In this document: positions 1 through 64,000 of the stretch, one piece after another
Layout: each line of letters starts with the position of its first letter
Numbering within the stretch: the stretch's first letter is position 1
Virus record (IMG/VR): IMGVR_UViG_3300027721_000010
Coordinates: 31,003 to 95,002 of that record
Source: a virus
Taxonomy: Duplodnaviria; Heunggongvirae; Uroviricota; Caudoviricetes
Length of the DNA stretch: 64,000 bases
Direction: 5' to 3' (one strand)
The notes under the pieces: model-generated
Told to the model about the DNA's origin: nothing
Seen by the model: only the letters and a program-made list of their open reading frames with translations
The model's database searches: none
Program-made: the position numbers and the translations under genes

Positions 1-2524
1 TTCCACTCGTACCTGATGTTCCATTGGTTCCGTTTATCCCACTAGTACCACTTGTGCCCGTAGTGCCTGAAGTGCCATTAGTTCCGTTCACTCCACTGGT
101 GCCACTTGTTCCACTTAATCCACTAGAACCACTTGTTCCACTTGTGCCGCTTACACCTGATGAGCCAGAAGTTCCGCTTGTTCCTGTAGTACCACTTGTA
201 CCACTCACTCCAGAAGTCCCGCTAGTACCAGAAGTCCCATTAACACCAGATGTGCCATTCACACCACTAGTACCACTACTACCTGAAGTACCTGTAGTTC
301 CAGAGGTACCATTATTTCCTGAAGTGCCTGAGCTTCCGCTAGTTCCAGTGGTGCCTGATGACCCTGAGGTGGCTGATGTACCAGAGGTACCAGAGGTAGC
401 AGAAGTTCCGCTACTTCCTGATGTACCAGTGGTACCTGAAGTGCCTGAAGATCCTGATACTCCTGAGCTTCCAGAAGACCCACTGGTTCCAGTGGTACCA
501 GATGTACCCGATGTACTAGAAGAACCAGAGCTTCCTGATGTTCCACTTGTTCCATTCACCCCACTAGTACCTGAGGTACCAGAAGGAGGGGTGAATGTTG
601 TTTGGGCATAGGAATAGTTACTTGTTCCTTCTGTATAGAAGGTGATGTTTTGACTTCCGCCCCCTGTATGCTCAGCATAGATTTGGCAATAAAGCCTGTC
701 TGTAGCAAGTATTGCTGTAGAAGGAAGGAACAAGTCTGTAAAAAATTCCTTTAGAATATTAATGGTCAAAGGTTCGCTATCAAGATTAGTGGTTCCTAAG
801 AGTACCACACTTCCACCTGTGGAGTCACACTTATAAAACTCCACATCCACCTTTACGGTGACAGTAGCATCTATTGAGAAGTGTGTCACCCATGTCCATA
901 GACCAGAAGGCAATTGTGTCACTCCTGGTACATTTGAGTCTGTAGCATATGTAGCAATCAGTGTTCTTGTGCTGCCTGCAACGCTTGTTACCACTGTTTG
1001 TTCTGCTCCACCTGTAGGTGTACCAGACCATTGTTTATATGTAGGAGTGCCTATTGCACTACTAGTATTTACTGATTGGTTAAGATAGTACACAAGTCCA
1101 CCAGATACACCATTTTGACCTGATGTACCGCTAGTACCCGTTGTACCTGATGTACCTGTAGTCCCACTTGTTCCTGTGGTTCCCGAAGATCCAGAAGATC
1201 CACTTGAACCACTACTTCCAGAAGTTCCAGTGGTGCCAGATGAACCACTAGTACCACTCACACCTGAGCTACCGCTAGTTCCTGTTGTTCCACTGCTTCC
1301 TGAAGTTGCGCTTGTTCCTGATGTACCAGATGAACCAGCTGTTCCAGAGCTTCCTGAAGTGCCTGATGTTCCATTTATTCCACTAGATCCTGACGATCCA
1401 CTTGTACCAGAAGTTCCTCCTGTACCATCTGTGCCACTACTGCCACTAGATCCACTGCTACCAGAAGACCCACTAGAACCAGAGGTTCCTGTGGTGCCGC
1501 TAGTGCCTGAAGTTCCAGTGGTACCACTAGAACCTGAAGATCCTGAGGAACCACTGCTTCCACTTGTACCATCTATACCTGACGAACCCGATGTTCCAGA
1601 AGTGCCTGTACTACCTGAGGTACCTGATGTTCCTCCCGAACCACTACTACCACTAGTTCCTGAACTTCCTGAGGTGGCGCTAGTACCAGAAGTACCAGAC
1701 GTTGCTGACGTACCACTAGATCCTGATGTTCCACTATTACCGCTAGAGCCAGATGTACCAGATGTACCGCCTGTTCCATCAGTACCTGATGTACCAGAAG
1801 AACCTGCTGAACCAGATGTGCCACTGCTACCAGATGTACCATCCACTCCAGAAGTGCCCGAAGAACCACTAGTACCCGTAGTACCACTGCTTCCAGAGGA
1901 ACCTGAAGATCCACTTGAGCCTGACAAACCAGATGAACCACTAGTTCCAGAAGAACCCGTTAATCCACTACTACCAGAAGTACCAGATGTACCACCCGAG
2001 CCAGAGCTTCCGCTAGTACCACTTGTGCCACTTGTTGCACTTGTACCAGAGGTACCTGTCGTTCCACTTGTACCAGCTGAACCTGAAGTTCCACTAGAAC
2101 CACTAGTCCCAGTGGTACCACTTGTTCCATTAGTACCATCTATTCCACTAGTACCCGATGTACCTGTTGTTCCTGATGTACCACTAGAGCCACTTGTGCC
2201 ACTACTTCCACTTGTTCCTGTAGTGCCAGAAGTACCAGATGTGGCAGATGTGCCGCTGGTACCGCTCGTACCATTTGTACCAGACAATCCAGACGATCCT
2301 GAAGTTCCTGCTGTTGCAGAAGTTCCTGAAGAACCAGAACTTCCTGAAGTCCCTGTACTGCCACTAGATCCCGAGGTGCCAGATGTTCCTGAAGTGCCAG
2401 AACTTCCACTTGACCCAGACGTTCCACTAGTTCCACTGCTACCTGCAGAACCAGAAGAACCTGTTATTCCGCTGGTACCAGAGGTTCCAGAGGTTCCCGA
2501 TGTACCAGAACTTCCTGCAAGACC
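1..2524 (-). CDS. Collagen-like Gly-X-Y repeat region of a tail fibre. The repeats are (G-T/S-S/T)n and are interrupted by a roughly 190-aa globular insert that maps to plus-strand 611 to 1176. The frame has no in-frame ATG, is open from the TAA at 2525-2527 to beyond the window start, and is probably joined to the 2464..3033 N-terminal domain by a -1 frameshift.
   Basis: I translated the minus strand by hand. The frame is open for more than 2.5 kb, including the non-repetitive 611-1176 segment where repeat composition alone would not keep a frame open, and Gly falls at every third residue. The plus-strand PxV ORFs (24..611, 1176..2594) are its mirror image and break at the non-repeat segment. 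The whole surrounding 52 kb is minus-strand coding. Confidence 0.5.
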
Positions 2525-3033
2525 ATTAGCAAAAGCATCCTCTATCTTCTCAATGACCACCTGGAGGTTGTCATTGGTATTAATCTTTGTATAGATTAAA
2601 TTGGGTCCTTCATAAAACACACAAGTTGCGTTCAATATGATAGGGCATGGATTAGCTGCACATATTACAGGCGCACATGTGAAATCAGAATTGCATTGGT
2701 TATTACCAAACAGCTTAGATATAAAAGGTTGATCAGGGTCAGTGGGTGTCTCAGCTACAACTACGTTAGAGAAGACTGTACTATTTAATATATCTTCGTT
2801 ATAATTTATAGACGTACTTACAGGATCAGGAGTATGATACTGAACGCTATTATACAGTTTAGACAAAAAAGAAGGCTTACCAGCTGATGTATCAACTGGT
2901 TCAGATAACGTTGACCCCTCAATAGGAAGAGGGGAACAGCTTTCTAAAAAGTCTGGTGTATGGGGAACAGCTTCACCTGATGTACCAGATGAACCTGAAC
3001 TTCCATAACTTAGTATATTAGGAAGTACGTTCA
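2464..3033 (-). CDS. N-terminal domain ORF of the fibre: ATG at 3033, 189 codons, stop TAA at 2464-2466. Residues about 125 to 170 ([49 protein letters not shown]) are homologous to the N-terminus of the adjacent 131-aa protein. The last 18 codons look like out-of-frame read-through of the collagen region.
   Basis: Hand translation from the ATG at 3033. This ORF is missing from the ORF track because it is shorter than the threshold once the frame change is taken into account. The motif shared with the 3043..3438 protein supports a real protein domain. Confidence 0.5.
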
Positions 3034-3042
3034 TGTCTTAAA

Positions 3043-3438
3043 TTAGTGTACGATTTTCAATACGTCACCTGTACGGTAAACTTGACCTGCAAGCAGACCG
3101 CCTGTAATAGCAGCAGCATTGTCAGCATATTCAGGAGCCCCTGTATAGGGAACAGACAAGACAATTCTCCAATCCAAGGCACCTGTGCCTGTGGTTTGGG
3201 CATAGTAAAGATTCTTAGCCCCACTAGTTCTTACAAAAAGTTGGCCTAGATAGGTGCCAGCAATGGTGGGAGCTCCAGTTCCAGATTTGGGAACTAGGTT
3301 ATTGTTTATCTTACCAAGTGCAACCTCCAGAGAATCAAGGGGGTTGATGTCAGCATTGGCAAGATAGGGACCATTGTAGAGTACGCACAGAGCGTTCTCA
3401 TAGGTGGCACAGGTTGGGCAAATTGCAGCAGTACGCAT
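3043..3438 (-). CDS. Small 131-aa fibre-associated protein. Its N-terminal Cys motif (CPTCATYENALCVLYNGPYLANADINPLDSLEVALGKIN) is shared with the downstream collagen-like fibre, so it could be an anchor or adaptor domain or a short fibre.
   Basis: ORF with an ATG start, tightly spaced in the minus-strand operon, and the motif shared with the neighbouring gene. Confidence 0.5.
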   Translation of the reverse strand: MRTAAICPTCATYENALCVLYNGPYLANADINPLDSLEVALGKINNNLVPKSGTGAPTIAGTYLGQLFVRTSGAKNLYYAQTTGTGALDWRIVLSVPYTGAPEYADNAAAITGGLLAGQVYRTGDVLKIVH

Positions 3439-3514
3439 ATTAGCAAAATTAGTTGTTAGTAATGTATTTTCAATGAGTTATAAGCAAATAGATAGCATAA
3501 TATAGCTATCCCAT

Positions 3515-4156
3515 CTATCTAATTCCTGACTGGGAAGGCATTCTGATTCCCAGGTCCTTGGCGGTCTCAGGAGAGAACATTGGAAGAAGCTGAGCTCCCT
3601 GGCTGGTAATGGGAAAAGACTTCATTAAATACTTAATGACGTAGTTCTTTTCTACCAGTTCCTCATCTCCTATGGCCAACCCGTACATCTCCTTTCCAAA
3701 GTTGGTAAGGGTTTTCTTGTAGTTTTCTATAAGTCCCAAGGATGGGAAAATACCCTGAGACACTAGGTTGAATATATTGGTAGGATTGTAGAAGTAGGCA
3801 ATCTCATCTGTGAACTTATCCGTAGCCTTGAGCATGAACTTCCATCTGTTTCTTACAATTGGGTCCTCATCCTCGTCAGGCATATTTGCCTTGAGTCCAA
3901 AGTAGATAGCCAAGAGACCTAGGAAGATAAGCAAGTCTAACATCTGGTTTTTCATGTTGGCTCTAACCAAGCTAATGAATTCATCCTCAGTCATTTCCAA
4001 CTCCTTACCAGTGTCTTTTTCGTAGTCCGCTTTCTTTTGTTCATAAAGCTGACGGATCTGTTGAACAAACTTATCATCGTTGCCAAGAATAGCACTCTTG
4101 AGGCTATCCAAAGCATTAATAGTATCTGTAGCTACGAATCTAAACAGCATTCTCAT
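3515..4156 (-). CDS. Hypothetical protein of 213 aa with one predicted TM or hydrophobic segment (LLIFLGLLAIYFGL).
   Basis: ORF with an ATG start, and operon context. Confidence 0.45.
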   Translation of the reverse strand: MRMLFRFVATDTINALDSLKSAILGNDDKFVQQIRQLYEQKKADYEKDTGKELEMTEDEFISLVRANMKNQMLDLLIFLGLLAIYFGLKANMPDEDEDPIVRNRWKFMLKATDKFTDEIAYFYNPTNIFNLVSQGIFPSLGLIENYKKTLTNFGKEMYGLAIGDEELVEKNYVIKYLMKSFPITSQGAQLLPMFSPETAKDLGIRMPSQSGIR

Positions 4157-4165
4157 TATACCACA

Positions 4166-7100
4166 CTAATAGGCATCTGAGGCAGAGTTGTATTTTAAGT
4201 TACCAAAACGTACGTCAATCAAACGAGGAATCCAGTTCTTGAACACCATGAATGAGTTGCTGTATACATTGAGGTTGATGAGACGCTTGTTAGCCTCAGA
4301 CATGTTACCCAGAGCATCTGCTGTAACTTGTTGCACCTTCCTTCTGAGCTCAACAACACTTTCAGACTTCTGTTCTACGCCAGGGATGGTGAACTGATCT
4401 CCTTCAATTTTAGCAAGTTTCAACACACCCTTCTCTTCAATCAGCTTCTGTACATCCTGTTCAAACTTATCAGCCCTAGCCTTTCTTTCTTCTCTAGTTC
4501 CGTCGTACATCTTGTTGAGGTATTCAGGTTGCTTTCTCAAATACTCTCTAGCGTTAACCACCTCACCATTAACCACTACGCTGTTCTCAAGGAAGGCATA
4601 GAAGTTAACAGCCTGTACAGCACGGTCAGACTTTCTCATCAATATCATGAGCCAGTCTTGTATACTCTCTTGACTCATCTTGCTGAGAGACAAGTCTTTA
4701 GCTAAGTCTCTATTGTAATTTTCTGTAAAAGGCATGAAGAAGTTCATAGCTGCTACATACTTCTTAGCATCTTCTCCTCCAAGTTTATTCCACAAGAGCT
4801 TACCCTCAGCCTTTACAAAGTCAGATTTAGTAAAATACTTACCTGAGTTGATCAAGGATTGTGTAGTACCACCAAACAAGTTGGACATGGATGATAGAAC
4901 GTTCAAGCCCAGAGCCTGCAGTTGGAAGGTGGTATTCAGAGCATCGATGCTCTTGTTCATACTAATTTGTCTTCCACCCAATCCTTCAGGCATCAACTTA
5001 AATCCAAGCGTTTTGTTTATCTTTTCTCCTACACCACCAATCTTTCCAAGCACGCTATCAAATGTATCACTCTCAATAAACTTCTGTTGATAGATGATTG
5101 CCTTGGTCATATTCTCTATGATTTGGGCATTCTCACTATTGTCAGGATTATATTGAAGTTCACCATCTTTATATTCTGTCTTTCCCCAGAAAGATGAGGC
5201 GATTGATCTTTTGTTTCTTTCAAGTCTATTTAATGCAAGTGCTTGATCTTCAATGTCACTGAGGTATTTATATCTTAGAGCAAACTCATTATACAGAGCT
5301 ATTGTACGGAATAAATCCGTACTCACCTCACTATCCAGCTCTCTGGTAAAATAGATAGGAATTCTATCCACCAACTTACCGCTGATAGGATCACGCTGTC
5401 CATACCCCACATCACCCTCATCAATAGATATCGTCCTGAGGAACTGCTCACCTATAGTGACATTACCACCAAGGGCTAGTTTCTCTGTCAGTCCTTTTCT
5501 CACCCAAGGCAAGAACACTCTAGACTGCTTAGCATTGATGTATCCAATATCTCTGTACATCTCGTTTCTCTCACGGATGTAGTTATAGAAATCAATGGCT
5601 GGTTGGTTAACAAACTTACCAGAAGCATCCTTCTTTGTGAGCTCCTTCCATTCTTTAGACTCCCAAGTTTCCTTATTAGGAAACTGTTTCACCTCATCGT
5701 ACAACAGCCATCCCAAGGACTGGTCTGTACTAACATTGTATAGCTCCTTTGCTCTTCTCAATTCATTCTTAATCTGGCTAGCAATATCTTCTTCTGTACC
5801 AATGCGAGGTTTATCAAATATACGTGCCTCTTCCTCAGTTAGTTTCTTACGTAGGTGTTCAGCATAAGCAGCCCTATCTACATTCTCTCTAATCCACTTA
5901 TAGTCCTTTTGGTCTATAGCAGAGTTGAGTCTTGAATAGAACTGAGGATTAAACTCATCAATCAATTGATTCTTATCTCTGATGGCATTCTGATAGCGCT
6001 CCTCAATCTTCTCCACCTCCTGCTTGTATGACTCATCAGTGAGCTCAGGTTTCATCTTGTTGAGCTCATCCATTTCAGCTTTCTTGCGAAGCTCAGCTTC
6101 CTTCTGATATGAATCAGCTTTCTTTCTAATGATGTCAAAGTAGTTCTTAGCAGTGAGACCTTTTGATCTAGCCCATGCATCATATCTTTTCTTTATCTCG
6201 AGGAGCTTTCTGCTTTCTGCAGCTGTGTCCATACCTGCATAAGTGAATGCGCGGTTGGCTTTTCTAAACAGAACACTTGCAGCTTTAAGCTGTATAGTGG
6301 CTGTGCTACTAAACCATTTACTCACTCCTCTTACAGACTTCTCTCCTTCCTTAGCTCCCTTCACCTTTTCAGACATTGCAATGAAGTCATTGGTAAAGCT
6401 CTTATCAAGACGTAACAGTCTGGATCTCAAGAGCTTAGCTTCAGCACTAGCTTTATAGATTTCGTTCTTAACATCCTCAGTAGCTTTATCAAGCGTACCT
6501 CTGAACAGGAAGTCAAGTTCTGTAGCTAAGTCAGAATACGTATCTAGTGCATCCAATCCATCATCTATTTCTTTTGTAAATGCACTACGCTCTTCTTCTG
6601 TAAAGCTTTCAGGATCTTTGCCCTTGAACTTCTCATCAAACTTGGTGAATATATCGTTGATCTGTTTGTTGATTATACGAGCCTGATAGACAAGAGCTTT
6701 AGCATCTCTTCTCATTTGAAGATGACGTATAGCTGTATACAGAGAGTTAAGCTGTTCAGCCTTGCTCAGTTTCTCACCAGGCACCACCTTTCTCTCAGAC
6801 ATTCTCTTGTAGATGCTATTGAGTTTAGTCAACAGATCATCAAGCTCTTCTTCTCCTGTAGCTTCTTCCTCTAGACCAACAGGAAGCAGGTAATCTTCCT
6901 GGATGTTCTTTATGTCTACATCTCCAATCTTTATGCTAGAAAGACGTGGTAGGATTTCCTTTTTGTAGTCAGCTTCTGTATACACAGCCTGAATAGGAAT
7001 CATCCTGGTCTGGTCAAACTGCTCCTCCTTAATACCATATGCTGTTTTGAGGATCAACTTGTACTGGTTCATTTGTGTACGCCATGCGTTCACCTTGTAC

Positions 7101-8629
7101 CAAGGAATGTCCTCATACTTGTTTGTATTGAGGTTAGTAAACTTCCAGTCAAGTATGTTCACCTTACCATCTTCCGTAATAGCAATGAAGTCAATTGTAC
7201 CAGCAATACCACCCCCTGCTCTTTTAGCATCATACACCACAGCCTCAGAAAGGAATCTTGCATTAGGACCAAATGAGTCCAGACGCTTCTTCAGGTTGTC
7301 TCTAAGGATGGTGTAATACTTACGGTCCTGATTGTTTAGCTGAGAAATGTAAGCATCATCATTCAGCGGCTCAGGTCTCATCAATCCTGTCTGAGGATCA
7401 ACATATACACTAAATGCGTATTCCAAATCAGCGTGTCCAGCTGTACCCTTATCAGCCTTCATGGCATCAATAGCCTTCTGGAACTCTGTATCTGTCAGCT
7501 TCTTCTCTCTAAATCTATACTCATACCAATCGTTAACAAGATCTGTTACACGCCTGGGAACCTTTTTACCATTCACATAGTAACCATCTCCACGCTTCTC
7601 AACAGCCATGGAGCCGCTCTTGATGGTGTTAAATATCTGTTCCTGCTTAGATTGTTGCAAGAACACCTCGTTCTCATTAGCACGGACGTCATCAACTGTA
7701 CCAATTTCTTTTCCAGAGATGATGTCCATAGCTGCCTGGTCAAATCCACTTCTAGAGAACAGCCCTTTGAGCCACTCTAGAATTTGAGCCCACCAACCTT
7801 GCACCTTAGCCAGTTTCTCAGCGCTCTCTTTATTATTCTCACCCTGGTAGATGATAGTTTCAGAAAGCACCTTGGCAATAGCCTCATCCTTGATCTTCAG
7901 TACATTAGGTTTACCATCTTCGGTTTGATATAAAGGATTGTTGCTATACTCAGCAAACGTATCTCTCAATATCTGATAGCTATTAATCTCACTGAGTAGT
8001 CTTTGATAGAGCTTAGGATTGGTCTGCTTAATGATCTCTACAGCAAAGTGCATGGCTTCTTCAGGAAGAGCTCTGCTCTCCATACCATTCACCACCTGTA
8101 TAAGCTTCTGTGTAACAATGGCTGCAGCGTTAGCATCCATCTTAACACCATTAACAATGATGTTATCCACTCCCTTTATATTCACACCAATACGACCAAG
8201 GAAATCCTTGATCATCTTGATGGTTCTGGGGGATGCGTTAGAGGATACAGTGCCTCCACGCAGTTGAAACAATGTTCCCTGCTCAGGCTTTTGTAACTTG
8301 CTCCATTCTCCTTGTGCCAGTGGGTGCACATTAACTAGCACCTTTTTGTTATTACCAGCTTTTGTGAATGCGCTCTTGATTAAATTCTGACCCTGAGGAA
8401 CTTCATACTTAGCGTTTAGCTCAGCAATGAAGTTGATTTGCTTTTGGTTTTGGTCTGTTCCTATTTTAGAGAATAGGTAAGTGGCAGTTTCACCATCTCC
8501 ATACTTTCTGAATAGGTTAGACTTTTCTATATCTTTCCAAATAGCCTCATACTTGTCCGTGAGTTTATCAGCCAACTCAGGATAGTTCTTGCGGTATTCT
8601 TGTTCAATATACTTTACTCTACAGGCCAT
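4166..8629 (-). CDS. Large virion-associated protein of 1487 aa, candidate ejected or cargo protein. No motif recognised.
   Basis: Uninterrupted 4.4-kb ORF that directly follows the giant 4258-aa gene, with a 5-nt gap. Confidence 0.6.
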   Translation of the reverse strand: MACRVKYIEQEYRKNYPELADKLTDKYEAIWKDIEKSNLFRKYGDGETATYLFSKIGTDQNQKQINFIAELNAKYEVPQGQNLIKSAFTKAGNNKKVLVNVHPLAQGEWSKLQKPEQGTLFQLRGGTVSSNASPRTIKMIKDFLGRIGVNIKGVDNIIVNGVKMDANAAAIVTQKLIQVVNGMESRALPEEAMHFAVEIIKQTNPKLYQRLLSEINSYQILRDTFAEYSNNPLYQTEDGKPNVLKIKDEAIAKVLSETIIYQGENNKESAEKLAKVQGWWAQILEWLKGLFSRSGFDQAAMDIISGKEIGTVDDVRANENEVFLQQSKQEQIFNTIKSGSMAVEKRGDGYYVNGKKVPRRVTDLVNDWYEYRFREKKLTDTEFQKAIDAMKADKGTAGHADLEYAFSVYVDPQTGLMRPEPLNDDAYISQLNNQDRKYYTILRDNLKKRLDSFGPNARFLSEAVVYDAKRAGGGIAGTIDFIAITEDGKVNILDWKFTNLNTNKYEDIPWYKVNAWRTQMNQYKLILKTAYGIKEEQFDQTRMIPIQAVYTEADYKKEILPRLSSIKIGDVDIKNIQEDYLLPVGLEEEATGEEELDDLLTKLNSIYKRMSERKVVPGEKLSKAEQLNSLYTAIRHLQMRRDAKALVYQARIINKQINDIFTKFDEKFKGKDPESFTEEERSAFTKEIDDGLDALDTYSDLATELDFLFRGTLDKATEDVKNEIYKASAEAKLLRSRLLRLDKSFTNDFIAMSEKVKGAKEGEKSVRGVSKWFSSTATIQLKAASVLFRKANRAFTYAGMDTAAESRKLLEIKKRYDAWARSKGLTAKNYFDIIRKKADSYQKEAELRKKAEMDELNKMKPELTDESYKQEVEKIEERYQNAIRDKNQLIDEFNPQFYSRLNSAIDQKDYKWIRENVDRAAYAEHLRKKLTEEEARIFDKPRIGTEEDIASQIKNELRRAKELYNVSTDQSLGWLLYDEVKQFPNKETWESKEWKELTKKDASGKFVNQPAIDFYNYIRERNEMYRDIGYINAKQSRVFLPWVRKGLTEKLALGGNVTIGEQFLRTISIDEGDVGYGQRDPISGKLVDRIPIYFTRELDSEVSTDLFRTIALYNEFALRYKYLSDIEDQALALNRLERNKRSIASSFWGKTEYKDGELQYNPDNSENAQIIENMTKAIIYQQKFIESDTFDSVLGKIGGVGEKINKTLGFKLMPEGLGGRQISMNKSIDALNTTFQLQALGLNVLSSMSNLFGGTTQSLINSGKYFTKSDFVKAEGKLLWNKLGGEDAKKYVAAMNFFMPFTENYNRDLAKDLSLSKMSQESIQDWLMILMRKSDRAVQAVNFYAFLENSVVVNGEVVNAREYLRKQPEYLNKMYDGTREERKARADKFEQDVQKLIEEKGVLKLAKIEGDQFTIPGVEQKSESVVELRRKVQQVTADALGNMSEANKRLINLNVYSNSFMVFKNWIPRLIDVRFGNLKYNSASDAY

Positions 8630-8634
8630 ATTAA

Positions 8635-11600
8635 TTATCTTTTACAAGGAGCTGAATCATCTGCTCCCTCAAGGTTTTCAGGATCGGTATCAAAAAGATC
8701 TAGTTGTTTTGCCTCAGAAATTTCTGTAGGTGTATCTACCTTTACATCTGTTGTAGGAGTAGGAGACTGCTGCATAACATCATCCACCTTAATGTCCTGA
8801 GACAGAGCAGCAATGATGTCATTGTTAGGAATCTCGTTCTTGATTCTAACAGTGTTGTTATCCACTACAGAAGGTTTGAAGTCTGTGTAATACTCTGATC
8901 CAAAAGCACCCTCACCGTATAGGTTGATGAGCTTGTACACATACTTGTTCTCTATCTGACCCTTGTAGTTCTTTACACCTATTGTTACAGGAGTGCCATC
9001 TGGATAGGTAACTTTCTGATAACCAAGCACTTGTGTGATAAGTGGGTTGCCAGCCTTCTTCATCAGGGCATATGCTTTCTTAGAAACACCTACACCCTTC
9101 AGAACATCCACAAGTTCACCACCATTTTTATTAGCTACCACTCTCTTAATCTTTACGTAGTCACCACTAGAGATTGCATCGTTGTCATAATTCTCGTCCA
9201 AATATAGGATTTTTCTTTCTGTGGATTTGATTTTAAGTGCATCATTGCTAGGGAAAACAGGAGAGTAGTATTCGTATACAGCCTCACCAGCGATGTCTGA
9301 GAAGAGTGGTTGCTGGGAGGTAGTAATGAAGAACACCTTGTTCAGCGGATAGAAGACCATTTTATCATCCCAGTTATTACGCTGGAACATGCCCTGAGCA
9401 AACGCTTCCATGTCTTCTGTTACTCTGAGTCCAGCAATTACAGGAGCCACAGTAGCGCTGTAATCCTCAATCGGGATGATGTTTTTGATAGACACCCCTG
9501 TCTGGTATGTACCCTGAAGGATGGATAGTGTAACTAAATCCTTGTACAGCTGGTTAGTTTTGGGGTTGTTTCTAAGCTCCCTCATCATACCAATGTACAT
9601 GTTCTCACTGGCAGCATCCTTTACATTTGCCATCAGCATCACCGTATGGATACCATTGTCTCTATTGAATCTCACCTCAAGTTGTCTGAGGATTGGTAAC
9701 TCGTTGGCGTACAGTGTTTTAGCTTCTGCCAGACGTGTAGCCACAGATGTGTTAGCGTCAATAAGCAGAGGTTTGATAGAAGCATTCAGTCCTGTTCTAG
9801 TTTGGATAACATAGTCTAGGAAGGATGCTCTTATCTTGTTTGCTATACGAGCGTAGTCATCCTCAGATATGAAGTCTCTCTTCTTGTACTGGTCAAGGAT
9901 TTGATTTGTAATAGCCTTAAATCTGTCTTGATCTAATACAAAGATGGAACCAGCAGCATCCACAGACATACTAAGAATTCTTTTCTGCTGTCCGATGTGG
10001 GAGTTGTTAAGGACCTCTTCAGGTGATGTGAAGATGTTATTCTCCATAGCCATATCAGTCTTCATAATCTTCTTACCCAGCGCATCAGAGCTCTTGAACT
10101 TAGTAGTGTCGTAGTTAATAGCCTGTGTAAAGTTGAAGTTGTATTGGGCCATCTTAGCCAGTCTCAAGAACTGCTCAAATATCAACTGCTGCTCAGCATT
10201 CTTCTTGAGGGTGCTAAGTTTACCGTTCTGTGCAAACTCACTGATGTTATCTGCAAGAGTGGACGTATCAATAGTGTTAGCCACCTCAGCAACATCTCCA
10301 TCTTTTACAGGGAATCTGTTCTTGATGTTCTTTATGTTCTCAGCACGAAACAGTCCACGAGATTCTGTTCCTTCTACAAGCTCCAAGTATTGCTTGATGA
10401 TTGGTTGGTTCATGAACAGAGCTGCTGTACGAAGAGGAACACCAATTCTCTGCATGAGCATGAATGTACCTACAGCCTTATCACTTCTAATAATCTTCAT
10501 GATGTATGGGTCCTTAGCCACATCCACAAATGATGTGATGTATCCAGACAGACCATCAGAGATGTACATTTTACCATCTGCATCCAGTACACCAGACATA
10601 GATATATACTCTTTCCCATTGATTGTCACCTTGTTGTGAGGCAACAGAATGGTGCCATCACCCAGGAACTTCTGGTCAAACTCAGATGTGTTCTTGATTC
10701 TCTCAGGGTCCATGTACACTGTAACCTTTTGTGACAAAGAGTGGTTAGTGATATTTACAGCACCAATACCCACCCAGCGCTTAGCAGTTACAAACGCATG
10801 TCTGAGGGTAGTCATGTAGTTGGGATCAAGAATCTTGTTCTTTACATCCGCTTCTTTATCATTTGTAAGAGTCTCAAGCTCTGATGCAATCTTCTTCAGA
10901 CCACCATCTGATACAGGAGTGAGTAGACGTTGGAAGTTTTCAGGAAGTGTAATCAGTTCCTCAAGAGAATCATAGTATTCGTTCTCGAGGGAGCGCTTAT
11001 ACATGTCCTCTACATAGGATGTCTTGAGCTTATCATTAAGAATCTTCTTGGTCAGTTTTACCTTCTTATTTTCCAGATTCTCAACCTGTTGTGCAACGTA
11101 CTCGCTTGCACTAATATTATTATCTGCAGCTTGTTTTACAATCTCCTTAAACATGTTAAGGTGGTCATAGAAGAAATCAATGTCTTGTTCATCCAAAGCT
11201 GCGTTTATGGACTCTGTAGAGAAGTCTGACAGATCCTCTAGATCAATCAGCACCTTGAACATTCTATCTCTAAATCCTTCAAACTTTTCTATTCTGTCAA
11301 TCTCAGCCTGAACAGTATCTTCGTACACCTTTGTAAAGAATGCTTTTGTAGCTTCCTCAGATCCTTTGTATTTAACAAGTCTGACGTTACCTGTAGCATC
11401 TACATATACGTTTCTCAGGTAGGTGTTGAGTTTATCTATGTCAAAGTCAGATCCTGCCTTGGTAACCAGTTCTGTAGGAACAACCACTGTGTCACCCATG
11501 TATTGAGGAAGGAACCCTGCCACCTTGAATGAGTCTACGGAAGACAAAGATTGTGTAGGAATACGGAATCCGATACCTCTCAGAATCTTCTGACCATCAG

Positions 11601-14600
11601 GACTCTTGTTAATATAGTCTAAGATCTCTTGGTCAGTCTTGAACTTCTTAGCAGCCAGTTTATCTTTAAACCAATGAGGTAATAACACCTCCATGTAAGG
11701 CTTATCCTTTGTATAGAACTTGAGGGTGTCGCTTGTCATGCGCACATTCTTCTTCTCACTGTCATCCAGTGCCTCATATTCCTCTCTAGATATCTTCTTC
11801 CATCCTTCGTCAGTTTTCAGAACCAGGCTTCTTCCTTTCTCAGCACTCTCCCACATGGTTACAGGAGCCTGAACTAATGGCTTACCACCCATAGACGGAG
11901 AAAGGATAGCTTTCTCAATCATCGAGTAGATGATGTTTCTAATCTGTACATAGGAAGGTGATGCTTCAAAAGGAATTCTGAACTCGTCTTCCTCATTAAG
12001 TCTCACTGTATCCTTGGCGTTTTCAGAGAGCTCTCTACGGAACATCTCATATACCAACACCTCAGACAATGCTTGTTTATCTTCAAGTGTAAACCCTTGA
12101 CCGTTGTCTACAATACCTAGTTTGTTGAGCAAACGATTGTAAGCATTTACATGCATTCTATCTAGGTCTCTAACATTACGCTTGTATAGCTCTTTGATAT
12201 ATTCAGCACGTGCACCTGTAGCTCCAAACACCTGACCATTAGCAAAAAGGTCAATGCTTGCAAGCTTTGTCAACTGTGAACCACGGGTTTGTTCTTTACC
12301 CTCATCATAGATGTTCTCTACCTGGATACCGTATGCCTTCCAAGGAACATCAACAAAGTTGTTAAATGCTTCCTCATTAAAGGTACCGTTGGGGTTGTAC
12401 AGATTGTGCAGACCCTCAGCACCCACCTTTCTTCCTGATTCTACAATTGCATAACCATATCCTTGCTCCAACATTTGTGTGTAGAACTTCTCCATGCTGG
12501 TTCCTTCCACCATGCTATAGTAGATAGGCATCTGAGAGAACTTGTCCAACACTAGGTTGATGCTGTTTGAGTTGTATTTAACACCAGAAACAATAGGCTT
12601 CAATATCTCCAGTGTGTATTTGGGAGAAGGTGTAGAAGTGAGCTTCTGGTCGTAAGCTTTGAGCTCAGGACTTGTGTAGGTATACTTACCCTTAGCAGCC
12701 AGCTTCTTTCTTGTATAAGCCATCTGCCACTGGTGGAAGTTTTCAGCCTCATCAGACCATTGACCGTTCTTCAGCTTCACCTCTCTGAAGGTATTATCCA
12801 TCAGCCAGGAAGCAGCATCTGCCTCATCAATACTACCATAGGCAGGAATGATGTTAGCCAGAGCACTAGCTATCTTAGGATCTGCAAGAGTGACGGTTCT
12901 TGTATAGGCCTTGTGATTATGATAGCCAGGATCTCCAGGCTTAAGCATAATACCAGCCACCTCGTTCATGTTGTCATTCAGGAAGTTATCAAACGCAGCT
13001 ACATCAAATGTAGTTCTACGTGGAGACAGGAAGCTCTTGATACGCTTGGTCTCATCAAACTTACCATTCTTTGTAGAGAACTGAAGAGGATCACCAAAGA
13101 GCACCTTGTGATACTCAATGTTATTAATAGTGTAGTTGGCAGTTCTGAACATCAATATTTGCTTCAGAACATCTTCTACAATTGGTTGATTCTTATTGAT
13201 ACCAAACTTACGAGCGAATGTATTGTCCAAGCTATCCCATGTCCAGCCAGCCTCAACAGGAGAGATTTGACTATTTCTCTGGAGGATGTTCATAGTCTTT
13301 GTAGAAATACCGTCCAAGAAAGCAGCTACATCCTGATTTATAGAATCCTGGTTCTCATTTACATACTTCTCAATCTCCTCCATAGAAACTGACTTATCAG
13401 CGATCATGCTGTTCAGTTTCTCTAGGGTTTTAGGACGGAGGATATCATTAAAGAAGCGCAGCTCCTTAGCTCTTGCCTTAACATTGTTCAGCTTACCGCG
13501 AGTCTTATAGTCACGGGCTAGAGCAATGTCATCCATCAGATAGCCCTTGTAGATTGAGTAGATCTTGTTCCAAGCCTTTCCATCTACAAACTCTTGATAA
13601 CCAATCTGATTGCCCACATTCATCATCCATTCTGTAGAGCTATCTGCAGGGATGAGAATGTAGAAGTTACCATTCAGGTTCTCGTTAATCTCAAGAGAGA
13701 ATCTCTCTCCAAGTCCAAGCTTAGAAATAGACTTACTATCAGCATCATCAGAGTTGTCGATTCCCTGGATGGTCATCACCTTGATCTCTCTGATTCTGTT
13801 GCCCTCTTTATCAAAGTAGAGTCCGCCTTTCTTCAGGATTTGAGAGTGGGTGGAGAACATGTCTTGTAGCTCAGGACGCTTTTCTAATAGCTCATCCAGT
13901 GTAGCAGCTTCATTGAACTCGTTCTCAAACACTGATGCAGTGTTGTTATCAATGTAGGCCTGCATTCTCTTTCTCTCAATACCAAAGTAGGTGATGTCCT
14001 GGTTGGGGTTGTTTGCATTTACATACAAACGACCAAGGTTATTCAGCTGTGTGGTGATGCCCAGTGTCTGGCTGGTTACAGTGAGTAGGTCATCTGCGCT
14101 CTGTAAGAAGGCACGGATGTCTTTTACAGCATTAGCAAACTGATTCTTTTGACTCTTGTCCCCACCATAAGTCTTCAGCTTCTTGTATGTATCTAGGTCG
14201 AACGTAACACCAATCTCATTCAAAAACTCAATCATCTGCTTAGGAGAACTAATAGGCATCTCCTTCAGCTTCTTGGTGTTAGCTTTATAAGTTTCTGTTT
14301 TACTGTCGTAGATAACAGCTCCCTTAGATGTTCTAGCCAACACCTTCATGTTGTTCACCCAGGTGTCAACTTGTTGTCTAGCAGCGGTTTGTACGTTCGC
14401 AGGAGTGGTGAATGTCTCACCTCCAGCAATACGCTGTACCATTGCATCAGGTCTCTGTCTTGTAAAGGTTTGCATGAAGCTGATGAAGAATCTCCAGTCC
14501 TCAGCTTTAAAGTTGCCGTATGGAATAGATTTGTCTTTCTTTCCACCCAGACGTGTGAACATGCGAACGTAATCAGCATCATTGGCAGCAAGCTCTATGA

Positions 14601-17600
14601 GCTTGTCCATTGTCTTATTTACATCACTGCTGTTGGATAGTCTCTCAAGCAATGTAGCAAATGCTGTACTGAAGTTGAGTAGCTTATATCCCAGCACCTC
14701 TGGATCAATCTGTGCATCAGGCATCTCAAGACTGAGAGAGTTGCTCTGATCCATGGCCTTAGCCTTGAACAGGGTGGCCAAGGTGAACTTGACATCAAAA
14801 GATGCCCCCTTCTTAATATCTACAGTGAATGCTTCTGGAGCATAGTCGTTCTTGTTGGTGTCCTCACCATTAAGACTTAGTCTATCCTCTGTATCAAAGT
14901 TCACGCCCAGGGTGCGCAGCTTCTCTTTTGTTCTCTGTACCAGTGCGTTCCAACGAGCATCTCCAAGCTTGGTGCGTTTGTTTACACCACCCCATCCTGG
15001 AGTGTCGCCTTCTCTCAGATACATTTGTTCTACCTCTCCAAATATCTGCTTGCTTGTAAGCTTCTGTGGAGAGTAGAGATATTTCTTTGCCTTGAGGAAC
15101 ACTAGACCAGCAACTCTTGCTGTCATGTCCTCAACAAACTTCTGAGCTGCTTGCTCAGACAGTCCTTCAATTTCTCTATACGCAGCAGCCTCATTCTTCA
15201 CAGTGTCAGGGAGAACACTCTCCTTATACTTACCCATGTCAATTGCATCAAACAGTTGTTGTTTGAGCGTGGGCTTAGCATTAAAGTTCTTGAAGAAGTT
15301 GATGATAGATCTGAAGAATCTGAGAATCAACTCTTTAAGACTTCTTGCAGGAAGTTTACCCACTCTGAAATCAGCAAAGTCATCAGCAATTCTTTCTTTA
15401 GCTTGTGTATCTGTGGCAGCAGCATACTCAACATCAGTTCCACTAGCTCTATCTCTGAAGGTGCCAGACTGACTTCTGAACTCATTCAGTAGGTCTTGTC
15501 TTTCACCAGGAGACAGGAATCCTTTCCATATACCCTCAAAGATTTCATGGTATTCTGTACCACGTGTAGCGCTTCTGTAGAACTTAGCCACACCATTCTC
15601 AAACACACCCCAAGCTGTAATGTCTGGGTTTCTGCGGATGATGTTTTCCAATATCTCAAAAGGAATACCAGGAACGTTAGCAGCGTGCCATTTCCTGAAC
15701 TCAGCCAAGTCTAGGTTGTCAATCTTATCTTCTTTCTTCTCACCCTTAGCCACTACACGGAAGTCTGTGCTAGGTCCTGTAGTGCCTTTGTTATCATAAG
15801 GTTGAGCTGCAGGTTTAGTTTCTTCTAAAGCAGATATCTGCTCATTGGTGATCTTTGCACCAAGGATAGAATTAAAGTCAGCAATAACTTCTGCAGAAGG
15901 TACGGGTAGCACCAGGTCTGGAAAGGTCATGCTTACAGAAGATCCTAGCTTACCAGGTCTTCCTAATCCACTAAAATAAGCAGAGGTAACATATTTAATC
16001 TTATCACTCTCAGTAGTAATTTCTTTGTTGGTCTGAGGGTCCAACACCTTACCCAGTCGCTTGAACGTATCGTTATAAGCTTTTAACTGTTCGTAAAGAT
16101 TGAGCAGATAGGTTTTGGTTGCAGCAGACATGCTTTGCAACTGCGCATCTGTAATAACATCATAGCGTTTACCATTGCCCTCATAGAACGCTTGCTCCAG
16201 TATTCTGAAAACTGTCTTGTTTACTTCTGTTGAAACTGGTGCAGCAGTAGGCTTAGCCTCTTCACCAAGAGCTCTACGATTGATAATATCTTCATACTCA
16301 CCCACATTTGTTGCACCAGACTCTTGATAGGAAAGAAGACTATGTTGGAACTCGTGCTCTATTACAAACTTCTCAAACTCTTCATATGTAGCAAATGCAT
16401 TCTCAGGAAGAGCTGTAGCAAAAGAACCATCCTTCTGTTTACGTGGTTTGGTCCAGGCCTTCTCATCAAACTTCTTTTTAAGAAGATCTCTGTTCACCAA
16501 TATCTTATTCTCAGCACGATTGTATTGAGCAGCACCAGGTTCTCCTGTAGCTGTTGTGATACTACTGCTGTCCACTACAGTGATTCCTTTATATGTCTCT
16601 GTAGCAGGGGCAGCTTCTTCTGAAGGAGTGGGTTTCTCTTTGAGTTTCTTCTCTAAAGAGGCACCAGCTATAAGACCAATGTAATCACCTGCAATCTCCT
16701 CATCCGTCTTAGCAGCATCCTTTACACGATCATATCTCTCAAGCTGTTCAAGCTGAGGAACTATTTGGGTATTTATGAGCTCCTTGTTCTTTGCAATCCT
16801 AGCCACTGTGTCTCTAGTGAGTTGACTATCAACTAGTTCCACTGTAACAGAACCATTAGGTTCAACACTGGCTGTGAACTCAAAGTTTCCAGACTCTTTT
16901 CTAAGCGAGAATACATTAGGAGTTTTACCATCTAATACATACCCATCAACTGTGGGAACTCCTTCAGCTTCAGCCTGTTGAGCAGGAGCTGTGTATTGTA
17001 CATCCAGCTCCAATCCTTCCAGAGTGGAATACTTCTGTTTGTAGGAATATGGTTCAGCTGGTGTGGGTTTAGATACAGACGTGAATAAAGGGGTGTCCTT
17101 TACAGCACGCTTACTACCATCGGGATAGGTGGCAGACAACAAATAGGAGTTGTAGCTAGCCCACTCTCTGGAAGCAATCTGATCATTCTCATCTATGAAG
17201 TATTCAGTGAACGCGTAGTCACTGTAAATAGTCTTATTGTTTACGTTAGAGAAGGTCTTCTGGAGTTCTTCTATTATCTCTGCTTCTCTATCAGCCACCT
17301 CAGACAGAGGAATATCCTTACCTGCAATACGGAGATCCATAGTTTCAGGGTTGATATACACCTGATTCTTGGAAGGACTCTTTCCTTGCTTCCAGTGAAG
17401 GACGTTCTGTAGGAAGTTTACATAGGACTCTTCTAGATTACTATTTAATGTAAATCCTTTGGATAGCTCACTGAGTAGACGGAAGATTGTTTTGGCCTCA
17501 GCCTTAGTGAATCTTCTATTGTTCAACACCTGGAGGGTGTCACCATACTGTAAAACAGGTGTACCTCTCAACACGTTGACAGGCAGTCCGTTATGTACAA

Positions 17601-20600
17601 TCTCACCTGTAACAGATATTACAATCAGTCCTTTGTTACTAGTCTTGTCTTCAGGAACCAACACCTCACCTACGTGGTTTCTCTCAAAGGTCATCACTGG
17701 TCTACCCTCAGCATTACGAACAGGATTACCATCCTCATCTAATGCAGGAGTGTCATTCACAATAGGAATACCACGAGATATACGGAAGTCATGGATAGTG
17801 AAAGCTGTAGCAGGAGCACCCATAAGTTGCTCTCTATACTTAGACCAAGCCTCTGAATAAGCTTTAGCCTCAGCCTCCTGACCAGCTCTGTAACGAGCTT
17901 TATTCTTGCTATCATTGAGCTCAGCAGTGGGCATTGTTTGGAACACCACCTTATTCAAATCCACCTGTGTTCCCACCTCATTCATAGGATTACCAGCCTC
18001 ATCTGCAAAGAACAGCTTGTTGCCTTTTTGGACAACAAACACTTGGGCAATAAATCCTGTGTCAGGCTTTCTCACCTTCTCATTAAACTCTTTCAGCTCA
18101 GCCTCAGTCATCTTGGTTGTATCCACTTTGAAGGACAAAGCAGCTAATCCCACAAGTCCCAGGCTAGCCTCTTGATTAGGTGTAACAAGGATGGCCTTAA
18201 CATTAGCTCTGTTCTTATTGTTCTTTACATTATTCAGGAACTTTCTAGAACGTACAATGTGAGGGGCTGACTTGGTAGGATCATTGTAATCCTCTGATTC
18301 TGTCATGCTTGAGGTGAATAGAATAGTTGCTTCTTTCTTAGCAGGCTCTCTTTCACTAAACTCCTGAGAGGAGTCAATAGTGGTTACAGTACCAGAGTTC
18401 TTTTCAAGTTCATCTTGTTGACGTGTGAGCTCTTCTTTCTTCTCAACTAGTTTCTCCTGAGCAGTTTGAACTCTCTCATACCCAGTCAGTTGCTTGGGTT
18501 GGATGTTCTGTATATTACCAGCGAGGTCTTCTACCTTCAATGTACCATCCTCATTGATTTCCAACACCTTAACCTTTTGCAGGTCTTGGAGATCAGCATT
18601 CATATCTTCTGCAGCTTGATCAGCATCCTCCTTATTATCATAGAAGGTGCTTTCGCCAGTTGGAGACACCACCTCATAACGATCGTCTGCAATCTTGTTA
18701 ACCTTGGCTGGTTTTAATCCTGCAAGCTCATATTCTCTGTCTGCCTGAGGAACCTCTTTTGCACCAGCTTTATTTACAAAGTCTACCTCTGGAATAACAG
18801 CCGCTTCTGGTGTTTCTTCTTTGGAGGCTTCTTCCTCTTGCTCATTAGCCATTTGCTCAGCCTGGTTGAAGAACTTATTAAATCCTTCCTCAGAAGCCAT
18901 CTTATCAAATGACTCAGATGCATCATCTCTGAGCTGTTCAAGTGAGTTTATATCTGTGCCAAGTTTATATATCTCAGCAATCTTCTCTGATGGGATTATC
19001 CTTTTATCAATGCTTTCCTGACCGCTCATCTCAAAGTTGAGCAGGTTCTCAAAGGTCTTGATGTCAATATCACCCTTGTTAAGTGCAAGATTGATACGTT
19101 CAGACAGAGTGCGTAGAGTTTTAATCTTATCTCTAGTCCCTCTTTTATCTGCAGGAGTGGTGAACTCTGTAATAGTATCTCCAAGTGTTTTAGCCTGCTG
19201 TTCATAAGTTTCAGCAAGCTCTTTCAGACTATCTCTTCTAGTCAGGCTTGATATAGTGTCATTACTAAGTAGAGGATTGATTGCAGATAGACTGTTCTGA
19301 ATGTTATTCAATCTATCTCTAACGTCAGGAGCAACGCTAGCATAGTATGCCAGGTTGGTTTTCCAATCGTTGTATGTGTCAAAGTTAAAGTTTTCTTCAA
19401 GCTGGTCTTCTGTTGTAGGATTGATGTGAGAAACAAAAGGATTTTTGAAAGTGAAGTTTATGCTATCGTAAACATCCTTGATCTCATTAGCTTTCTCAAT
19501 CAGAGAGTCTACATACTCGTTAACAGTTTTCTTGCTAGACTCGTTAAAGTCCATTCCAAAGGTCTTCTCAAACTGTTCCTTGTCCAGATCCTTCAGCATC
19601 TCAAGCTGCTCAATGGTAACATCGTGCATGCCAGCAGGAATACGAGAACTTACAAATCCAAAGAATTGCTCATTCTTCAGATTCTTATATCTGAATACGT
19701 TCCCACTCTTTGCAGCCTCTTCCATCTCTCTAGCATTATTTGCAGCATTGAGAGTGTTAGAGTATTGATCTTGCAGGATGCCTGTAAGTCCGTAGCGGTT
19801 TAGAACATTAATGGTACTCTGTAGTCTTTGATCCTTGGTAGGCTCACCCATTGCTTTTTGGATTCTGCCAGCGATACCTCCTGTAATAACAGCAGACAAT
19901 CCACCAATGATCATGTTCTCTATACCAGCACTGCTACCAAACTGTTCAGCCAATCCCTTATTGGTAGATACAAGTGCTTCGTTCAGAGTGTTCCAAGTTT
20001 CTCTATTCTTTGGATCTTTTAGGTTCTTGTACTTTCTAGTGTAATAGTCGTATGTACCTTTCTCTACAGCATATTGTCCACCTTCCTCATATACACCTTC
20101 AGCAAGTACATTTTTCAGGGTGGGTTTTACAGAATCCCACACCTTAGCACCTACACCTGTAAGTGCCTTTCTTTCAAACACATCCAAAGATCCTTCAGCA
20201 AGACCAATTCTTCCTGCATCATCAAGACTTCTTTCGATTGTACCTGGTACACCTTTAGATGCATTAGTAAATGATTTGAACAAGCTGCCAAACTGAACAG
20301 CGTTAGATACAGTGAGCAAAGCCATGTTAGCACCAAACCTGGTGTTCATAGCATCTGTTGCGTATGCTTCGATCTCATCTAGCGCAACTCCTTGAGGTTC
20401 CATTCCTCCGTTCTCACTCCTGTATTGATTGATGAGCTCATCTCTCACCTGTCTGTAGGAGTCTCTAGCTTCAACAGCAGCTTCTGTTCTAGCAGATCCG
20501 TACACGGTGAGACCATAACGAAAACCACTATTAAGTTTTGTAGCTGCAGCAGCTCTTCCTAAATCACTAAGATTGTCAATAAATCTCTCTGACTTTCCAA

Positions 20601-21411
20601 GAGCCCTTGCTGTGTCCAGCACTTTATCAAGCTTATTTGTGCCTGTAAAAAGTTTATTGAGATAGAGAGAAGCTCTACCTATTTGATTGGCAATCAATGG
20701 TATTTCACCAACACCACCTGTAACATATGCCACAGCAGCATCCTGCACCAATGCACCACCAATAGCACCAGCTGTAAATCCTAAGTTTTTAAGAACCTTG
20801 TCACCCCAGAAGTTTGCAGACCCACGCATGAAAGGAATCATGGATCTGTATGGATGTTCTCTTTCCCATCTACTTACGTAGTTAGGAAATGTATCTTCTA
20901 GGTTTTTGAGCCACAAGTCAATGTCAGACTCATATCCATCTTTCCCTGAAAGTTCAGAAAGACTACCGTTCTTTATAGCAGCTACGGTGTTTGGAATTGT
21001 AGCAAATGATTGAGCAAATGTTCCTATACCTGTAGCAAAGAACTTAGCAGCAGCGTTTCCCAATTGTGTATACCAAGGCTGATTTAAGCTGTATATATTC
21101 TCAAGATCAACACCTCTCAGGTAGGTTCCGTAACGTTGGTTAGAAAGAAGTTCACTTCTTGGAACCATTGACATAGGTCCACTGAAACTTCTTGTTTCGT
21201 TTGCAGCAAGACCAATCTTAGACAAGTCACTAATCCTCATTCCACCAAAATTCCCGCCAGAAGGATTGCCTCCTGAAGGAAGCCCTAATGGTCGAAAGTT
21301 GACATCAACATCCCTAATAGTAGGAGACCCCAGATAGGAATCAGGAGTTCCTGGTAGCTGGGGATTCTGGTCACGAGAGTTATCTATAAGTTCGTTGTCA
21401 AAAATTGGCAT
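8635..21411 (-). CDS. Giant protein of 4258 aa (12.8-kb ORF), candidate multidomain virion-packaged 'polyvalent' or cargo protein. It contains HEFQH (residues 1686-1690, nt 16342..16356) and DFDID (residues 3322-3326, nt 11434..11448).
   Basis: A single uninterrupted ORF under the standard code. Both motifs were checked at the DNA level (rc of atgttggaactcgtg = HEFQH; rc of atctatgtcaaagtc = DFDID). The gene sits downstream of the tail genes, as the giant proteins of crAss-like phages do. Confidence 0.65.
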   Translation of the reverse strand: MPIFDNELIDNSRDQNPQLPGTPDSYLGSPTIRDVDVNFRPLGLPSGGNPSGGNFGGMRISDLSKIGLAANETRSFSGPMSMVPRSELLSNQRYGTYLRGVDLENIYSLNQPWYTQLGNAAAKFFATGIGTFAQSFATIPNTVAAIKNGSLSELSGKDGYESDIDLWLKNLEDTFPNYVSRWEREHPYRSMIPFMRGSANFWGDKVLKNLGFTAGAIGGALVQDAAVAYVTGGVGEIPLIANQIGRASLYLNKLFTGTNKLDKVLDTARALGKSERFIDNLSDLGRAAAATKLNSGFRYGLTVYGSARTEAAVEARDSYRQVRDELINQYRSENGGMEPQGVALDEIEAYATDAMNTRFGANMALLTVSNAVQFGSLFKSFTNASKGVPGTIERSLDDAGRIGLAEGSLDVFERKALTGVGAKVWDSVKPTLKNVLAEGVYEEGGQYAVEKGTYDYYTRKYKNLKDPKNRETWNTLNEALVSTNKGLAEQFGSSAGIENMIIGGLSAVITGGIAGRIQKAMGEPTKDQRLQSTINVLNRYGLTGILQDQYSNTLNAANNAREMEEAAKSGNVFRYKNLKNEQFFGFVSSRIPAGMHDVTIEQLEMLKDLDKEQFEKTFGMDFNESSKKTVNEYVDSLIEKANEIKDVYDSINFTFKNPFVSHINPTTEDQLEENFNFDTYNDWKTNLAYYASVAPDVRDRLNNIQNSLSAINPLLSNDTISSLTRRDSLKELAETYEQQAKTLGDTITEFTTPADKRGTRDKIKTLRTLSERINLALNKGDIDIKTFENLLNFEMSGQESIDKRIIPSEKIAEIYKLGTDINSLEQLRDDASESFDKMASEEGFNKFFNQAEQMANEQEEEASKEETPEAAVIPEVDFVNKAGAKEVPQADREYELAGLKPAKVNKIADDRYEVVSPTGESTFYDNKEDADQAAEDMNADLQDLQKVKVLEINEDGTLKVEDLAGNIQNIQPKQLTGYERVQTAQEKLVEKKEELTRQQDELEKNSGTVTTIDSSQEFSEREPAKKEATILFTSSMTESEDYNDPTKSAPHIVRSRKFLNNVKNNKNRANVKAILVTPNQEASLGLVGLAALSFKVDTTKMTEAELKEFNEKVRKPDTGFIAQVFVVQKGNKLFFADEAGNPMNEVGTQVDLNKVVFQTMPTAELNDSKNKARYRAGQEAEAKAYSEAWSKYREQLMGAPATAFTIHDFRISRGIPIVNDTPALDEDGNPVRNAEGRPVMTFERNHVGEVLVPEDKTSNKGLIVISVTGEIVHNGLPVNVLRGTPVLQYGDTLQVLNNRRFTKAEAKTIFRLLSELSKGFTLNSNLEESYVNFLQNVLHWKQGKSPSKNQVYINPETMDLRIAGKDIPLSEVADREAEIIEELQKTFSNVNNKTIYSDYAFTEYFIDENDQIASREWASYNSYLLSATYPDGSKRAVKDTPLFTSVSKPTPAEPYSYKQKYSTLEGLELDVQYTAPAQQAEAEGVPTVDGYVLDGKTPNVFSLRKESGNFEFTASVEPNGSVTVELVDSQLTRDTVARIAKNKELINTQIVPQLEQLERYDRVKDAAKTDEEIAGDYIGLIAGASLEKKLKEKPTPSEEAAPATETYKGITVVDSSSITTATGEPGAAQYNRAENKILVNRDLLKKKFDEKAWTKPRKQKDGSFATALPENAFATYEEFEKFVIEHEFQHSLLSYQESGATNVGEYEDIINRRALGEEAKPTAAPVSTEVNKTVFRILEQAFYEGNGKRYDVITDAQLQSMSAATKTYLLNLYEQLKAYNDTFKRLGKVLDPQTNKEITTESDKIKYVTSAYFSGLGRPGKLGSSVSMTFPDLVLPVPSAEVIADFNSILGAKITNEQISALEETKPAAQPYDNKGTTGPSTDFRVVAKGEKKEDKIDNLDLAEFRKWHAANVPGIPFEILENIIRRNPDITAWGVFENGVAKFYRSATRGTEYHEIFEGIWKGFLSPGERQDLLNEFRSQSGTFRDRASGTDVEYAAATDTQAKERIADDFADFRVGKLPARSLKELILRFFRSIINFFKNFNAKPTLKQQLFDAIDMGKYKESVLPDTVKNEAAAYREIEGLSEQAAQKFVEDMTARVAGLVFLKAKKYLYSPQKLTSKQIFGEVEQMYLREGDTPGWGGVNKRTKLGDARWNALVQRTKEKLRTLGVNFDTEDRLSLNGEDTNKNDYAPEAFTVDIKKGASFDVKFTLATLFKAKAMDQSNSLSLEMPDAQIDPEVLGYKLLNFSTAFATLLERLSNSSDVNKTMDKLIELAANDADYVRMFTRLGGKKDKSIPYGNFKAEDWRFFISFMQTFTRQRPDAMVQRIAGGETFTTPANVQTAARQQVDTWVNNMKVLARTSKGAVIYDSKTETYKANTKKLKEMPISSPKQMIEFLNEIGVTFDLDTYKKLKTYGGDKSQKNQFANAVKDIRAFLQSADDLLTVTSQTLGITTQLNNLGRLYVNANNPNQDITYFGIERKRMQAYIDNNTASVFENEFNEAATLDELLEKRPELQDMFSTHSQILKKGGLYFDKEGNRIREIKVMTIQGIDNSDDADSKSISKLGLGERFSLEINENLNGNFYILIPADSSTEWMMNVGNQIGYQEFVDGKAWNKIYSIYKGYLMDDIALARDYKTRGKLNNVKARAKELRFFNDILRPKTLEKLNSMIADKSVSMEEIEKYVNENQDSINQDVAAFLDGISTKTMNILQRNSQISPVEAGWTWDSLDNTFARKFGINKNQPIVEDVLKQILMFRTANYTINNIEYHKVLFGDPLQFSTKNGKFDETKRIKSFLSPRRTTFDVAAFDNFLNDNMNEVAGIMLKPGDPGYHNHKAYTRTVTLADPKIASALANIIPAYGSIDEADAASWLMDNTFREVKLKNGQWSDEAENFHQWQMAYTRKKLAAKGKYTYTSPELKAYDQKLTSTPSPKYTLEILKPIVSGVKYNSNSINLVLDKFSQMPIYYSMVEGTSMEKFYTQMLEQGYGYAIVESGRKVGAEGLHNLYNPNGTFNEEAFNNFVDVPWKAYGIQVENIYDEGKEQTRGSQLTKLASIDLFANGQVFGATGARAEYIKELYKRNVRDLDRMHVNAYNRLLNKLGIVDNGQGFTLEDKQALSEVLVYEMFRRELSENAKDTVRLNEEDEFRIPFEASPSYVQIRNIIYSMIEKAILSPSMGGKPLVQAPVTMWESAEKGRSLVLKTDEGWKKISREEYEALDDSEKKNVRMTSDTLKFYTKDKPYMEVLLPHWFKDKLAAKKFKTDQEILDYINKSPDGQKILRGIGFRIPTQSLSSVDSFKVAGFLPQYMGDTVVVPTELVTKAGSDFDIDKLNTYLRNVYVDATGNVRLVKYKGSEEATKAFFTKVYEDTVQAEIDRIEKFEGFRDRMFKVLIDLEDLSDFSTESINAALDEQDIDFFYDHLNMFKEIVKQAADNNISASEYVAQQVENLENKKVKLTKKILNDKLKTSYVEDMYKRSLENEYYDSLEELITLPENFQRLLTPVSDGGLKKIASELETLTNDKEADVKNKILDPNYMTTLRHAFVTAKRWVGIGAVNITNHSLSQKVTVYMDPERIKNTSEFDQKFLGDGTILLPHNKVTINGKEYISMSGVLDADGKMYISDGLSGYITSFVDVAKDPYIMKIIRSDKAVGTFMLMQRIGVPLRTAALFMNQPIIKQYLELVEGTESRGLFRAENIKNIKNRFPVKDGDVAEVANTIDTSTLADNISEFAQNGKLSTLKKNAEQQLIFEQFLRLAKMAQYNFNFTQAINYDTTKFKSSDALGKKIMKTDMAMENNIFTSPEEVLNNSHIGQQKRILSMSVDAAGSIFVLDQDRFKAITNQILDQYKKRDFISEDDYARIANKIRASFLDYVIQTRTGLNASIKPLLIDANTSVATRLAEAKTLYANELPILRQLEVRFNRDNGIHTVMLMANVKDAASENMYIGMMRELRNNPKTNQLYKDLVTLSILQGTYQTGVSIKNIIPIEDYSATVAPVIAGLRVTEDMEAFAQGMFQRNNWDDKMVFYPLNKVFFITTSQQPLFSDIAGEAVYEYYSPVFPSNDALKIKSTERKILYLDENYDNDAISSGDYVKIKRVVANKNGGELVDVLKGVGVSKKAYALMKKAGNPLITQVLGYQKVTYPDGTPVTIGVKNYKGQIENKYVYKLINLYGEGAFGSEYYTDFKPSVVDNNTVRIKNEIPNNDIIAALSQDIKVDDVMQQSPTPTTDVKVDTPTEISEAKQLDLFDTDPENLEGADDSAPCKR

Positions 21412-21417
21412 TGCTAA

Positions 21418-24051
21418 TTATTTTTGGCTCAGCACCTCTTGTACGGTGAGAGGTCCTATTCCTTTTAGAATTTCTTCTACGCCAGCTGCACCAACAAATC
21501 CTTGTTGATTGAGATAGGCATCTTTCCAAACACCTTTATCGTAAACATACATTCTCACTGCAAATCTATCAGACTCACTTCCATCATTGTTAGAAGATCC
21601 TTCAATATCCAATCTGGTAAAAGGTGCATATCCGCCAGACTGCAATCCAGGAATATCATATCCCGTCATAGGAGCACCTACAGGCTTTCCTCTTCCTATG
21701 GTGTTTGTTGTCAACTCTGGAGAACTTAGAACATCAAACTTCACTTTAGTCATGAAGCTAGACTTGGCCATAGAAGGGAAATAAGCATTCAAGTCTGAAG
21801 CACTCATAGGAATTATTTGTTTACTATTGTCTTCACCAAAAAGTATCATTTTTCCTGTGCCATCAAAGTTCTTTTCTATTACAAACTTTGCACCCTTCTG
21901 TCCTTGTATTTCTGTTGCCTTTGATGGTTTAAAGTCATCAGGATTGTTTACATCAAGACTACCAAATTGATCATAATAGCTTGTAGCATTTCCTATAAGT
22001 TCATTCACTCTTTGCTCAGTGATCTTATCACCCATGTTCAGAGTTCCAAATGTGGTTTGGAATTCAGGCATACGTTTAGCCAAATACTGACTTGCAGTTG
22101 ATTGTGCTTGCGCATAAGTGTTTGCGATCTGTGGTTTGTAGCTTCTAACAAGTTCCCCAGATCTATTCCAAAGTGCTTGTTCTTGTGGTGTTAGGGATTC
22201 TTTTTTCTGTAGCTGTTCTTTTGTAGCATATCTTCCAGGTTGTGCTTCGTAAACATTCACCAGAGAATTTGCTAACATTTTAAGTTTAGCAGGAACAGCT
22301 TTTAGGAATCCTTGTTTATCTAACTGTGATGCACCAGCACCAGAAGCTGCACCAGCAGGATCTATTTTTATATAATCACCAAGCATTGATCTAACCTTGT
22401 ATAGGTCTTCTGCACTATACACCTCTTCTCCAGCAGAATTATTATAACCTGCAACACCCCTAAACATATCTGTCACCTTGGTTTGATAAGGTGCCATTAC
22501 TTTTTGAGTGGATAAAAGCAGGTTCTCTCTTCTACTCTTTTCATCAGTCAGTGCACCAATCCCTTGCAAATACTCAATTTGATTAGGGTCTTTAATGCTA
22601 AACGGATTAGCCCTATACTTTTCTTCAAGATCTTTTAATGACTTTAATCTTTGATCAGCGGGAAGATCTCCAAACAAAAGAGCTCCGTATTGATCTCTCA
22701 ACTTTCCTGCATTTACATTCAAGTTGGTGATAGAGTTTTCTAGGTCAGATACAGTGGGGAGAGCTACATCTGTTCCCAATCCTCCATAACTAGCAATTGG
22801 TAACCTTGCTGCAGCTTCAGCATCTTTATCTGCTCTTTCTGTTTTAAATTTAAGTACATCAAGATCATACTGTTTTTGTCTTAATCCAAAGCCTGCCCAG
22901 AACTGAGCATCTTCCACCTTTGCTCTATTTACTTGAAACGCAAGCTTTTTCTTCTCCATGTTCATTTGAGCATAGGGATTGCTGAGTATTTCTTGTGTAT
23001 AGCTTTGGTTAGAAAGATCTTGAGCAAGTCCTGTTAAATACTTCTGTGTATACGTGCGGTATTTAAAGTCTTCCAGATTACTCACCTTACCTATCTCATC
23101 AATCTTTGCAGCAGCCTCTTTCTCAAAAAAGCCACTGTTTATTTTGTCAACCCCATTAGTAATAGCAGCTTCTATTTCTGCTCTCTGGGATGACGTTAAA
23201 TTATCATTGGTCTTGAGCTCTACAGCCAGCTTACTCAAGTTGTCTGCTAACGCTTTCTTTTGAGTTCCGTAAGTGTCAACAATATCATTTTGGAATGTCA
23301 CCTTTGTAGCATTCTTGTAATGATAGTTACCTGTGATCATAAGCTGACGCTTATCATTCTCATCTAGTGTAGAGTAGAAGGTGTTTAAGATTTTCTCAGC
23401 AGGCACACCTTTTACTGTAATCCTACGCATAGCGTCATCAATCATAGGATTACCATCCTTATCTAATCTGTAACTACCATCTCGATTTTTTTGAAAAGGA
23501 TCATCTTTAGAATTTGTTATTTCCTTTATCTTAGAAGCTATATCTGTTAGCTTCTTACCAACATCTGTATATTCAATGTACTCTCCTGTAAACTTCCTTG
23601 CAAGGTCAGGATCGCTATCCCATCTACTCACCTCACTAGAAAACCACCATTCGTTCTCTGGAGATGACTTACCCTTTCTCTTGGCCTCCTCCATATATCC
23701 CTGCTGTTTTCTGATGAGCTGGGTGGATTCATAGGCGTTCTTAACCACTGGGTCCTTGACCACCTGTCCTATCATTCCCCCTACTGAGTTCACCAGTTGG
23801 AAGTTAGAAAAGTCACCAGCAGCCACCATAGAAAGGTTGTTACCCAATTCATTCAACTTAGACTGTAGATAGGCTTTGTGTTTGGTACTATAAATGTCCA
23901 TCCCACCTATCTGATCTATCTGAGACTGAATCTTTTGGATACCATCATCGTAGCGCTTCTGCTTTTCCATACCCACCTGTACCATAGCCTCCACAGGAAG
24001 CTGCTGGACGTAGGGGTTAAATTGGGGTATTATGTCAGTAAATGAAGCCAT
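21418..24051 (-). CDS. Large structural or cargo protein of 877 aa, hypothetical.
   Basis: ORF with tight operon spacing. Confidence 0.55.
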   Translation of the reverse strand: MASFTDIIPQFNPYVQQLPVEAMVQVGMEKQKRYDDGIQKIQSQIDQIGGMDIYSTKHKAYLQSKLNELGNNLSMVAAGDFSNFQLVNSVGGMIGQVVKDPVVKNAYESTQLIRKQQGYMEEAKRKGKSSPENEWWFSSEVSRWDSDPDLARKFTGEYIEYTDVGKKLTDIASKIKEITNSKDDPFQKNRDGSYRLDKDGNPMIDDAMRRITVKGVPAEKILNTFYSTLDENDKRQLMITGNYHYKNATKVTFQNDIVDTYGTQKKALADNLSKLAVELKTNDNLTSSQRAEIEAAITNGVDKINSGFFEKEAAAKIDEIGKVSNLEDFKYRTYTQKYLTGLAQDLSNQSYTQEILSNPYAQMNMEKKKLAFQVNRAKVEDAQFWAGFGLRQKQYDLDVLKFKTERADKDAEAAARLPIASYGGLGTDVALPTVSDLENSITNLNVNAGKLRDQYGALLFGDLPADQRLKSLKDLEEKYRANPFSIKDPNQIEYLQGIGALTDEKSRRENLLLSTQKVMAPYQTKVTDMFRGVAGYNNSAGEEVYSAEDLYKVRSMLGDYIKIDPAGAASGAGASQLDKQGFLKAVPAKLKMLANSLVNVYEAQPGRYATKEQLQKKESLTPQEQALWNRSGELVRSYKPQIANTYAQAQSTASQYLAKRMPEFQTTFGTLNMGDKITEQRVNELIGNATSYYDQFGSLDVNNPDDFKPSKATEIQGQKGAKFVIEKNFDGTGKMILFGEDNSKQIIPMSASDLNAYFPSMAKSSFMTKVKFDVLSSPELTTNTIGRGKPVGAPMTGYDIPGLQSGGYAPFTRLDIEGSSNNDGSESDRFAVRMYVYDKGVWKDAYLNQQGFVGAAGVEEILKGIGPLTVQEVLSQK

Positions 24052-24138
24052 GGTACATCAAGTTAGCAAATGTAATATGAATAATTATAATTTCCAAGAG
24101 GTATAACGAGTTTTGGTAAATCGCTATAACTGAGTTGA

Positions 24139-27100
24139 TTAGAGATTTTTAAAAGCTTTTACAATTGAGCTGTTTCTGTCCTCTTTGGTTTTCTTTTTCT
24201 TTTTAATAGAACCACCTTTTCTGTACAGATCCTCATACTCCTCAGCAGCGTCAGATATTAATCCAGGTCTTGAAATTAGTGGAGATCTGTCTGCAGGAAT
24301 AGTTACGGGTGTTGTTGTTGGGGTGATGGGGGTAAAATCAAGAGGGGGAGGACCAATTGTTCCTGGGGCTGGTTCAGCACCACCTGGAGGAGGAACCTGT
24401 GTAACTGCAGGGGCTCCAGGAGCTGCTGCAGGCACTTGTCCTGAAGAAGCTCCAGCGCCCATTGTTTGATATTGCTTTCCATCAGGCCCAACGTACACTG
24501 TAGGCATCTGGGGTTGGAAAGGAGCATTCATGTTGATGGCTCTAAACCTAGGATCATAACGGTAGTTGTACATGTTCTCCATTGTAGCTAACGTTCTGTT
24601 TTCCAATCTGTTACGTAGAAACTTATCACTAATTGAGTTGAGAGCAGCTTGTGTTGTGGCCTTAGTTTTAGAAAGTGCCTCAGCCTGTCTCACGTACTGT
24701 CTATCAAAAATGCCTAGTTTCTGTAAACCAAATTGATTGAGAATGTTTCTGTTCTGCTCATAGACACGTTGCTTCTCAGCCTGGTTCAGTCTGAATTGCT
24801 CACCCAGCACCTTCTGATTAGCAGCATATTTCTGTGCGCTCAGCTGACCCTGAATAGCAGGATTGTAACCAACCATTCTCTGTTGCGATCTGTAGGTAGC
24901 TTCGTTCTCATTCAAAATGTCCTGCAGAGAGATATCAAAAGGAGCAGATAACTGAGGTTGCACTGTTTGAGCCTGTACAGGTTCCACCTGATTAGTAGAC
25001 AGAGCAAACATCTCACCCATCAATTGCATTGGATTGAGGGCTTCTGAATCTGAAGGTCTTAGGTAAGGCACCACCTGACCAAGAACATCTACCAACGTGT
25101 TCCTTTTGTAAGGAGTGACAGAATATGCAGGTGTACCCACTGGAGCTTGTTGAGGGGGTTCTTGCAACCTTGAGATATTAAGCGTGCCTCCTGGGATTGT
25201 GGGTATTGGCTTGCTCTCACCATACAAAGATTCTGCACTTACGGTTTGCTCACCAAAATCACCATCTACTTGCAAACGAGTGTCAACACCCAATTTCTTA
25301 GCCTCTCTATTAAATGCTTTTTGGAAGTCTCTAACATCAGCATCACTAGAAGGATCAAAGTTTGCCCAGTCATACCAAGGGTTTCTGGCCATCATGGCCT
25401 CAAAGTCTGCTTGGGTAACATCTCCATAAAATACATCACCCTTTTGTTGTCCTGCAGGTACATTAGGAAGAGCTGATACTTTCTTAAGTTTCTTACCACC
25501 CTGTGCTGTATCTTTAAATGCCTCTTTATCAATCTTCACCTTACCTCTAGCCAAGTCATCAGCAACAATGCCCATTTCTTCAGCTGTATCATTAATAGCA
25601 TTCTGCAAAGAAGCAGCTGCCGTCTTCTTATCAGCAATATCTTTCAGCTTGCTATTTGCTCCTAACATAGTGTATTGCAAAGAGTTAAGTGTCATTCTAT
25701 CAATAGGAGTGCTCACTTCTAAGTCTTCCAACATCTTTGTAGCATTGTCAATTTTCTTGTTTTGCTTGTTCTCTTTCTTAGACAAGTCAGCTACATATGT
25801 TTTGAACTTCTTACCCTTTGCATCATTTCCAAGGAACGGAATGTATTCTTTAGGAATCTTGAGGTTGCCAAATACCACTAGGTTAGAATCAGGACTGCTG
25901 CCATCTTTTAACTTCATAGCAGGCTCACCTCTTTCCACTTCTACAGGATTCTCACCATAGGTGATACCGATACCAGTGTTACCTCTTCCATCAGATTCAT
26001 CGTGAGATTGGCCTCTGAACATAATTGTCTCACCGCCATCTGGCAGATAAGGGTTGTAAGACATAGGTTCTGCATACCCACCCCAGTGTGTCTGGAGTTC
26101 TCCACCCATTTGCATCACAGGTCTTTCTGTAGACATAGCTGCTGCACTAGGAGGAGTGTATGCTTTTAAGTGACCACCAGCTCTGAGCATCTCTGCATCA
26201 TGAGGAGGTTTCAAAAGATCTTTTAAATTATGTCCTCCAAAAGATACAATCTTCTGAGGTTGCCATGTGTGGCTCACCCAAGCGTATGGAGAGGTGGTTC
26301 CACCATCTTCCATGTAGCTAGAGAACTGACTCTGTATACCCATTCCAAAGTTTCTTCCCAGAATGTTACCCATGTTTCTTCTAGACTCAGCTTGGTATTC
26401 TTTAATCTTCTCCTCACTTCTGTCTATAATTCCACCTACAGCACTTCCAAGCAGACCACCGATTGCACCACCGATAGGACCACCAATTGCAGTACCAGCA
26501 GCGGTTCCAATACCTTTACCTATCTTATTACCAGCCTCCACTTCACTACCAGTGACAACATTTCCTAGAGTGCCAGCCAGTGCATTTCCACCCTGTTGAG
26601 TCATGAATGTATTGAAGTCAAAACCACCAGCTGCCTTACGCAGCTTACCACCACCATAGAACTGCTTGTATCTTTCACTATCATTCAAAGGTTCATATCC
26701 AAGGTTGTCATATAAGGTGTTAGGAGCATATGTGTTTGCAATTTCTCCTCCACCTACAGAAGCTCCAAACTCAGCAAGTACATTTGTACCTACACCATAA
26801 GAAGGGAACATCTGTTCAGGTTGTATAACTACATCCTCTGGTCTAACATATTGACGTCTAATGGGTTGCACAGGAACACTAGCAGCCGCAAGACCCATAG
26901 CGTTTGTTAGAGCAGACATTTGCTTAGCCTCACGAACAGCATTCTGTTGGTCCTTAATCATGCTGAGTCCCTGTATAACATCTACACCAGACTGAACATA
27001 CATACCAGTTGCATCTGTTGGCATCTTAGAGCTACCAGGTACAGCAGTGGTGCTAGTAGATGTGCTAGGAGCATAAAGAGTTGTAGTGGGTGTCCCACCT

Positions 27101-27573
27101 CCTGTTGCTCCAGTGCTAGACATTCTACCCTCGTTCCAAGCATCCCAATCAGACTTCCAAGAGTTGTAGTCAGAGTAGTTTTCAATCTTTGGCTCAAGTT
27201 CGGTTCCAGTCTGAGCTTTCTTGATCTTCTTACCACGTTTAGCAGGGGGTGGTGTGTCAAGAAGTTTTTCTGAGGCAGTCTGCAACATAGCAGGATCTAT
27301 TCCATACTGGTCAGCAAACCCTCCCAGGGCTTCTATCTTCTCTCGATCAGAACTGGTTAGACCTGTGAGCTGATACTCAAGCTCATCGTACATCCCACGG
27401 ACATCAGCAGGGCTGTAGGTGGGCATTTCAGCTTGACTAGTCATGTAGGTGCCTATCTGAGCTTTTTTGAAAGCCTTACCATGTGCTTTCATAAATGCTT
27501 CTTCTGTAGGAAACTTCTTGTAGAATTCTTTCTCAGACTTGACACCAGCGATCTTTAGAATCTGTTTTTTCAT
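24139..27573 (-). CDS. 1144-aa virion protein with a Gly-rich segment (GIGTAAGTAIGGPIGGAIGGLLGSAVGG) and a peptidoglycan-binding-domain-like motif (VRDFQKAFNREAKKLGVDTRLQVDGDFGEQTVSAE). It is a candidate cell-wall-interacting ejection protein or virion lysin.
   Basis: The PG_binding_1 consensus (DGxFGxxTxxAVxxFQ) is recognisable in reversed-segment form, and the protein shares an MQMGG motif with the neighbouring 484-aa protein. Confidence 0.55.
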   Translation of the reverse strand: MKKQILKIAGVKSEKEFYKKFPTEEAFMKAHGKAFKKAQIGTYMTSQAEMPTYSPADVRGMYDELEYQLTGLTSSDREKIEALGGFADQYGIDPAMLQTASEKLLDTPPPAKRGKKIKKAQTGTELEPKIENYSDYNSWKSDWDAWNEGRMSSTGATGGGTPTTTLYAPSTSTSTTAVPGSSKMPTDATGMYVQSGVDVIQGLSMIKDQQNAVREAKQMSALTNAMGLAAASVPVQPIRRQYVRPEDVVIQPEQMFPSYGVGTNVLAEFGASVGGGEIANTYAPNTLYDNLGYEPLNDSERYKQFYGGGKLRKAAGGFDFNTFMTQQGGNALAGTLGNVVTGSEVEAGNKIGKGIGTAAGTAIGGPIGGAIGGLLGSAVGGIIDRSEEKIKEYQAESRRNMGNILGRNFGMGIQSQFSSYMEDGGTTSPYAWVSHTWQPQKIVSFGGHNLKDLLKPPHDAEMLRAGGHLKAYTPPSAAAMSTERPVMQMGGELQTHWGGYAEPMSYNPYLPDGGETIMFRGQSHDESDGRGNTGIGITYGENPVEVERGEPAMKLKDGSSPDSNLVVFGNLKIPKEYIPFLGNDAKGKKFKTYVADLSKKENKQNKKIDNATKMLEDLEVSTPIDRMTLNSLQYTMLGANSKLKDIADKKTAAASLQNAINDTAEEMGIVADDLARGKVKIDKEAFKDTAQGGKKLKKVSALPNVPAGQQKGDVFYGDVTQADFEAMMARNPWYDWANFDPSSDADVRDFQKAFNREAKKLGVDTRLQVDGDFGEQTVSAESLYGESKPIPTIPGGTLNISRLQEPPQQAPVGTPAYSVTPYKRNTLVDVLGQVVPYLRPSDSEALNPMQLMGEMFALSTNQVEPVQAQTVQPQLSAPFDISLQDILNENEATYRSQQRMVGYNPAIQGQLSAQKYAANQKVLGEQFRLNQAEKQRVYEQNRNILNQFGLQKLGIFDRQYVRQAEALSKTKATTQAALNSISDKFLRNRLENRTLATMENMYNYRYDPRFRAINMNAPFQPQMPTVYVGPDGKQYQTMGAGASSGQVPAAAPGAPAVTQVPPPGGAEPAPGTIGPPPLDFTPITPTTTPVTIPADRSPLISRPGLISDAAEEYEDLYRKGGSIKKKKKTKEDRNSSIVKAFKNL

Positions 27574-27574
27574 A

Positions 27575-29029
27575 TTAGTTATATTTGTCTAACCATCCAC
27601 CCTTGGTTGGTTTGTTATAGTTTGTAAAGTTAAGCAATTGGTCTAGCTTTTTAATAGGTTGAGCATCAGCACTATTCACACTGATGCCTTTTTTAGCTAC
27701 AGGATATTCTGTTACATACTCCCCGTCAAATTCATAATCCTCCCCAGGTTCCATGTATTGTACATCTCCTGTGTCAGAGATACCAATCAATGGAACATCT
27801 ACACCCTCCATAGTAATATCTGTGGATGGGATGATTACAGGGTTGCCCCAATTGTCAGGGTTCCAATAGCCCATAGAGTCTACAGGTATTTCTGAACCAT
27901 CTTGACTAATAGTCTTAGGTTTAAAATCCAGTCCTGCTTGATAGAACTTCATCTCCTGACCATTCTGAGCACTAGCTTTTGTCTTCTTAGCGTAAGGACC
28001 GTTAGCAGGAGCAGCCCCAGCTGTACGTGCGTATGTGAACCCTACAGCACCAGGAAGAGATCCTCCCATAGCTAATTGCATTGGTATGGGTTTAACACTG
28101 TCTCCCAATTGAGCCATAGGAACTGTCTGGTTAGCACCAGCCATAGCAGGCATGATGTTACCACCCATTTGCATAGAAGGCCCACCCCATGCACCATTAT
28201 AATTAAATCCTTTATCTGTCAATCCTCCCATTGTTCCTTCTATGCCATTCTGAGCTTTTGGAACGTACTTATCTAACCACCCACCATCTTGTTTCTTCTT
28301 TGGAGTTTTCTTTACTTCTTTATATCCTCTAAGCCAGTCTTTTTTGTAAAGTTTTAGTCCTGGATCTTCAATTTTTATTTTTCCTTTTGGTGTACCCACT
28401 TCATGTCCTAATATATCCCACGTATCAAAAGGTGTACCCCCAGTATATTCAAGCATGTACTTTCCCTTGTAATTTTCTATGGGCTTTCCAACAGAGAAAT
28501 ATGGATCTGGGTAGTGCGTGATATTTCTTCTTTTGTATTCTTCCAAAACTTTTGGATCAAGGGGTTTTGATCTAACAACGCCACTGGTACGCAAATCTTC
28601 AACTCCTTCTACATCACCAATTTTTCTATAATAAGCACCAGGTTTTGATTTAAATCTTGGATCAAGTTTTCCAAGTACACCAAGTCTCTTAGCAGAACCA
28701 AGTCCCATCAAACCTAAAGGATCTAAAACAACATCTGTCAGAAAAGCTCCAGCTGCATTCTGAATACCCATTGCCTCAGAAGGAGTTTGGTATTTTCCTG
28801 TAACCAATTGTGTTGCAGCTTTTTGTGGAGCTGATAACACCTCAGAAAGGTTCTCTGCTAGGTTGGGATGGAAACCTGTAAGCATTGTTCCAATCTGAGC
28901 TTTGTAAGGCTTTGCCCCACCAGCAATAGCACCAAAGAATCTCCTTTGCTTGTCTGTCAAAGGATGTCCGTGCACGCTCTTATCGTGCAGGATTTCTTTT
29001 GCTTTTGATTTGGTGAGTTTCTTTGCCAT
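27575..29029 (-). CDS. Hypothetical structural protein of 484 aa. It carries an internal repeat, GGWLDKY, twice and Gly/Met/Gln-rich segments.
   Basis: ORF in operon context, and the repeat seen in its translation. Confidence 0.5.
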   Translation of the reverse strand: MAKKLTKSKAKEILHDKSVHGHPLTDKQRRFFGAIAGGAKPYKAQIGTMLTGFHPNLAENLSEVLSAPQKAATQLVTGKYQTPSEAMGIQNAAGAFLTDVVLDPLGLMGLGSAKRLGVLGKLDPRFKSKPGAYYRKIGDVEGVEDLRTSGVVRSKPLDPKVLEEYKRRNITHYPDPYFSVGKPIENYKGKYMLEYTGGTPFDTWDILGHEVGTPKGKIKIEDPGLKLYKKDWLRGYKEVKKTPKKKQDGGWLDKYVPKAQNGIEGTMGGLTDKGFNYNGAWGGPSMQMGGNIMPAMAGANQTVPMAQLGDSVKPIPMQLAMGGSLPGAVGFTYARTAGAAPANGPYAKKTKASAQNGQEMKFYQAGLDFKPKTISQDGSEIPVDSMGYWNPDNWGNPVIIPSTDITMEGVDVPLIGISDTGDVQYMEPGEDYEFDGEYVTEYPVAKKGISVNSADAQPIKKLDQLLNFTNYNKPTKGGWLDKYN

Positions 29030-29895
29030 TATTTGTAAGAGATTTGGGCTGGTGTAATAATGAACTGAGATACCAAGTGAGCATCAAAACGGTTGTCAAG
29101 GATGTGTCTCACTTTCAACTCTTTAGCTCTCAGGGGCTCCTTCTTGAAGGATCTCTTGCCATAGTCCATGTTAGCCTGGTTTACCACCTTGTCTATAGAC
29201 AGAGACTCACATGTACGTACGAAAAGAGGTTCCTGCTTATACTTAACCAATGACCAGAACGTGTTGTACTGGTAGAAGTTATCACTCTTAGTGAACGTAA
29301 TTGTCTTACTATCAGTGTTGTATACAGGATACTTCAAATAGTCCTTGAGGTTGTTGATTGGTTTAGGAACCAATTCTAGAATACCAGAGGACTGTTGACC
29401 ATTGTAAACTACAGCCTTATTGAACCAAGCATCATCAGTTTCTATCTTGCGGCTGTCATCAGACACACCATCTATATCAGGGAAGTATTTATATGCCTTG
29501 GTGTAGTCTTGCACACTATGCAGGATTTCATCCTGATAGGAGTAGGCAAACGGATACTCAATGATATAAGGTTCGATGTTTCCGTAGAAGTAGTTATATA
29601 TCACTGGATTCTTTAGGTGCCTCCAGATACAAGCTGTTGTGGTTCTTGTATATTCTGTGGCTGCTAAAGCTACAATGTTTGTAACAGTGATTGGGAATGT
29701 CTTTTTGTTTTTACACTTGCCAGTAGACTCAACAGTCACCATGATAACATTATCATCTACAACATAACTAACCCCTTGAATCAGCTCATCTCTGGTAACA
29801 TCTGTTGCCAGGATGGTACCGTACTCAGTGCTGATTGTAAAGGGTCCTGCTGTAGGCCCTGAGCTAGTTAACTTTATGATGATTGTTTTTGGCAT
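29029..29895 (-). CDS. Hypothetical structural protein of 288 aa.
   Basis: ORF whose stop and start overlap the adjacent genes. Confidence 0.5.
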   Translation of the reverse strand: MPKTIIIKLTSSGPTAGPFTISTEYGTILATDVTRDELIQGVSYVVDDNVIMVTVESTGKCKNKKTFPITVTNIVALAATEYTRTTTACIWRHLKNPVIYNYFYGNIEPYIIEYPFAYSYQDEILHSVQDYTKAYKYFPDIDGVSDDSRKIETDDAWFNKAVVYNGQQSSGILELVPKPINNLKDYLKYPVYNTDSKTITFTKSDNFYQYNTFWSLVKYKQEPLFVRTCESLSIDKVVNQANMDYGKRSFKKEPLRAKELKVRHILDNRFDAHLVSQFIITPAQISYK

Positions 29896-29907
29896 TCTTT
29901 TAATTTT

Positions 29908-32900
29908 TTACAATGCACACAAACCGCTTGCTGAAACAGTTCCAGATCCACCAGTGATAGCTATTGAACCTGTGATTGCACAAACATTCGTAGTGGTGGT
30001 GAATGAGCCCAAAGCAGGTTCACCAGTTCCACACTCTGACCAAGTTAGTTGGATTGAACCAATTGGCTCAACTAGATAGTTTGTACAGTTATCCAAATAA
30101 GAGGTTGTTGTGGTTGTAGTTGTGCTGCTACTTGTAGTGGTGGTCGTAGTTGGTTCTATGGTTGTAGTGGTGGTGGTAGTTGGGATACAAGAAGTACATT
30201 CTTCTTCAGATGTACAAGTTGTTCCACAATTATATTTGTGCAATATGCCACCAGCTGGGCTAGTAACTATAAACAAACTTCCAGCTTTAATACAATGCAC
30301 TGTGGAGGCTCCTACAGCTAAAGTGTTAGTTTGCTGAACACCTTCACAATCTGTGTATTTGTAAGTTACTGGCTGCACATCTCCATTCAGCACTGTCCAA
30401 CACTGACAAGGCAATGCTGTAGTGGTAGTAGTGGTTGTAGGAACAGCTGTAGTAGTTGTACTAGTAGTTGATGTAGTGGATGTACCTGTTGTAGTGGTTG
30501 ATGTGGTGGAGCTGGTAGATGTACTAGATGTAGTGGTGGTTGTTGGAACTGGTCCGATTGTAGCAGCCAATATATCAAAGTCATCGCAGCATCCATTAAT
30601 ACCAGAATAGAAGAAGTTGTTCTCACCAATATACCAGTTGGGCAGATAGGTGTGGAAGCTTGTCCAGCTCTTGGTATTGAAGTTGAAAGACACTGTCCAG
30701 CTCTTGTTACAGAAGTATTCTGTGTCTGTCAGATATACCACCTTGCGTGTAACCAAAGGAGCAATAGTGGTAGTTGTAGTGAGAGTGCCTGGTACAGTGG
30801 TTGTGCTGGTTGTAGTTCCTGCGGATGTAGTAGTGCTGGTTGTGGTGGGAGGGTTTTGAGGATATGTACTATCCACATAAAACTCATTAGTTACAGGGTC
30901 CCATTTAACATCCTTACTCTTTGGAACATAATCAAGTTTAGTGATGATGACACGATCATACTTACTATCGTACACACCATGCAAACCAATACCATTGAAG
31001 TGATTATCAATAGGCACATCTGGGAAGTAACGCAATATTTCAAAAGCTAGGTGGTCTGTAAAGAACCTGTTCATTCCTGATCCAAAAGCTGACAAGTCTG
31101 TAACTTGTGTGCCAGCAACCAGAAATACCTGACCACGTTTAGCATCTATAGTGACCTGCCCTTGTGGAATCTTAAGGAGCATCTTGTGCTGGGTTCCTAC
31201 ATATCCCAAATCAGTTTCGGCAAAATCAATTGGAGGAGCCCCTCTAAATAGAGAAGGGTTTCCAACATAAGCTGCCTGAGGGTTACTGGTGTCAATTGTC
31301 AACAGGTTGTTGTACAACAAACTCTTGTTCTCAAATCTAGCCAGAATTGCTCTGTTCTGAATTCCGTCCAAAGAAATAAGATCTCCAAAGTTTTGAGGGA
31401 AGTCAAAATAGGATATAGCTCTGTAAGTGAGCCAGTTGTTCACCGTATTGTCAGCATCTATGTTCTGTGCATCTGAATAGATTGCTCTAAACGGATACTG
31501 TGTAAAACATATAGCCTTCCAGTCATAAGGCAGGTGTGTGAATACATTCTCTCTATTTTGTTTGGAGAATGTTACATTGTAGTAGTAGGTGTTGTCCTGA
31601 GCAATAGATACATAGTCTTCTTGTACCCAGTCATCAGGAATACCTGTACTTACGTGAGGCCAGAAGTCCCCTTCTCTATTGTTGAAAGCCTGGCGCAAGT
31701 CTATGTTATAGGAACTTTCACAATAGAAATAAGGAATACCATAGGCAAACACATACATCTTACCATCATAGTAGGTTCTACCAGGACTTGATATGGGGGT
31801 TTGGCTATTGGGACAATCTAACTGATTTGCCTTAATAGAGATGAAGTTTGTCAGATTTTGCTGACCAGCTGTTGCTGTAGTGAGGATGGAACGTGCTGAG
31901 TGCCAGTATTTTGGATAGGCAACATTACCAATCTCATCATAGAAGATGTCACTATCATCAGGGGCATTCACTCTATTGTCGATAAAGAAAGGAATCTTAG
32001 TCTTAAATGCAAACTTGCTGATGAATGTATCACCTCCAAAGAAGGTGGCAGTGCTAACTGTCAGAGGGGTGATATCTCTTTGAAATCCTGTATCTACAGT
32101 TTCATAAGAATATATCTGGCCATACTGATTGGCGAATATATTCTTCAGAGATGCGTAATAAGATATTGTACTTATGTATTCTTCCTTAGCAGGAGTGCCA
32201 CAATTATTATCAGTTCCATTAACACCAGCCTCGCTAAGGGTCATTCTAGACCTATCGTTAACTGCTCCATTAATAGTGGGTGTCTGGTTGGGGAATGGTA
32301 GAGGCGGTCTATTACCATCTGTCTTTAGGTAAACAGAACTCTCTCTGTTAAAGTTGTTTACATTTCTATCATCTCCCACTCCCTGTACACCAGGGATTAG
32401 ATATTGTTTTAGATCAAGCTCACGCTGCTTAACACCTAAGTTGTTATTAATATCATTACCATAATCATAACTAGCTGTAGAGTTATACGAGTAGGCATAG
32501 TTACGTCTGGTGATACCGTTTACGTAGATTGTTAGATAGGTTTGGTAGGCAGCAAATAAAGCACTAGCATTATAAGGGTTAGTGATTGCTGCAATGTTAT
32601 TAGCACTATTTAACGCATCCTGTTGAGCCTCAGCACTTAGTAGCCTGTACATGGCGTTCTTGTTCACCTGTACAAAGTGTGCTCTACCAGCACCATATAT
32701 TACATTCTCCAGTTTCAGAATGCTACCCAGGAACGGCTGTCCAAAGGAAGTTTCAGGAGAGTTAAATACGTGTCTGTATTGAGACGCAGGATCACCAAAG
32801 GCATTCAGTTTATCTGGATAGCAATTATCATTTCCTACAGAACGTACAAATTCCACCTTGAAGGTTGTGCCTGCACCCAAGTTACTTTGATCAAATGTAG

Positions 32901-35262
32901 GCGGTGTAAGAGATGCAATGTTGAAAGAATAACTACCTGATCCACCAGTGTCTATTGCTACGTACTGATTGCTCAGATCAAGAGGTTTGTCAATAAGCGA
33001 GTCACAGCAAGAAACTGTAGGATTCAGAGCACAGTATTTTGTCCACCCATCAATGTTAGTGCCCCCAGGTACAATATATGCGGGGGGAGGTGCAATTGGA
33101 TTTCCTTGGGTTAAACCACATTTAGTAATTGGCCAAACTAGTCTAAATACAACAACTTGTCCTGTAGAAGGAACCAAGTCAATTGTGATTCTATAGACAT
33201 TGTATGTATTAGAACCAATTGCTCCTGTAGCACCATCTCTAAATGTGGGCTTTGGATAGTCAAGAGCACACAAGTGAATTATAGTTCCCACCTCAGAGGG
33301 TAGAATATCTCTGGTGGCTATTTCTCCTGTGTAGCAATCAAGATATTCAATTTGACCAGCAGCTGTAGGATAGATGCTGAAATCTCTACACTGGGACGTG
33401 GTACTTGTTGCAGCAAGTGGAATAGTGTAAGCATTGCTCTTCTCAAGCAAGAATGGGTCTTGTCTAAGATCGTTATAAGGATAGTTGGGGAAGTAGTATT
33501 CCGTACCCTCACGGTCATACTTACCCATGTTTCTAAGAATACCCTTAGCCACGATAGATCTATTGGTGCTTCTGTCACCACGGATAATCTTAAATCCAGC
33601 TATCTGATTCTTCTGTTCAGTGGTTAGATTGGATGCTTGGATGAGAGATTGTACCTGTTGTACATCTATTCTTACACCTATTGGAAAGACTGCATCCCTC
33701 TGAATCACCATTGTGTCTTGTCCTGTAAATAGGGCAGACTCAAATATGGGACTCACTAGCACGTCTGGGAACTTGTGGTGTCTGATCTTCTGACCAGCTA
33801 GAGTTCCCCACAACTCATCATTACAAGGATACTCTTCTATAGACTCCCAGTAGGCAAACTCGCCATACTGATAGGCACCTTTATAACTTGGTGCTGGAGA
33901 ATAGCCAGGAGAGAATCCTGAAACAGTACCCGTATTATATATCTTCCAGTAGGGACTGGTTCCTGTAATAGGATCTGGCTCACCTATGAAGTCATCATTT
34001 GTTTGAGGAACAGGAACCAAATCATTATTAACTGCTATTCTTCCAGGAATGTGGAATCCGTCAGTCTGCTTACCGTTATGTAGGAGGAATACAATCTCAA
34101 AAGCATATACCTCATCCCTTAGATACCCACGCAGGTTTGTAGCATTCAGCTCGTCTGCATAAGTTTCTGTGTTAGGAATACGGTAGGTTTCCCACTGCAA
34201 GGTGATACCAGTAGCTATCTGCTGATAGTTAATTCTTTCAACAGATGTAAGCTGGTCCCATACAAGAATATCACGTACAGCTGTTATGTCCTGAGCAATC
34301 TCATAATAAGGGAACTTCTCAAATATGTCATCAACTGTAAGACGAATGGCTGTCTTGTTCTGACCTGAATAAGTGATCACCTGACTTGGACCATCAATAA
34401 AATACGTACCTATCAGCTGTACGGATGTGATAGCATTTATAGTTCTAACAACTGCTATATTAAAGTATTGGTAAAGTCCTGTATTATCTAAGTTGCTGAC
34501 AGTGAGTTCAATAGATCTACCCACTGGATAATTAAAATTAGCAGTGGTGATACTTGGATCAGCAATAGGGGTGGGATTGGTAACAGAGTAGTAGGAAGTA
34601 TAAGGATTAGAAGCAGAGTCACAATACTGAATAGCAAACTGATATGTGCCTGCCTCCAACTCACCACCTGAAACTATATTTGTAACATCGAGTTGTGGAA
34701 TAATAAAGTCAGGTTGCACATTCAATCCGTTACAGTCTATTTGATCACTGTAAACAGGATCGCATGCGGGTGTACCTCCTACAAGAATGTAGGGTAAGTT
34801 CTCAGGATTAAGATCAATATATCTACGGGGATTAAGTCCGTCTGTCCAGTACACCTCTGTTGTGCACTCTGTAATCTTGTGGACAGACTTATGGATAGGG
34901 TGATTAATGTTGAAATTAAGACAAGGAGCATCTACATACTTGCGGTAGATACAATCGTTGTTATCCATGTACCCTATCTGAGAAGCACCTGTTTCTGGAT
35001 TGGTAATAAAAAATATGTGCTTGTTCTTCTCTTGGATGAAATGTGTACCAATTAACACAAAGCCAGAAGGGAATGTAACGCAAAGTTCATTCCCTGGCTC
35101 ATTCTGATAGTTTACAGAATTTGAGTCAAAGTTTTCGACAGCAGCGTTCAGCGCGTACGTTAGCTTACCTTTACCAATCTGGTTAAGAGTTTGATCTAGG
35201 TTTAAGCCAGTGGTAGCGTTGTTAAACTCCTGTCTAATGCTCCCTTGTTCTTGCTCAGCCAT
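29908..35262 (-). CDS. Large tail fibre, tail spike or receptor-binding candidate of 1784 aa. It has several poly-Thr/Ser linkers and a Cys-containing C-terminal module (…NVCAITGSIAITGGSGTVSASGLCAL) that is homologous to the C-terminus of the 366-aa protein.
   Basis: ORF, the poly-ACN codon tracts, and the C-terminal module shared with 38883..39983. Confidence 0.55.
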   Translation of the reverse strand: MAEQEQGSIRQEFNNATTGLNLDQTLNQIGKGKLTYALNAAVENFDSNSVNYQNEPGNELCVTFPSGFVLIGTHFIQEKNKHIFFITNPETGASQIGYMDNNDCIYRKYVDAPCLNFNINHPIHKSVHKITECTTEVYWTDGLNPRRYIDLNPENLPYILVGGTPACDPVYSDQIDCNGLNVQPDFIIPQLDVTNIVSGGELEAGTYQFAIQYCDSASNPYTSYYSVTNPTPIADPSITTANFNYPVGRSIELTVSNLDNTGLYQYFNIAVVRTINAITSVQLIGTYFIDGPSQVITYSGQNKTAIRLTVDDIFEKFPYYEIAQDITAVRDILVWDQLTSVERINYQQIATGITLQWETYRIPNTETYADELNATNLRGYLRDEVYAFEIVFLLHNGKQTDGFHIPGRIAVNNDLVPVPQTNDDFIGEPDPITGTSPYWKIYNTGTVSGFSPGYSPAPSYKGAYQYGEFAYWESIEEYPCNDELWGTLAGQKIRHHKFPDVLVSPIFESALFTGQDTMVIQRDAVFPIGVRIDVQQVQSLIQASNLTTEQKNQIAGFKIIRGDRSTNRSIVAKGILRNMGKYDREGTEYYFPNYPYNDLRQDPFLLEKSNAYTIPLAATSTTSQCRDFSIYPTAAGQIEYLDCYTGEIATRDILPSEVGTIIHLCALDYPKPTFRDGATGAIGSNTYNVYRITIDLVPSTGQVVVFRLVWPITKCGLTQGNPIAPPPAYIVPGGTNIDGWTKYCALNPTVSCCDSLIDKPLDLSNQYVAIDTGGSGSYSFNIASLTPPTFDQSNLGAGTTFKVEFVRSVGNDNCYPDKLNAFGDPASQYRHVFNSPETSFGQPFLGSILKLENVIYGAGRAHFVQVNKNAMYRLLSAEAQQDALNSANNIAAITNPYNASALFAAYQTYLTIYVNGITRRNYAYSYNSTASYDYGNDINNNLGVKQRELDLKQYLIPGVQGVGDDRNVNNFNRESSVYLKTDGNRPPLPFPNQTPTINGAVNDRSRMTLSEAGVNGTDNNCGTPAKEEYISTISYYASLKNIFANQYGQIYSYETVDTGFQRDITPLTVSTATFFGGDTFISKFAFKTKIPFFIDNRVNAPDDSDIFYDEIGNVAYPKYWHSARSILTTATAGQQNLTNFISIKANQLDCPNSQTPISSPGRTYYDGKMYVFAYGIPYFYCESSYNIDLRQAFNNREGDFWPHVSTGIPDDWVQEDYVSIAQDNTYYYNVTFSKQNRENVFTHLPYDWKAICFTQYPFRAIYSDAQNIDADNTVNNWLTYRAISYFDFPQNFGDLISLDGIQNRAILARFENKSLLYNNLLTIDTSNPQAAYVGNPSLFRGAPPIDFAETDLGYVGTQHKMLLKIPQGQVTIDAKRGQVFLVAGTQVTDLSAFGSGMNRFFTDHLAFEILRYFPDVPIDNHFNGIGLHGVYDSKYDRVIITKLDYVPKSKDVKWDPVTNEFYVDSTYPQNPPTTTSTTTSAGTTTSTTTVPGTLTTTTTIAPLVTRKVVYLTDTEYFCNKSWTVSFNFNTKSWTSFHTYLPNWYIGENNFFYSGINGCCDDFDILAATIGPVPTTTTTSSTSTSSTTSTTTTGTSTTSTTSTTTTAVPTTTTTTTALPCQCWTVLNGDVQPVTYKYTDCEGVQQTNTLAVGASTVHCIKAGSLFIVTSPAGGILHKYNCGTTCTSEEECTSCIPTTTTTTTIEPTTTTTTSSSTTTTTTTSYLDNCTNYLVEPIGSIQLTWSECGTGEPALGSFTTTTNVCAITGSIAITGGSGTVSASGLCAL
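30100..30860. repeat. Low-complexity ACN-codon tracts (poly-Thr/Ser linkers) inside the 1784-aa gene. They produce spurious poly-Val ORFs on the plus strand.
   Basis: Translation shows TTTTSTTSTTTT… runs, and the plus-strand ORFs 30110..30337, 30422..30610 and 30650..30859 are Val-rich mirror images. Confidence 0.6.
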
Positions 35263-35268
35263 TGGTTA

Positions 35269-36243
35269 TTAATTATTACGTCTCCAACCATACATTCCTC
35301 CAACACGGTTGGGAAGTTCATACATATTAAATCTGTTCAGGTCATTCTTAATTCTACGTTGCTTAGCCCACGGGTCTTGTTTCTTAATCTCAATATCAGC
35401 CATGATGAATGCCTCCTCAGCTTGTTGTTTGTAATATCCAAGCTTTTGTTGGAGCTGATTAAAGGTTTCATCATTAGTCTGATTGGTGAGAGTTTCCATC
35501 ATTTTGTACTTGATGAAAGCCTCAATATATTCCCTTACACGGAAGTTATCAGGGATCATTTGATTACCACCAGCATCATATTCTGTGGCATAGAAAATCA
35601 AATGCACCACTCCATTACGGAAGTTGGTTACAAACTTATTATCTCTGATGTCAAATGAATCATATCCAGCAGAACCAGGGGTAAACTCACGAAGAGGGGG
35701 TGCCTCTTGATAGAATTCCCAATTGCTAGTATAGTCCACTCCACAGTTATTTCTAGCAGAAATATTTCCTGGTTTCAGGAGATACTCTCTTGTGTAGAGT
35801 ACAGGGGCTTGATTGTTTGTTTTATAAACAGCCTGTACCAGATTAGGCATGCACTTAGGGCAGAACTCCTGACCACAGTTACCAGCTTCACAAGGATTGC
35901 CGTACACAATAACAGGACTCACCTGAATTGTTGTAGATGTAGCAGCCTGTGAGTAGAATGAATTAGCCTGTTGATAAGGAAAACCATTTACAGCTGTACA
36001 AAGCCAAGCTTCACGAACAGCATAGAAGTTATCTGGAAGTCTAGATTCATAATCATAGATGTGCAATACCTGCTCTTGAATTACATATGTTGCTCTACCT
36101 AGCTTTCTGAGACACTTGTCCAGATAAGTAGGGAACATGAGATCATCTATGGCTCCTGTATCAAAGTAGCTTTTAAACTCCTCTTTTACAGTGGAATACA
36201 CAACCTCAGGAGAGATAAAGTTATATTTGTAATAGTATGACAT
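35269..36243 (-). CDS. Hypothetical structural protein of 324 aa.
   Basis: ORF in operon context. Confidence 0.5.
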   Translation of the reverse strand: MSYYYKYNFISPEVVYSTVKEEFKSYFDTGAIDDLMFPTYLDKCLRKLGRATYVIQEQVLHIYDYESRLPDNFYAVREAWLCTAVNGFPYQQANSFYSQAATSTTIQVSPVIVYGNPCEAGNCGQEFCPKCMPNLVQAVYKTNNQAPVLYTREYLLKPGNISARNNCGVDYTSNWEFYQEAPPLREFTPGSAGYDSFDIRDNKFVTNFRNGVVHLIFYATEYDAGGNQMIPDNFRVREYIEAFIKYKMMETLTNQTNDETFNQLQQKLGYYKQQAEEAFIMADIEIKKQDPWAKQRRIKNDLNRFNMYELPNRVGGMYGWRRNN

Positions 36244-36248
36244 CTAGA

Positions 36249-36725
36249 TTATTTTTTCCATTCGTTATAAATGTGCTGATACTTCTCGTCAGTTTTGATA
36301 AAGTGTGACAACAATCTCGATGTGTTTCTAGAGGGTTTAAAATACCATAAGCCTGAGTGTCTAAACCTAGCTGTTTCTTTAAACCAAACCCATCCAAAGA
36401 AATACCCCTCTGTGTGAAAGTTGAAGTTGTAGATGCGCTTACCTTTCTCTTTAGTCTTTTTCCAGTCGATAGGTAGGTTAACAAACTCTTTACCATCTAC
36501 CCCTTTCATCTTTCTACGCTTCTTCTTGTTAATAGAGAACTCACCAAACCCAAATGGAAGCCTTGCTCTTTCCCCTGTCTCCAGGATGTATTCTTTGAAA
36601 GCTTCGTTATAGGTGTAGATGATATCTCTCCACTGATCAAACGTGAGTTTGATAGAGGGATTCTTCTTGCAGAAATTGTTGTAGTTTTCTTTACTGGCGC
36701 TTCTCCAGTCTATTTTGATTCGCAT
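36249..36725 (-). CDS. Hypothetical protein of 158 aa, basic and rich in Lys/Arg.
   Basis: ORF in operon context. Confidence 0.45.
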   Translation of the reverse strand: MRIKIDWRSASKENYNNFCKKNPSIKLTFDQWRDIIYTYNEAFKEYILETGERARLPFGFGEFSINKKKRRKMKGVDGKEFVNLPIDWKKTKEKGKRIYNFNFHTEGYFFGWVWFKETARFRHSGLWYFKPSRNTSRLLSHFIKTDEKYQHIYNEWKK

Positions 36726-36726
36726 A

Positions 36727-37455
36727 TCATCTCAAGTTTGGAGCGTTTGGTGCTTGACCATCAACTCCATCACTTGTGATGTCTGTCTTCAACCTGAAGT
36801 AGGTAGCTAATAACTTCTGAGAAGTTAATTCAAGAACTTGCTTTTCTAGGTAGCCAGGAACAGGAGACTCTTTGTCAAGAGGGTTCTTGCACAGTTCTTC
36901 TGTTGTGTATTCTGGGGTACCGCAACCACACTCTGGATACATAATGGAATTAGGTACATCCTCCTCGAACAAAGCAACAAGTCTGATGGCTTTCAGGAGG
37001 GGGTTGTTTACGTACAGATATCCATTAGAAATCCAGTAGTATTCTTCCTTCTTGATGATAGGAAGCTTAAGCAAATTAATGTATCTGTTGATGGTTATTT
37101 CTTTTAGTTTCTTTCCTTGTCCACTCATCGCATTAATTGAGTAGACACCCTGTATAACATACTGGTAGTTACCCTCTGTAATGCGTGGAAGTTTGAACCT
37201 GGTTCTAGCCACAGAACAAGGATCTACGTAATCACAACATTCAGAAATAGGAACTTCTACCATCTCTAGACAAGGGATGGTAGTGAATACTGTGTCAGTA
37301 GCCCAAAGCTTCCTCAGATTAGTCTCGCGTTTAATCAGGAGGAAGGCATTGTTCTTAATCTCAGACATGACAGCTCTATCCGTGATCAAGTTGTCTGTGG
37401 AGAGCAACTTGTGCATGGAGCGCACATCTGAAACTAATTTCCTAAAAGTAGCCAT
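36727..37455 (-). CDS. Hypothetical protein of 242 aa.
   Basis: ORF whose stop and start overlap the upstream gene. Confidence 0.5.
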   Translation of the reverse strand: MATFRKLVSDVRSMHKLLSTDNLITDRAVMSEIKNNAFLLIKRETNLRKLWATDTVFTTIPCLEMVEVPISECCDYVDPCSVARTRFKLPRITEGNYQYVIQGVYSINAMSGQGKKLKEITINRYINLLKLPIIKKEEYYWISNGYLYVNNPLLKAIRLVALFEEDVPNSIMYPECGCGTPEYTTEELCKNPLDKESPVPGYLEKQVLELTSQKLLATYFRLKTDITSDGVDGQAPNAPNLR

Positions 37456-38705
37456 TATAAATACTGTTTGAATATATTCGTTATTCCGTCTTCAAAATCT
37501 ATCAAGAAACCTGTCACCTCACCTTTCACTGCTGTATATCCATTCTTATCATCCCAAGAACTCTTGGCTGTAGAGAAGGCAGGAAGCTGGTAGAACTTAA
37601 TACCGTTGAAATCCAGACTCACCTCATGGTGTTTGTCTCCTGTAAATATGTAGAAATTATCGTGATTTGACCACTCACTCTTAAATTCCATAGGGAATAG
37701 ATGAGCAAGTTTTGCTGGCTTTAAGGCATCTCCATGGTTGAACATCATTGCAGATGTTCCATAGCTGACATACTTTCTATATCTTGGAGAGATGTCAAAG
37801 AACACACGCTCCTCATTTCTAAAGTAGGTTTGCAACCAGCTAGCCAGGTGCCAGCCTACAAACTCATCATGATTACCAGCCACGAATATCACATCAACCG
37901 ATTCACCCTTCTGAAGGAGAAGATTAATGACACTCACCTCATGATCACAGATTGCTTGGAAAGCATCGTGATAAGAGAGGATATTTTGCTGGGGAGTACC
38001 TTTTGTAGTTGTGTTAGTGAACTCACTATTGAACTCATCAGAACCAATAATATACTTGATGTCTGTGAGATTGTTGGCTAGAGAAGCTTGGTTCAGGATG
38101 ATTTCCACCCTCTGGATAAAATCGCCAAAGCGTTTGTCTATATCATTATCTCCTCCAATATCTAGTTTGTTTAGATGAGAATCCTGTTTGTTTATGATTA
38201 AACAGGCATCCTTCTTAGCCACATCAAACTTTGGAGCCATTATCTCAGGAGAACATGGCTGATAGTTCTCGAGGAAGTTAACAAAGTTATCCTGGAATAT
38301 CTGCTCATCCTTCTTCTTACCCAACCAAGCTTTCACTTGGTAATGAGGCTGATCAGCATTTCCCCAGTAGTTTTGGACGTATTTGGTTATCTCCCACTTG
38401 TCTGTATCTATCTTACATTTTTCAACAAGCTCATCTAAACTCTTGATTTCTTCTTTGCTATTGAAGACCACCTCACCTGTTCCCTTCTGAACATCCTCAA
38501 AAAACCTTACCACCTGATCCTCTAATTCTCCAATGTAGTTACCAACTTCTGCTTCTTCTTGTGCCACTTGTGAGCCTCGCAGCTCCTTTATCAATTCATC
38601 CACCTCATTCTCTGTAATGTTGAGCTTGTCTGCATAGAACTTTTTGCTCTTTTTCCAGTGTAGCATTTGCTCCAGCTGGTGCAGAAGGGATTGATTTTCA
38701 GGCAT
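37455..38705 (-). CDS. Calcineurin-like metallophosphoesterase-like protein of 416 aa. It has GNHDE and GDKHHE motifs, and the N-terminal MPE motifs are degenerate.
   Basis: Sequence motifs IFVAGNHDEF and FTGDKHHEV match MPE motifs III and VI. Confidence 0.4.
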   Translation of the reverse strand: MPENQSLLHQLEQMLHWKKSKKFYADKLNITENEVDELIKELRGSQVAQEEAEVGNYIGELEDQVVRFFEDVQKGTGEVVFNSKEEIKSLDELVEKCKIDTDKWEITKYVQNYWGNADQPHYQVKAWLGKKKDEQIFQDNFVNFLENYQPCSPEIMAPKFDVAKKDACLIINKQDSHLNKLDIGGDNDIDKRFGDFIQRVEIILNQASLANNLTDIKYIIGSDEFNSEFTNTTTKGTPQQNILSYHDAFQAICDHEVSVINLLLQKGESVDVIFVAGNHDEFVGWHLASWLQTYFRNEERVFFDISPRYRKYVSYGTSAMMFNHGDALKPAKLAHLFPMEFKSEWSNHDNFYIFTGDKHHEVSLDFNGIKFYQLPAFSTAKSSWDDKNGYTAVKGEVTGFLIDFEDGITNIFKQYL

Positions 38706-38809
38706 TTATAATTTTATTTAATTAAAATTGCCCTAAAGGTACGAAACTTTTTAATATTTTCCAAATTATTTTAACCACCTAGGTTAGCATGGATAACCAA
38801 GTTAGTTAT

Positions 38810-38846
38810 AAAATAAAAACTCCCCAGGGTAGAAACCCCAGGGAGA
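38810..38846 (-). terminator. Rho-independent terminator downstream of the 366-aa gene. On the minus-strand RNA it reads CUCCCUGGGG-UUUCUA-CCCUGGGGAG followed by UUUUUAUUUU.
   Basis: A 10-bp stem with G-U pairs and a U-run, read directly from the sequence. A second CCCTG/CAGGG hairpin lies at 38848..38872. Confidence 0.5.
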
Positions 38847-38882
38847 ACACCCTGAAAACCAACAAACAGGGTTTTTGATTAT

Positions 38883-39983
38883 TTAAAGACCGCAAGGTCC
38901 TGTAGGTGTTATACTTCCACTTCCTCCAGTTTGAACAACTGTTCCAGTTTCTGCACATATTGATATGCCACCTGAACCTACAGTTTGTGTTAAGAATTCA
39001 CCTGAGCATGCAAGCCACTCTATACTAATAGATGGACTACCCACCACATCATATTGTGTACAGTCTAAAGGAGCTTCTGTAGTGGTGGTGGTAGTTGTAG
39101 GTGGTGGCTCTGTAGTGGTTGTAGTTGTTGTAGTGGGACCTGCTTCAGTTGTAGTGGTGGTTGTTGTAGGAGGAGCTACGTCAGTAGTGGTAGTTGTAGT
39201 AGTTGGAGGTACGTCAGTTGTAGTAGTGGTAGTTGTGGGTGGTTCAAGAGTAGTTGTAGTAGTGGTAGTGGGTGGTTCAAGAGTTGTAGTTGTAGTAGTT
39301 GTAGGAGGTATTAAAGTGGTTGTAGTGGTAGTAGTTGGGGGGATAAGAGTAGTTGTAGTAGTTGTTGTTGGAGGTACACCACCTGTTGTAGTAGTTGTAG
39401 TTGTGGGAGGTGCAATTGTTGTAGTGGTAGTGGTTGTAGGTGGTGTAATCGTAGTGGTTGTTGTAGTTGTGGGACACGCTCCAAGAGTTGACAGCGTTAC
39501 ACCAGGGGTTGGTGGTACAACAACAGATCCTGTACAAGCGCACACATAAATAGTGCTAGGTCCTGCGACACATGTTTGAATGTATATTCCTCCACAAGCG
39601 TAGTAAACAATGTCAACACTTGAAACAGTGGAATTGGTTACAGAATAGAATGTACAAGAAGGACATGCTATTGTAGTGGTGGTAGTAGTAGTTGGAACTA
39701 CAGTTGTGGTGGTGCTGGTTGTTGTTGGGCAACAGTTGTTCAGAGAAGCTTGAAGAATACTAATTTGCTGCTTTAACAAACATATCTGAACATCAACCTT
39801 TTGAAACGCTACAGTTACTGTGTCACAAGTCTTGATTTGTGTACAAGGTAGATTGGGACCGCTATAAGAAACGTTATTTGTTGGTATAGGAGATGCATTA
39901 CAAGGATCACATCCACCATATCCACCACAGGGAGATGGATGTGGGGTTGGTGTGCAGCACGGGTTTGGTGGCAGGAATATCAT
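38883..39983 (-). CDS. Fibre or decoration protein of 366 aa. It has a Cys-rich N-terminus, about 12 tandem 11-aa repeats (xxPPTTTTTTT) and a C-terminal Cys module shared with the 1784-aa protein.
   Basis: ORF, a 33-bp tandem repeat in the DNA, and the shared C-terminal module. Confidence 0.55.
   Translation of the reverse strand: MIFLPPNPCCTPTPHPSPCGGYGGCDPCNASPIPTNNVSYSGPNLPCTQIKTCDTVTVAFQKVDVQICLLKQQISILQASLNNCCPTTTSTTTTVVPTTTTTTTIACPSCTFYSVTNSTVSSVDIVYYACGGIYIQTCVAGPSTIYVCACTGSVVVPPTPGVTLSTLGACPTTTTTTTITPPTTTTTTTIAPPTTTTTTTGGVPPTTTTTTTLIPPTTTTTTTLIPPTTTTTTTLEPPTTTTTTTLEPPTTTTTTTDVPPTTTTTTTDVAPPTTTTTTTEAGPTTTTTTTTEPPPTTTTTTTEAPLDCTQYDVVGSPSISIEWLACSGEFLTQTVGSGGISICAETGTVVQTGGSGSITPTGPCGL
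39079..39484. repeat. Tandem array of about 12 units of 33 bp encoding PPTTTTTTTxx (a mucin-like linker).
   Basis: The periodic repeat shows as GG(x)VVVVVVV in the plus-strand mirror ORF 38965..39549. Confidence 0.7.
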
Positions 39984-40004
39984 TTTATATAAAGAGTTTA
40001 ACTA

Positions 40005-41123
40005 TTAAGGAATGTACATGATGTAATAACATCCCAGACCAGGCTGGAAGTTGGGATGGCTCAATCCACCTCCTGCAGAAGCAACTGTGACAGTAGTGTC
40101 TACGGTGATACCAGTTTGTGCTGTGTCTACCACATCAACTCTTGCCTTGCTCTGCCAGTCGAAAACGTCAGAACCACTAGGACTAACACTATTTCCTCTA
40201 TCTCCAGTACCAGCCCACGTGTCTGGAACAAGGCTGTGGATATGTCCAGGGTCTGTTACAGTGCTTACAGCAGTGGCAGTGTGAGTGTGAGAAGGAATCT
40301 GATTGGTAGTAAGTACCACAGAGTTAGTTCCTTGTGTTCCCAACAATGCATAAGCAGGATTACCAAGAGCTGGGTCAACAGCAGGATTCAAAGCACCACC
40401 ACCCATACCAGATGTAACACCAACTGGTACACGTCCTCTTTTATCAGGAGTACCGTTGTTTCCATTACATAAGTAGATTTTCTCCCAATCAGTTCCAACA
40501 ATACCAGCACCTGTAGCATCAAAGTTACCCGTAAGACTACCATAGTATTCTACAACAGTGTTGGGCACCATTCTAGTATTATACTTGGTACCACCTCCAC
40601 TGATTGATGCTAAGTAGGCAGCAATAAGTGTATTCAGGTTTGCAATCTGTACATAGTTAGTGCTTACGTTTAGAGCAAGTGCGTCCAATTCAACCTCCAG
40701 ACCACAAATCTTAGTGATGGCTGCCTGAAGGATGGCATGTGTTCCAGAAGTGCTAGTTACACCAGTAAGACATCCTACACTGTAGGGTCCTTCCAATGCA
40801 GCAAAGTCAGCCTCTAGTTCTGTAAGACGTTCATCTAATTCACAGATGGCTTTGATAATAGCAGTGATTACATTAGGAAGACTAAGCTCTTCACAAGCAA
40901 TTAAGTTTTTCTTTACGATATCACAAATAATGGTAGGATTAATATCTAAATTAATACCTTCACCATTCAGTGTAGATGTGAGAAACGTAATCAATGCTTG
41001 CTCTACATATGAGAGCGAATCACCAGTTTTGATTCCCAAAATGGGAACATCAATCCCTGTATATCTTACGCACTGATCAGATACTATCTCTGTACATCCA
41101 TTATAGCAGTTAGAACAAGACAT
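40005..41123 (-). CDS. Tail fibre protein of 372 aa with a C-terminal phage tail-collar domain (MdpB-like).
   Basis: The C-terminal motif …WEKIYLCNGNNGTPDKRGRVPVG…GGGALNP…VVLTTNQIPSHTHTA matches the tail-collar consensus (W..C.G…LPDLRGR.P.G…LT..Q.P.HTH). Confidence 0.6.
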   Translation of the reverse strand: MSCSNCYNGCTEIVSDQCVRYTGIDVPILGIKTGDSLSYVEQALITFLTSTLNGEGINLDINPTIICDIVKKNLIACEELSLPNVITAIIKAICELDERLTELEADFAALEGPYSVGCLTGVTSTSGTHAILQAAITKICGLEVELDALALNVSTNYVQIANLNTLIAAYLASISGGGTKYNTRMVPNTVVEYYGSLTGNFDATGAGIVGTDWEKIYLCNGNNGTPDKRGRVPVGVTSGMGGGALNPAVDPALGNPAYALLGTQGTNSVVLTTNQIPSHTHTATAVSTVTDPGHIHSLVPDTWAGTGDRGNSVSPSGSDVFDWQSKARVDVVDTAQTGITVDTTVTVASAGGGLSHPNFQPGLGCYYIMYIP

Positions 41124-41390
41124 TTATCTAAATTTTAGAATTTTAACTCTGCTGGCAATCATATTTACAGTGAAGGCAGCGTTATAATTAGGATTGCAAT
41201 ACTTATAAACAAGAATCCTTCTGTAGTTAAGAAGGTCCAACATTGTTCCACCAGGAACAGGTTGGTTCAAAATAAACACAACATTGTTGTATAAATTGTT
41301 GGCCAGGTTGGCTAGCTTGCAATCAATCTCAGCAATTAGTGCTGGGATACTAGCGCACTCTGGACAATTTGTAAGCCTGGGTGATAACAT
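41124..41390 (-). CDS. Hypothetical protein of 88 aa.
   Basis: ORF with an ATG start, in operon context. Confidence 0.4.
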   Translation of the reverse strand: MLSPRLTNCPECASIPALIAEIDCKLANLANNLYNNVVFILNQPVPGGTMLDLLNYRRILVYKYCNPNYNAAFTVNMIASRVKILKFR

Positions 41391-41502
41391 TTGTTATAAT
41401 TTTTCGTCCTTGTTTAACAGCTGCATTGCAAGCTCCACAAAGACCATTAATCAATTGACATCCACACCCAACGTTAGCTCCGCAGTTTCTACACTTAGCC
41501 AT
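41353..41502 (-). CDS. Possible small Cys-rich peptide of 49 aa (MAKCRNCGANVGCGCQLINGLCGACNAAVKQGRK…). It fills the 113-nt gap and overlaps the start of the 88-aa gene in another frame.
   Basis: Hand translation of an ORF below the track threshold. The Cys spacing (CxxC…CGC…CxxC) suggests a zinc ribbon. Confidence 0.25.
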
Positions 41503-41503
41503 A

Positions 41504-42067
41504 CTAATAGAAGTTTATTACGTAGTTATTTCCAGAGCAACCGCAGTTGTTTTTGAGGAAGTTATCAAGCATTATGTCTGCCTGGTTATACAGCTTCATT
41601 GCTTCCTCTGTAGCACAGTTGTTAGCTGCGGCTATAGATCCTTGAATGAAGAAGTATATGGAAGTGAGGTCCACCTTTGCTTGTGTTTTGATAGCTCTGT
41701 CGCACTCCATCATATCAAGCTTCATGAATGCACCATCAAACTTTTCTTGTAACCTTTCAACACGCATAATTGACTTTTCTACAAAGTTGATATATGCAGG
41801 TGCTACAGAATATTTTAAATAGTACACACCATCAGGAAGTGGTTGTTCCACACCTGGTGCAGTGATGCCTAAGTTTGAAGAGTTGAAGATGTTGAAATCA
41901 TTAACACTAAAAGGTCTGTACACAATACCAAAACCAGGAACATTAATCTCAATTGTAGCTCCAGAAACAACAGGAGGGTTTGTAGGATAGACAGATGCAT
42001 CAGCAATTCCCAACGTAAGTGTGTTGTACGTAGGAATCACTAGTATGTCTAGTTTCAAGTCTGCCAT
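41504..42067 (-). CDS. Hypothetical structural protein of 187 aa.
   Basis: ORF in operon context. Confidence 0.5.
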   Translation of the reverse strand: MADLKLDILVIPTYNTLTLGIADASVYPTNPPVVSGATIEINVPGFGIVYRPFSVNDFNIFNSSNLGITAPGVEQPLPDGVYYLKYSVAPAYINFVEKSIMRVERLQEKFDGAFMKLDMMECDRAIKTQAKVDLTSIYFFIQGSIAAANNCATEEAMKLYNQADIMLDNFLKNNCGCSGNNYVINFY

Positions 42068-42083
42068 GTTGTTTTAAATAAAT

Positions 42084-42123
42084 AAGCCAGAGGATTGAGT
42101 TTTAATCCTCTCACCTCTGGCTT
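42084..42123 (-). terminator. Nested hairpin (AGCCAGAGG…GAGGATT…AATCCTC…CCTCTGGCT) followed on the minus strand by AUUUAUUUAAAA. It is an intra-operon terminator or attenuator between the 395-aa and 187-aa genes.
   Basis: Inverted repeats of 9 bp and 7 bp, read from the sequence. Confidence 0.45.
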
Positions 42124-42159
42124 AGGTTAATATAATATTTCTATGTCTCTATCCTACTA

Positions 42160-43347
42160 TTACGGAATCAAAGTTGATGTAGTAGTAGTAGAAGGCCATA
42201 CAGTGGTTGTGGTAGATGTAGTGGTGATACAAGAGTTATCAGCAGTTACAAGACCAAGACCAGCCTCAAGAACAGCTTCAATGAGTCCACCAATAGGATT
42301 AGCAGAACCATTTCCTTGTGTTTGAGGAGTAGCGATGATTACAGTGCTATCTTCAAAGATGTAGTCACCCCACTGATAAGCAGACTTATCATATGTGTTG
42401 AACTTGATGTAGTAAGTATCATAGGTAGTACCATCAGATACCCAGCTTTCAAAGTTCTCATTGTAACCACCCATTCTGTAGAGGTGCTTCAAATATCCAG
42501 CTTGGTAGCTGTAGAAGTTCTTCTCCAGTTGAGCAATCTCAGCGGATGTACCAACAGCGTAAGAAGAACGCTGTACAATCACTGGATTAGCTACAATGTT
42601 ACAATTGTCTGCTACGATGAAGTCAGCTGTGGTAGCGGGACCGCTGTACACGAATGTACGGAACCACATTCTGTCATACTCGAAGGGGAATGCTGCCACA
42701 TCACAAGGCTGACCATATTTGGTAAGAGGCTTACCAGTGATACGCAAGAAAGCGTCTTGGTCGTTACCAAGTCTCTGGAACTGATAAAAGTCAGAGAAAG
42801 TGATGTTGTCAGGGTTGTTACCAGGAGCCTGATACAAGAAGTGAAGGATGATGTCATCGATCAAAGCAGGCACATCCACAGTATCACAAGGATCACCACC
42901 ACAATCGCAACAAGGTGCATTTACAGTGATAGAACGAGTGAAACCGTTGAAGTACAGGGTATCCAAGTAGCTAGAGTGAGCACGCAAAGTGATAGTAACA
43001 ACGTCACCACACTGTACGTTCCAGTTTCCTACGTCTGTAATCTGAGTTACAGGAGTAGGGCAACCTTGCACCTTGTACCACTCAGTTACGTTGCTATTGC
43101 AACCAGATCCTGAAGGACATCCTTTAATCTTATCAGAACGCTTAGAGCCTTGCAGATAAGTGTTAGTACGGCCCTGCGCAACATAAAAATAGGGAGCAGC
43201 AGCAATGTTTGCAGCTGTGGCAAGGGTGTAGTCATTTCTGAAGATACCCACTTCGCCAGCGCTCAAGTTTTGCGTAGATCCAGAGCTAGGGAGCGCAGTT
43301 TGCCCTACTGGTACTACGAAGAGCGTAGTTAATGAAAAATCAGCCAT
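42160..43347 (-). CDS. Structural protein of 395 aa with Cys clusters and a Thr-rich C-terminus (…TTTSTTTTVWPSTTTTSTLIP).
   Basis: ORF in operon context. Confidence 0.5.
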   Translation of the reverse strand: MADFSLTTLFVVPVGQTALPSSGSTQNLSAGEVGIFRNDYTLATAANIAAAPYFYVAQGRTNTYLQGSKRSDKIKGCPSGSGCNSNVTEWYKVQGCPTPVTQITDVGNWNVQCGDVVTITLRAHSSYLDTLYFNGFTRSITVNAPCCDCGGDPCDTVDVPALIDDIILHFLYQAPGNNPDNITFSDFYQFQRLGNDQDAFLRITGKPLTKYGQPCDVAAFPFEYDRMWFRTFVYSGPATTADFIVADNCNIVANPVIVQRSSYAVGTSAEIAQLEKNFYSYQAGYLKHLYRMGGYNENFESWVSDGTTYDTYYIKFNTYDKSAYQWGDYIFEDSTVIIATPQTQGNGSANPIGGLIEAVLEAGLGLVTADNSCITTTSTTTTVWPSTTTTSTLIP

Positions 43348-43376
43348 TTTTTTTTATTTTAGGTGATTAAAAAAAT

Positions 43377-44108
43377 TTATTCGTTCGTTTGAATTCTGTA
43401 TATCGAGTTCTGTACAGCGGGTTGATTCTCAGTGTACATCGCAAGATTCTGTACTGTTAAGTCTAACAGTTCATCCTCTAGATATAGTTCAAGTTCACAG
43501 TCCTGATCGAATGATGGTTGCCCGTCTAACATGATGTATCCTGTTTTGTTTATGTATGTAGGATAGCGCATGTAGGACATATAAATCTTACTCGGAGTGA
43601 AGGTACCATCAGTGAAGATAGATACTTCATCTGTCGAAAGGAAGTTGAAAGTCTCTTGATATTCAAAGGAAGGCTTGTAGTGATCGTTGTTCAGGATGAA
43701 CTGAAGGTCACCGTGTTTAGCCAAATCTCTGTTAATCCAGATCTTTCTATCCTTACACACCCCTTTGTCAGCAAGCACATATGCATCTATATAGAACATG
43801 TACTTGGGAACAAGCAGGTGCAGATTAGCAAACCATTGATTTAGTTCAGCGTTCTTGAGAGTGAGATCAAGAGGTTGGTGATTGTAAGTTATTACCAAGC
43901 TCTGAAGGTCCTCATAACGCTTCTTAAAAGCATCGAGTCCCATTCCACCCACTACACTAAAACCATCAACCTTTTGTTTTATCAGCTTGACTTGAGCCTC
44001 GTTGAGGGCTAAAATCTTATCCTCCAGGTTGATCTGCTGATGAACATTGGTAGATAGTTTATTTAGTCGTTGGTCAATTTTGTATAATAAACTATCTACT
44101 GGTATCAT
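43377..44108 (-). CDS. Hypothetical structural protein of 243 aa.
   Basis: ORF overlapping the upstream gene by 4 nt. Confidence 0.5.
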   Translation of the reverse strand: MIPVDSLLYKIDQRLNKLSTNVHQQINLEDKILALNEAQVKLIKQKVDGFSVVGGMGLDAFKKRYEDLQSLVITYNHQPLDLTLKNAELNQWFANLHLLVPKYMFYIDAYVLADKGVCKDRKIWINRDLAKHGDLQFILNNDHYKPSFEYQETFNFLSTDEVSIFTDGTFTPSKIYMSYMRYPTYINKTGYIMLDGQPSFDQDCELELYLEDELLDLTVQNLAMYTENQPAVQNSIYRIQTNE

Positions 44109-45073
44109 AAGGCAGCTAGTTTCTTAGTTTTCAACTTGCCTTCAAGAGTCAGGAGCATGTCCTGGTTATCATCGTCAGCAAGCAGCTTAATTAAATCATC
44201 TTCGTCCTTAGCTACTTCAAATTCACCCTCATACACCTTGCCGTTAGGTCTCAGTCTGTAGATTGAGTGTGTGATTGCTTGTTTCACTAAGTCTTTGATA
44301 TGGAGTAAGTTATCCCTCATATCTGCGAAGCGTGTGAACACTTCAACAGGATTTAACCCTTGATACTTACCGTTTTTAAATTCGGTTTGTTTGAGAACAT
44401 TGTCTACAAGGTTGTAAACTGCTTCCTCTTTAGTATCATCAGTTACAGGCAATCCCAACAAGCGAGCCACTTTTCTTTTTCTATCAGGGGTCATACTGTC
44501 AAACTTGACAATAGCCTTGTTGATAAGTTGCTTTTTCTTGAACATCACTGCGTTCTCAATATCCTCATCAGCCACATAAAATTGTGTATCTGCAGGAAAT
44601 TCACCACGCTCCCAAGCTTGATAAGAGCTTGCAATTGTGGGGTGAACACGCAACCAAGAGAAAGCTAATTCCTGAAGAGGAATAGAAAGATCGAAGAAAT
44701 TATCTCCATCCAACAACTTCACAGGTTGAACATGCAACGAGTCACTTGAAGATGTAGACAATCCATAGTTCCAGAATTGAGAACGAGGACCTAAGTCAAC
44801 ATCTCCTAATGCAGCTTGAAGTTTGTCTCTCAAAGCTATTACACGCTCAGTCTCCATTTCTCTTTCAAGAGGATCAGAGATTCTGCGAATGTAGGCAGCC
44901 TCAGGATCAATTCCTGTGCGGTACTTACCATCAAGCTCTCTGTAAGGATACTTGAACACCCCTGTTCCAGGGATACGTGTTAGTCCTCTAAGAGAAAGAC
45001 CACCTTGCATTGTTTGTAACTGAGAGTTGTTATACTCTTTCTTAATAGTTGAGATTTTACCTAACTTACCCAT
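44105..45073 (-). CDS. Hypothetical head-proximal structural protein. The track ORF runs to 45151 and starts at a TTG. I prefer the ATG at 45073 (MGKLGKISTIKK…), which leaves 45074..45236 as a structured intergenic region.
   Basis: The ORF tool's first codon at 45149-45151 is TTG, and an in-frame ATG at 45071-45073 lies immediately after the hairpin cluster. Confidence 0.45.
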   Translation of the reverse strand: MGKLGKISTIKKEYNNSQLQTMQGGLSLRGLTRIPGTGVFKYPYRELDGKYRTGIDPEAAYIRRISDPLEREMETERVIALRDKLQAALGDVDLGPRSQFWNYGLSTSSSDSLHVQPVKLLDGDNFFDLSIPLQELAFSWLRVHPTIASSYQAWERGEFPADTQFYVADEDIENAVMFKKKQLINKAIVKFDSMTPDRKRKVARLLGLPVTDDTKEEAVYNLVDNVLKQTEFKNGKYQGLNPVEVFTRFADMRDNLLHIKDLVKQAITHSIYRLRPNGKVYEGEFEVAKDEDDLIKLLADDDNQDMLLTLEGKLKTKKLAAL

Positions 45074-45164
45074 ATGTAGTTTATTTATTTGGTTTATTTG
45101 CAGAGTGATTCCCATCGAAGGGAACAGCAATTGGGAGACACCCCAGTCCAATCACTCTGTAATT

Positions 45165-45200
45165 TGAGAAGAGCTCCCCCACCCTGAAGTGGGGGGCACT
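45165..45200 (-). terminator. GC-rich hairpin (CCCCCAC/GTGGGGG) with a U-rich tail on the minus strand, directly downstream of the candidate capsid gene. It is a probable partial terminator.
   Basis: Read from the sequence. A 10-bp perfect inverted repeat, cagagtgatt/aatcactctg, also sits at 45101-45110 and 45150-45159. Confidence 0.45.
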
Positions 45201-45236
45201 CTCTTCTCGGATATAGTGCAGCTATGCTGCAGCAGT

Positions 45237-46790
45237 TTAGAACTGCGGGATTTCTTCAATCAACACTGTACGAGACAGGTCTTCGATGAATACATCACAA
45301 CGGTCCTTCATCCAGATTTCGTATCCTGGGAATTTGTTCGCAGAGCTCATACCCTGAGACTTAGCAAAGCCTAAGTGGTGGCGAGTTCCATCGATATATC
45401 CCCAAGTCATAGAAGGTGCACCCTTCATACGAACTTCACGGATGTTGTTAACCATAGAACCATCAGACATTGGAGATACGTCAAACACCATGAATACAGG
45501 GGTAGACTTCTTGTTCTGACCGAATTCCAGGTTAGATTGAGGCAGGTCAAGTTCCTTCAGGTGAATCAGTTCAACACGACCAGTCTCACGAGTAACCATT
45601 GCATCGAATGCAAAGTTGTAAGTGATGTGTTGTCCTTCTCCCTGCATGTAACGGTTTCCGCTATCAGCCATGAAGGTAAGACCACTGTTCAAAGCGTCTG
45701 TCTTCAAAGCTTGTTGGAACACGTCAAAACCTGCTTCGTTTGTATACATTTTAACGCGACGATCTTTAACATCCACACGACGATAGAACAGATCACCAAA
45801 CACAGCACGGATCAAGTTCGCAGTGAACTCACCACGGTTGTACTGTACGAGGTTACCGTTGTTACGCATACGATGGTAAACACCAGCAGATGTACGCTTC
45901 AGTTCTTGCTTGCTACCGTTAGTTTTAACAGTACCAGGACGAGACCAAATCATACGCTTAACTTTCAACTCAAGCATAGATTTGCGCATCCAGAACTCAA
46001 TAAATGGCTCCCATTTAACATCGTTACGAGTTAAAGGAAGTTGGTTACGACGCTGAGGTGCATATACAAGGATATCCAGAGGACGTCCTGCAGAGTCACG
46101 CATCATTTTGTCATCAGCCCACTCAGTGATTTTGTGCTCGAAACCATATGCAGAACCCAGAGATTCAAACATAGTGATTTGCTCACCCAAACGGGGAAGA
46201 CCAAGCAGATCCTGATCGAATTCACCGATTGCAGCATCTACCAGCTCAAGCTCAATACCCACTTGCAAGAATGTAGGACTTACAAAGTCTACAGTGGGGT
46301 TGTCAGTCACAAGTGTGAAACTGTACAAGAATCCCATGTTCCAAGGAATAGGGTCCTTGATAACATAGAAGCGAGGACCATACTGACGGCTACCAACAGA
46401 AACGATTGCGTTCTTAGAGAACTCGTTTGTGTCAAGCACCAATTGGAACTCTTGACCATCGATACCAGGCTTGCTCAACTCGAGAGTAGAGTTTGGTACG
46501 TCGATGATTTTGGGGAATTTGTAGGGAACAGCTACTTGCCATTTCCAAGCATCGCTATTATTATCAATGTAATAAGGCGTGCTTTTGTTGATCATGTCAA
46601 GGAAGTCATTGCTGTACAGAGAGCTCTGTGTATAGAGACTGATGATCTTCTTGTCGTAATCAGCAGGCTCGGTTGAGTGAAAGCTCTCCAGGTGGTTAGC
46701 GTCAGTTAGCTTACCTACAGCACGCTTGTCCATAGAAGCGACACGAGCATACGTGAAGCCAGTTAGACCTGGGATTGTTTGAATTGCCAT
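45237..46790 (-). CDS. Candidate major capsid protein of 517 aa.
   Basis: Its position after the scaffold-like gene and before a strong hairpin terminator, and its size, which is typical of an HK97-fold MCP. This is inference from synteny only. Confidence 0.4.
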   Translation of the reverse strand: MAIQTIPGLTGFTYARVASMDKRAVGKLTDANHLESFHSTEPADYDKKIISLYTQSSLYSNDFLDMINKSTPYYIDNNSDAWKWQVAVPYKFPKIIDVPNSTLELSKPGIDGQEFQLVLDTNEFSKNAIVSVGSRQYGPRFYVIKDPIPWNMGFLYSFTLVTDNPTVDFVSPTFLQVGIELELVDAAIGEFDQDLLGLPRLGEQITMFESLGSAYGFEHKITEWADDKMMRDSAGRPLDILVYAPQRRNQLPLTRNDVKWEPFIEFWMRKSMLELKVKRMIWSRPGTVKTNGSKQELKRTSAGVYHRMRNNGNLVQYNRGEFTANLIRAVFGDLFYRRVDVKDRRVKMYTNEAGFDVFQQALKTDALNSGLTFMADSGNRYMQGEGQHITYNFAFDAMVTRETGRVELIHLKELDLPQSNLEFGQNKKSTPVFMVFDVSPMSDGSMVNNIREVRMKGAPSMTWGYIDGTRHHLGFAKSQGMSSANKFPGYEIWMKDRCDVFIEDLSRTVLIEEIPQF

Positions 46791-46818
46791 TTTTTATCCT
46801 TTTGTGTTTAAGAAAAAA

Positions 46819-48108
46819 TTATAAAAACCATGAATTTTGTTTAGAAGGCTGAGAGCCACCGCTAGTTGCTGACTTAGCTTTAGTCACTTGTCTAGCTACT
46901 TCCCCAAACAGCTCGTTAGATTTCTTCGTAACGCCTGTCTTTTGGATGGTAGATAGAGTGGGATCTTTTTCTAAGATCTTCAGTAGCAATGCAACCTTCA
47001 CTTTAGTTGCATGGTTTTCAGGTCTTTTCAACTCTAAGATGGTACGGTCGAAATCTGTGAGAGTTTCTCCTGATGCTGTTTTGTACTTATCTACCAGCAG
47101 GAAGTCTTGTAGTTCGTTTGCCAACTTAGGGTTGATGGGGATTCCGTCAAACTCCTTGGATTTCAGCTTATCCTGAAGGACTTGCTGAACGTTATTAACA
47201 TACTGATTCTTGACAGCTTGTTTCTGTTGTAGCTCTTGCTCAGCTCTTTGCTCCATTTGGGCAAGTTTCTGGGCTTCCTTTTTAACAAGCACTTTATGGT
47301 GCTTTGTTGCTACACTTTCCAGATCGCCATAGTTTTTAAGCCTTTCAACCTCTGTGTTGATGTCTTCAGGCTCAAACCCTTGATCAGCTAGAGCTTGTTT
47401 GATCACTGTCACTTGATTGTTCTCTTGTGACAAGTCCATTTCTGTAAAGCTCACTACGTTATCATATGTACCGAAATAGTCTTTCGGATTAACGCCTTTT
47501 ACAAATATAGCCTCGAACGCTTGTTGATAATCTTCACCAAATTGACCAATGAAGTTGTTTACCACCTCAATAGCTCCCTTTTTCTTTTCTTCTTGGAAGC
47601 GTGCTAGGAATTCTTCAGGAGTGGAGATGTTAATATCCTCTTCTTCATCATCCTGTGAAAAGACGCCTAATTTGAGGAGGTCTTTAGACAGAGCTGTGAA
47701 TTGACTCACTTGCTCTTCTTCACCACCTTCTTCAGTTGTTTCAGGAGCTTGCTCTGCAGGTTTAGCTTCAGCAGCAGGAGCTTTCTTCTTAACTGGTTGA
47801 GGATCAGCTTCTTGTGCTTCTTCCTCATCCCCAGCATTATCTCCCAGGAAGCTAGAAATAAGCTCTTGACCTGAAAGATCTTTACCATCTTCTTTAGGAA
47901 CAATATCCTTACCCTTTGGAACATCTGGTGTTTTGGGGGCTTCAGGAGGAGTGGCCTCTTTTATAATCTCCTGAATTTGATCAGGGTTGCTTGTAGAGGT
48001 TTCTGGGGACAAAAGATCATTAAGAAGTTCTGTACTACCAGGACCCATCTCCATGGTGTTCTCAATACTAAAGTTGCCAAACGATGGCGTATCAAGGTTC
48101 TCAGCCAT
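46819..48108 (-). CDS. Acidic, coiled-coil-rich protein of 429 aa, a candidate scaffolding protein.
   Basis: Its composition (E/D/K/Q-rich, with PEAPKTPDVPKGK-type low complexity) and its position between the portal-side genes and the MCP candidate. Confidence 0.3.
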   Translation of the reverse strand: MAENLDTPSFGNFSIENTMEMGPGSTELLNDLLSPETSTSNPDQIQEIIKEATPPEAPKTPDVPKGKDIVPKEDGKDLSGQELISSFLGDNAGDEEEAQEADPQPVKKKAPAAEAKPAEQAPETTEEGGEEEQVSQFTALSKDLLKLGVFSQDDEEEDINISTPEEFLARFQEEKKKGAIEVVNNFIGQFGEDYQQAFEAIFVKGVNPKDYFGTYDNVVSFTEMDLSQENNQVTVIKQALADQGFEPEDINTEVERLKNYGDLESVATKHHKVLVKKEAQKLAQMEQRAEQELQQKQAVKNQYVNNVQQVLQDKLKSKEFDGIPINPKLANELQDFLLVDKYKTASGETLTDFDRTILELKRPENHATKVKVALLLKILEKDPTLSTIQKTGVTKKSNELFGEVARQVTKAKSATSGGSQPSKQNSWFL

Positions 48109-48228
48109 ATGTAGTTGTTTTTTATTGGTTTATGAAACGTAAAAGTATATAAAGGTCATTGAATCACAAAGAGTTAGAGCATCATATTGTCCATTTTTCA
48201 GGATAATATAGCATTAATGTTTTTTGCT

Positions 48229-48759
48229 CTAATCAAGTTTGTTTATCACCGTGTCATTTATGAGCCTAAAACTCTTGATTGGAGCTAGGTCTGTGAGCGT
48301 AACTTGTTGAATCTCAACGCCCCACTTCTTAGCTTCCACCCTAGCTTTCTTAGCTAATGTGTTGTCAATCTCAGGATCAATGCACTCATCCATGGTTTTG
48401 TCCATTATCACGTTCTTGATAATAGATTGGGTCATGTCAGATATAGCATCCTGTGCGTCATACACTTCCAGAAGAAATGTTTGTACGTCAGCAATCCTAT
48501 ACTTAATTACTCCTTTCACCACAATATTCTGCTTATCCTTGGTGTACAGACTCTGCGGAGGAAGGCTGAGTGTAGTGACTACAACGTGGTTTGTCATAAA
48601 CTCATCCACAATAGGGATTCTGAAATGCAAGCCAGGCTTAGCCACCCTATGGAATTTACCAAATCTAAGAATAACAGCCCCCTCATAATCCATAACAATA
48701 AAGAATGGTAGGAGTTTCTCTATCCAATTTCCTATTAGATCTATAAGCCTATCAAACAT
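48229..48759 (-). CDS. SPFH/Band-7 (prohibitin- or stomatin-like) domain protein of 176 aa.
   Basis: Segments FGKFHRVAKPGLHFRIPIVDEF…VYDAQDAISDMTQSIIKNVIMDKTMDECI…ARVEAKKWGVEIQQVTLTDL match the SPFH consensus. Confidence 0.6.
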   Translation of the reverse strand: MFDRLIDLIGNWIEKLLPFFIVMDYEGAVILRFGKFHRVAKPGLHFRIPIVDEFMTNHVVVTTLSLPPQSLYTKDKQNIVVKGVIKYRIADVQTFLLEVYDAQDAISDMTQSIIKNVIMDKTMDECIDPEIDNTLAKKARVEAKKWGVEIQQVTLTDLAPIKSFRLINDTVINKLD

Positions 48760-51356
48760 TATTTCTTAGATTTAGGTGGTTTAGATCTACCCTTTGCGTT
48801 TTCTTTAGCTACAGCTAGGTCATTTTTCTGGTTCTCACGAGCCACCTGAAGTTTCTCTCTTTCAAGAGCTAGCTTCTCAGCAGCCAGTCTATTCTTTGTG
48901 TTGATGTCAGCCATCTTCATCTGGTAGTCCTTTGCAGTTCTGTCTCTTTCTGCACTTATCTTACTGATTTCCAGCACATCAGGAGTTCCAGACTCATCAA
49001 CATCAGCCAGTCCCATACCCATAGACTTGGACTCTGCAGCAATTAGAGCAATCTCTTTTTTATTGATACGGTCCAGCTCATTCTGATAGTTCTCATTAGC
49101 TATGTCCTGTTCTTTCTGCACTTGAGCTTGTTGCATCTGAGCTTGAGCAATTTGACCTTGTTGTTCAATTTGTTGCTGCTGCATCTGCATTTTCTGCTCT
49201 TCCATTTTCTGCTGTCTGTCACGCAAATCCTTGAACACCTTCTTCATTTGTCTCATTGACTTGGTGCTGTACAGCTCAATTACATCATACAGAGATCCAC
49301 CATTCTGCATCAAAGGTTGAGCCAATTGACGCAACTCGTTGAACATCTGTGTATCCTCAGGACGATTTGTCAAGAACACCTTCAGGTCACGGAACTTTAA
49401 GTCAGACCCGTTAACAGAAACAAAAGCAGACTCACCCTCATTAGTAATATAACTAAGCGTAGACTGAGGCTTCTTGCTTTCTACATACAGGGCAGCATCA
49501 ATGATGGCTTGGTAGAGTTGGCCCATTACATATTCGTGTGCTATAAACAGGGGTTCTGTTTGAGCATAAGACTGTTGTACAGCTGTGTTTACACCTGTAG
49601 CAGATTCGCTAGCTGTAATAGATCCCATACGTTGTCTACTCATTCCTACGAGTTCCCAACATTCGCTCTTAAGCTGTTGGGCCAGTGTGTAACGAGATTG
49701 TATCTCTTGTGTACGTGTGAGGTCAATGTCTCTAAACTGGTTGAAGCTAGAGGGACTCTTCAGGTTCTCAGGGCTGTCATCAATAAAGACAACACCTCTG
49801 TTTCTTGCCTCCAGTTCCCAGATGTCTAGGGCATCTTGAGCATCACCATCCTTAGGAACGGGGATGTGTCTGATGGATGTCAGGTACACCTTACCCACTT
49901 CCTTCTCTAACAGTTTGTAGAGCTGGTTCATACACACGTTGTACAGCACCTGGAAAGGCTTCATCAAATCTACAAGACTCTTAGCCTCTGTGTTCTTCAC
50001 CTCAAAGGTGATACCAACAATAGGGCAATAGTTAAGAAGTTTGAACGGTTTAACGTGATAGATATCTGGACCTATCTTGGTTCCCTGATACCACTGGTTA
50101 ATCCATCCCCACTCCAAACTTTGTTGTGTAGGAATGCTACCACTCTTATAGTTTTCATCTACTAGAACAGACTGTTCATTACCAAGCTCGTCTATATAGA
50201 TGAGTTTACCTATCTTCTTCTTACTTAACCAATAACCTCTAACGACAACATATTTGTATCCAAATGAAGACACATTTGATGTGAGTCCCAAAAAGTCTTT
50301 CAGCCCATCACTATTCTCCTTCATCTCGCTTTCAATAATCATACGAGTTTGGAGAACAAGCGGGTCAAATGTATCATATGTCACTGAGTCAATACCAGGA
50401 ACCACGTTGGGGTTTCCAAGATTGGACTCACGTACGTTAATTAATCCATAGTCTTGAAGTGAGCTCCTGAGGTGGTCAATCTCTTCTTTTGTGAGATCAG
50501 GAATGCTTTCAATGATTTCCGAAAGCTCCATAACCTGAACTGTACCAGCAGCATACGCACCTTGTGCTCTACCTGTAGGGTCAGAAATATACTTTCTGTC
50601 AGGAGTGGTGAGGAACCATGTGTTCTTGGGGTTAGCCACCTCAATGTTGAATCCCAGCTTAGAGTTGTCCTCATAGATGTGGTAGAACTCTCGTCCAGAA
50701 ATAAGCATATCTCTAAAGGCATCTTCTGATTTCTCCTTCAGATTAAACTCAGCCTTTTGACATGTCAGCACATGATTGGCCCACTTCTCAGCTACAGATG
50801 TGTAACTGTCCAGGACATCCTGCACATCTTCCATTGTCATTTGTTGCACCTCTTCCTCAGAAAGCTCTTCACCATTCATGGCAGCATTTGCCAAGATTTG
50901 TTGTCTAGCTTTTCCTAAAACATATTCTTGAAGAATCTGCGTCTTAAATTCTAACTCTTCAGATTTGCTATCATCATCAAATGCTTTCACCCTGAATGTG
51001 TCAGGGCGTTTACTAATCTCACCAACCAGTTCATTAACAGGAGTGGTGATGATTGAGTACATCTTTACATAGGCTGGCAATTGCAGATCTGCTGTAAGGA
51101 CATCTGTAAATGAACGCACCTGAGGTTCCTGATAGAAATCTTCCATCCTCAGGATACCTTTCATTAGGTCGTAGTTTTTGACAAATGTGTCTCTGTTCTT
51201 TACAAACTCAGCATAGGCCTTGTTTGCAAAGTAGTCCATTGTGTTTTTGATCCAGCTCTCATCTTGCTTCTCCTTGTCAGTCTTGAACTGGTCAGGAAAG
51301 ATGTTAAGATAGGCATACCTAATGGTAGCATCTTTCGTATATCTAATAATTGCCAT
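48759..51356 (-). CDS. Candidate portal protein of 865 aa, with a C-terminal coiled-coil and a Lys-rich tail.
   Basis: It lies immediately downstream of TerL with a TAATG overlap, and its size suggests a portal. This is a synteny-based inference. Confidence 0.45.
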   Translation of the reverse strand: MAIIRYTKDATIRYAYLNIFPDQFKTDKEKQDESWIKNTMDYFANKAYAEFVKNRDTFVKNYDLMKGILRMEDFYQEPQVRSFTDVLTADLQLPAYVKMYSIITTPVNELVGEISKRPDTFRVKAFDDDSKSEELEFKTQILQEYVLGKARQQILANAAMNGEELSEEEVQQMTMEDVQDVLDSYTSVAEKWANHVLTCQKAEFNLKEKSEDAFRDMLISGREFYHIYEDNSKLGFNIEVANPKNTWFLTTPDRKYISDPTGRAQGAYAAGTVQVMELSEIIESIPDLTKEEIDHLRSSLQDYGLINVRESNLGNPNVVPGIDSVTYDTFDPLVLQTRMIIESEMKENSDGLKDFLGLTSNVSSFGYKYVVVRGYWLSKKKIGKLIYIDELGNEQSVLVDENYKSGSIPTQQSLEWGWINQWYQGTKIGPDIYHVKPFKLLNYCPIVGITFEVKNTEAKSLVDLMKPFQVLYNVCMNQLYKLLEKEVGKVYLTSIRHIPVPKDGDAQDALDIWELEARNRGVVFIDDSPENLKSPSSFNQFRDIDLTRTQEIQSRYTLAQQLKSECWELVGMSRQRMGSITASESATGVNTAVQQSYAQTEPLFIAHEYVMGQLYQAIIDAALYVESKKPQSTLSYITNEGESAFVSVNGSDLKFRDLKVFLTNRPEDTQMFNELRQLAQPLMQNGGSLYDVIELYSTKSMRQMKKVFKDLRDRQQKMEEQKMQMQQQQIEQQGQIAQAQMQQAQVQKEQDIANENYQNELDRINKKEIALIAAESKSMGMGLADVDESGTPDVLEISKISAERDRTAKDYQMKMADINTKNRLAAEKLALEREKLQVARENQKNDLAVAKENAKGRSKPPKSKK

Positions 51357-53380
51357 TATGTAAACAATTTACTTTTTTTCCTTGGGAATAGTCCTCTTGA
51401 TTCTGTAAATAGCTGGTTTTTCTTGTTTGGTCTAAAGAATGCTTTCAGTCTGTCATCTCCTGATCCACCCACCTTTCCAAGTATGGGGTCCATCTTAAGA
51501 GCCTGTGCAATAGCTAGTTCTGCTGCTACGATACGGTCAAAGTTACCCTGATCGTTATATTGGATGATTTCCTCCAACAGAACAGGATCAAATATCTTTG
51601 ACACACCCGTCACCTCTTTGATGATATCACCATCCTCGTTCTTTTCCTGATATACAACAGCCTCCATATACTTCTTCAGACAGTTGTGCAGATAGTCTCT
51701 TATCTTATCTGCTGAGCGGTGCACCCCGTACTCACGCTTTACAGTGGTACCAGGCACCACCTCTTTCAACCATTCAGGTTGTTTCTCAAGGTAGTGTGCA
51801 TCTCCTTTAGCTTTCATATATTCTATGAAGGAGATGTCATCATTTTCACAGAGCGTACGTGCATTATAGTATTTGATAAGAAGTCTAGCCTGTTCTTCCC
51901 AGGTTTCTTTCTTATCAGGTCTTGCACAATACGAAGCTACGAACATATCTTGGTATTTCTCACCAGTTATGTCGTGCATTCTCTTATAAATATATACAGA
52001 ACCCAAAGATGTAGAATAGGCAGCTTGTCCTTGTCTATAAGGGTCAACTCCTGCTACATAGAGTCCGTACGGTGGGTTTTCTAAAGGAAACTCATATACC
52101 ACTACAGGAGCATCCTTCAGATCCGTATTCTTTAGGGGGAAGTTAGTGATGGGTTGTTTGTCTGTAAACTCATGACTAATCTTCTCTCCATCATGGAACA
52201 GAATTACAGGTGTACCTGTACGTTCCTGATTAATCAGCCTAGCTTTCTGTCGCTTAGCTGCTTCTATGTCAAATATGTTTGTGTCCTCATTCAGGAAGAT
52301 GTCATCCACTTCCATGGGATAGTACATCTTCTCTTTCAGATAGGCCACTCTATCTCCAGCCTTTTTCAGGCGTTCTAGATTAGATTCTGTAATTTGTTTA
52401 GCCTTCTCCTCATTACTCACCAACATCCTAACCTCATGAATATCACTTCCTTCAGGCTCCCCTAGAAACGCACCCAACGTACTTTCTTCCTTAGCCTCCA
52501 TTCGATACTTATGCGAAATAAACAGGCCATGAATACGTTTCTCATCTTTTTCATTCTGGTAGGTTAAGAAGTTGAAGTTATCTACATCAAACATCAGAGA
52601 CTTAGCATCCATGAATCGCTTCATGTCACCACCAGTACCTGTAAGAATGGGAGAACAACCCCATCCATAAGGTGTGGTGAAACCAGGCACAGCTGCCTGG
52701 AAACCTCTAAGGAAATTCCCTTTACCAATCTCATCAATAATTAGTTTACGTGGTTTAGTACCTGCAATAGCCTCTTCATTGTTACCCTCATCTAGGTTAC
52801 GAATGAGTATCTGAGAGAACGGTATACGCTCTCCTGATTTGGTCTTAATACCTAGGGTGACTTGGTTTTTCCAGTTGTCCTCAACTCTCTGCCATCTCCA
52901 TGCTTCAGGTAGGAAGTTGAGGCCCTTGTCCAGCTTGTCTGTGATCAGCTTTATATCGGGGGCATTCAACCCAGCGATCACATTCTGGGAATTCTCATCA
53001 AATGTAGCGCCCCACCCTATGTAAGAAGCCTCTAAAACAGACTTGGCAAAACGTCGTATTCCTAGTATTACCAAGCCCTTTTTTTCTTGTTGTGCTCTGT
53101 CTATCTCATTTGTCACTATCCACTCATTGTCACGTAGGAGAGGATTGGCATATTTCTGGGAGATTCTTCCTCTCTCATCTATCACATCCACCTCTGTGTG
53201 CCACACGTTCAGGTGCCAGTAAAGGAATGGGTTGATGTACACCCCATTCATTGAACACCCGTTTAGACATATTTCTCTATGAAAGTCAAAAAATGGCTTA
53301 TACTCTGCAGACTCACGGTCAGGCAGACGTCCCTGGTTAATGAGCCAGTCTTTGTAATCTATGCTTTGTATGCCATTCAT
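51356..53380 (-). CDS. terL: Terminase large subunit of 674 aa.
   Basis: A Walker A-like motif LVILGIRRFAKS, a Walker B motif KLIIDEIG, and a nuclease-domain Asp motif YVAGVDPY in the C-terminal half. Confidence 0.65.
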   Translation of the reverse strand: MNGIQSIDYKDWLINQGRLPDRESAEYKPFFDFHREICLNGCSMNGVYINPFLYWHLNVWHTEVDVIDERGRISQKYANPLLRDNEWIVTNEIDRAQQEKKGLVILGIRRFAKSVLEASYIGWGATFDENSQNVIAGLNAPDIKLITDKLDKGLNFLPEAWRWQRVEDNWKNQVTLGIKTKSGERIPFSQILIRNLDEGNNEEAIAGTKPRKLIIDEIGKGNFLRGFQAAVPGFTTPYGWGCSPILTGTGGDMKRFMDAKSLMFDVDNFNFLTYQNEKDEKRIHGLFISHKYRMEAKEESTLGAFLGEPEGSDIHEVRMLVSNEEKAKQITESNLERLKKAGDRVAYLKEKMYYPMEVDDIFLNEDTNIFDIEAAKRQKARLINQERTGTPVILFHDGEKISHEFTDKQPITNFPLKNTDLKDAPVVVYEFPLENPPYGLYVAGVDPYRQGQAAYSTSLGSVYIYKRMHDITGEKYQDMFVASYCARPDKKETWEEQARLLIKYYNARTLCENDDISFIEYMKAKGDAHYLEKQPEWLKEVVPGTTVKREYGVHRSADKIRDYLHNCLKKYMEAVVYQEKNEDGDIIKEVTGVSKIFDPVLLEEIIQYNDQGNFDRIVAAELAIAQALKMDPILGKVGGSGDDRLKAFFRPNKKNQLFTESRGLFPRKKSKLFT

Positions 53381-53715
53381 TATCGTCTGCTCCTGAGGAA
53401 GTCTTCAGCCATAGAGCTTAACTCTCCATTACCTCTCACTTCCACCTTAGCTTCTTCTTTCTCACGCAGTTTCTCCACAACCTCCAGAAGAGCAAGGTAA
53501 TTCTTCATAGTCTCTTGGATGAACTTACCCTGTGCCTCAATAGAAGCAATCACCATAGGCATCATACCTCCTTTGGCTGTAGGTTTCCATTCAATCCTGT
53601 CTTTTAGTTCGTGAAGAGGGTTTGCATCCACATATGCTTTCCAGCTTTTCAACTGTTCTTCAGCCCAGTCAAGCTCAGCATTTATATATGTAGTTTTTTT
53701 AATAGTCTTCGCCAT
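53380..53715 (-). CDS. Small protein of 111 aa immediately upstream of terL and overlapping it. It is a candidate small terminase or DNA-packaging accessory protein.
   Basis: Position only. Confidence 0.3.
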   Translation of the reverse strand: MAKTIKKTTYINAELDWAEEQLKSWKAYVDANPLHELKDRIEWKPTAKGGMMPMVIASIEAQGKFIQETMKNYLALLEVVEKLREKEEAKVEVRGNGELSSMAEDFLRSRR

Positions 53716-53980
53716 CTTGCTCTTTTAAAATGTTCTCCAGATTCATGCCATCCTTTATAATCTGGTCAAGTTCGCTCTCATCTGTATGGGGTACATCCAT
53801 ATCAAGCTCAGCCTTATACTTCTCAAGAGCAAACAATATCTCTTTATCAGTGAGTCCCCACACATCCCCATACCCATCAAGTGCAGTGGCAATGTGTCTA
53901 CCCATGTTATAGTTTGGATAGCTTATGTGCAACTGCTGGAGGAGTGCAAGCACTCGATAGTAATCATTGGGTTTTCCCAT
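53699..53980 (-). CDS. Hypothetical protein of 93 aa.
   Basis: ORF. Confidence 0.4.
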   Translation of the reverse strand: MGKPNDYYRVLALLQQLHISYPNYNMGRHIATALDGYGDVWGLTDKEILFALEKYKAELDMDVPHTDESELDQIIKDGMNLENILKEQDGEDY

Positions 53981-53989
53981 ATCTACAAT

Positions 53990-54169
53990 TTAGGCTATAA
54001 TTCCAGCCGAACTTGCAGACAACTTGCTTAATCCAGGCGTAATCACGTCTTTCAAAAGCTTAGCAATCTGTTCGTTAGCTAGAGTTTTAACATCTTCAGA
54101 TACTCCTGGTGTAGCCACCAAGGCTCCCAGCTTTTCAATAACAATCCATGCTTCTACTACAGGGTTCAT
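53990..54169 (-). CDS. Small protein of 59 aa (MNPVVEAWIVIEKLGALVATPGVSEDVKTLANEQIAKLLKDVITPGLSKLSASSAGIIA). It falls below the ORF-track threshold, and its ATG overlaps the stop of the upstream gene (ATGA).
   Basis: Hand translation. It fills the 185-nt gap and shows a translational-coupling overlap. Confidence 0.35.
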   Translation of the reverse strand: MNPVVEAWIVIEKLGALVATPGVSEDVKTLANEQIAKLLKDVITPGLSKLSASSAGIIA

Positions 54170-54417
54170 ATTAATTGGTTTAAATCTTCGTCATCAAGTT
54201 TTCTAGAGGGATCAATCTCTATCTCTACATCAAAATCCTCTTTGTCTCCCTTTGTATAATACTCCTCTTTAATAGATATTCCTATGTTATCTTGGAAATC
54301 GTCAGGTATGCCTATAATATCCACGTAATCAGCACCTTTGTTCCAGGCATCTGTCAGCACCTCAATGAATAACTTCAGAGGTATCTTTTTAAGGGTGACT
54401 TCTTGTCTATTTTCCAT
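54166..54417 (-). CDS. Acidic hypothetical protein of 83 aa.
   Basis: ORF. Confidence 0.4.
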   Translation of the reverse strand: MENRQEVTLKKIPLKLFIEVLTDAWNKGADYVDIIGIPDDFQDNIGISIKEEYYTKGDKEDFDVEIEIDPSRKLDDEDLNQLI

Positions 54418-54703
54418 CTTTTTTCATTTGCTCTTCTTGTTCTTGCGTAACCACTGCCAGCCATTTTTCTAATGGACAGGCACATGAAAGACATTTGGTT
54501 TTGGCAGACAGGGTGCACCCACAATGGGTACAATGAGCATCAAGACGGATGGTTTTATAGTTCTTTCTGTTAGCAGAGTGGTATTCACATCCCTTGCAGA
54601 TGTTTATCCTTTCCCTACTCGTCTCGTTTATCGCTGTCTTTAGTTTCTCTGGGGGCAGTAGGTTGTTCCTCCAACCCTCGTAAATCTGAGACACTAGTTT
54701 CAT
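54407..54703 (-). CDS. Cys-rich zinc-ribbon protein of 98 aa (CKGCEY…CTHCGC…CLSCAC).
   Basis: ORF with four Cys pairs. It overlaps the upstream HU-like ORF by 89 nt, so the start or frame is uncertain. Confidence 0.4.
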   Translation of the reverse strand: MKLVSQIYEGWRNNLLPPEKLKTAINETSRERINICKGCEYHSANRKNYKTIRLDAHCTHCGCTLSAKTKCLSCACPLEKWLAVVTQEQEEQMKKDGK

Positions 54704-54995
54704 ATATCTTTGGTTTTAAGTCTCTTATCCCGTCCAGAGCTATTTGAAGCTTCAATGCTGCCGACTTCCTTTTGGCTTCTGGCAGCGTTTCGTCATTTGC
54801 CCATTTCTCAAAAAGCGCCTTCTGACTCAGAAACTTCTCCATCGTCTTGTGCGCCTTTTTCTCGTTGAAAAAGAACTTCCCAAACCCACTGATTTCCACA
54901 CTCTTATTCTGTGTCAACGCCTCGTTAGCGCTTTGGAACTGGTGGTTAATAATGGTCTCCAGCGTCTTCTCACTCATCCTCACCTTGACCGCCAT
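54615..54995 (-). CDS. HU/IHF-family (DNABII)-like DNA-binding protein. The start is taken at the internal Met (MAVKVRMSEKTLETIINHQFQSANEALTQNKSVEISGFGKF…); the track ORF extends to 55079.
   Basis: The N-terminal helices and the ISGFGKF turn match the N-terminal half of HU, but the C-terminal arm is atypical. Confidence 0.4.
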   Translation of the reverse strand: MAVKVRMSEKTLETIINHQFQSANEALTQNKSVEISGFGKFFFNEKKAHKTMEKFLSQKALFEKWANDETLPEAKRKSAALKLQIALDGIRDLKPKIYETSVSDLRGLEEQPTAPRETKDSDKRDE

Positions 54996-55035
54996 CTTTC
55001 TGATGATGTAGTCCTTGATGGAGAGGCTCACGGGC

Positions 55036-55386
55036 TTATCCGTGAACAAGTCTGATTTCAAGGGTGACATCATGTTCAAAGTTTAACAAGATTTGTGGAT
55101 TCACCTTCACCTTTGTCCCATCCTTCACCAGCACCCCTACCTTCTTCAGCCTAGAAATGATGTTATTTATGGAGGCATTGGTGGTGCCATACTTTTCACA
55201 GAAATCCTTACGTATGTTAGCGTAAGAAATATTACCCCTTACAGCAGCAAAAGCCAGGAGCTGTATTTCTCTCTGTGTCAGCTTCAGATCGTTTACAGCA
55301 GACAGGATGGTATAATACCTCTCAGCCAGTAGGGTGTTATCCTTCTCAGCTTTCCTTAGTTTCTGTAATACGATGGTGGTTTTCAT
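55036..55386 (-). CDS. Putative HTH DNA-binding regulator of 116 aa (…LTQREIQLLAFAA…), an early gene.
   Basis: A LuxR or sigma-region-4-like HTH signature, and a host-type promoter immediately upstream. Confidence 0.35.
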   Translation of the reverse strand: MKTTIVLQKLRKAEKDNTLLAERYYTILSAVNDLKLTQREIQLLAFAAVRGNISYANIRKDFCEKYGTTNASINNIISRLKKVGVLVKDGTKVKVNPQILLNFEHDVTLEIRLVHG

Positions 55387-55400
55387 ATATTTAGTTAGTA

Positions 55401-55440
55401 CAAAGATAGGAAGTATTTATAACATAGTCAAATACAATCT
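55401..55440 (-). promoter_or_regulatory. Bacteroidetes-type sigma-A promoter on the minus strand: the -33 element TTTG (rc of 55429-55432), a 20-nt spacer, and the -7 element TATCTTTG (rc of 55401-55408). It lies about 15 nt upstream of the ATG of the regulator gene.
   Basis: Matches the TTTG…TAnnTTTG consensus with the canonical spacing. Confidence 0.35.
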
Positions 55441-55599
55441 TTTACACTATTGCTATATTATGTCCTTTTTCCCTACCAGATACACCATTCCCATTCTTAA
55501 ATCCTTAGTTATGGAGATCTCCATTCACCACATTCAACCACCTATTGACTATCTATCCCTAGGAGGTATAGAGTCTAATAACCCACCCTCCACCCCAAA

Positions 55600-55800
55600 G
55601 TTACAACACATCCCCCATATATCCAACAAATTTTTTTCCGTAAACCCATACCCTTACAAAATACCCCCTAGGGTAAACCTCTAGGTTGACTATCCCCCCT
55701 AGTTTGTTCCACGTGAAAAAACCCCCCTATCCGTGAAGGGGGAGGTTACTCCACACCAAGGACCCGGGGGCAGGATGCGCGGTGGGAGCCACCCCCCGTG
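55600..55800. promoter_or_regulatory. C-rich, GC-rich divergent intergenic region carrying three direct CCCCCCTA(G) repeats about 30 bp apart (at 55664, 55694 and 55722). It also holds a CCCCCT/AGGGGG hairpin (55722..55743) and a GC-rich block (55755..55800). It is a candidate operator, iteron or origin region.
   Basis: Read from the sequence. Its composition is atypical for this AT-rich genome. Confidence 0.4.
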
Positions 55801-55844
55801 CTTCGTTAACAAGGAGTCACCTTGTAAAAAACTGTCGAATAATT

Positions 55845-56264
55845 ATGGCACAAGAACTGCGTATCAAATCAGGCGTATGGTCAGAGAAAGGCAACTTCAC
55901 TGCAAAAACTGCGTACGGTAAAACTTTCTTCATCCACAAGAACCAGATGGCAGAGTTGGGCTACGAGCCTAAGGCTGAGGTTAAGTTCCCATTCTATGCA
56001 GTGGTTGACACCACTATGATTGGTCAGCTTGACAAGAATGGTGACCCTCTGATGGGCGAAGATGGTAAGCCCGTGCAGGTTGCTCGTGAGAGTGCTCTGT
56101 CCGTGTTCAGCACACTCGAAGAGTTGCAGGCTTGCGCCATCGAAGAGCGTACTATTGGTGCAGACATCGAAATTGCTGTTCAGCAGCACGTTCGTAGCAA
56201 GGTTAGCACCAGCGGTTTGAGTGAGCAAGCTGTTAACAACATCCTTGCCAGCTCATTAGTGTAA
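55845..56264 (+). CDS. First plus-strand gene, 139 aa, function unknown (MAQELRIKSGVW…). It is followed by a strong terminator. The track ORF begins at 55782 inside the GC-rich region, and the ATG at 55845 is preferred.
   Basis: ORF, an in-frame ATG after the GC island, and the downstream terminator. Confidence 0.45.
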   Translation: MAQELRIKSGVWSEKGNFTAKTAYGKTFFIHKNQMAELGYEPKAEVKFPFYAVVDTTMIGQLDKNGDPLMGEDGKPVQVARESALSVFSTLEELQACAIEERTIGADIEIAVQQHVRSKVSTSGLSEQAVNNILASSLV

Positions 56265-56273
56265 GATTAATCG

Positions 56274-56310
56274 AAAGTCTCCTCAATCAGGGGAGACTTT
56301 CTTTTATTCC
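56274..56310 (+). terminator. Rho-independent terminator (GTCTCC-TCAATCAG-GGGAGAC then TTTCTTTTATT).
   Basis: Stem-loop with a T-run, immediately after the stop at 56264. Confidence 0.6.
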
Positions 56311-56848
56311 TTATATATATGGGTGGGGAAACATGAAATGTTCCTTGGGTGGGACATATTAAGATGCATAACGCATTGATTCTCTGTGAGTTAGAGAGAG
56401 GCTGTGTGACCCATTACCACTTTTTAGGGGTAAAACCAGACATTGCACAATTATAAGCTTACAAGAATAAATATAGCATTAATGCACCACAAACAGCTTC
56501 CCAAGGGCTGACAGATGTGTAACACAATAAGTATAACAGCTACATTAATAAAAGTTATACATCTGAGTGCAGAGGGATATGTATCTTATGACCTGAAAGG
56601 GTGCTGCATAAAAAGTGGGTAGTAAAGGGTTAAGTCCCAGGATGTCCCAATCATAAGATCTAGCCACCATCTGGATAATCTCTGAAAAGGGTAAAGATGA
56701 TTGGCTTAGCCGAGACCTGAGCATGTCTATAAACTGCTTATTTATGTATCAGGTGTTTATCTGTTCGTACATCTTCACAGATCAGAGGCTTTGTGGATAG
56801 AGGCACAAAATCCATATTTTTTTACAAACCCTTAATAATCAATTAACT

Positions 56849-56953
56849 ATGTTAACATTATTCCTTATGTTCGGTCTTTATTTAGCCTATAGAGACATGG
56901 AACAATATGAGATTAGGATGGAGAACGATCTATATGAGCGTTCTGCTGAATAA
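56849..56953 (+). CDS. Possible 34-aa hydrophobic peptide (MLTLFLMFGLYLAYRDMEQYEIRMENDLYERSAE), preceded by a variant of the conserved leader motif.
   Basis: Hand translation, and the upstream motif taataatcaattaactATG. Confidence 0.2.
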   Translation: MLTLFLMFGLYLAYRDMEQYEIRMENDLYERSAE

Positions 56954-56983
56954 CTATTTCATAATCATTAAAAATCAAAAAAG

Positions 56984-57232
56984 ATGAAAAGCAATCTCTC
57001 ATGCATTATTTCTTTGAGCATTACAGGTGTTATATCTCTGTGCTCGTTATATTTGTCCTTCAGAGGTGTTGAAACTCTGGATAGTATTAATAACAGGATG
57101 GACAGATCTAATGTGGAATACCAATTTGTGGTGACAGATAGTACAATTACTGTCTGGGATGACAATAGGTGGGTTGGTACAGTGGCTCTAGAGGGTCAGT
57201 TGGACAGCTTGATTACATCTGACAACCAGTAA
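56984..57232 (+). CDS. Small protein of 82 aa with an N-terminal hydrophobic or signal segment.
   Basis: ORF from the track. Confidence 0.35.
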   Translation: MKSNLSCIISLSITGVISLCSLYLSFRGVETLDSINNRMDRSNVEYQFVVTDSTITVWDDNRWVGTVALEGQLDSLITSDNQ

Positions 57233-57244
57233 TGTTTATGTGCT

Positions 57245-57318
57245 GATCCTGTAGCTCAGTTGAATAGAGCAACAGCCTTCTAAGCTGTGGGCCATTGGTT
57301 TGAATCCAATCAGGATCA
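57245..57318 (+). tRNA. tRNA-Arg, anticodon TCT (decodes AGA), 74 nt with no encoded CCA.
   Basis: Manual fold. Acceptor GATCCTG/CAGGATC (7 bp); D-arm GCTC-AGTTGAATA-GAGC; anticodon stem ACAGC/GCTGT with loop CTTCTAA; variable loop GGGCC; T-arm ATTGG-TTTGAAT-CCAAT; discriminator A. Confidence 0.85.
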
Positions 57319-57340
57319 CTTAATTTTTCATTTTATATTT

Positions 57341-57376
57341 CGGGCCTGTGTTTCCACACTGGGGCCCTTTTTATTA
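57341..57376 (+). terminator. Hairpin (GGGCC…GGCCC) followed by TTTTTATT, downstream of the tRNA.
   Basis: Read from the sequence. Confidence 0.4.
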
Positions 57377-57402
57377 TTTAAACAATTTAAAATCAATTAG
57401 TT

Positions 57403-57570
57403 ATGGTATTAAAATGGATCTATTATGGTGTGTCTATGATATTAGTTACACCATATCTATTATGGAATGCTTTTGTTAGCCTCATTATGTGGGATGCTAA
57501 GTATTGGGACAATGCCTGTTATGGTGTTTATCAAGGATTGGATGATGATCATTTCAACTCTAAAAAATAA
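57403..57570 (+). CDS. 55-aa hydrophobic small protein, possibly with 2 TM segments (MVLKWIYYGVSMILVTPYLLWNAFVSLIMWDAKYW…). It could be holin-like.
   Basis: Hand translation. It is preceded by the conserved leader aatcaattagttATG. Confidence 0.3.
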   Translation: MVLKWIYYGVSMILVTPYLLWNAFVSLIMWDAKYWDNACYGVYQGLDDDHFNSKK

Positions 57571-57576
57571 ATTCTA

Positions 57577-57693
57577 ATGAAAAAATTACTCCTTCTAGCA
57601 GTTATTGCTGTATTTATGCTTCAGAGCTGTGCCACAAATGGATATGGCTGCAGGGGCAGAGGCAAGATTATTACACGTGTTAAACAATTCTAA
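57577..57693 (+). CDS. 38-aa putative lipoprotein (MKKLLLLAVIAVFMLQSCATNGYGCRGRGKIITRVKQF), a candidate o-spanin-like outer-membrane lipoprotein.
   Basis: Hand translation, showing a signal peptide plus a lipobox-like LQSC. Confidence 0.3.
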   Translation: MKKLLLLAVIAVFMLQSCATNGYGCRGRGKIITRVKQF

Positions 57694-57704
57694 ATCAATT
57701 AGTT

Positions 57705-57851
57705 ATGAAAATCATCCTTTTACCCCCTCGAGAATTCATTAATTTCAAAACCTTAGCCAACCGTATTCAACTAATTTTTGAGTATGAGGTCTTGCATGGC
57801 GTGTTCCATGTAAAGGCTGATGCTCTACGTCTTGACGAGTTGGGTTACTAA
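57705..57851 (+). CDS. 48-aa small protein (MKIILLPPREFINFKTLANRIQLIFEYEVLHGVFHVKADALRLDELGY).
   Basis: Hand translation. It is preceded by the conserved leader, and the stop of the upstream ORF lies within the motif. Confidence 0.3.
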   Translation: MKIILLPPREFINFKTLANRIQLIFEYEVLHGVFHVKADALRLDELGY

Positions 57852-58124
57852 GGATGAGAGAACAGCCCTGAAATATGGGCTGTTCCTTTTTTATGTTTGA
57901 AAAAGTGTTGTAAATCACACTTTTACGTACGTAAAACTGTATCCATACCCAAAAACACCCATAATGAGTCATATAATGCACTTTATGGCTCATATTGGTC
58001 CTTTATAAGTCACATTATCGCTCATGTGTGAGCTATAAATGGCCAACTCAGGAAGTAAATGCATGAATATTTTGTAAAGATTCATGCAAACAGTAATGCA
58101 TAACACATTATAAATCAGTTAGTT

Positions 58125-58274
58125 ATGAACACACCAGCCATTATTATTTCCTTCACTATCAGCTTTCTTATAGCAGTGCTGTGGGTGAAAGGGATAGATA
58201 AAATGAAACGAGACCACCCTGATTACAAGGGTGAAGACTTTTTAAATCACGATGATAAAAACACATCCTCATGA
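58125..58274 (+). CDS. 49-aa single-TM small protein (MNTPAIIISFTISFLIAVLWVKG… with a charged C-terminus). It could be holin-like. Its stop overlaps the next start (ATGA).
   Basis: Hand translation. It is preceded by the conserved leader variant taaatcagttagttATG. Confidence 0.3.
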   Translation: MNTPAIIISFTISFLIAVLWVKGIDKMKRDHPDYKGEDFLNHDDKNTSS

Positions 58275-58540
58275 ACAAAGTAGTAATAATTGTAGGCATA
58301 GTGCTCACCATGTCTGTTCTTCTTTATCAGGTGTCCACCAAGGATAGGAAGATTAAGGCTCTAAACCAGCAGATTGTAGAGCTAGAGCAAAAGGTAAAGG
58401 TGATTGACTCATTAGATGCTGAGCTATTTCCTTTGGAGATAGAGCTTAACAGGTATGAGATGGCATTTAAAATATTTGCCAAACGTCATCCCGTTTATGC
58501 AGAGATATATGCCTCTATTATATCAAACGAAACAGAATAA
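58271..58540 (+). CDS. 89-aa protein with an N-terminal TM segment and a coiled coil, giving i-spanin-like or type II membrane protein architecture.
   Basis: ORF. Its composition is a TM segment followed by heptad-like repeats. Confidence 0.4.
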   Translation: MNKVVIIVGIVLTMSVLLYQVSTKDRKIKALNQQIVELEQKVKVIDSLDAELFPLEIELNRYEMAFKIFAKRHPVYAEIYASIISNETE

Positions 58541-58551
58541 AACAATTAAAT

Positions 58552-58770
58552 ATGGTAGGAACAATCTTTAGAAAGCTAGTGGAAAGACACGAAATGGGAA
58601 CAGCAGGCAGTAGTATGTATCAGAGCTGGAAGGTCATTAGTGACCTAGGTAATGACATATACGCCTGTGTACGCGTAGATAATACACAAGATCCTATGGG
58701 TGCAGCTAGTCCACAGAAACGTACATTCAAAGGAGTTGATATTCAGAAATATCTAAAAAATAAACAATAA
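58552..58770 (+). CDS. Hypothetical protein of 72 aa.
   Basis: ORF. Confidence 0.4.
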   Translation: MVGTIFRKLVERHEMGTAGSSMYQSWKVISDLGNDIYACVRVDNTQDPMGAASPQKRTFKGVDIQKYLKNKQ

Positions 58771-59354
58771 TGTTTATAACCGTAGAGCTCGTATTTAAGA
58801 GCCACATGCCTAAACAATTAGAGCCTGGATTATGGTTCATCACCAAGATTAATCCTGGCACTAGAAAAGAATATTCGGAAGTGTGGGAGCTTGACAAACA
58901 TCCTACAGAAAGCCTAGAAGAATTCATCTCCAAAAATGGTGCGCCTGTTGAGCCCTATCTGATGTATGATGAACAGATATTAGCAGATCCAGATGAAATT
59001 GGATGGTGGGACGCAGGACATGAGGTGGAGGTACTTAGAGATATCACTCTCAAAGACATCAACCATATTCTAGAAGAATGGGATGGTTATGTTGATGTAG
59101 AGATTGATGAAGACTCATTTGATGAGGAAGATGAGATTCGTCCTATTGCTCACATGGACAAGGTGGTTCTTTGCATCCCTGGATTGTATGATGAGGAAGA
59201 GGAAGATGATGATGAAGGGCCTTGGTTGTGTGGTAATTGTAATGGTTCAGGATATGGTGCTACACCAGATGTAGCTTGTCCTGTATGCCATGGAGAGGGT
59301 GAAATCTATCTTAGAGACGATGATGATGTTGATGAACACACTGGAGAAGATTAA
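58770..59354 (+). CDS. Highly acidic 194-aa protein with a C-terminal DnaJ-type zinc finger (CGNCNGSG…CPVCHGEG, nt 59229..59300) and poly-Asp/Glu tracts. It is a candidate DNA-mimic, anti-defence or host-takeover factor.
   Basis: Two CxxCxGxG repeats and the acidic composition. Confidence 0.45.
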   Translation: MFITVELVFKSHMPKQLEPGLWFITKINPGTRKEYSEVWELDKHPTESLEEFISKNGAPVEPYLMYDEQILADPDEIGWWDAGHEVEVLRDITLKDINHILEEWDGYVDVEIDEDSFDEEDEIRPIAHMDKVVLCIPGLYDEEEEDDDEGPWLCGNCNGSGYGATPDVACPVCHGEGEIYLRDDDDVDEHTGED

Positions 59355-59373
59355 ATAATCAAAATTAAACAAC

Positions 59374-59577
59374 ATGACATTAGAGTACACATCTATTGAA
59401 AGGCTTCAAGAGATTGAGGCTGAAAGAGCACAAACAGAATCAGATCCCAATTTTCATGTATGGATGCAAGAACTTAAAGTGGGCATCCTATGCAAAAAGA
59501 ATGATGGGGTTGACAGAGCACGTAAAATAATGGCAGATTGGAATCAATCACCTTTAAACAAAACTTTATGGGAGTAG
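59374..59577 (+). CDS. Hypothetical protein of 67 aa.
   Basis: ORF. Confidence 0.4.
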   Translation: MTLEYTSIERLQEIEAERAQTESDPNFHVWMQELKVGILCKKNDGVDRARKIMADWNQSPLNKTLWE

Positions 59578-60140
59578 ACATCGCTGGGATCAATCCTCAA
59601 ATAGTTGGGGAGCGTCCACAAGAGCCAAACTGGGAAACAGCCACAGAGTATGAAAGAGATATGTACATAAACTCTATGGATCTGTTCTACAGTAACAATC
59701 CTGGTGTGTATTTCAGGAGCAATTGGTGGGGTTGGAGACCGATTCATGCAATAGCTGATATGGCCATCAAGGTGGCACAACTGGGATATGACACTAGCCT
59801 ATGGGGAGAGAATAGTGGTGCAGGGCTTGAAACACAGGAAGAATGTAATCATCTAGCTGATGCTATAGAGCTGTTCATGATGCTCAATAATGCAAATATG
59901 CATGACATGGATGACAGGTTCTATCTGTGTTTGGGTAGTTGGGTTACATCAAATGGTCGTTTTCTATCAGAAGATGTAATAGATAAGCTCAATGAAGACT
60001 ATCCAATAGGCACTATTCGCTATCAAGGGGTTGTGGGAGAAGATGGTGTGCTAGCATTTCCATCTCACAGTGCACCTCTGTATCATGTACATAATTTTGT
60101 CACCTTCCTTCGCAAATGTGGAGGATTTCAAATCTTTTAA
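59568..60140 (+). CDS. Hypothetical protein of about 190 aa. The start is taken at the ATG at 59568, which overlaps the upstream stop (ATGGGAGTAG). The track ORF starts at 59538.
   Basis: ORF with a translational-coupling overlap. Confidence 0.4.
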   Translation: MGVDIAGINPQIVGERPQEPNWETATEYERDMYINSMDLFYSNNPGVYFRSNWWGWRPIHAIADMAIKVAQLGYDTSLWGENSGAGLETQEECNHLADAIELFMMLNNANMHDMDDRFYLCLGSWVTSNGRFLSEDVIDKLNEDYPIGTIRYQGVVGEDGVLAFPSHSAPLYHVHNFVTFLRKCGGFQIF

Positions 60141-60141
60141 C

Positions 60142-60702
60142 ATGACAACGTACACCCAATCTCTATTAAAAACTGCAGAAAGAACACAGAAGGCTGCTGT
60201 GCGAGAATTCCTATTCTCATTCTTTCAACAAGCACAGCTCAATAAGATTATTGGGCTTGCTGGTCCAAACATCCAAGACTATCTCAACTTCTTGAAATCC
60301 AAGGGGTTCAATGAGTTTGAGATATATGAAATGGACAAAATCACAGCCATACATCAACTCACACATCTGAATGGTAGGGTGGCTCTTAAACTAGGAGACA
60401 TCCTTAATGCAAATCCTAATGAACCCAATGTGCTCTATGATCTAGACTATTGTGTCACCGTTAGACATATGAAGGAACACATAGCTAGGTTTAAGAACAA
60501 CTTCATTATGACATTTGCCAGACGCGTTCCTTTGACAGAAACTATAGGAACCTTCTTCACCGTCAGAGATGAGAAAGTGGTCAAGACATATGTGTATGAT
60601 AACCCTGTCAATCATACAGTGTATGAAACTGATAAGGGAAAATACATATATGCTGCCTACAAAGACACATCACCCATGTGTTGCTTCGCTAAAATCGCTT
60701 AA
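60142..60702 (+). CDS. Hypothetical protein of about 186 aa, possibly Rossmann or SAM-methyltransferase-like (IIGLAGPNIQ … EIYEMD … VLYDLDYC). The track ORF starts at 60070, and the ATG at 60142 is preferred.
   Basis: Weak resemblance to class-I MTase motifs I, II and IV. This is speculative. Confidence 0.35.
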   Translation: MTTYTQSLLKTAERTQKAAVREFLFSFFQQAQLNKIIGLAGPNIQDYLNFLKSKGFNEFEIYEMDKITAIHQLTHLNGRVALKLGDILNANPNEPNVLYDLDYCVTVRHMKEHIARFKNNFIMTFARRVPLTETIGTFFTVRDEKVVKTYVYDNPVNHTVYETDKGKYIYAAYKDTSPMCCFAKIA

Positions 60703-60727
60703 TTAACTCACAATTAAATTCAACAAC

Positions 60728-61048
60728 ATGACAAATCCTTATTTCTACAGCTGGAAAGACATCAAAGACATGAAAGAGCTCATCCGTACAGGAGAGCCCA
60801 TTTTGCGCATTGCTCGCAGAGAGTATCAGCGTTTTGGAGCATCAAGTGCTTCTGCATTTGCTATCAAATTGTATAAGCTTGCCAAGACTACCACTAAGAT
60901 TAGAGAGTGGGAAGGATCAAAGAAAGAACGTAAAGCAAAAGATCAAGTGGCTGCACCAAAAGCGCTCACTGTTCCTGAAGGCACTACTTTTGAGGGTACA
61001 CCTAAGAGGGTAGAACTGCACACTGATCATTTCCGTATTTATTTCTAA
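60728..61048 (+). CDS. Hypothetical protein of 106 aa.
   Basis: ORF. Confidence 0.4.
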   Translation: MTNPYFYSWKDIKDMKELIRTGEPILRIARREYQRFGASSASAFAIKLYKLAKTTTKIREWEGSKKERKAKDQVAAPKALTVPEGTTFEGTPKRVELHTDHFRIYF

Positions 61049-61067
61049 ACATATAAATACTCATCCC

Positions 61068-61277
61068 ATGCCTACACTCGTCTATCGCTCCTGTTGGAGC
61101 AAAATCACACCTTTAGTTTACTCAGATGACTCTAATGATGATGCAGTTAATCGTTTGATTGACACCATCTTCAGAGCCAAACGAACTAACAGACTCGTGC
61201 TTGATAACAACAAAATGTATTACAAGCCTAGTAACCAGTACAAAAGATTTGTTGTTCGTATGCGTAAGATTAGGTAA
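61068..61277 (+). CDS. Hypothetical protein of 69 aa.
   Basis: ORF. Confidence 0.35.
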   Translation: MPTLVYRSCWSKITPLVYSDDSNDDAVNRLIDTIFRAKRTNRLVLDNNKMYYKPSNQYKRFVVRMRKIR

Positions 61278-61336
61278 ATTTGAATCACAGTTCCCACTCT
61301 TGTAACAGAGGGTGGGAACATTTATAATTAAATAAC

Positions 61337-61633
61337 ATGGCAACCGCTAAAAAAACTACAAAGAAAGCATTTGAAAAAAAAGCTGCAAGTTCACAAAAAC
61401 TTGGACATTTCAACATTACAGTGTACAAAGATGAAACTGCAGCTGTTGATGTAGACTGTCCTACAAGTGAATTAATTGCAGCACTTGCATCTGTCATTGC
61501 ATCAGAGGAAGGACCAGGTCAATTGTTAAGATCAGCACTTGCTCTTGCAGCATTTGGTCTTGAAGAAGAATCTAAGAAAAAGAAGAAAAAGCCTGCTGTC
61601 AAAAAGAAAGCTGCTCCTAAAAAGAAGAAATGA
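61337..61633 (+). CDS. Histone-H1-like Lys/Ala-rich DNA-binding protein of 98 aa (N-terminus MATAKKTTKK, C-terminus KKKKKKPAVKKKAAPKKKK).
   Basis: Composition. The gene lies immediately upstream of the DNA polymerase and overlaps it (ATGA). Confidence 0.45.
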   Translation: MATAKKTTKKAFEKKAASSQKLGHFNITVYKDETAAVDVDCPTSELIAALASVIASEEGPGQLLRSALALAAFGLEEESKKKKKKPAVKKKAAPKKKK

Positions 61634-63588
61634 TGAATGTACTCATATATGACATTGAGACCTTAAAAGAATACTTTCTAGTGGTGGTATTGGTTCCTCA
61701 AGAACCGTATAGGGTATTTAAAGTTAATCAAGAAGAGAACAGTCTGGGTGCGTTTGTTAAGTTCACCGAGCAGTATAAAGATTATTATTGGGTGGGCTAC
61801 AATAATCTTCGGTTTGACTCTCAAGTGGTGGAATGGGTACTGCGTAACAATGAATATTGGCATGAGCTTTCCAACTTGGAAATAACAGCCAAAATACACC
61901 AGAAGGCAGCTGATGTCATACATGATGCAAATTATGATGTGTTTCCTGAATTCAGGGAGCATGACCTAAGCCTCAAACAGATTGATCTCTTCAAGATTCA
62001 CCACTTTGACAACAAGAATAGACGCGTTAGTCTAAAGAGACTAGAGTTTGAAATGGACCTCGAGAACATTGAGGAGATGCCCATAGATCATAACAAGGAA
62101 GGGATGACCAAAGAGGATATCATTGAAACCACTGGTTATTGTTTGAATGATGTGTGGGCCACTTACCAGTTCTACCTCATCACTATTGGGCAGACAGATC
62201 ATCCTTTGTACAAGGGTGACAACAGAATACAGCTCAGAGAAGATATACGAGAAGAGTTTGGTATTCCGTGTCTAAACTATTCTGACAGTAAGATTGGTGA
62301 TGAAATGATTAAGAAGTATTACTGCCAAGAAAAGAATATAGACTATCGTGATCTACCAAAGAGTGGTAAGTTTGAGAAGAAAACGTACATAAAGAACTGT
62401 ATTGCAGAGTATGTACAGTTTCAGACTCCCGAACTGCAGCAATTCCTAGCACGTATCAGAAAGATGAGCTTAACTATGAAGGATGACTTCAAAGAGGAGC
62501 TACATTTCTATGGGAACGTGTATTCCTTTATGAAGGGTGGGCTGCACACAGAGAATAAACCCAAGATATTTGAAGCTGATGAGGAGTATGAGATTATTGA
62601 TTGGGATGTAAGCAGTTATTATCCTGCCATCATCATCAATAATGGACGCTATCCTCGCCACTTGGGTAAAGAGTTCCTTCAGGGCTATAAGACAATGTTT
62701 GAGAAACGATTGGAACTCAAGCCTTTAGCTAAGAAGGACAAGAAAATTAAGGGTATTGTGGGAGCCCTTAAGCTTGCTGTAAACTCTGTTTATGGCAAAT
62801 CCAGTGATGTACAGAACTGGATCTATGATAGACAACTCACCATGTTCACCACTATTACTGGCGAGCTTAGCCTGATGATGCTCATCGAGGCTTATGAGCT
62901 AGCTGGTATCAATGTCATCTCTGCTAACACCGATGGTGTCACTATTAGAATCAAGAAGGATCTGATAGATAAAATGCATGAGGTGAATAAGTGGTGGTCA
63001 GAGCTCACACAATATGAGCTGGAAAGAGCTGACTATCAAAAGATTATATTTTCCACGGTAAATGACTATCTTGCGATAAAAACAGATGGAGAAGTCAAGA
63101 AGAAAGGCGATTTCCTCACAGATTTCGAGCTTCATAAGAACAAGTCAGCGCGTATTGTCCCGATTGCTTTGGAACAATATTTTGTTAGTAATATACCTGT
63201 TACTGATACTATTCGCGGTCATAATAACATCTTTGACTTCTGCTTAAGGCAGAAAGCATCCAAAGATTTCCATTATGAAGGAATAGATAGATCCACAGGT
63301 GATAAGACTGTATACAATAAGCTGATTCGTTATTACATCTCCAATAGTGGAGAGAAGCTCCTGAAAATCAAGAATGAGGACTCTAATAGTGGTGCTGCAG
63401 CTGTTTCCCAAGTGGAAGCTGGTGAGTGGCTGGCCACTGTATGCAACAAACTTGACAAAAAACATCCTCTGGACAACATCAACTATCTGTATTACATCGA
63501 TAGGGCTGAGAGACTAATCAGCAAGATTGAGTCTGAAGGTAAAGCTCGCAGGATAGTCGTAAATCCTAACCAATTAAGTTTATTCTAA
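61630..63588 (+). CDS. polB: Family B DNA polymerase of 652 aa, phi29-like and possibly protein-primed. It has Exo I (YDIET), Exo II (GYNNLRFD), Exo III (YCLNDVWATY), motif A (DVSSYYPAII), motif B (KLAVNSVYGK), a pre-motif-C TTITG, and motif C reading ISANTDGVTI.
   Basis: The motif order and spacing match phi29 DNAP (DVNSLYPAQM, KLMLNSLYGKF, TTITA…YCDTDSIH). Confidence 0.7.
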   Translation: MMNVLIYDIETLKEYFLVVVLVPQEPYRVFKVNQEENSLGAFVKFTEQYKDYYWVGYNNLRFDSQVVEWVLRNNEYWHELSNLEITAKIHQKAADVIHDANYDVFPEFREHDLSLKQIDLFKIHHFDNKNRRVSLKRLEFEMDLENIEEMPIDHNKEGMTKEDIIETTGYCLNDVWATYQFYLITIGQTDHPLYKGDNRIQLREDIREEFGIPCLNYSDSKIGDEMIKKYYCQEKNIDYRDLPKSGKFEKKTYIKNCIAEYVQFQTPELQQFLARIRKMSLTMKDDFKEELHFYGNVYSFMKGGLHTENKPKIFEADEEYEIIDWDVSSYYPAIIINNGRYPRHLGKEFLQGYKTMFEKRLELKPLAKKDKKIKGIVGALKLAVNSVYGKSSDVQNWIYDRQLTMFTTITGELSLMMLIEAYELAGINVISANTDGVTIRIKKDLIDKMHEVNKWWSELTQYELERADYQKIIFSTVNDYLAIKTDGEVKKKGDFLTDFELHKNKSARIVPIALEQYFVSNIPVTDTIRGHNNIFDFCLRQKASKDFHYEGIDRSTGDKTVYNKLIRYYISNSGEKLLKIKNEDSNSGAAAVSQVEAGEWLATVCNKLDKKHPLDNINYLYYIDRAERLISKIESEGKARRIVVNPNQLSLF

Positions 63589-64000
63589 TGGATATCAAAA
63601 AAGGAGACAAGTTTAAGGACTACATAGGTACTCCTTGTTTCATTAGCTACATCAAGGGAGACATCATAAAGCTGTCATTCATAGAAGAGCGTCCACACGT
63701 AGAGGTTTGGGATAAGAAGGAATTCTTAGCTGAGATTAGCAAGAATAGATTCTTTCCTGAACCACGCGTTGTGGTGAATAGAACAAACATCACCACACAT
63801 CTTATTGAATATCAGCTAAATATGGTGGGTAAAACAATAGAAGAAGCTCGTATCATAGATGATTGGTACTATCAATGGACTATGACAACCACGCAGCTTG
63901 AACTATTTAAAGCATATGCAATCCCTCTGCTTCGTAAGGTATTTAAATTCAACAAACGAAAAGCGGAGGACACATTTGGCTGGTTTAATTTCCAGTATGG
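63589..64000 (+). CDS. Partial CDS of at least 137 aa (MDIKKGDKFKDYIGTPCF…) that runs off the window end, function unknown.
   Basis: Open frame from an ATG that overlaps the polymerase stop (TAATG), with no stop within the window. Confidence 0.4.

Follow-up and report, generated by a model that had tools for sequence, protein, structure and literature searches.

The open reading frame at positions 61630–63588 on the plus strand of the window, the whole 64,000-nt stretch of viral DNA analyzed here, very probably encodes the replicative, proofreading family B DNA polymerase (PolB) of a crAss-related tailed phage, a primer-dependent enzyme of the crAss-like or "NTDG" group. This assignment draws on family membership, the invariance of the sequence motifs, the predicted fold, the lack of any TPR1 or TPR2 insertion, and the genes for a helicase and a primase that lie near the polymerase in related viruses. 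An earlier note, made from the sequence alone, had described the product as a phi29-like family B polymerase; the family stands, but profile, fold, and motif spacing all speak against the likeness to phi29. The annotation that fits the gene is "DNA polymerase B, crAss-like/NTDG group, primer-dependent", and phi29-like or protein-primed is the wrong label.

Family membership

The 652-aa polymerase matches PHROG 1252 ("DNA polymerase") from end to end (E = 3e-140). A tblastn search of 50,697 phage records found matches in 862, every one below 60% identity, with 22–34% identity at the best places listed; identity to polymerases of the isolate and GenBank phage collection is only 25–35%. Matching genomes include crAss002 (E = 2e-50, 98% query coverage, 27% identity), CrAssphage ZA (E = 1e-44), and uncultured phage cr60_1 (E = 4e-43), as well as members of Sashavirus, Nonagvirus, and Seuratvirus and phages of Acinetobacter, Vibrio, Rheinheimera, Pseudomonas, Rhodobacter, Leuconostoc, and Flavobacterium. 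Among 1.84 billion representative proteins scanned exhaustively with HMMER, 4631 clusters matched at E ≤ 1e-3, and metagenomic relatives, up to ~90% identical, lie on contigs of 110–118 kb. Pfam-A gave no match to the protein, which shows how far the NTDG group has diverged from the canonical PolB models, and the database thus misses a polymerase group that is very abundant by both of these counts (representative clusters and phage records).

A single-sequence phmmer search of the PDB returned one marginal match, to an archaeal PolB (E = 0.4). A profile built from 95 family members retrieved the archaeal primer-dependent PolBs KOD, 9N, Tgo, and Pfu at E ~ 1e-15, with Pol alpha and Pol epsilon next. 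In these profile alignments VNnY falls on KKKY and the Tx2G segment on TAWGR.

The group itself has been described. Kazlauskas and Venclovas, writing in NAR in 2011, identified "NTDG" as the hallmark of a subgroup of RNA-primed phage PolBs, which they named "PolIIphages" (PMC3201878), and Kazlauskas, Krupovic, Guglielmini, Forterre, and Venclovas defined a "crAss-like" PolB group in the same journal in 2020, in which motif C and the KxY motif are profoundly divergent (PMC7544198). The two groups are equivalent, their signatures being NTDG for motif C and VNxY in place of KxY. The window polymerase shares with crAss-like PolBs the Exo I–III motifs, DxxSxYP, KxxxNxxYG, Tx2G, (S/Q)ANTDG, and VNxY, along with similarity over the full length, an exonuclease domain that starts at the N-terminus, and a place in the phage replication module. 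The immediate upstream neighbor differs, being UDG in crAssphage, a Dda-like helicase in crAss002, and a small Lys-rich protein here. The enzyme adds a fairly divergent new member to a known and very abundant phage group, and beyond its correct annotation the finding is of little consequence.

Sequence motifs and predicted structure

Conservation was assessed in a MAFFT alignment of the query and 136 diverse representatives that are 29–58% identical to it (n = 137). The 3′–5′ proofreading exonuclease domain begins at residue 1, and its active-site motifs, of the DEDDy type (61651–62154), read YDIETL (Exo I, residues 7–12), YNNLRFD (Exo II, 57–63), and YCLNDV (Exo III, 170–175). Their key residues are nearly invariant: D8 and E10 each occur in 133 sequences, N58 in 134, D63 in 135, Y170 in 137, and D174 in 136. 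Motif A, DVSSYYPAII (residues 326–335; 62605–62634), aligns to DFRSLYPSII of KOD and has D326 in all 137 sequences, Y331 in 135, and P332 in 133. Within motif B, KLAVNSVYGK (residues 381–390; 62770–62799), K381 and G389 are present in all 137 and N385 in 135; the TTITG sequence follows at residues 407–411. Motif C, ISANTDGVTI (residues 430–439; 62917–62946), contains the NTDG signature at nt 62926–62937 (AAC ACC GAT GGT), with N433 and D435 found in 137 of 137 sequences and T434 and G436 in 135 each. The counterpart of KxY is VNDY (residues 477–480; 63058–63069), which aligns to KKKY of KOD; V477, N478, and Y480 are conserved in at least 90% of the family. The earlier note had placed motifs A and B, TTITG, motif C, and the Asn that takes the place of the first Asp exactly where we find them.

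In alignments with PolBs of known structure, N433 falls on the first Asp of the DTD sequence (aNTDG against sDTDG in KOD; ANTDG against GDTDS in Pyrobaculum PolB). The same signature, (S/Q)ANTDG, is found in crAssphage ZA, crAss002, and Salmonella phage Sasha, and Enterococcus phage IME-EFm1 has SNTDA. Far from being the anomaly of a single gene, NTDG is a published hallmark that is invariant across the group, and, as a family signature, the pattern goes far beyond what chance would produce. A second KTDG occurs downstream, as had been noticed, at a distance of 51 rather than about 55 residues. This sequence (residues 484–487) was considered as an alternative motif C and rejected: it lies just after the KxY equivalent, and its K, T, and D are present in only 51, 46, and 53 of the 137 sequences.

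An AlphaFold2 (AF2) model of the polymerase built on the alignment has high confidence (mean pLDDT 96, pTM 0.93) and displays the palm, fingers, and thumb fold of PolBs together with motifs A and B, whose general family B forms are DxxSLYP and KxxxNSxYG. In the modeled palm, the strand formed by residues 320–327 ends around D326, and N433-T-D-G436 lies at the turn between strands 428–433 and 436–442. The fingers are a hairpin of two helices (347–367 and 371–391), the second of which carries motif B. The top Foldseek matches in the PDB were 9N, Pyrobaculum PolB, KOD, Tgo, Pfu, Pol alpha, and the ASFV polymerase, and RB69 and Pol II were also among the fold matches.

The archaeal and eukaryotic primer-dependent PolBs (KOD, 9N, Tgo, Pfu, and Pol alpha) are thus the best matches by both profile and fold, and the likeness extends to the N-terminal half of Pol epsilon, RB69 gp43, and E. 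coli Pol II. The spacing from motif B to motif C is shared with KOD (~52–53 aa), and archaeal PolBs have a Gly after DTD (DTDG), as in NTDG. Where the window polymerase has NTD and VNxY, the archaeal and eukaryotic enzymes have DTD and KxY; they also carry an N-terminal domain before the exonuclease and are 100–500 aa longer.

Replication module and priming

The window stops at position 64000, 412 nt past the polymerase gene, and the evidence for helicase and primase genes comes from relatives whose polymerases are 55–93% identical to the query. The related contigs of 110–124 kb were covered up to 10 kb from the gene. A contig of 115.9 kb, on which the polymerase is 84% identical, is collinear with positions 55039–63991 of the window. 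On this contig (L002), the polymerase is directly followed by ORFs without known identity and then by a DnaB-like helicase; also encoded within 8 kb downstream are an SF2 helicase and a Sak4-like annealing protein, a DNA primase assigned to phrog_12622 (E = 7e-35), and one product whose match to UDG is faint. Twenty-eight related viral loci extend at least 8.5 kb downstream; all 28 have a homolog of DnaB, and 26 a homolog of the primase.

We propose that the DnaB-like helicase of the phage would unwind the DNA, its primase would make RNA primers there, and the polymerase would extend them, a mode of primer usage in which no terminal protein would be required for initiation. The earlier note had treated the missing terminal protein as a puzzle. 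With a DnaB-like helicase and a primase shortly downstream in syntenic relatives, the puzzle dissolves, since such a module explains initiation without a terminal protein. The module also fits a genome of ~115 kb packaged by a large terminase.

The same neighborhood makes it very unlikely that the enzyme is a repair or translesion polymerase of the E. coli Pol II kind rather than the main replicase. In the relatives its gene comes first in a replication module that also encodes DnaB, primase, and helicases, and no second polymerase was seen in the window or in the flanking sequence read. Moreover, reciprocal swaps between PolA and this PolB at the same locus are described in Crassvirales (PMC11348598) and imply equivalent replicase function.

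Catalytic activity

The polymerase would use ordinary two-metal catalysis, with D326 of motif A and D435, the second acidic position in motif C, as the predicted direct metal ligands. The second Asp of motif C is the catalytic residue matched throughout canonical PolBs, as RB69 D623, Pol delta D764, Pol II D547, and phi29 D458 (PMC3799440), and D435, the invariant counterpart of RB69 D623, occupies this position. N433 would then substitute for a residue whose contribution in canonical enzymes is indirect; in RB69, D411, D621, and D623 form a triad reported to act "directly or indirectly" on the metals and on the end of the primer (PMC3792054).

The Asp-to-Asn replacement could instead have produced a catalytically dead or exonuclease-only homolog, with a host polymerase replicating the phage. 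Canonical enzymes do conserve the leading Asp of DTD, which is counted in a "catalytic aspartate triad" (PMC3792054), and our literature search turned up neither biochemistry nor a structure for any enzyme of the NTDG group. We nevertheless regard a dead enzyme as highly improbable. Asn433, motifs A and B, Tx2G, D435, and Y480 are all invariant or nearly so, the pattern of a selected active site and not of decay. Cultured lytic phages with replication modules, crAss002 and Sasha among them, have the same enzyme, and the PolB/PolA replacement in Crassvirales weighs against a dead enzyme as it does against a repair polymerase. At the level of sequence, the joint invariance of Asn433 and the other catalytic motifs over thousands of members argues for a working replicase, as do carriage by cultured lytic phages and the swapping with PolA. 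From this conservation and this carriage we infer that NTDG enzymes are active with Asn at position 433.

The polymerase of Enterococcus phage IME199 (PMC10590003) was considered as a possible source of biochemistry for the NTDG group and set aside. It appears to be phi29-related, the paper reporting inverted repeats at the termini and naming phi29 as its best template, and its residue numbering does not fit the related-looking NTDA enzyme of IME-EFm1.

Comparison with phi29 DNA polymerase

On the reading put forward in the earlier note, the enzyme would be a phi29-like protein-primed polymerase with a variant metal site, starting from a terminal protein at inverted terminal repeats. The two polymerases do have features in common: both are compact members of family B with an N-terminal exonuclease and the motif order A, B, Tx2G, C. 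That order, on which the comparison was based, is generic to family B. The only real resemblance is that the exonuclease starts at residue 1, with no preceding domain such as cellular PolBs have, and this start is common to the aligned crAss-like members.

In sequence and in fold, the window polymerase is nearer to primer-dependent PolBs than to protein-primed ones (pPolBs). The phi29 polymerase was absent from the 60 matches listed for the 95-member profile against the PDB and from the Foldseek top 50 for the model, and hhalign of the family profile with phi29 gp2 gave a probability of 4.7% over 72 columns, all within the exonuclease domain. The span from motif A to motif B is 55 aa (D326 to K381) against 134 aa in phi29, and that from motif B to motif C is 52 aa (K381 to N433) against 73 aa; these spacings leave no room for TPR1 or TPR2. 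Accordingly, TPR1 was not found between motifs A and B, where the model consists of the two-helix fingers hairpin alone, nor was TPR2 found between motifs B and C, where the spacing is the same as in the KOD alignment. The searches for the two insertions and the palm prediction that the earlier note had called for thus yielded neither insertion and a standard palm.

A terminal-protein gene beside the polymerase was likewise not found, either upstream, where the 98-aa ORF has no family match, or downstream in the relative. The phi29 polymerase has TPR1 and TPR2, YCDTDS, KxY, and an adjacent terminal-protein gene, and none of those tested was found here; its genome is 19 kb long with ITRs. The ends of the present genome fall outside the window. 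Given the absence of TPR1 and TPR2, profile and fold matches that favor primer-dependent PolBs, and the helicase and primase of the relatives, protein-primed replication is extremely improbable for this phage, and we retain the primer-dependent crAss-like assignment.

Coding of the motif C asparagine

Conservation of the Asn extends to closer relatives of this crAss-like polymerase and to the nucleotide level. NTDG was found in 120 of 120 close relatives and in each of 80 related viral contigs (polymerase 55–93% identical) collected from IMG/VR with the single polymerase protein as query. The Asn433 codon of the window, AAC (62926–62928), has as its counterparts AAT in 41 and AAC in 39 of these contigs, and GAY in none. 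The use of both synonymous Asn codons across the 80 viral loci points to purifying selection on Asn. The earlier note had named a sequencing error at codon 433 (AAC versus GAC) as a possible refutation; such an error, or one of assembly, can be dismissed, with NTDG in every close relative, N433 in all 137 diverse members, and AAT or AAC, never GAY, in the 80 independent contigs.

The upstream 98-aa protein

The polymerase gene is preceded by a plus-strand ORF (61337–61633) for a Lys/Ala-rich protein of 98 aa, whose TGA stop shares bases with the polymerase ATG in an ATGA overlap. The protein is 21% Lys, with Lys-rich N- and C-terminal tails, and the C-terminal tail, EESKKKKKKPAVKKKAAPKKKK, is kept among its homologs. 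Between the tails is a conserved core of ~55 aa (GHFNITVYKD...DVDCP...LASVIAS...GPGQLLR), for which AF2 gave a low-confidence beta-beta-alpha-alpha arrangement of two strands and two helices (pLDDT 60). Profile searches returned no Pfam family even at E ≤ 1, no PHROG, and no PDB match. Seven homologs were detected among 5.8 billion proteins, all of them metagenomic and named at most "hypothetical protein".

The description of this protein as H1-like holds for composition only. It shares with histone H1 the Lys/Ala/Pro-rich tails (KKKAAPKKKK), but it has no winged-helix globular domain and no match to Pfam Linker_histone, and the PDB profile search returned no histone. Also unlike histone H1, its homologs are exclusively metagenomic and its gene is found in some related loci and not in others. 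Immediately upstream of the polymerase, 20 of 71 related loci have a small ORF with a K/R-rich C-terminal tail, in most cases overlapping the polymerase start by 4 or 7 nt; other loci, with equally similar polymerases, have unrelated small ORFs there, for example one encoding a 53-aa Cys-rich protein. The 98-aa protein is a variable accessory gene product, not a terminal protein, and plausibly binds DNA non-specifically.

A bolder reading joins the two genes. The invariant Asn of motif C and VNxY may together set the catalysis of this whole PolB group apart, for instance through a changed dependence on metals, an acceptance of modified nucleotides, or a different handling of primers, while in this lineage the 98-aa protein, translationally coupled to the polymerase, may serve as a DNA-tethering accessory or processivity factor. 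Several carriers of the enzyme, Nonagvirus and Seuratvirus among them, have 7-deazaguanine DNA. We consider the two proposals, neither of them particular to this window, together unlikely. The invariant motif C Asn is a long-recognized enzymological question that concerns the whole NTDG group and is not specific to this window.

Phage context

PHROG scans of the small ORFs at 58271–61277 and of the giant ORFs gave nothing informative. In a megablast search of positions 50000–64000 against GenBank phages, the sole match was to a tRNA-Arg. The window belongs to a crAss-related tailed phage with a genome of ~115 kb. Its large terminase, portal, and major head protein match crAss-type PHROGs, and the closest matches of the large terminase (TerL) are to Leptolyngbya phage Lbo-JY46 (41%), Cellulophaga phages phi17:2 and phi4:1, csAssE-Sib, and many crAss-like phages.

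Polymerase locus in related phages

Across the related viral loci with a homologous polymerase (IMG/VR contigs L007-L086), the content of the slot immediately 5′ of the polymerase gene varies in the manner of a cassette. K-tailed proteins of 73-100 aa are encoded there in part of these loci, and a 53-aa Cys-rich protein (MPDITMCxGxDCPLKExCYRYT...) in others; further occupants are a 53-77-aa “YNYVFHYN” protein and a 202-aa protein, and in other loci the slot is empty. Its content differs even between loci with similarly related polymerases.

The Enterococcus phage IME-EFm1 enzyme (L001, 3605-5896), a member of the same family, carries SNTDA at motif C instead of NTDG, and differs further by an N-terminal extension of ~130 aa before Exo I. 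In Flavobacterium phages Fpv2 and FPSV-D13 (H102 and H103), the match to the homologous polymerase falls into two pieces over ~2.3 kb. An annotated “hypothetical protein” separates two polymerase CDSs, which suggests that the gene is split by an inserted element.

Genome organization

The coding strand of the window switches at ~55000-58000, and the sign of both GC skew and AT skew changes at the same place. Up to ~55 kb, the - strand carries the genes for structure and packaging; from ~56 kb, the + strand carries small genes of the early and replication classes. Comparison of window positions 50000-64000 with GenBank phages showed nucleotide similarity only in a tRNA-Arg (anticodon TCT; 57245-57319, +), which is ~89% similar to its tRNA-Arg counterparts in Enterobacter, Kosakonia, and Proteus phages. 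Also on the + strand, a very acidic 194-aa protein (58770-59354) contains a CxxCxGxG...CxxCxGxG pattern, reading CGNCNGSGYG...CPVCHGEGE, whose Cys/Gly arrangement resembles that of a DnaJ-type zinc finger; the PHROG (phage protein family) scan gave no match for this protein.

The - strand includes a giant ORF of 4258 aa (8635-21411), for which the PHROG scan likewise gave no match. It has one copy of a DFDID motif, at residue 3322, which is reminiscent of the DxDxD metal site in the RNA polymerase that crAss-like phages package in their virions. Its flanking ORFs, at 1487, 877, 1144, and 1784 aa, are also very large; several matched PHROG “virion structural protein” profiles. Elsewhere on the - strand, among ORFs otherwise annotated as structural and tail proteins, the ORF at 37455-38705 is homologous to an SbcD/Mre11-type “DNA repair exonuclease” (phrog_704, E = 1e-47).
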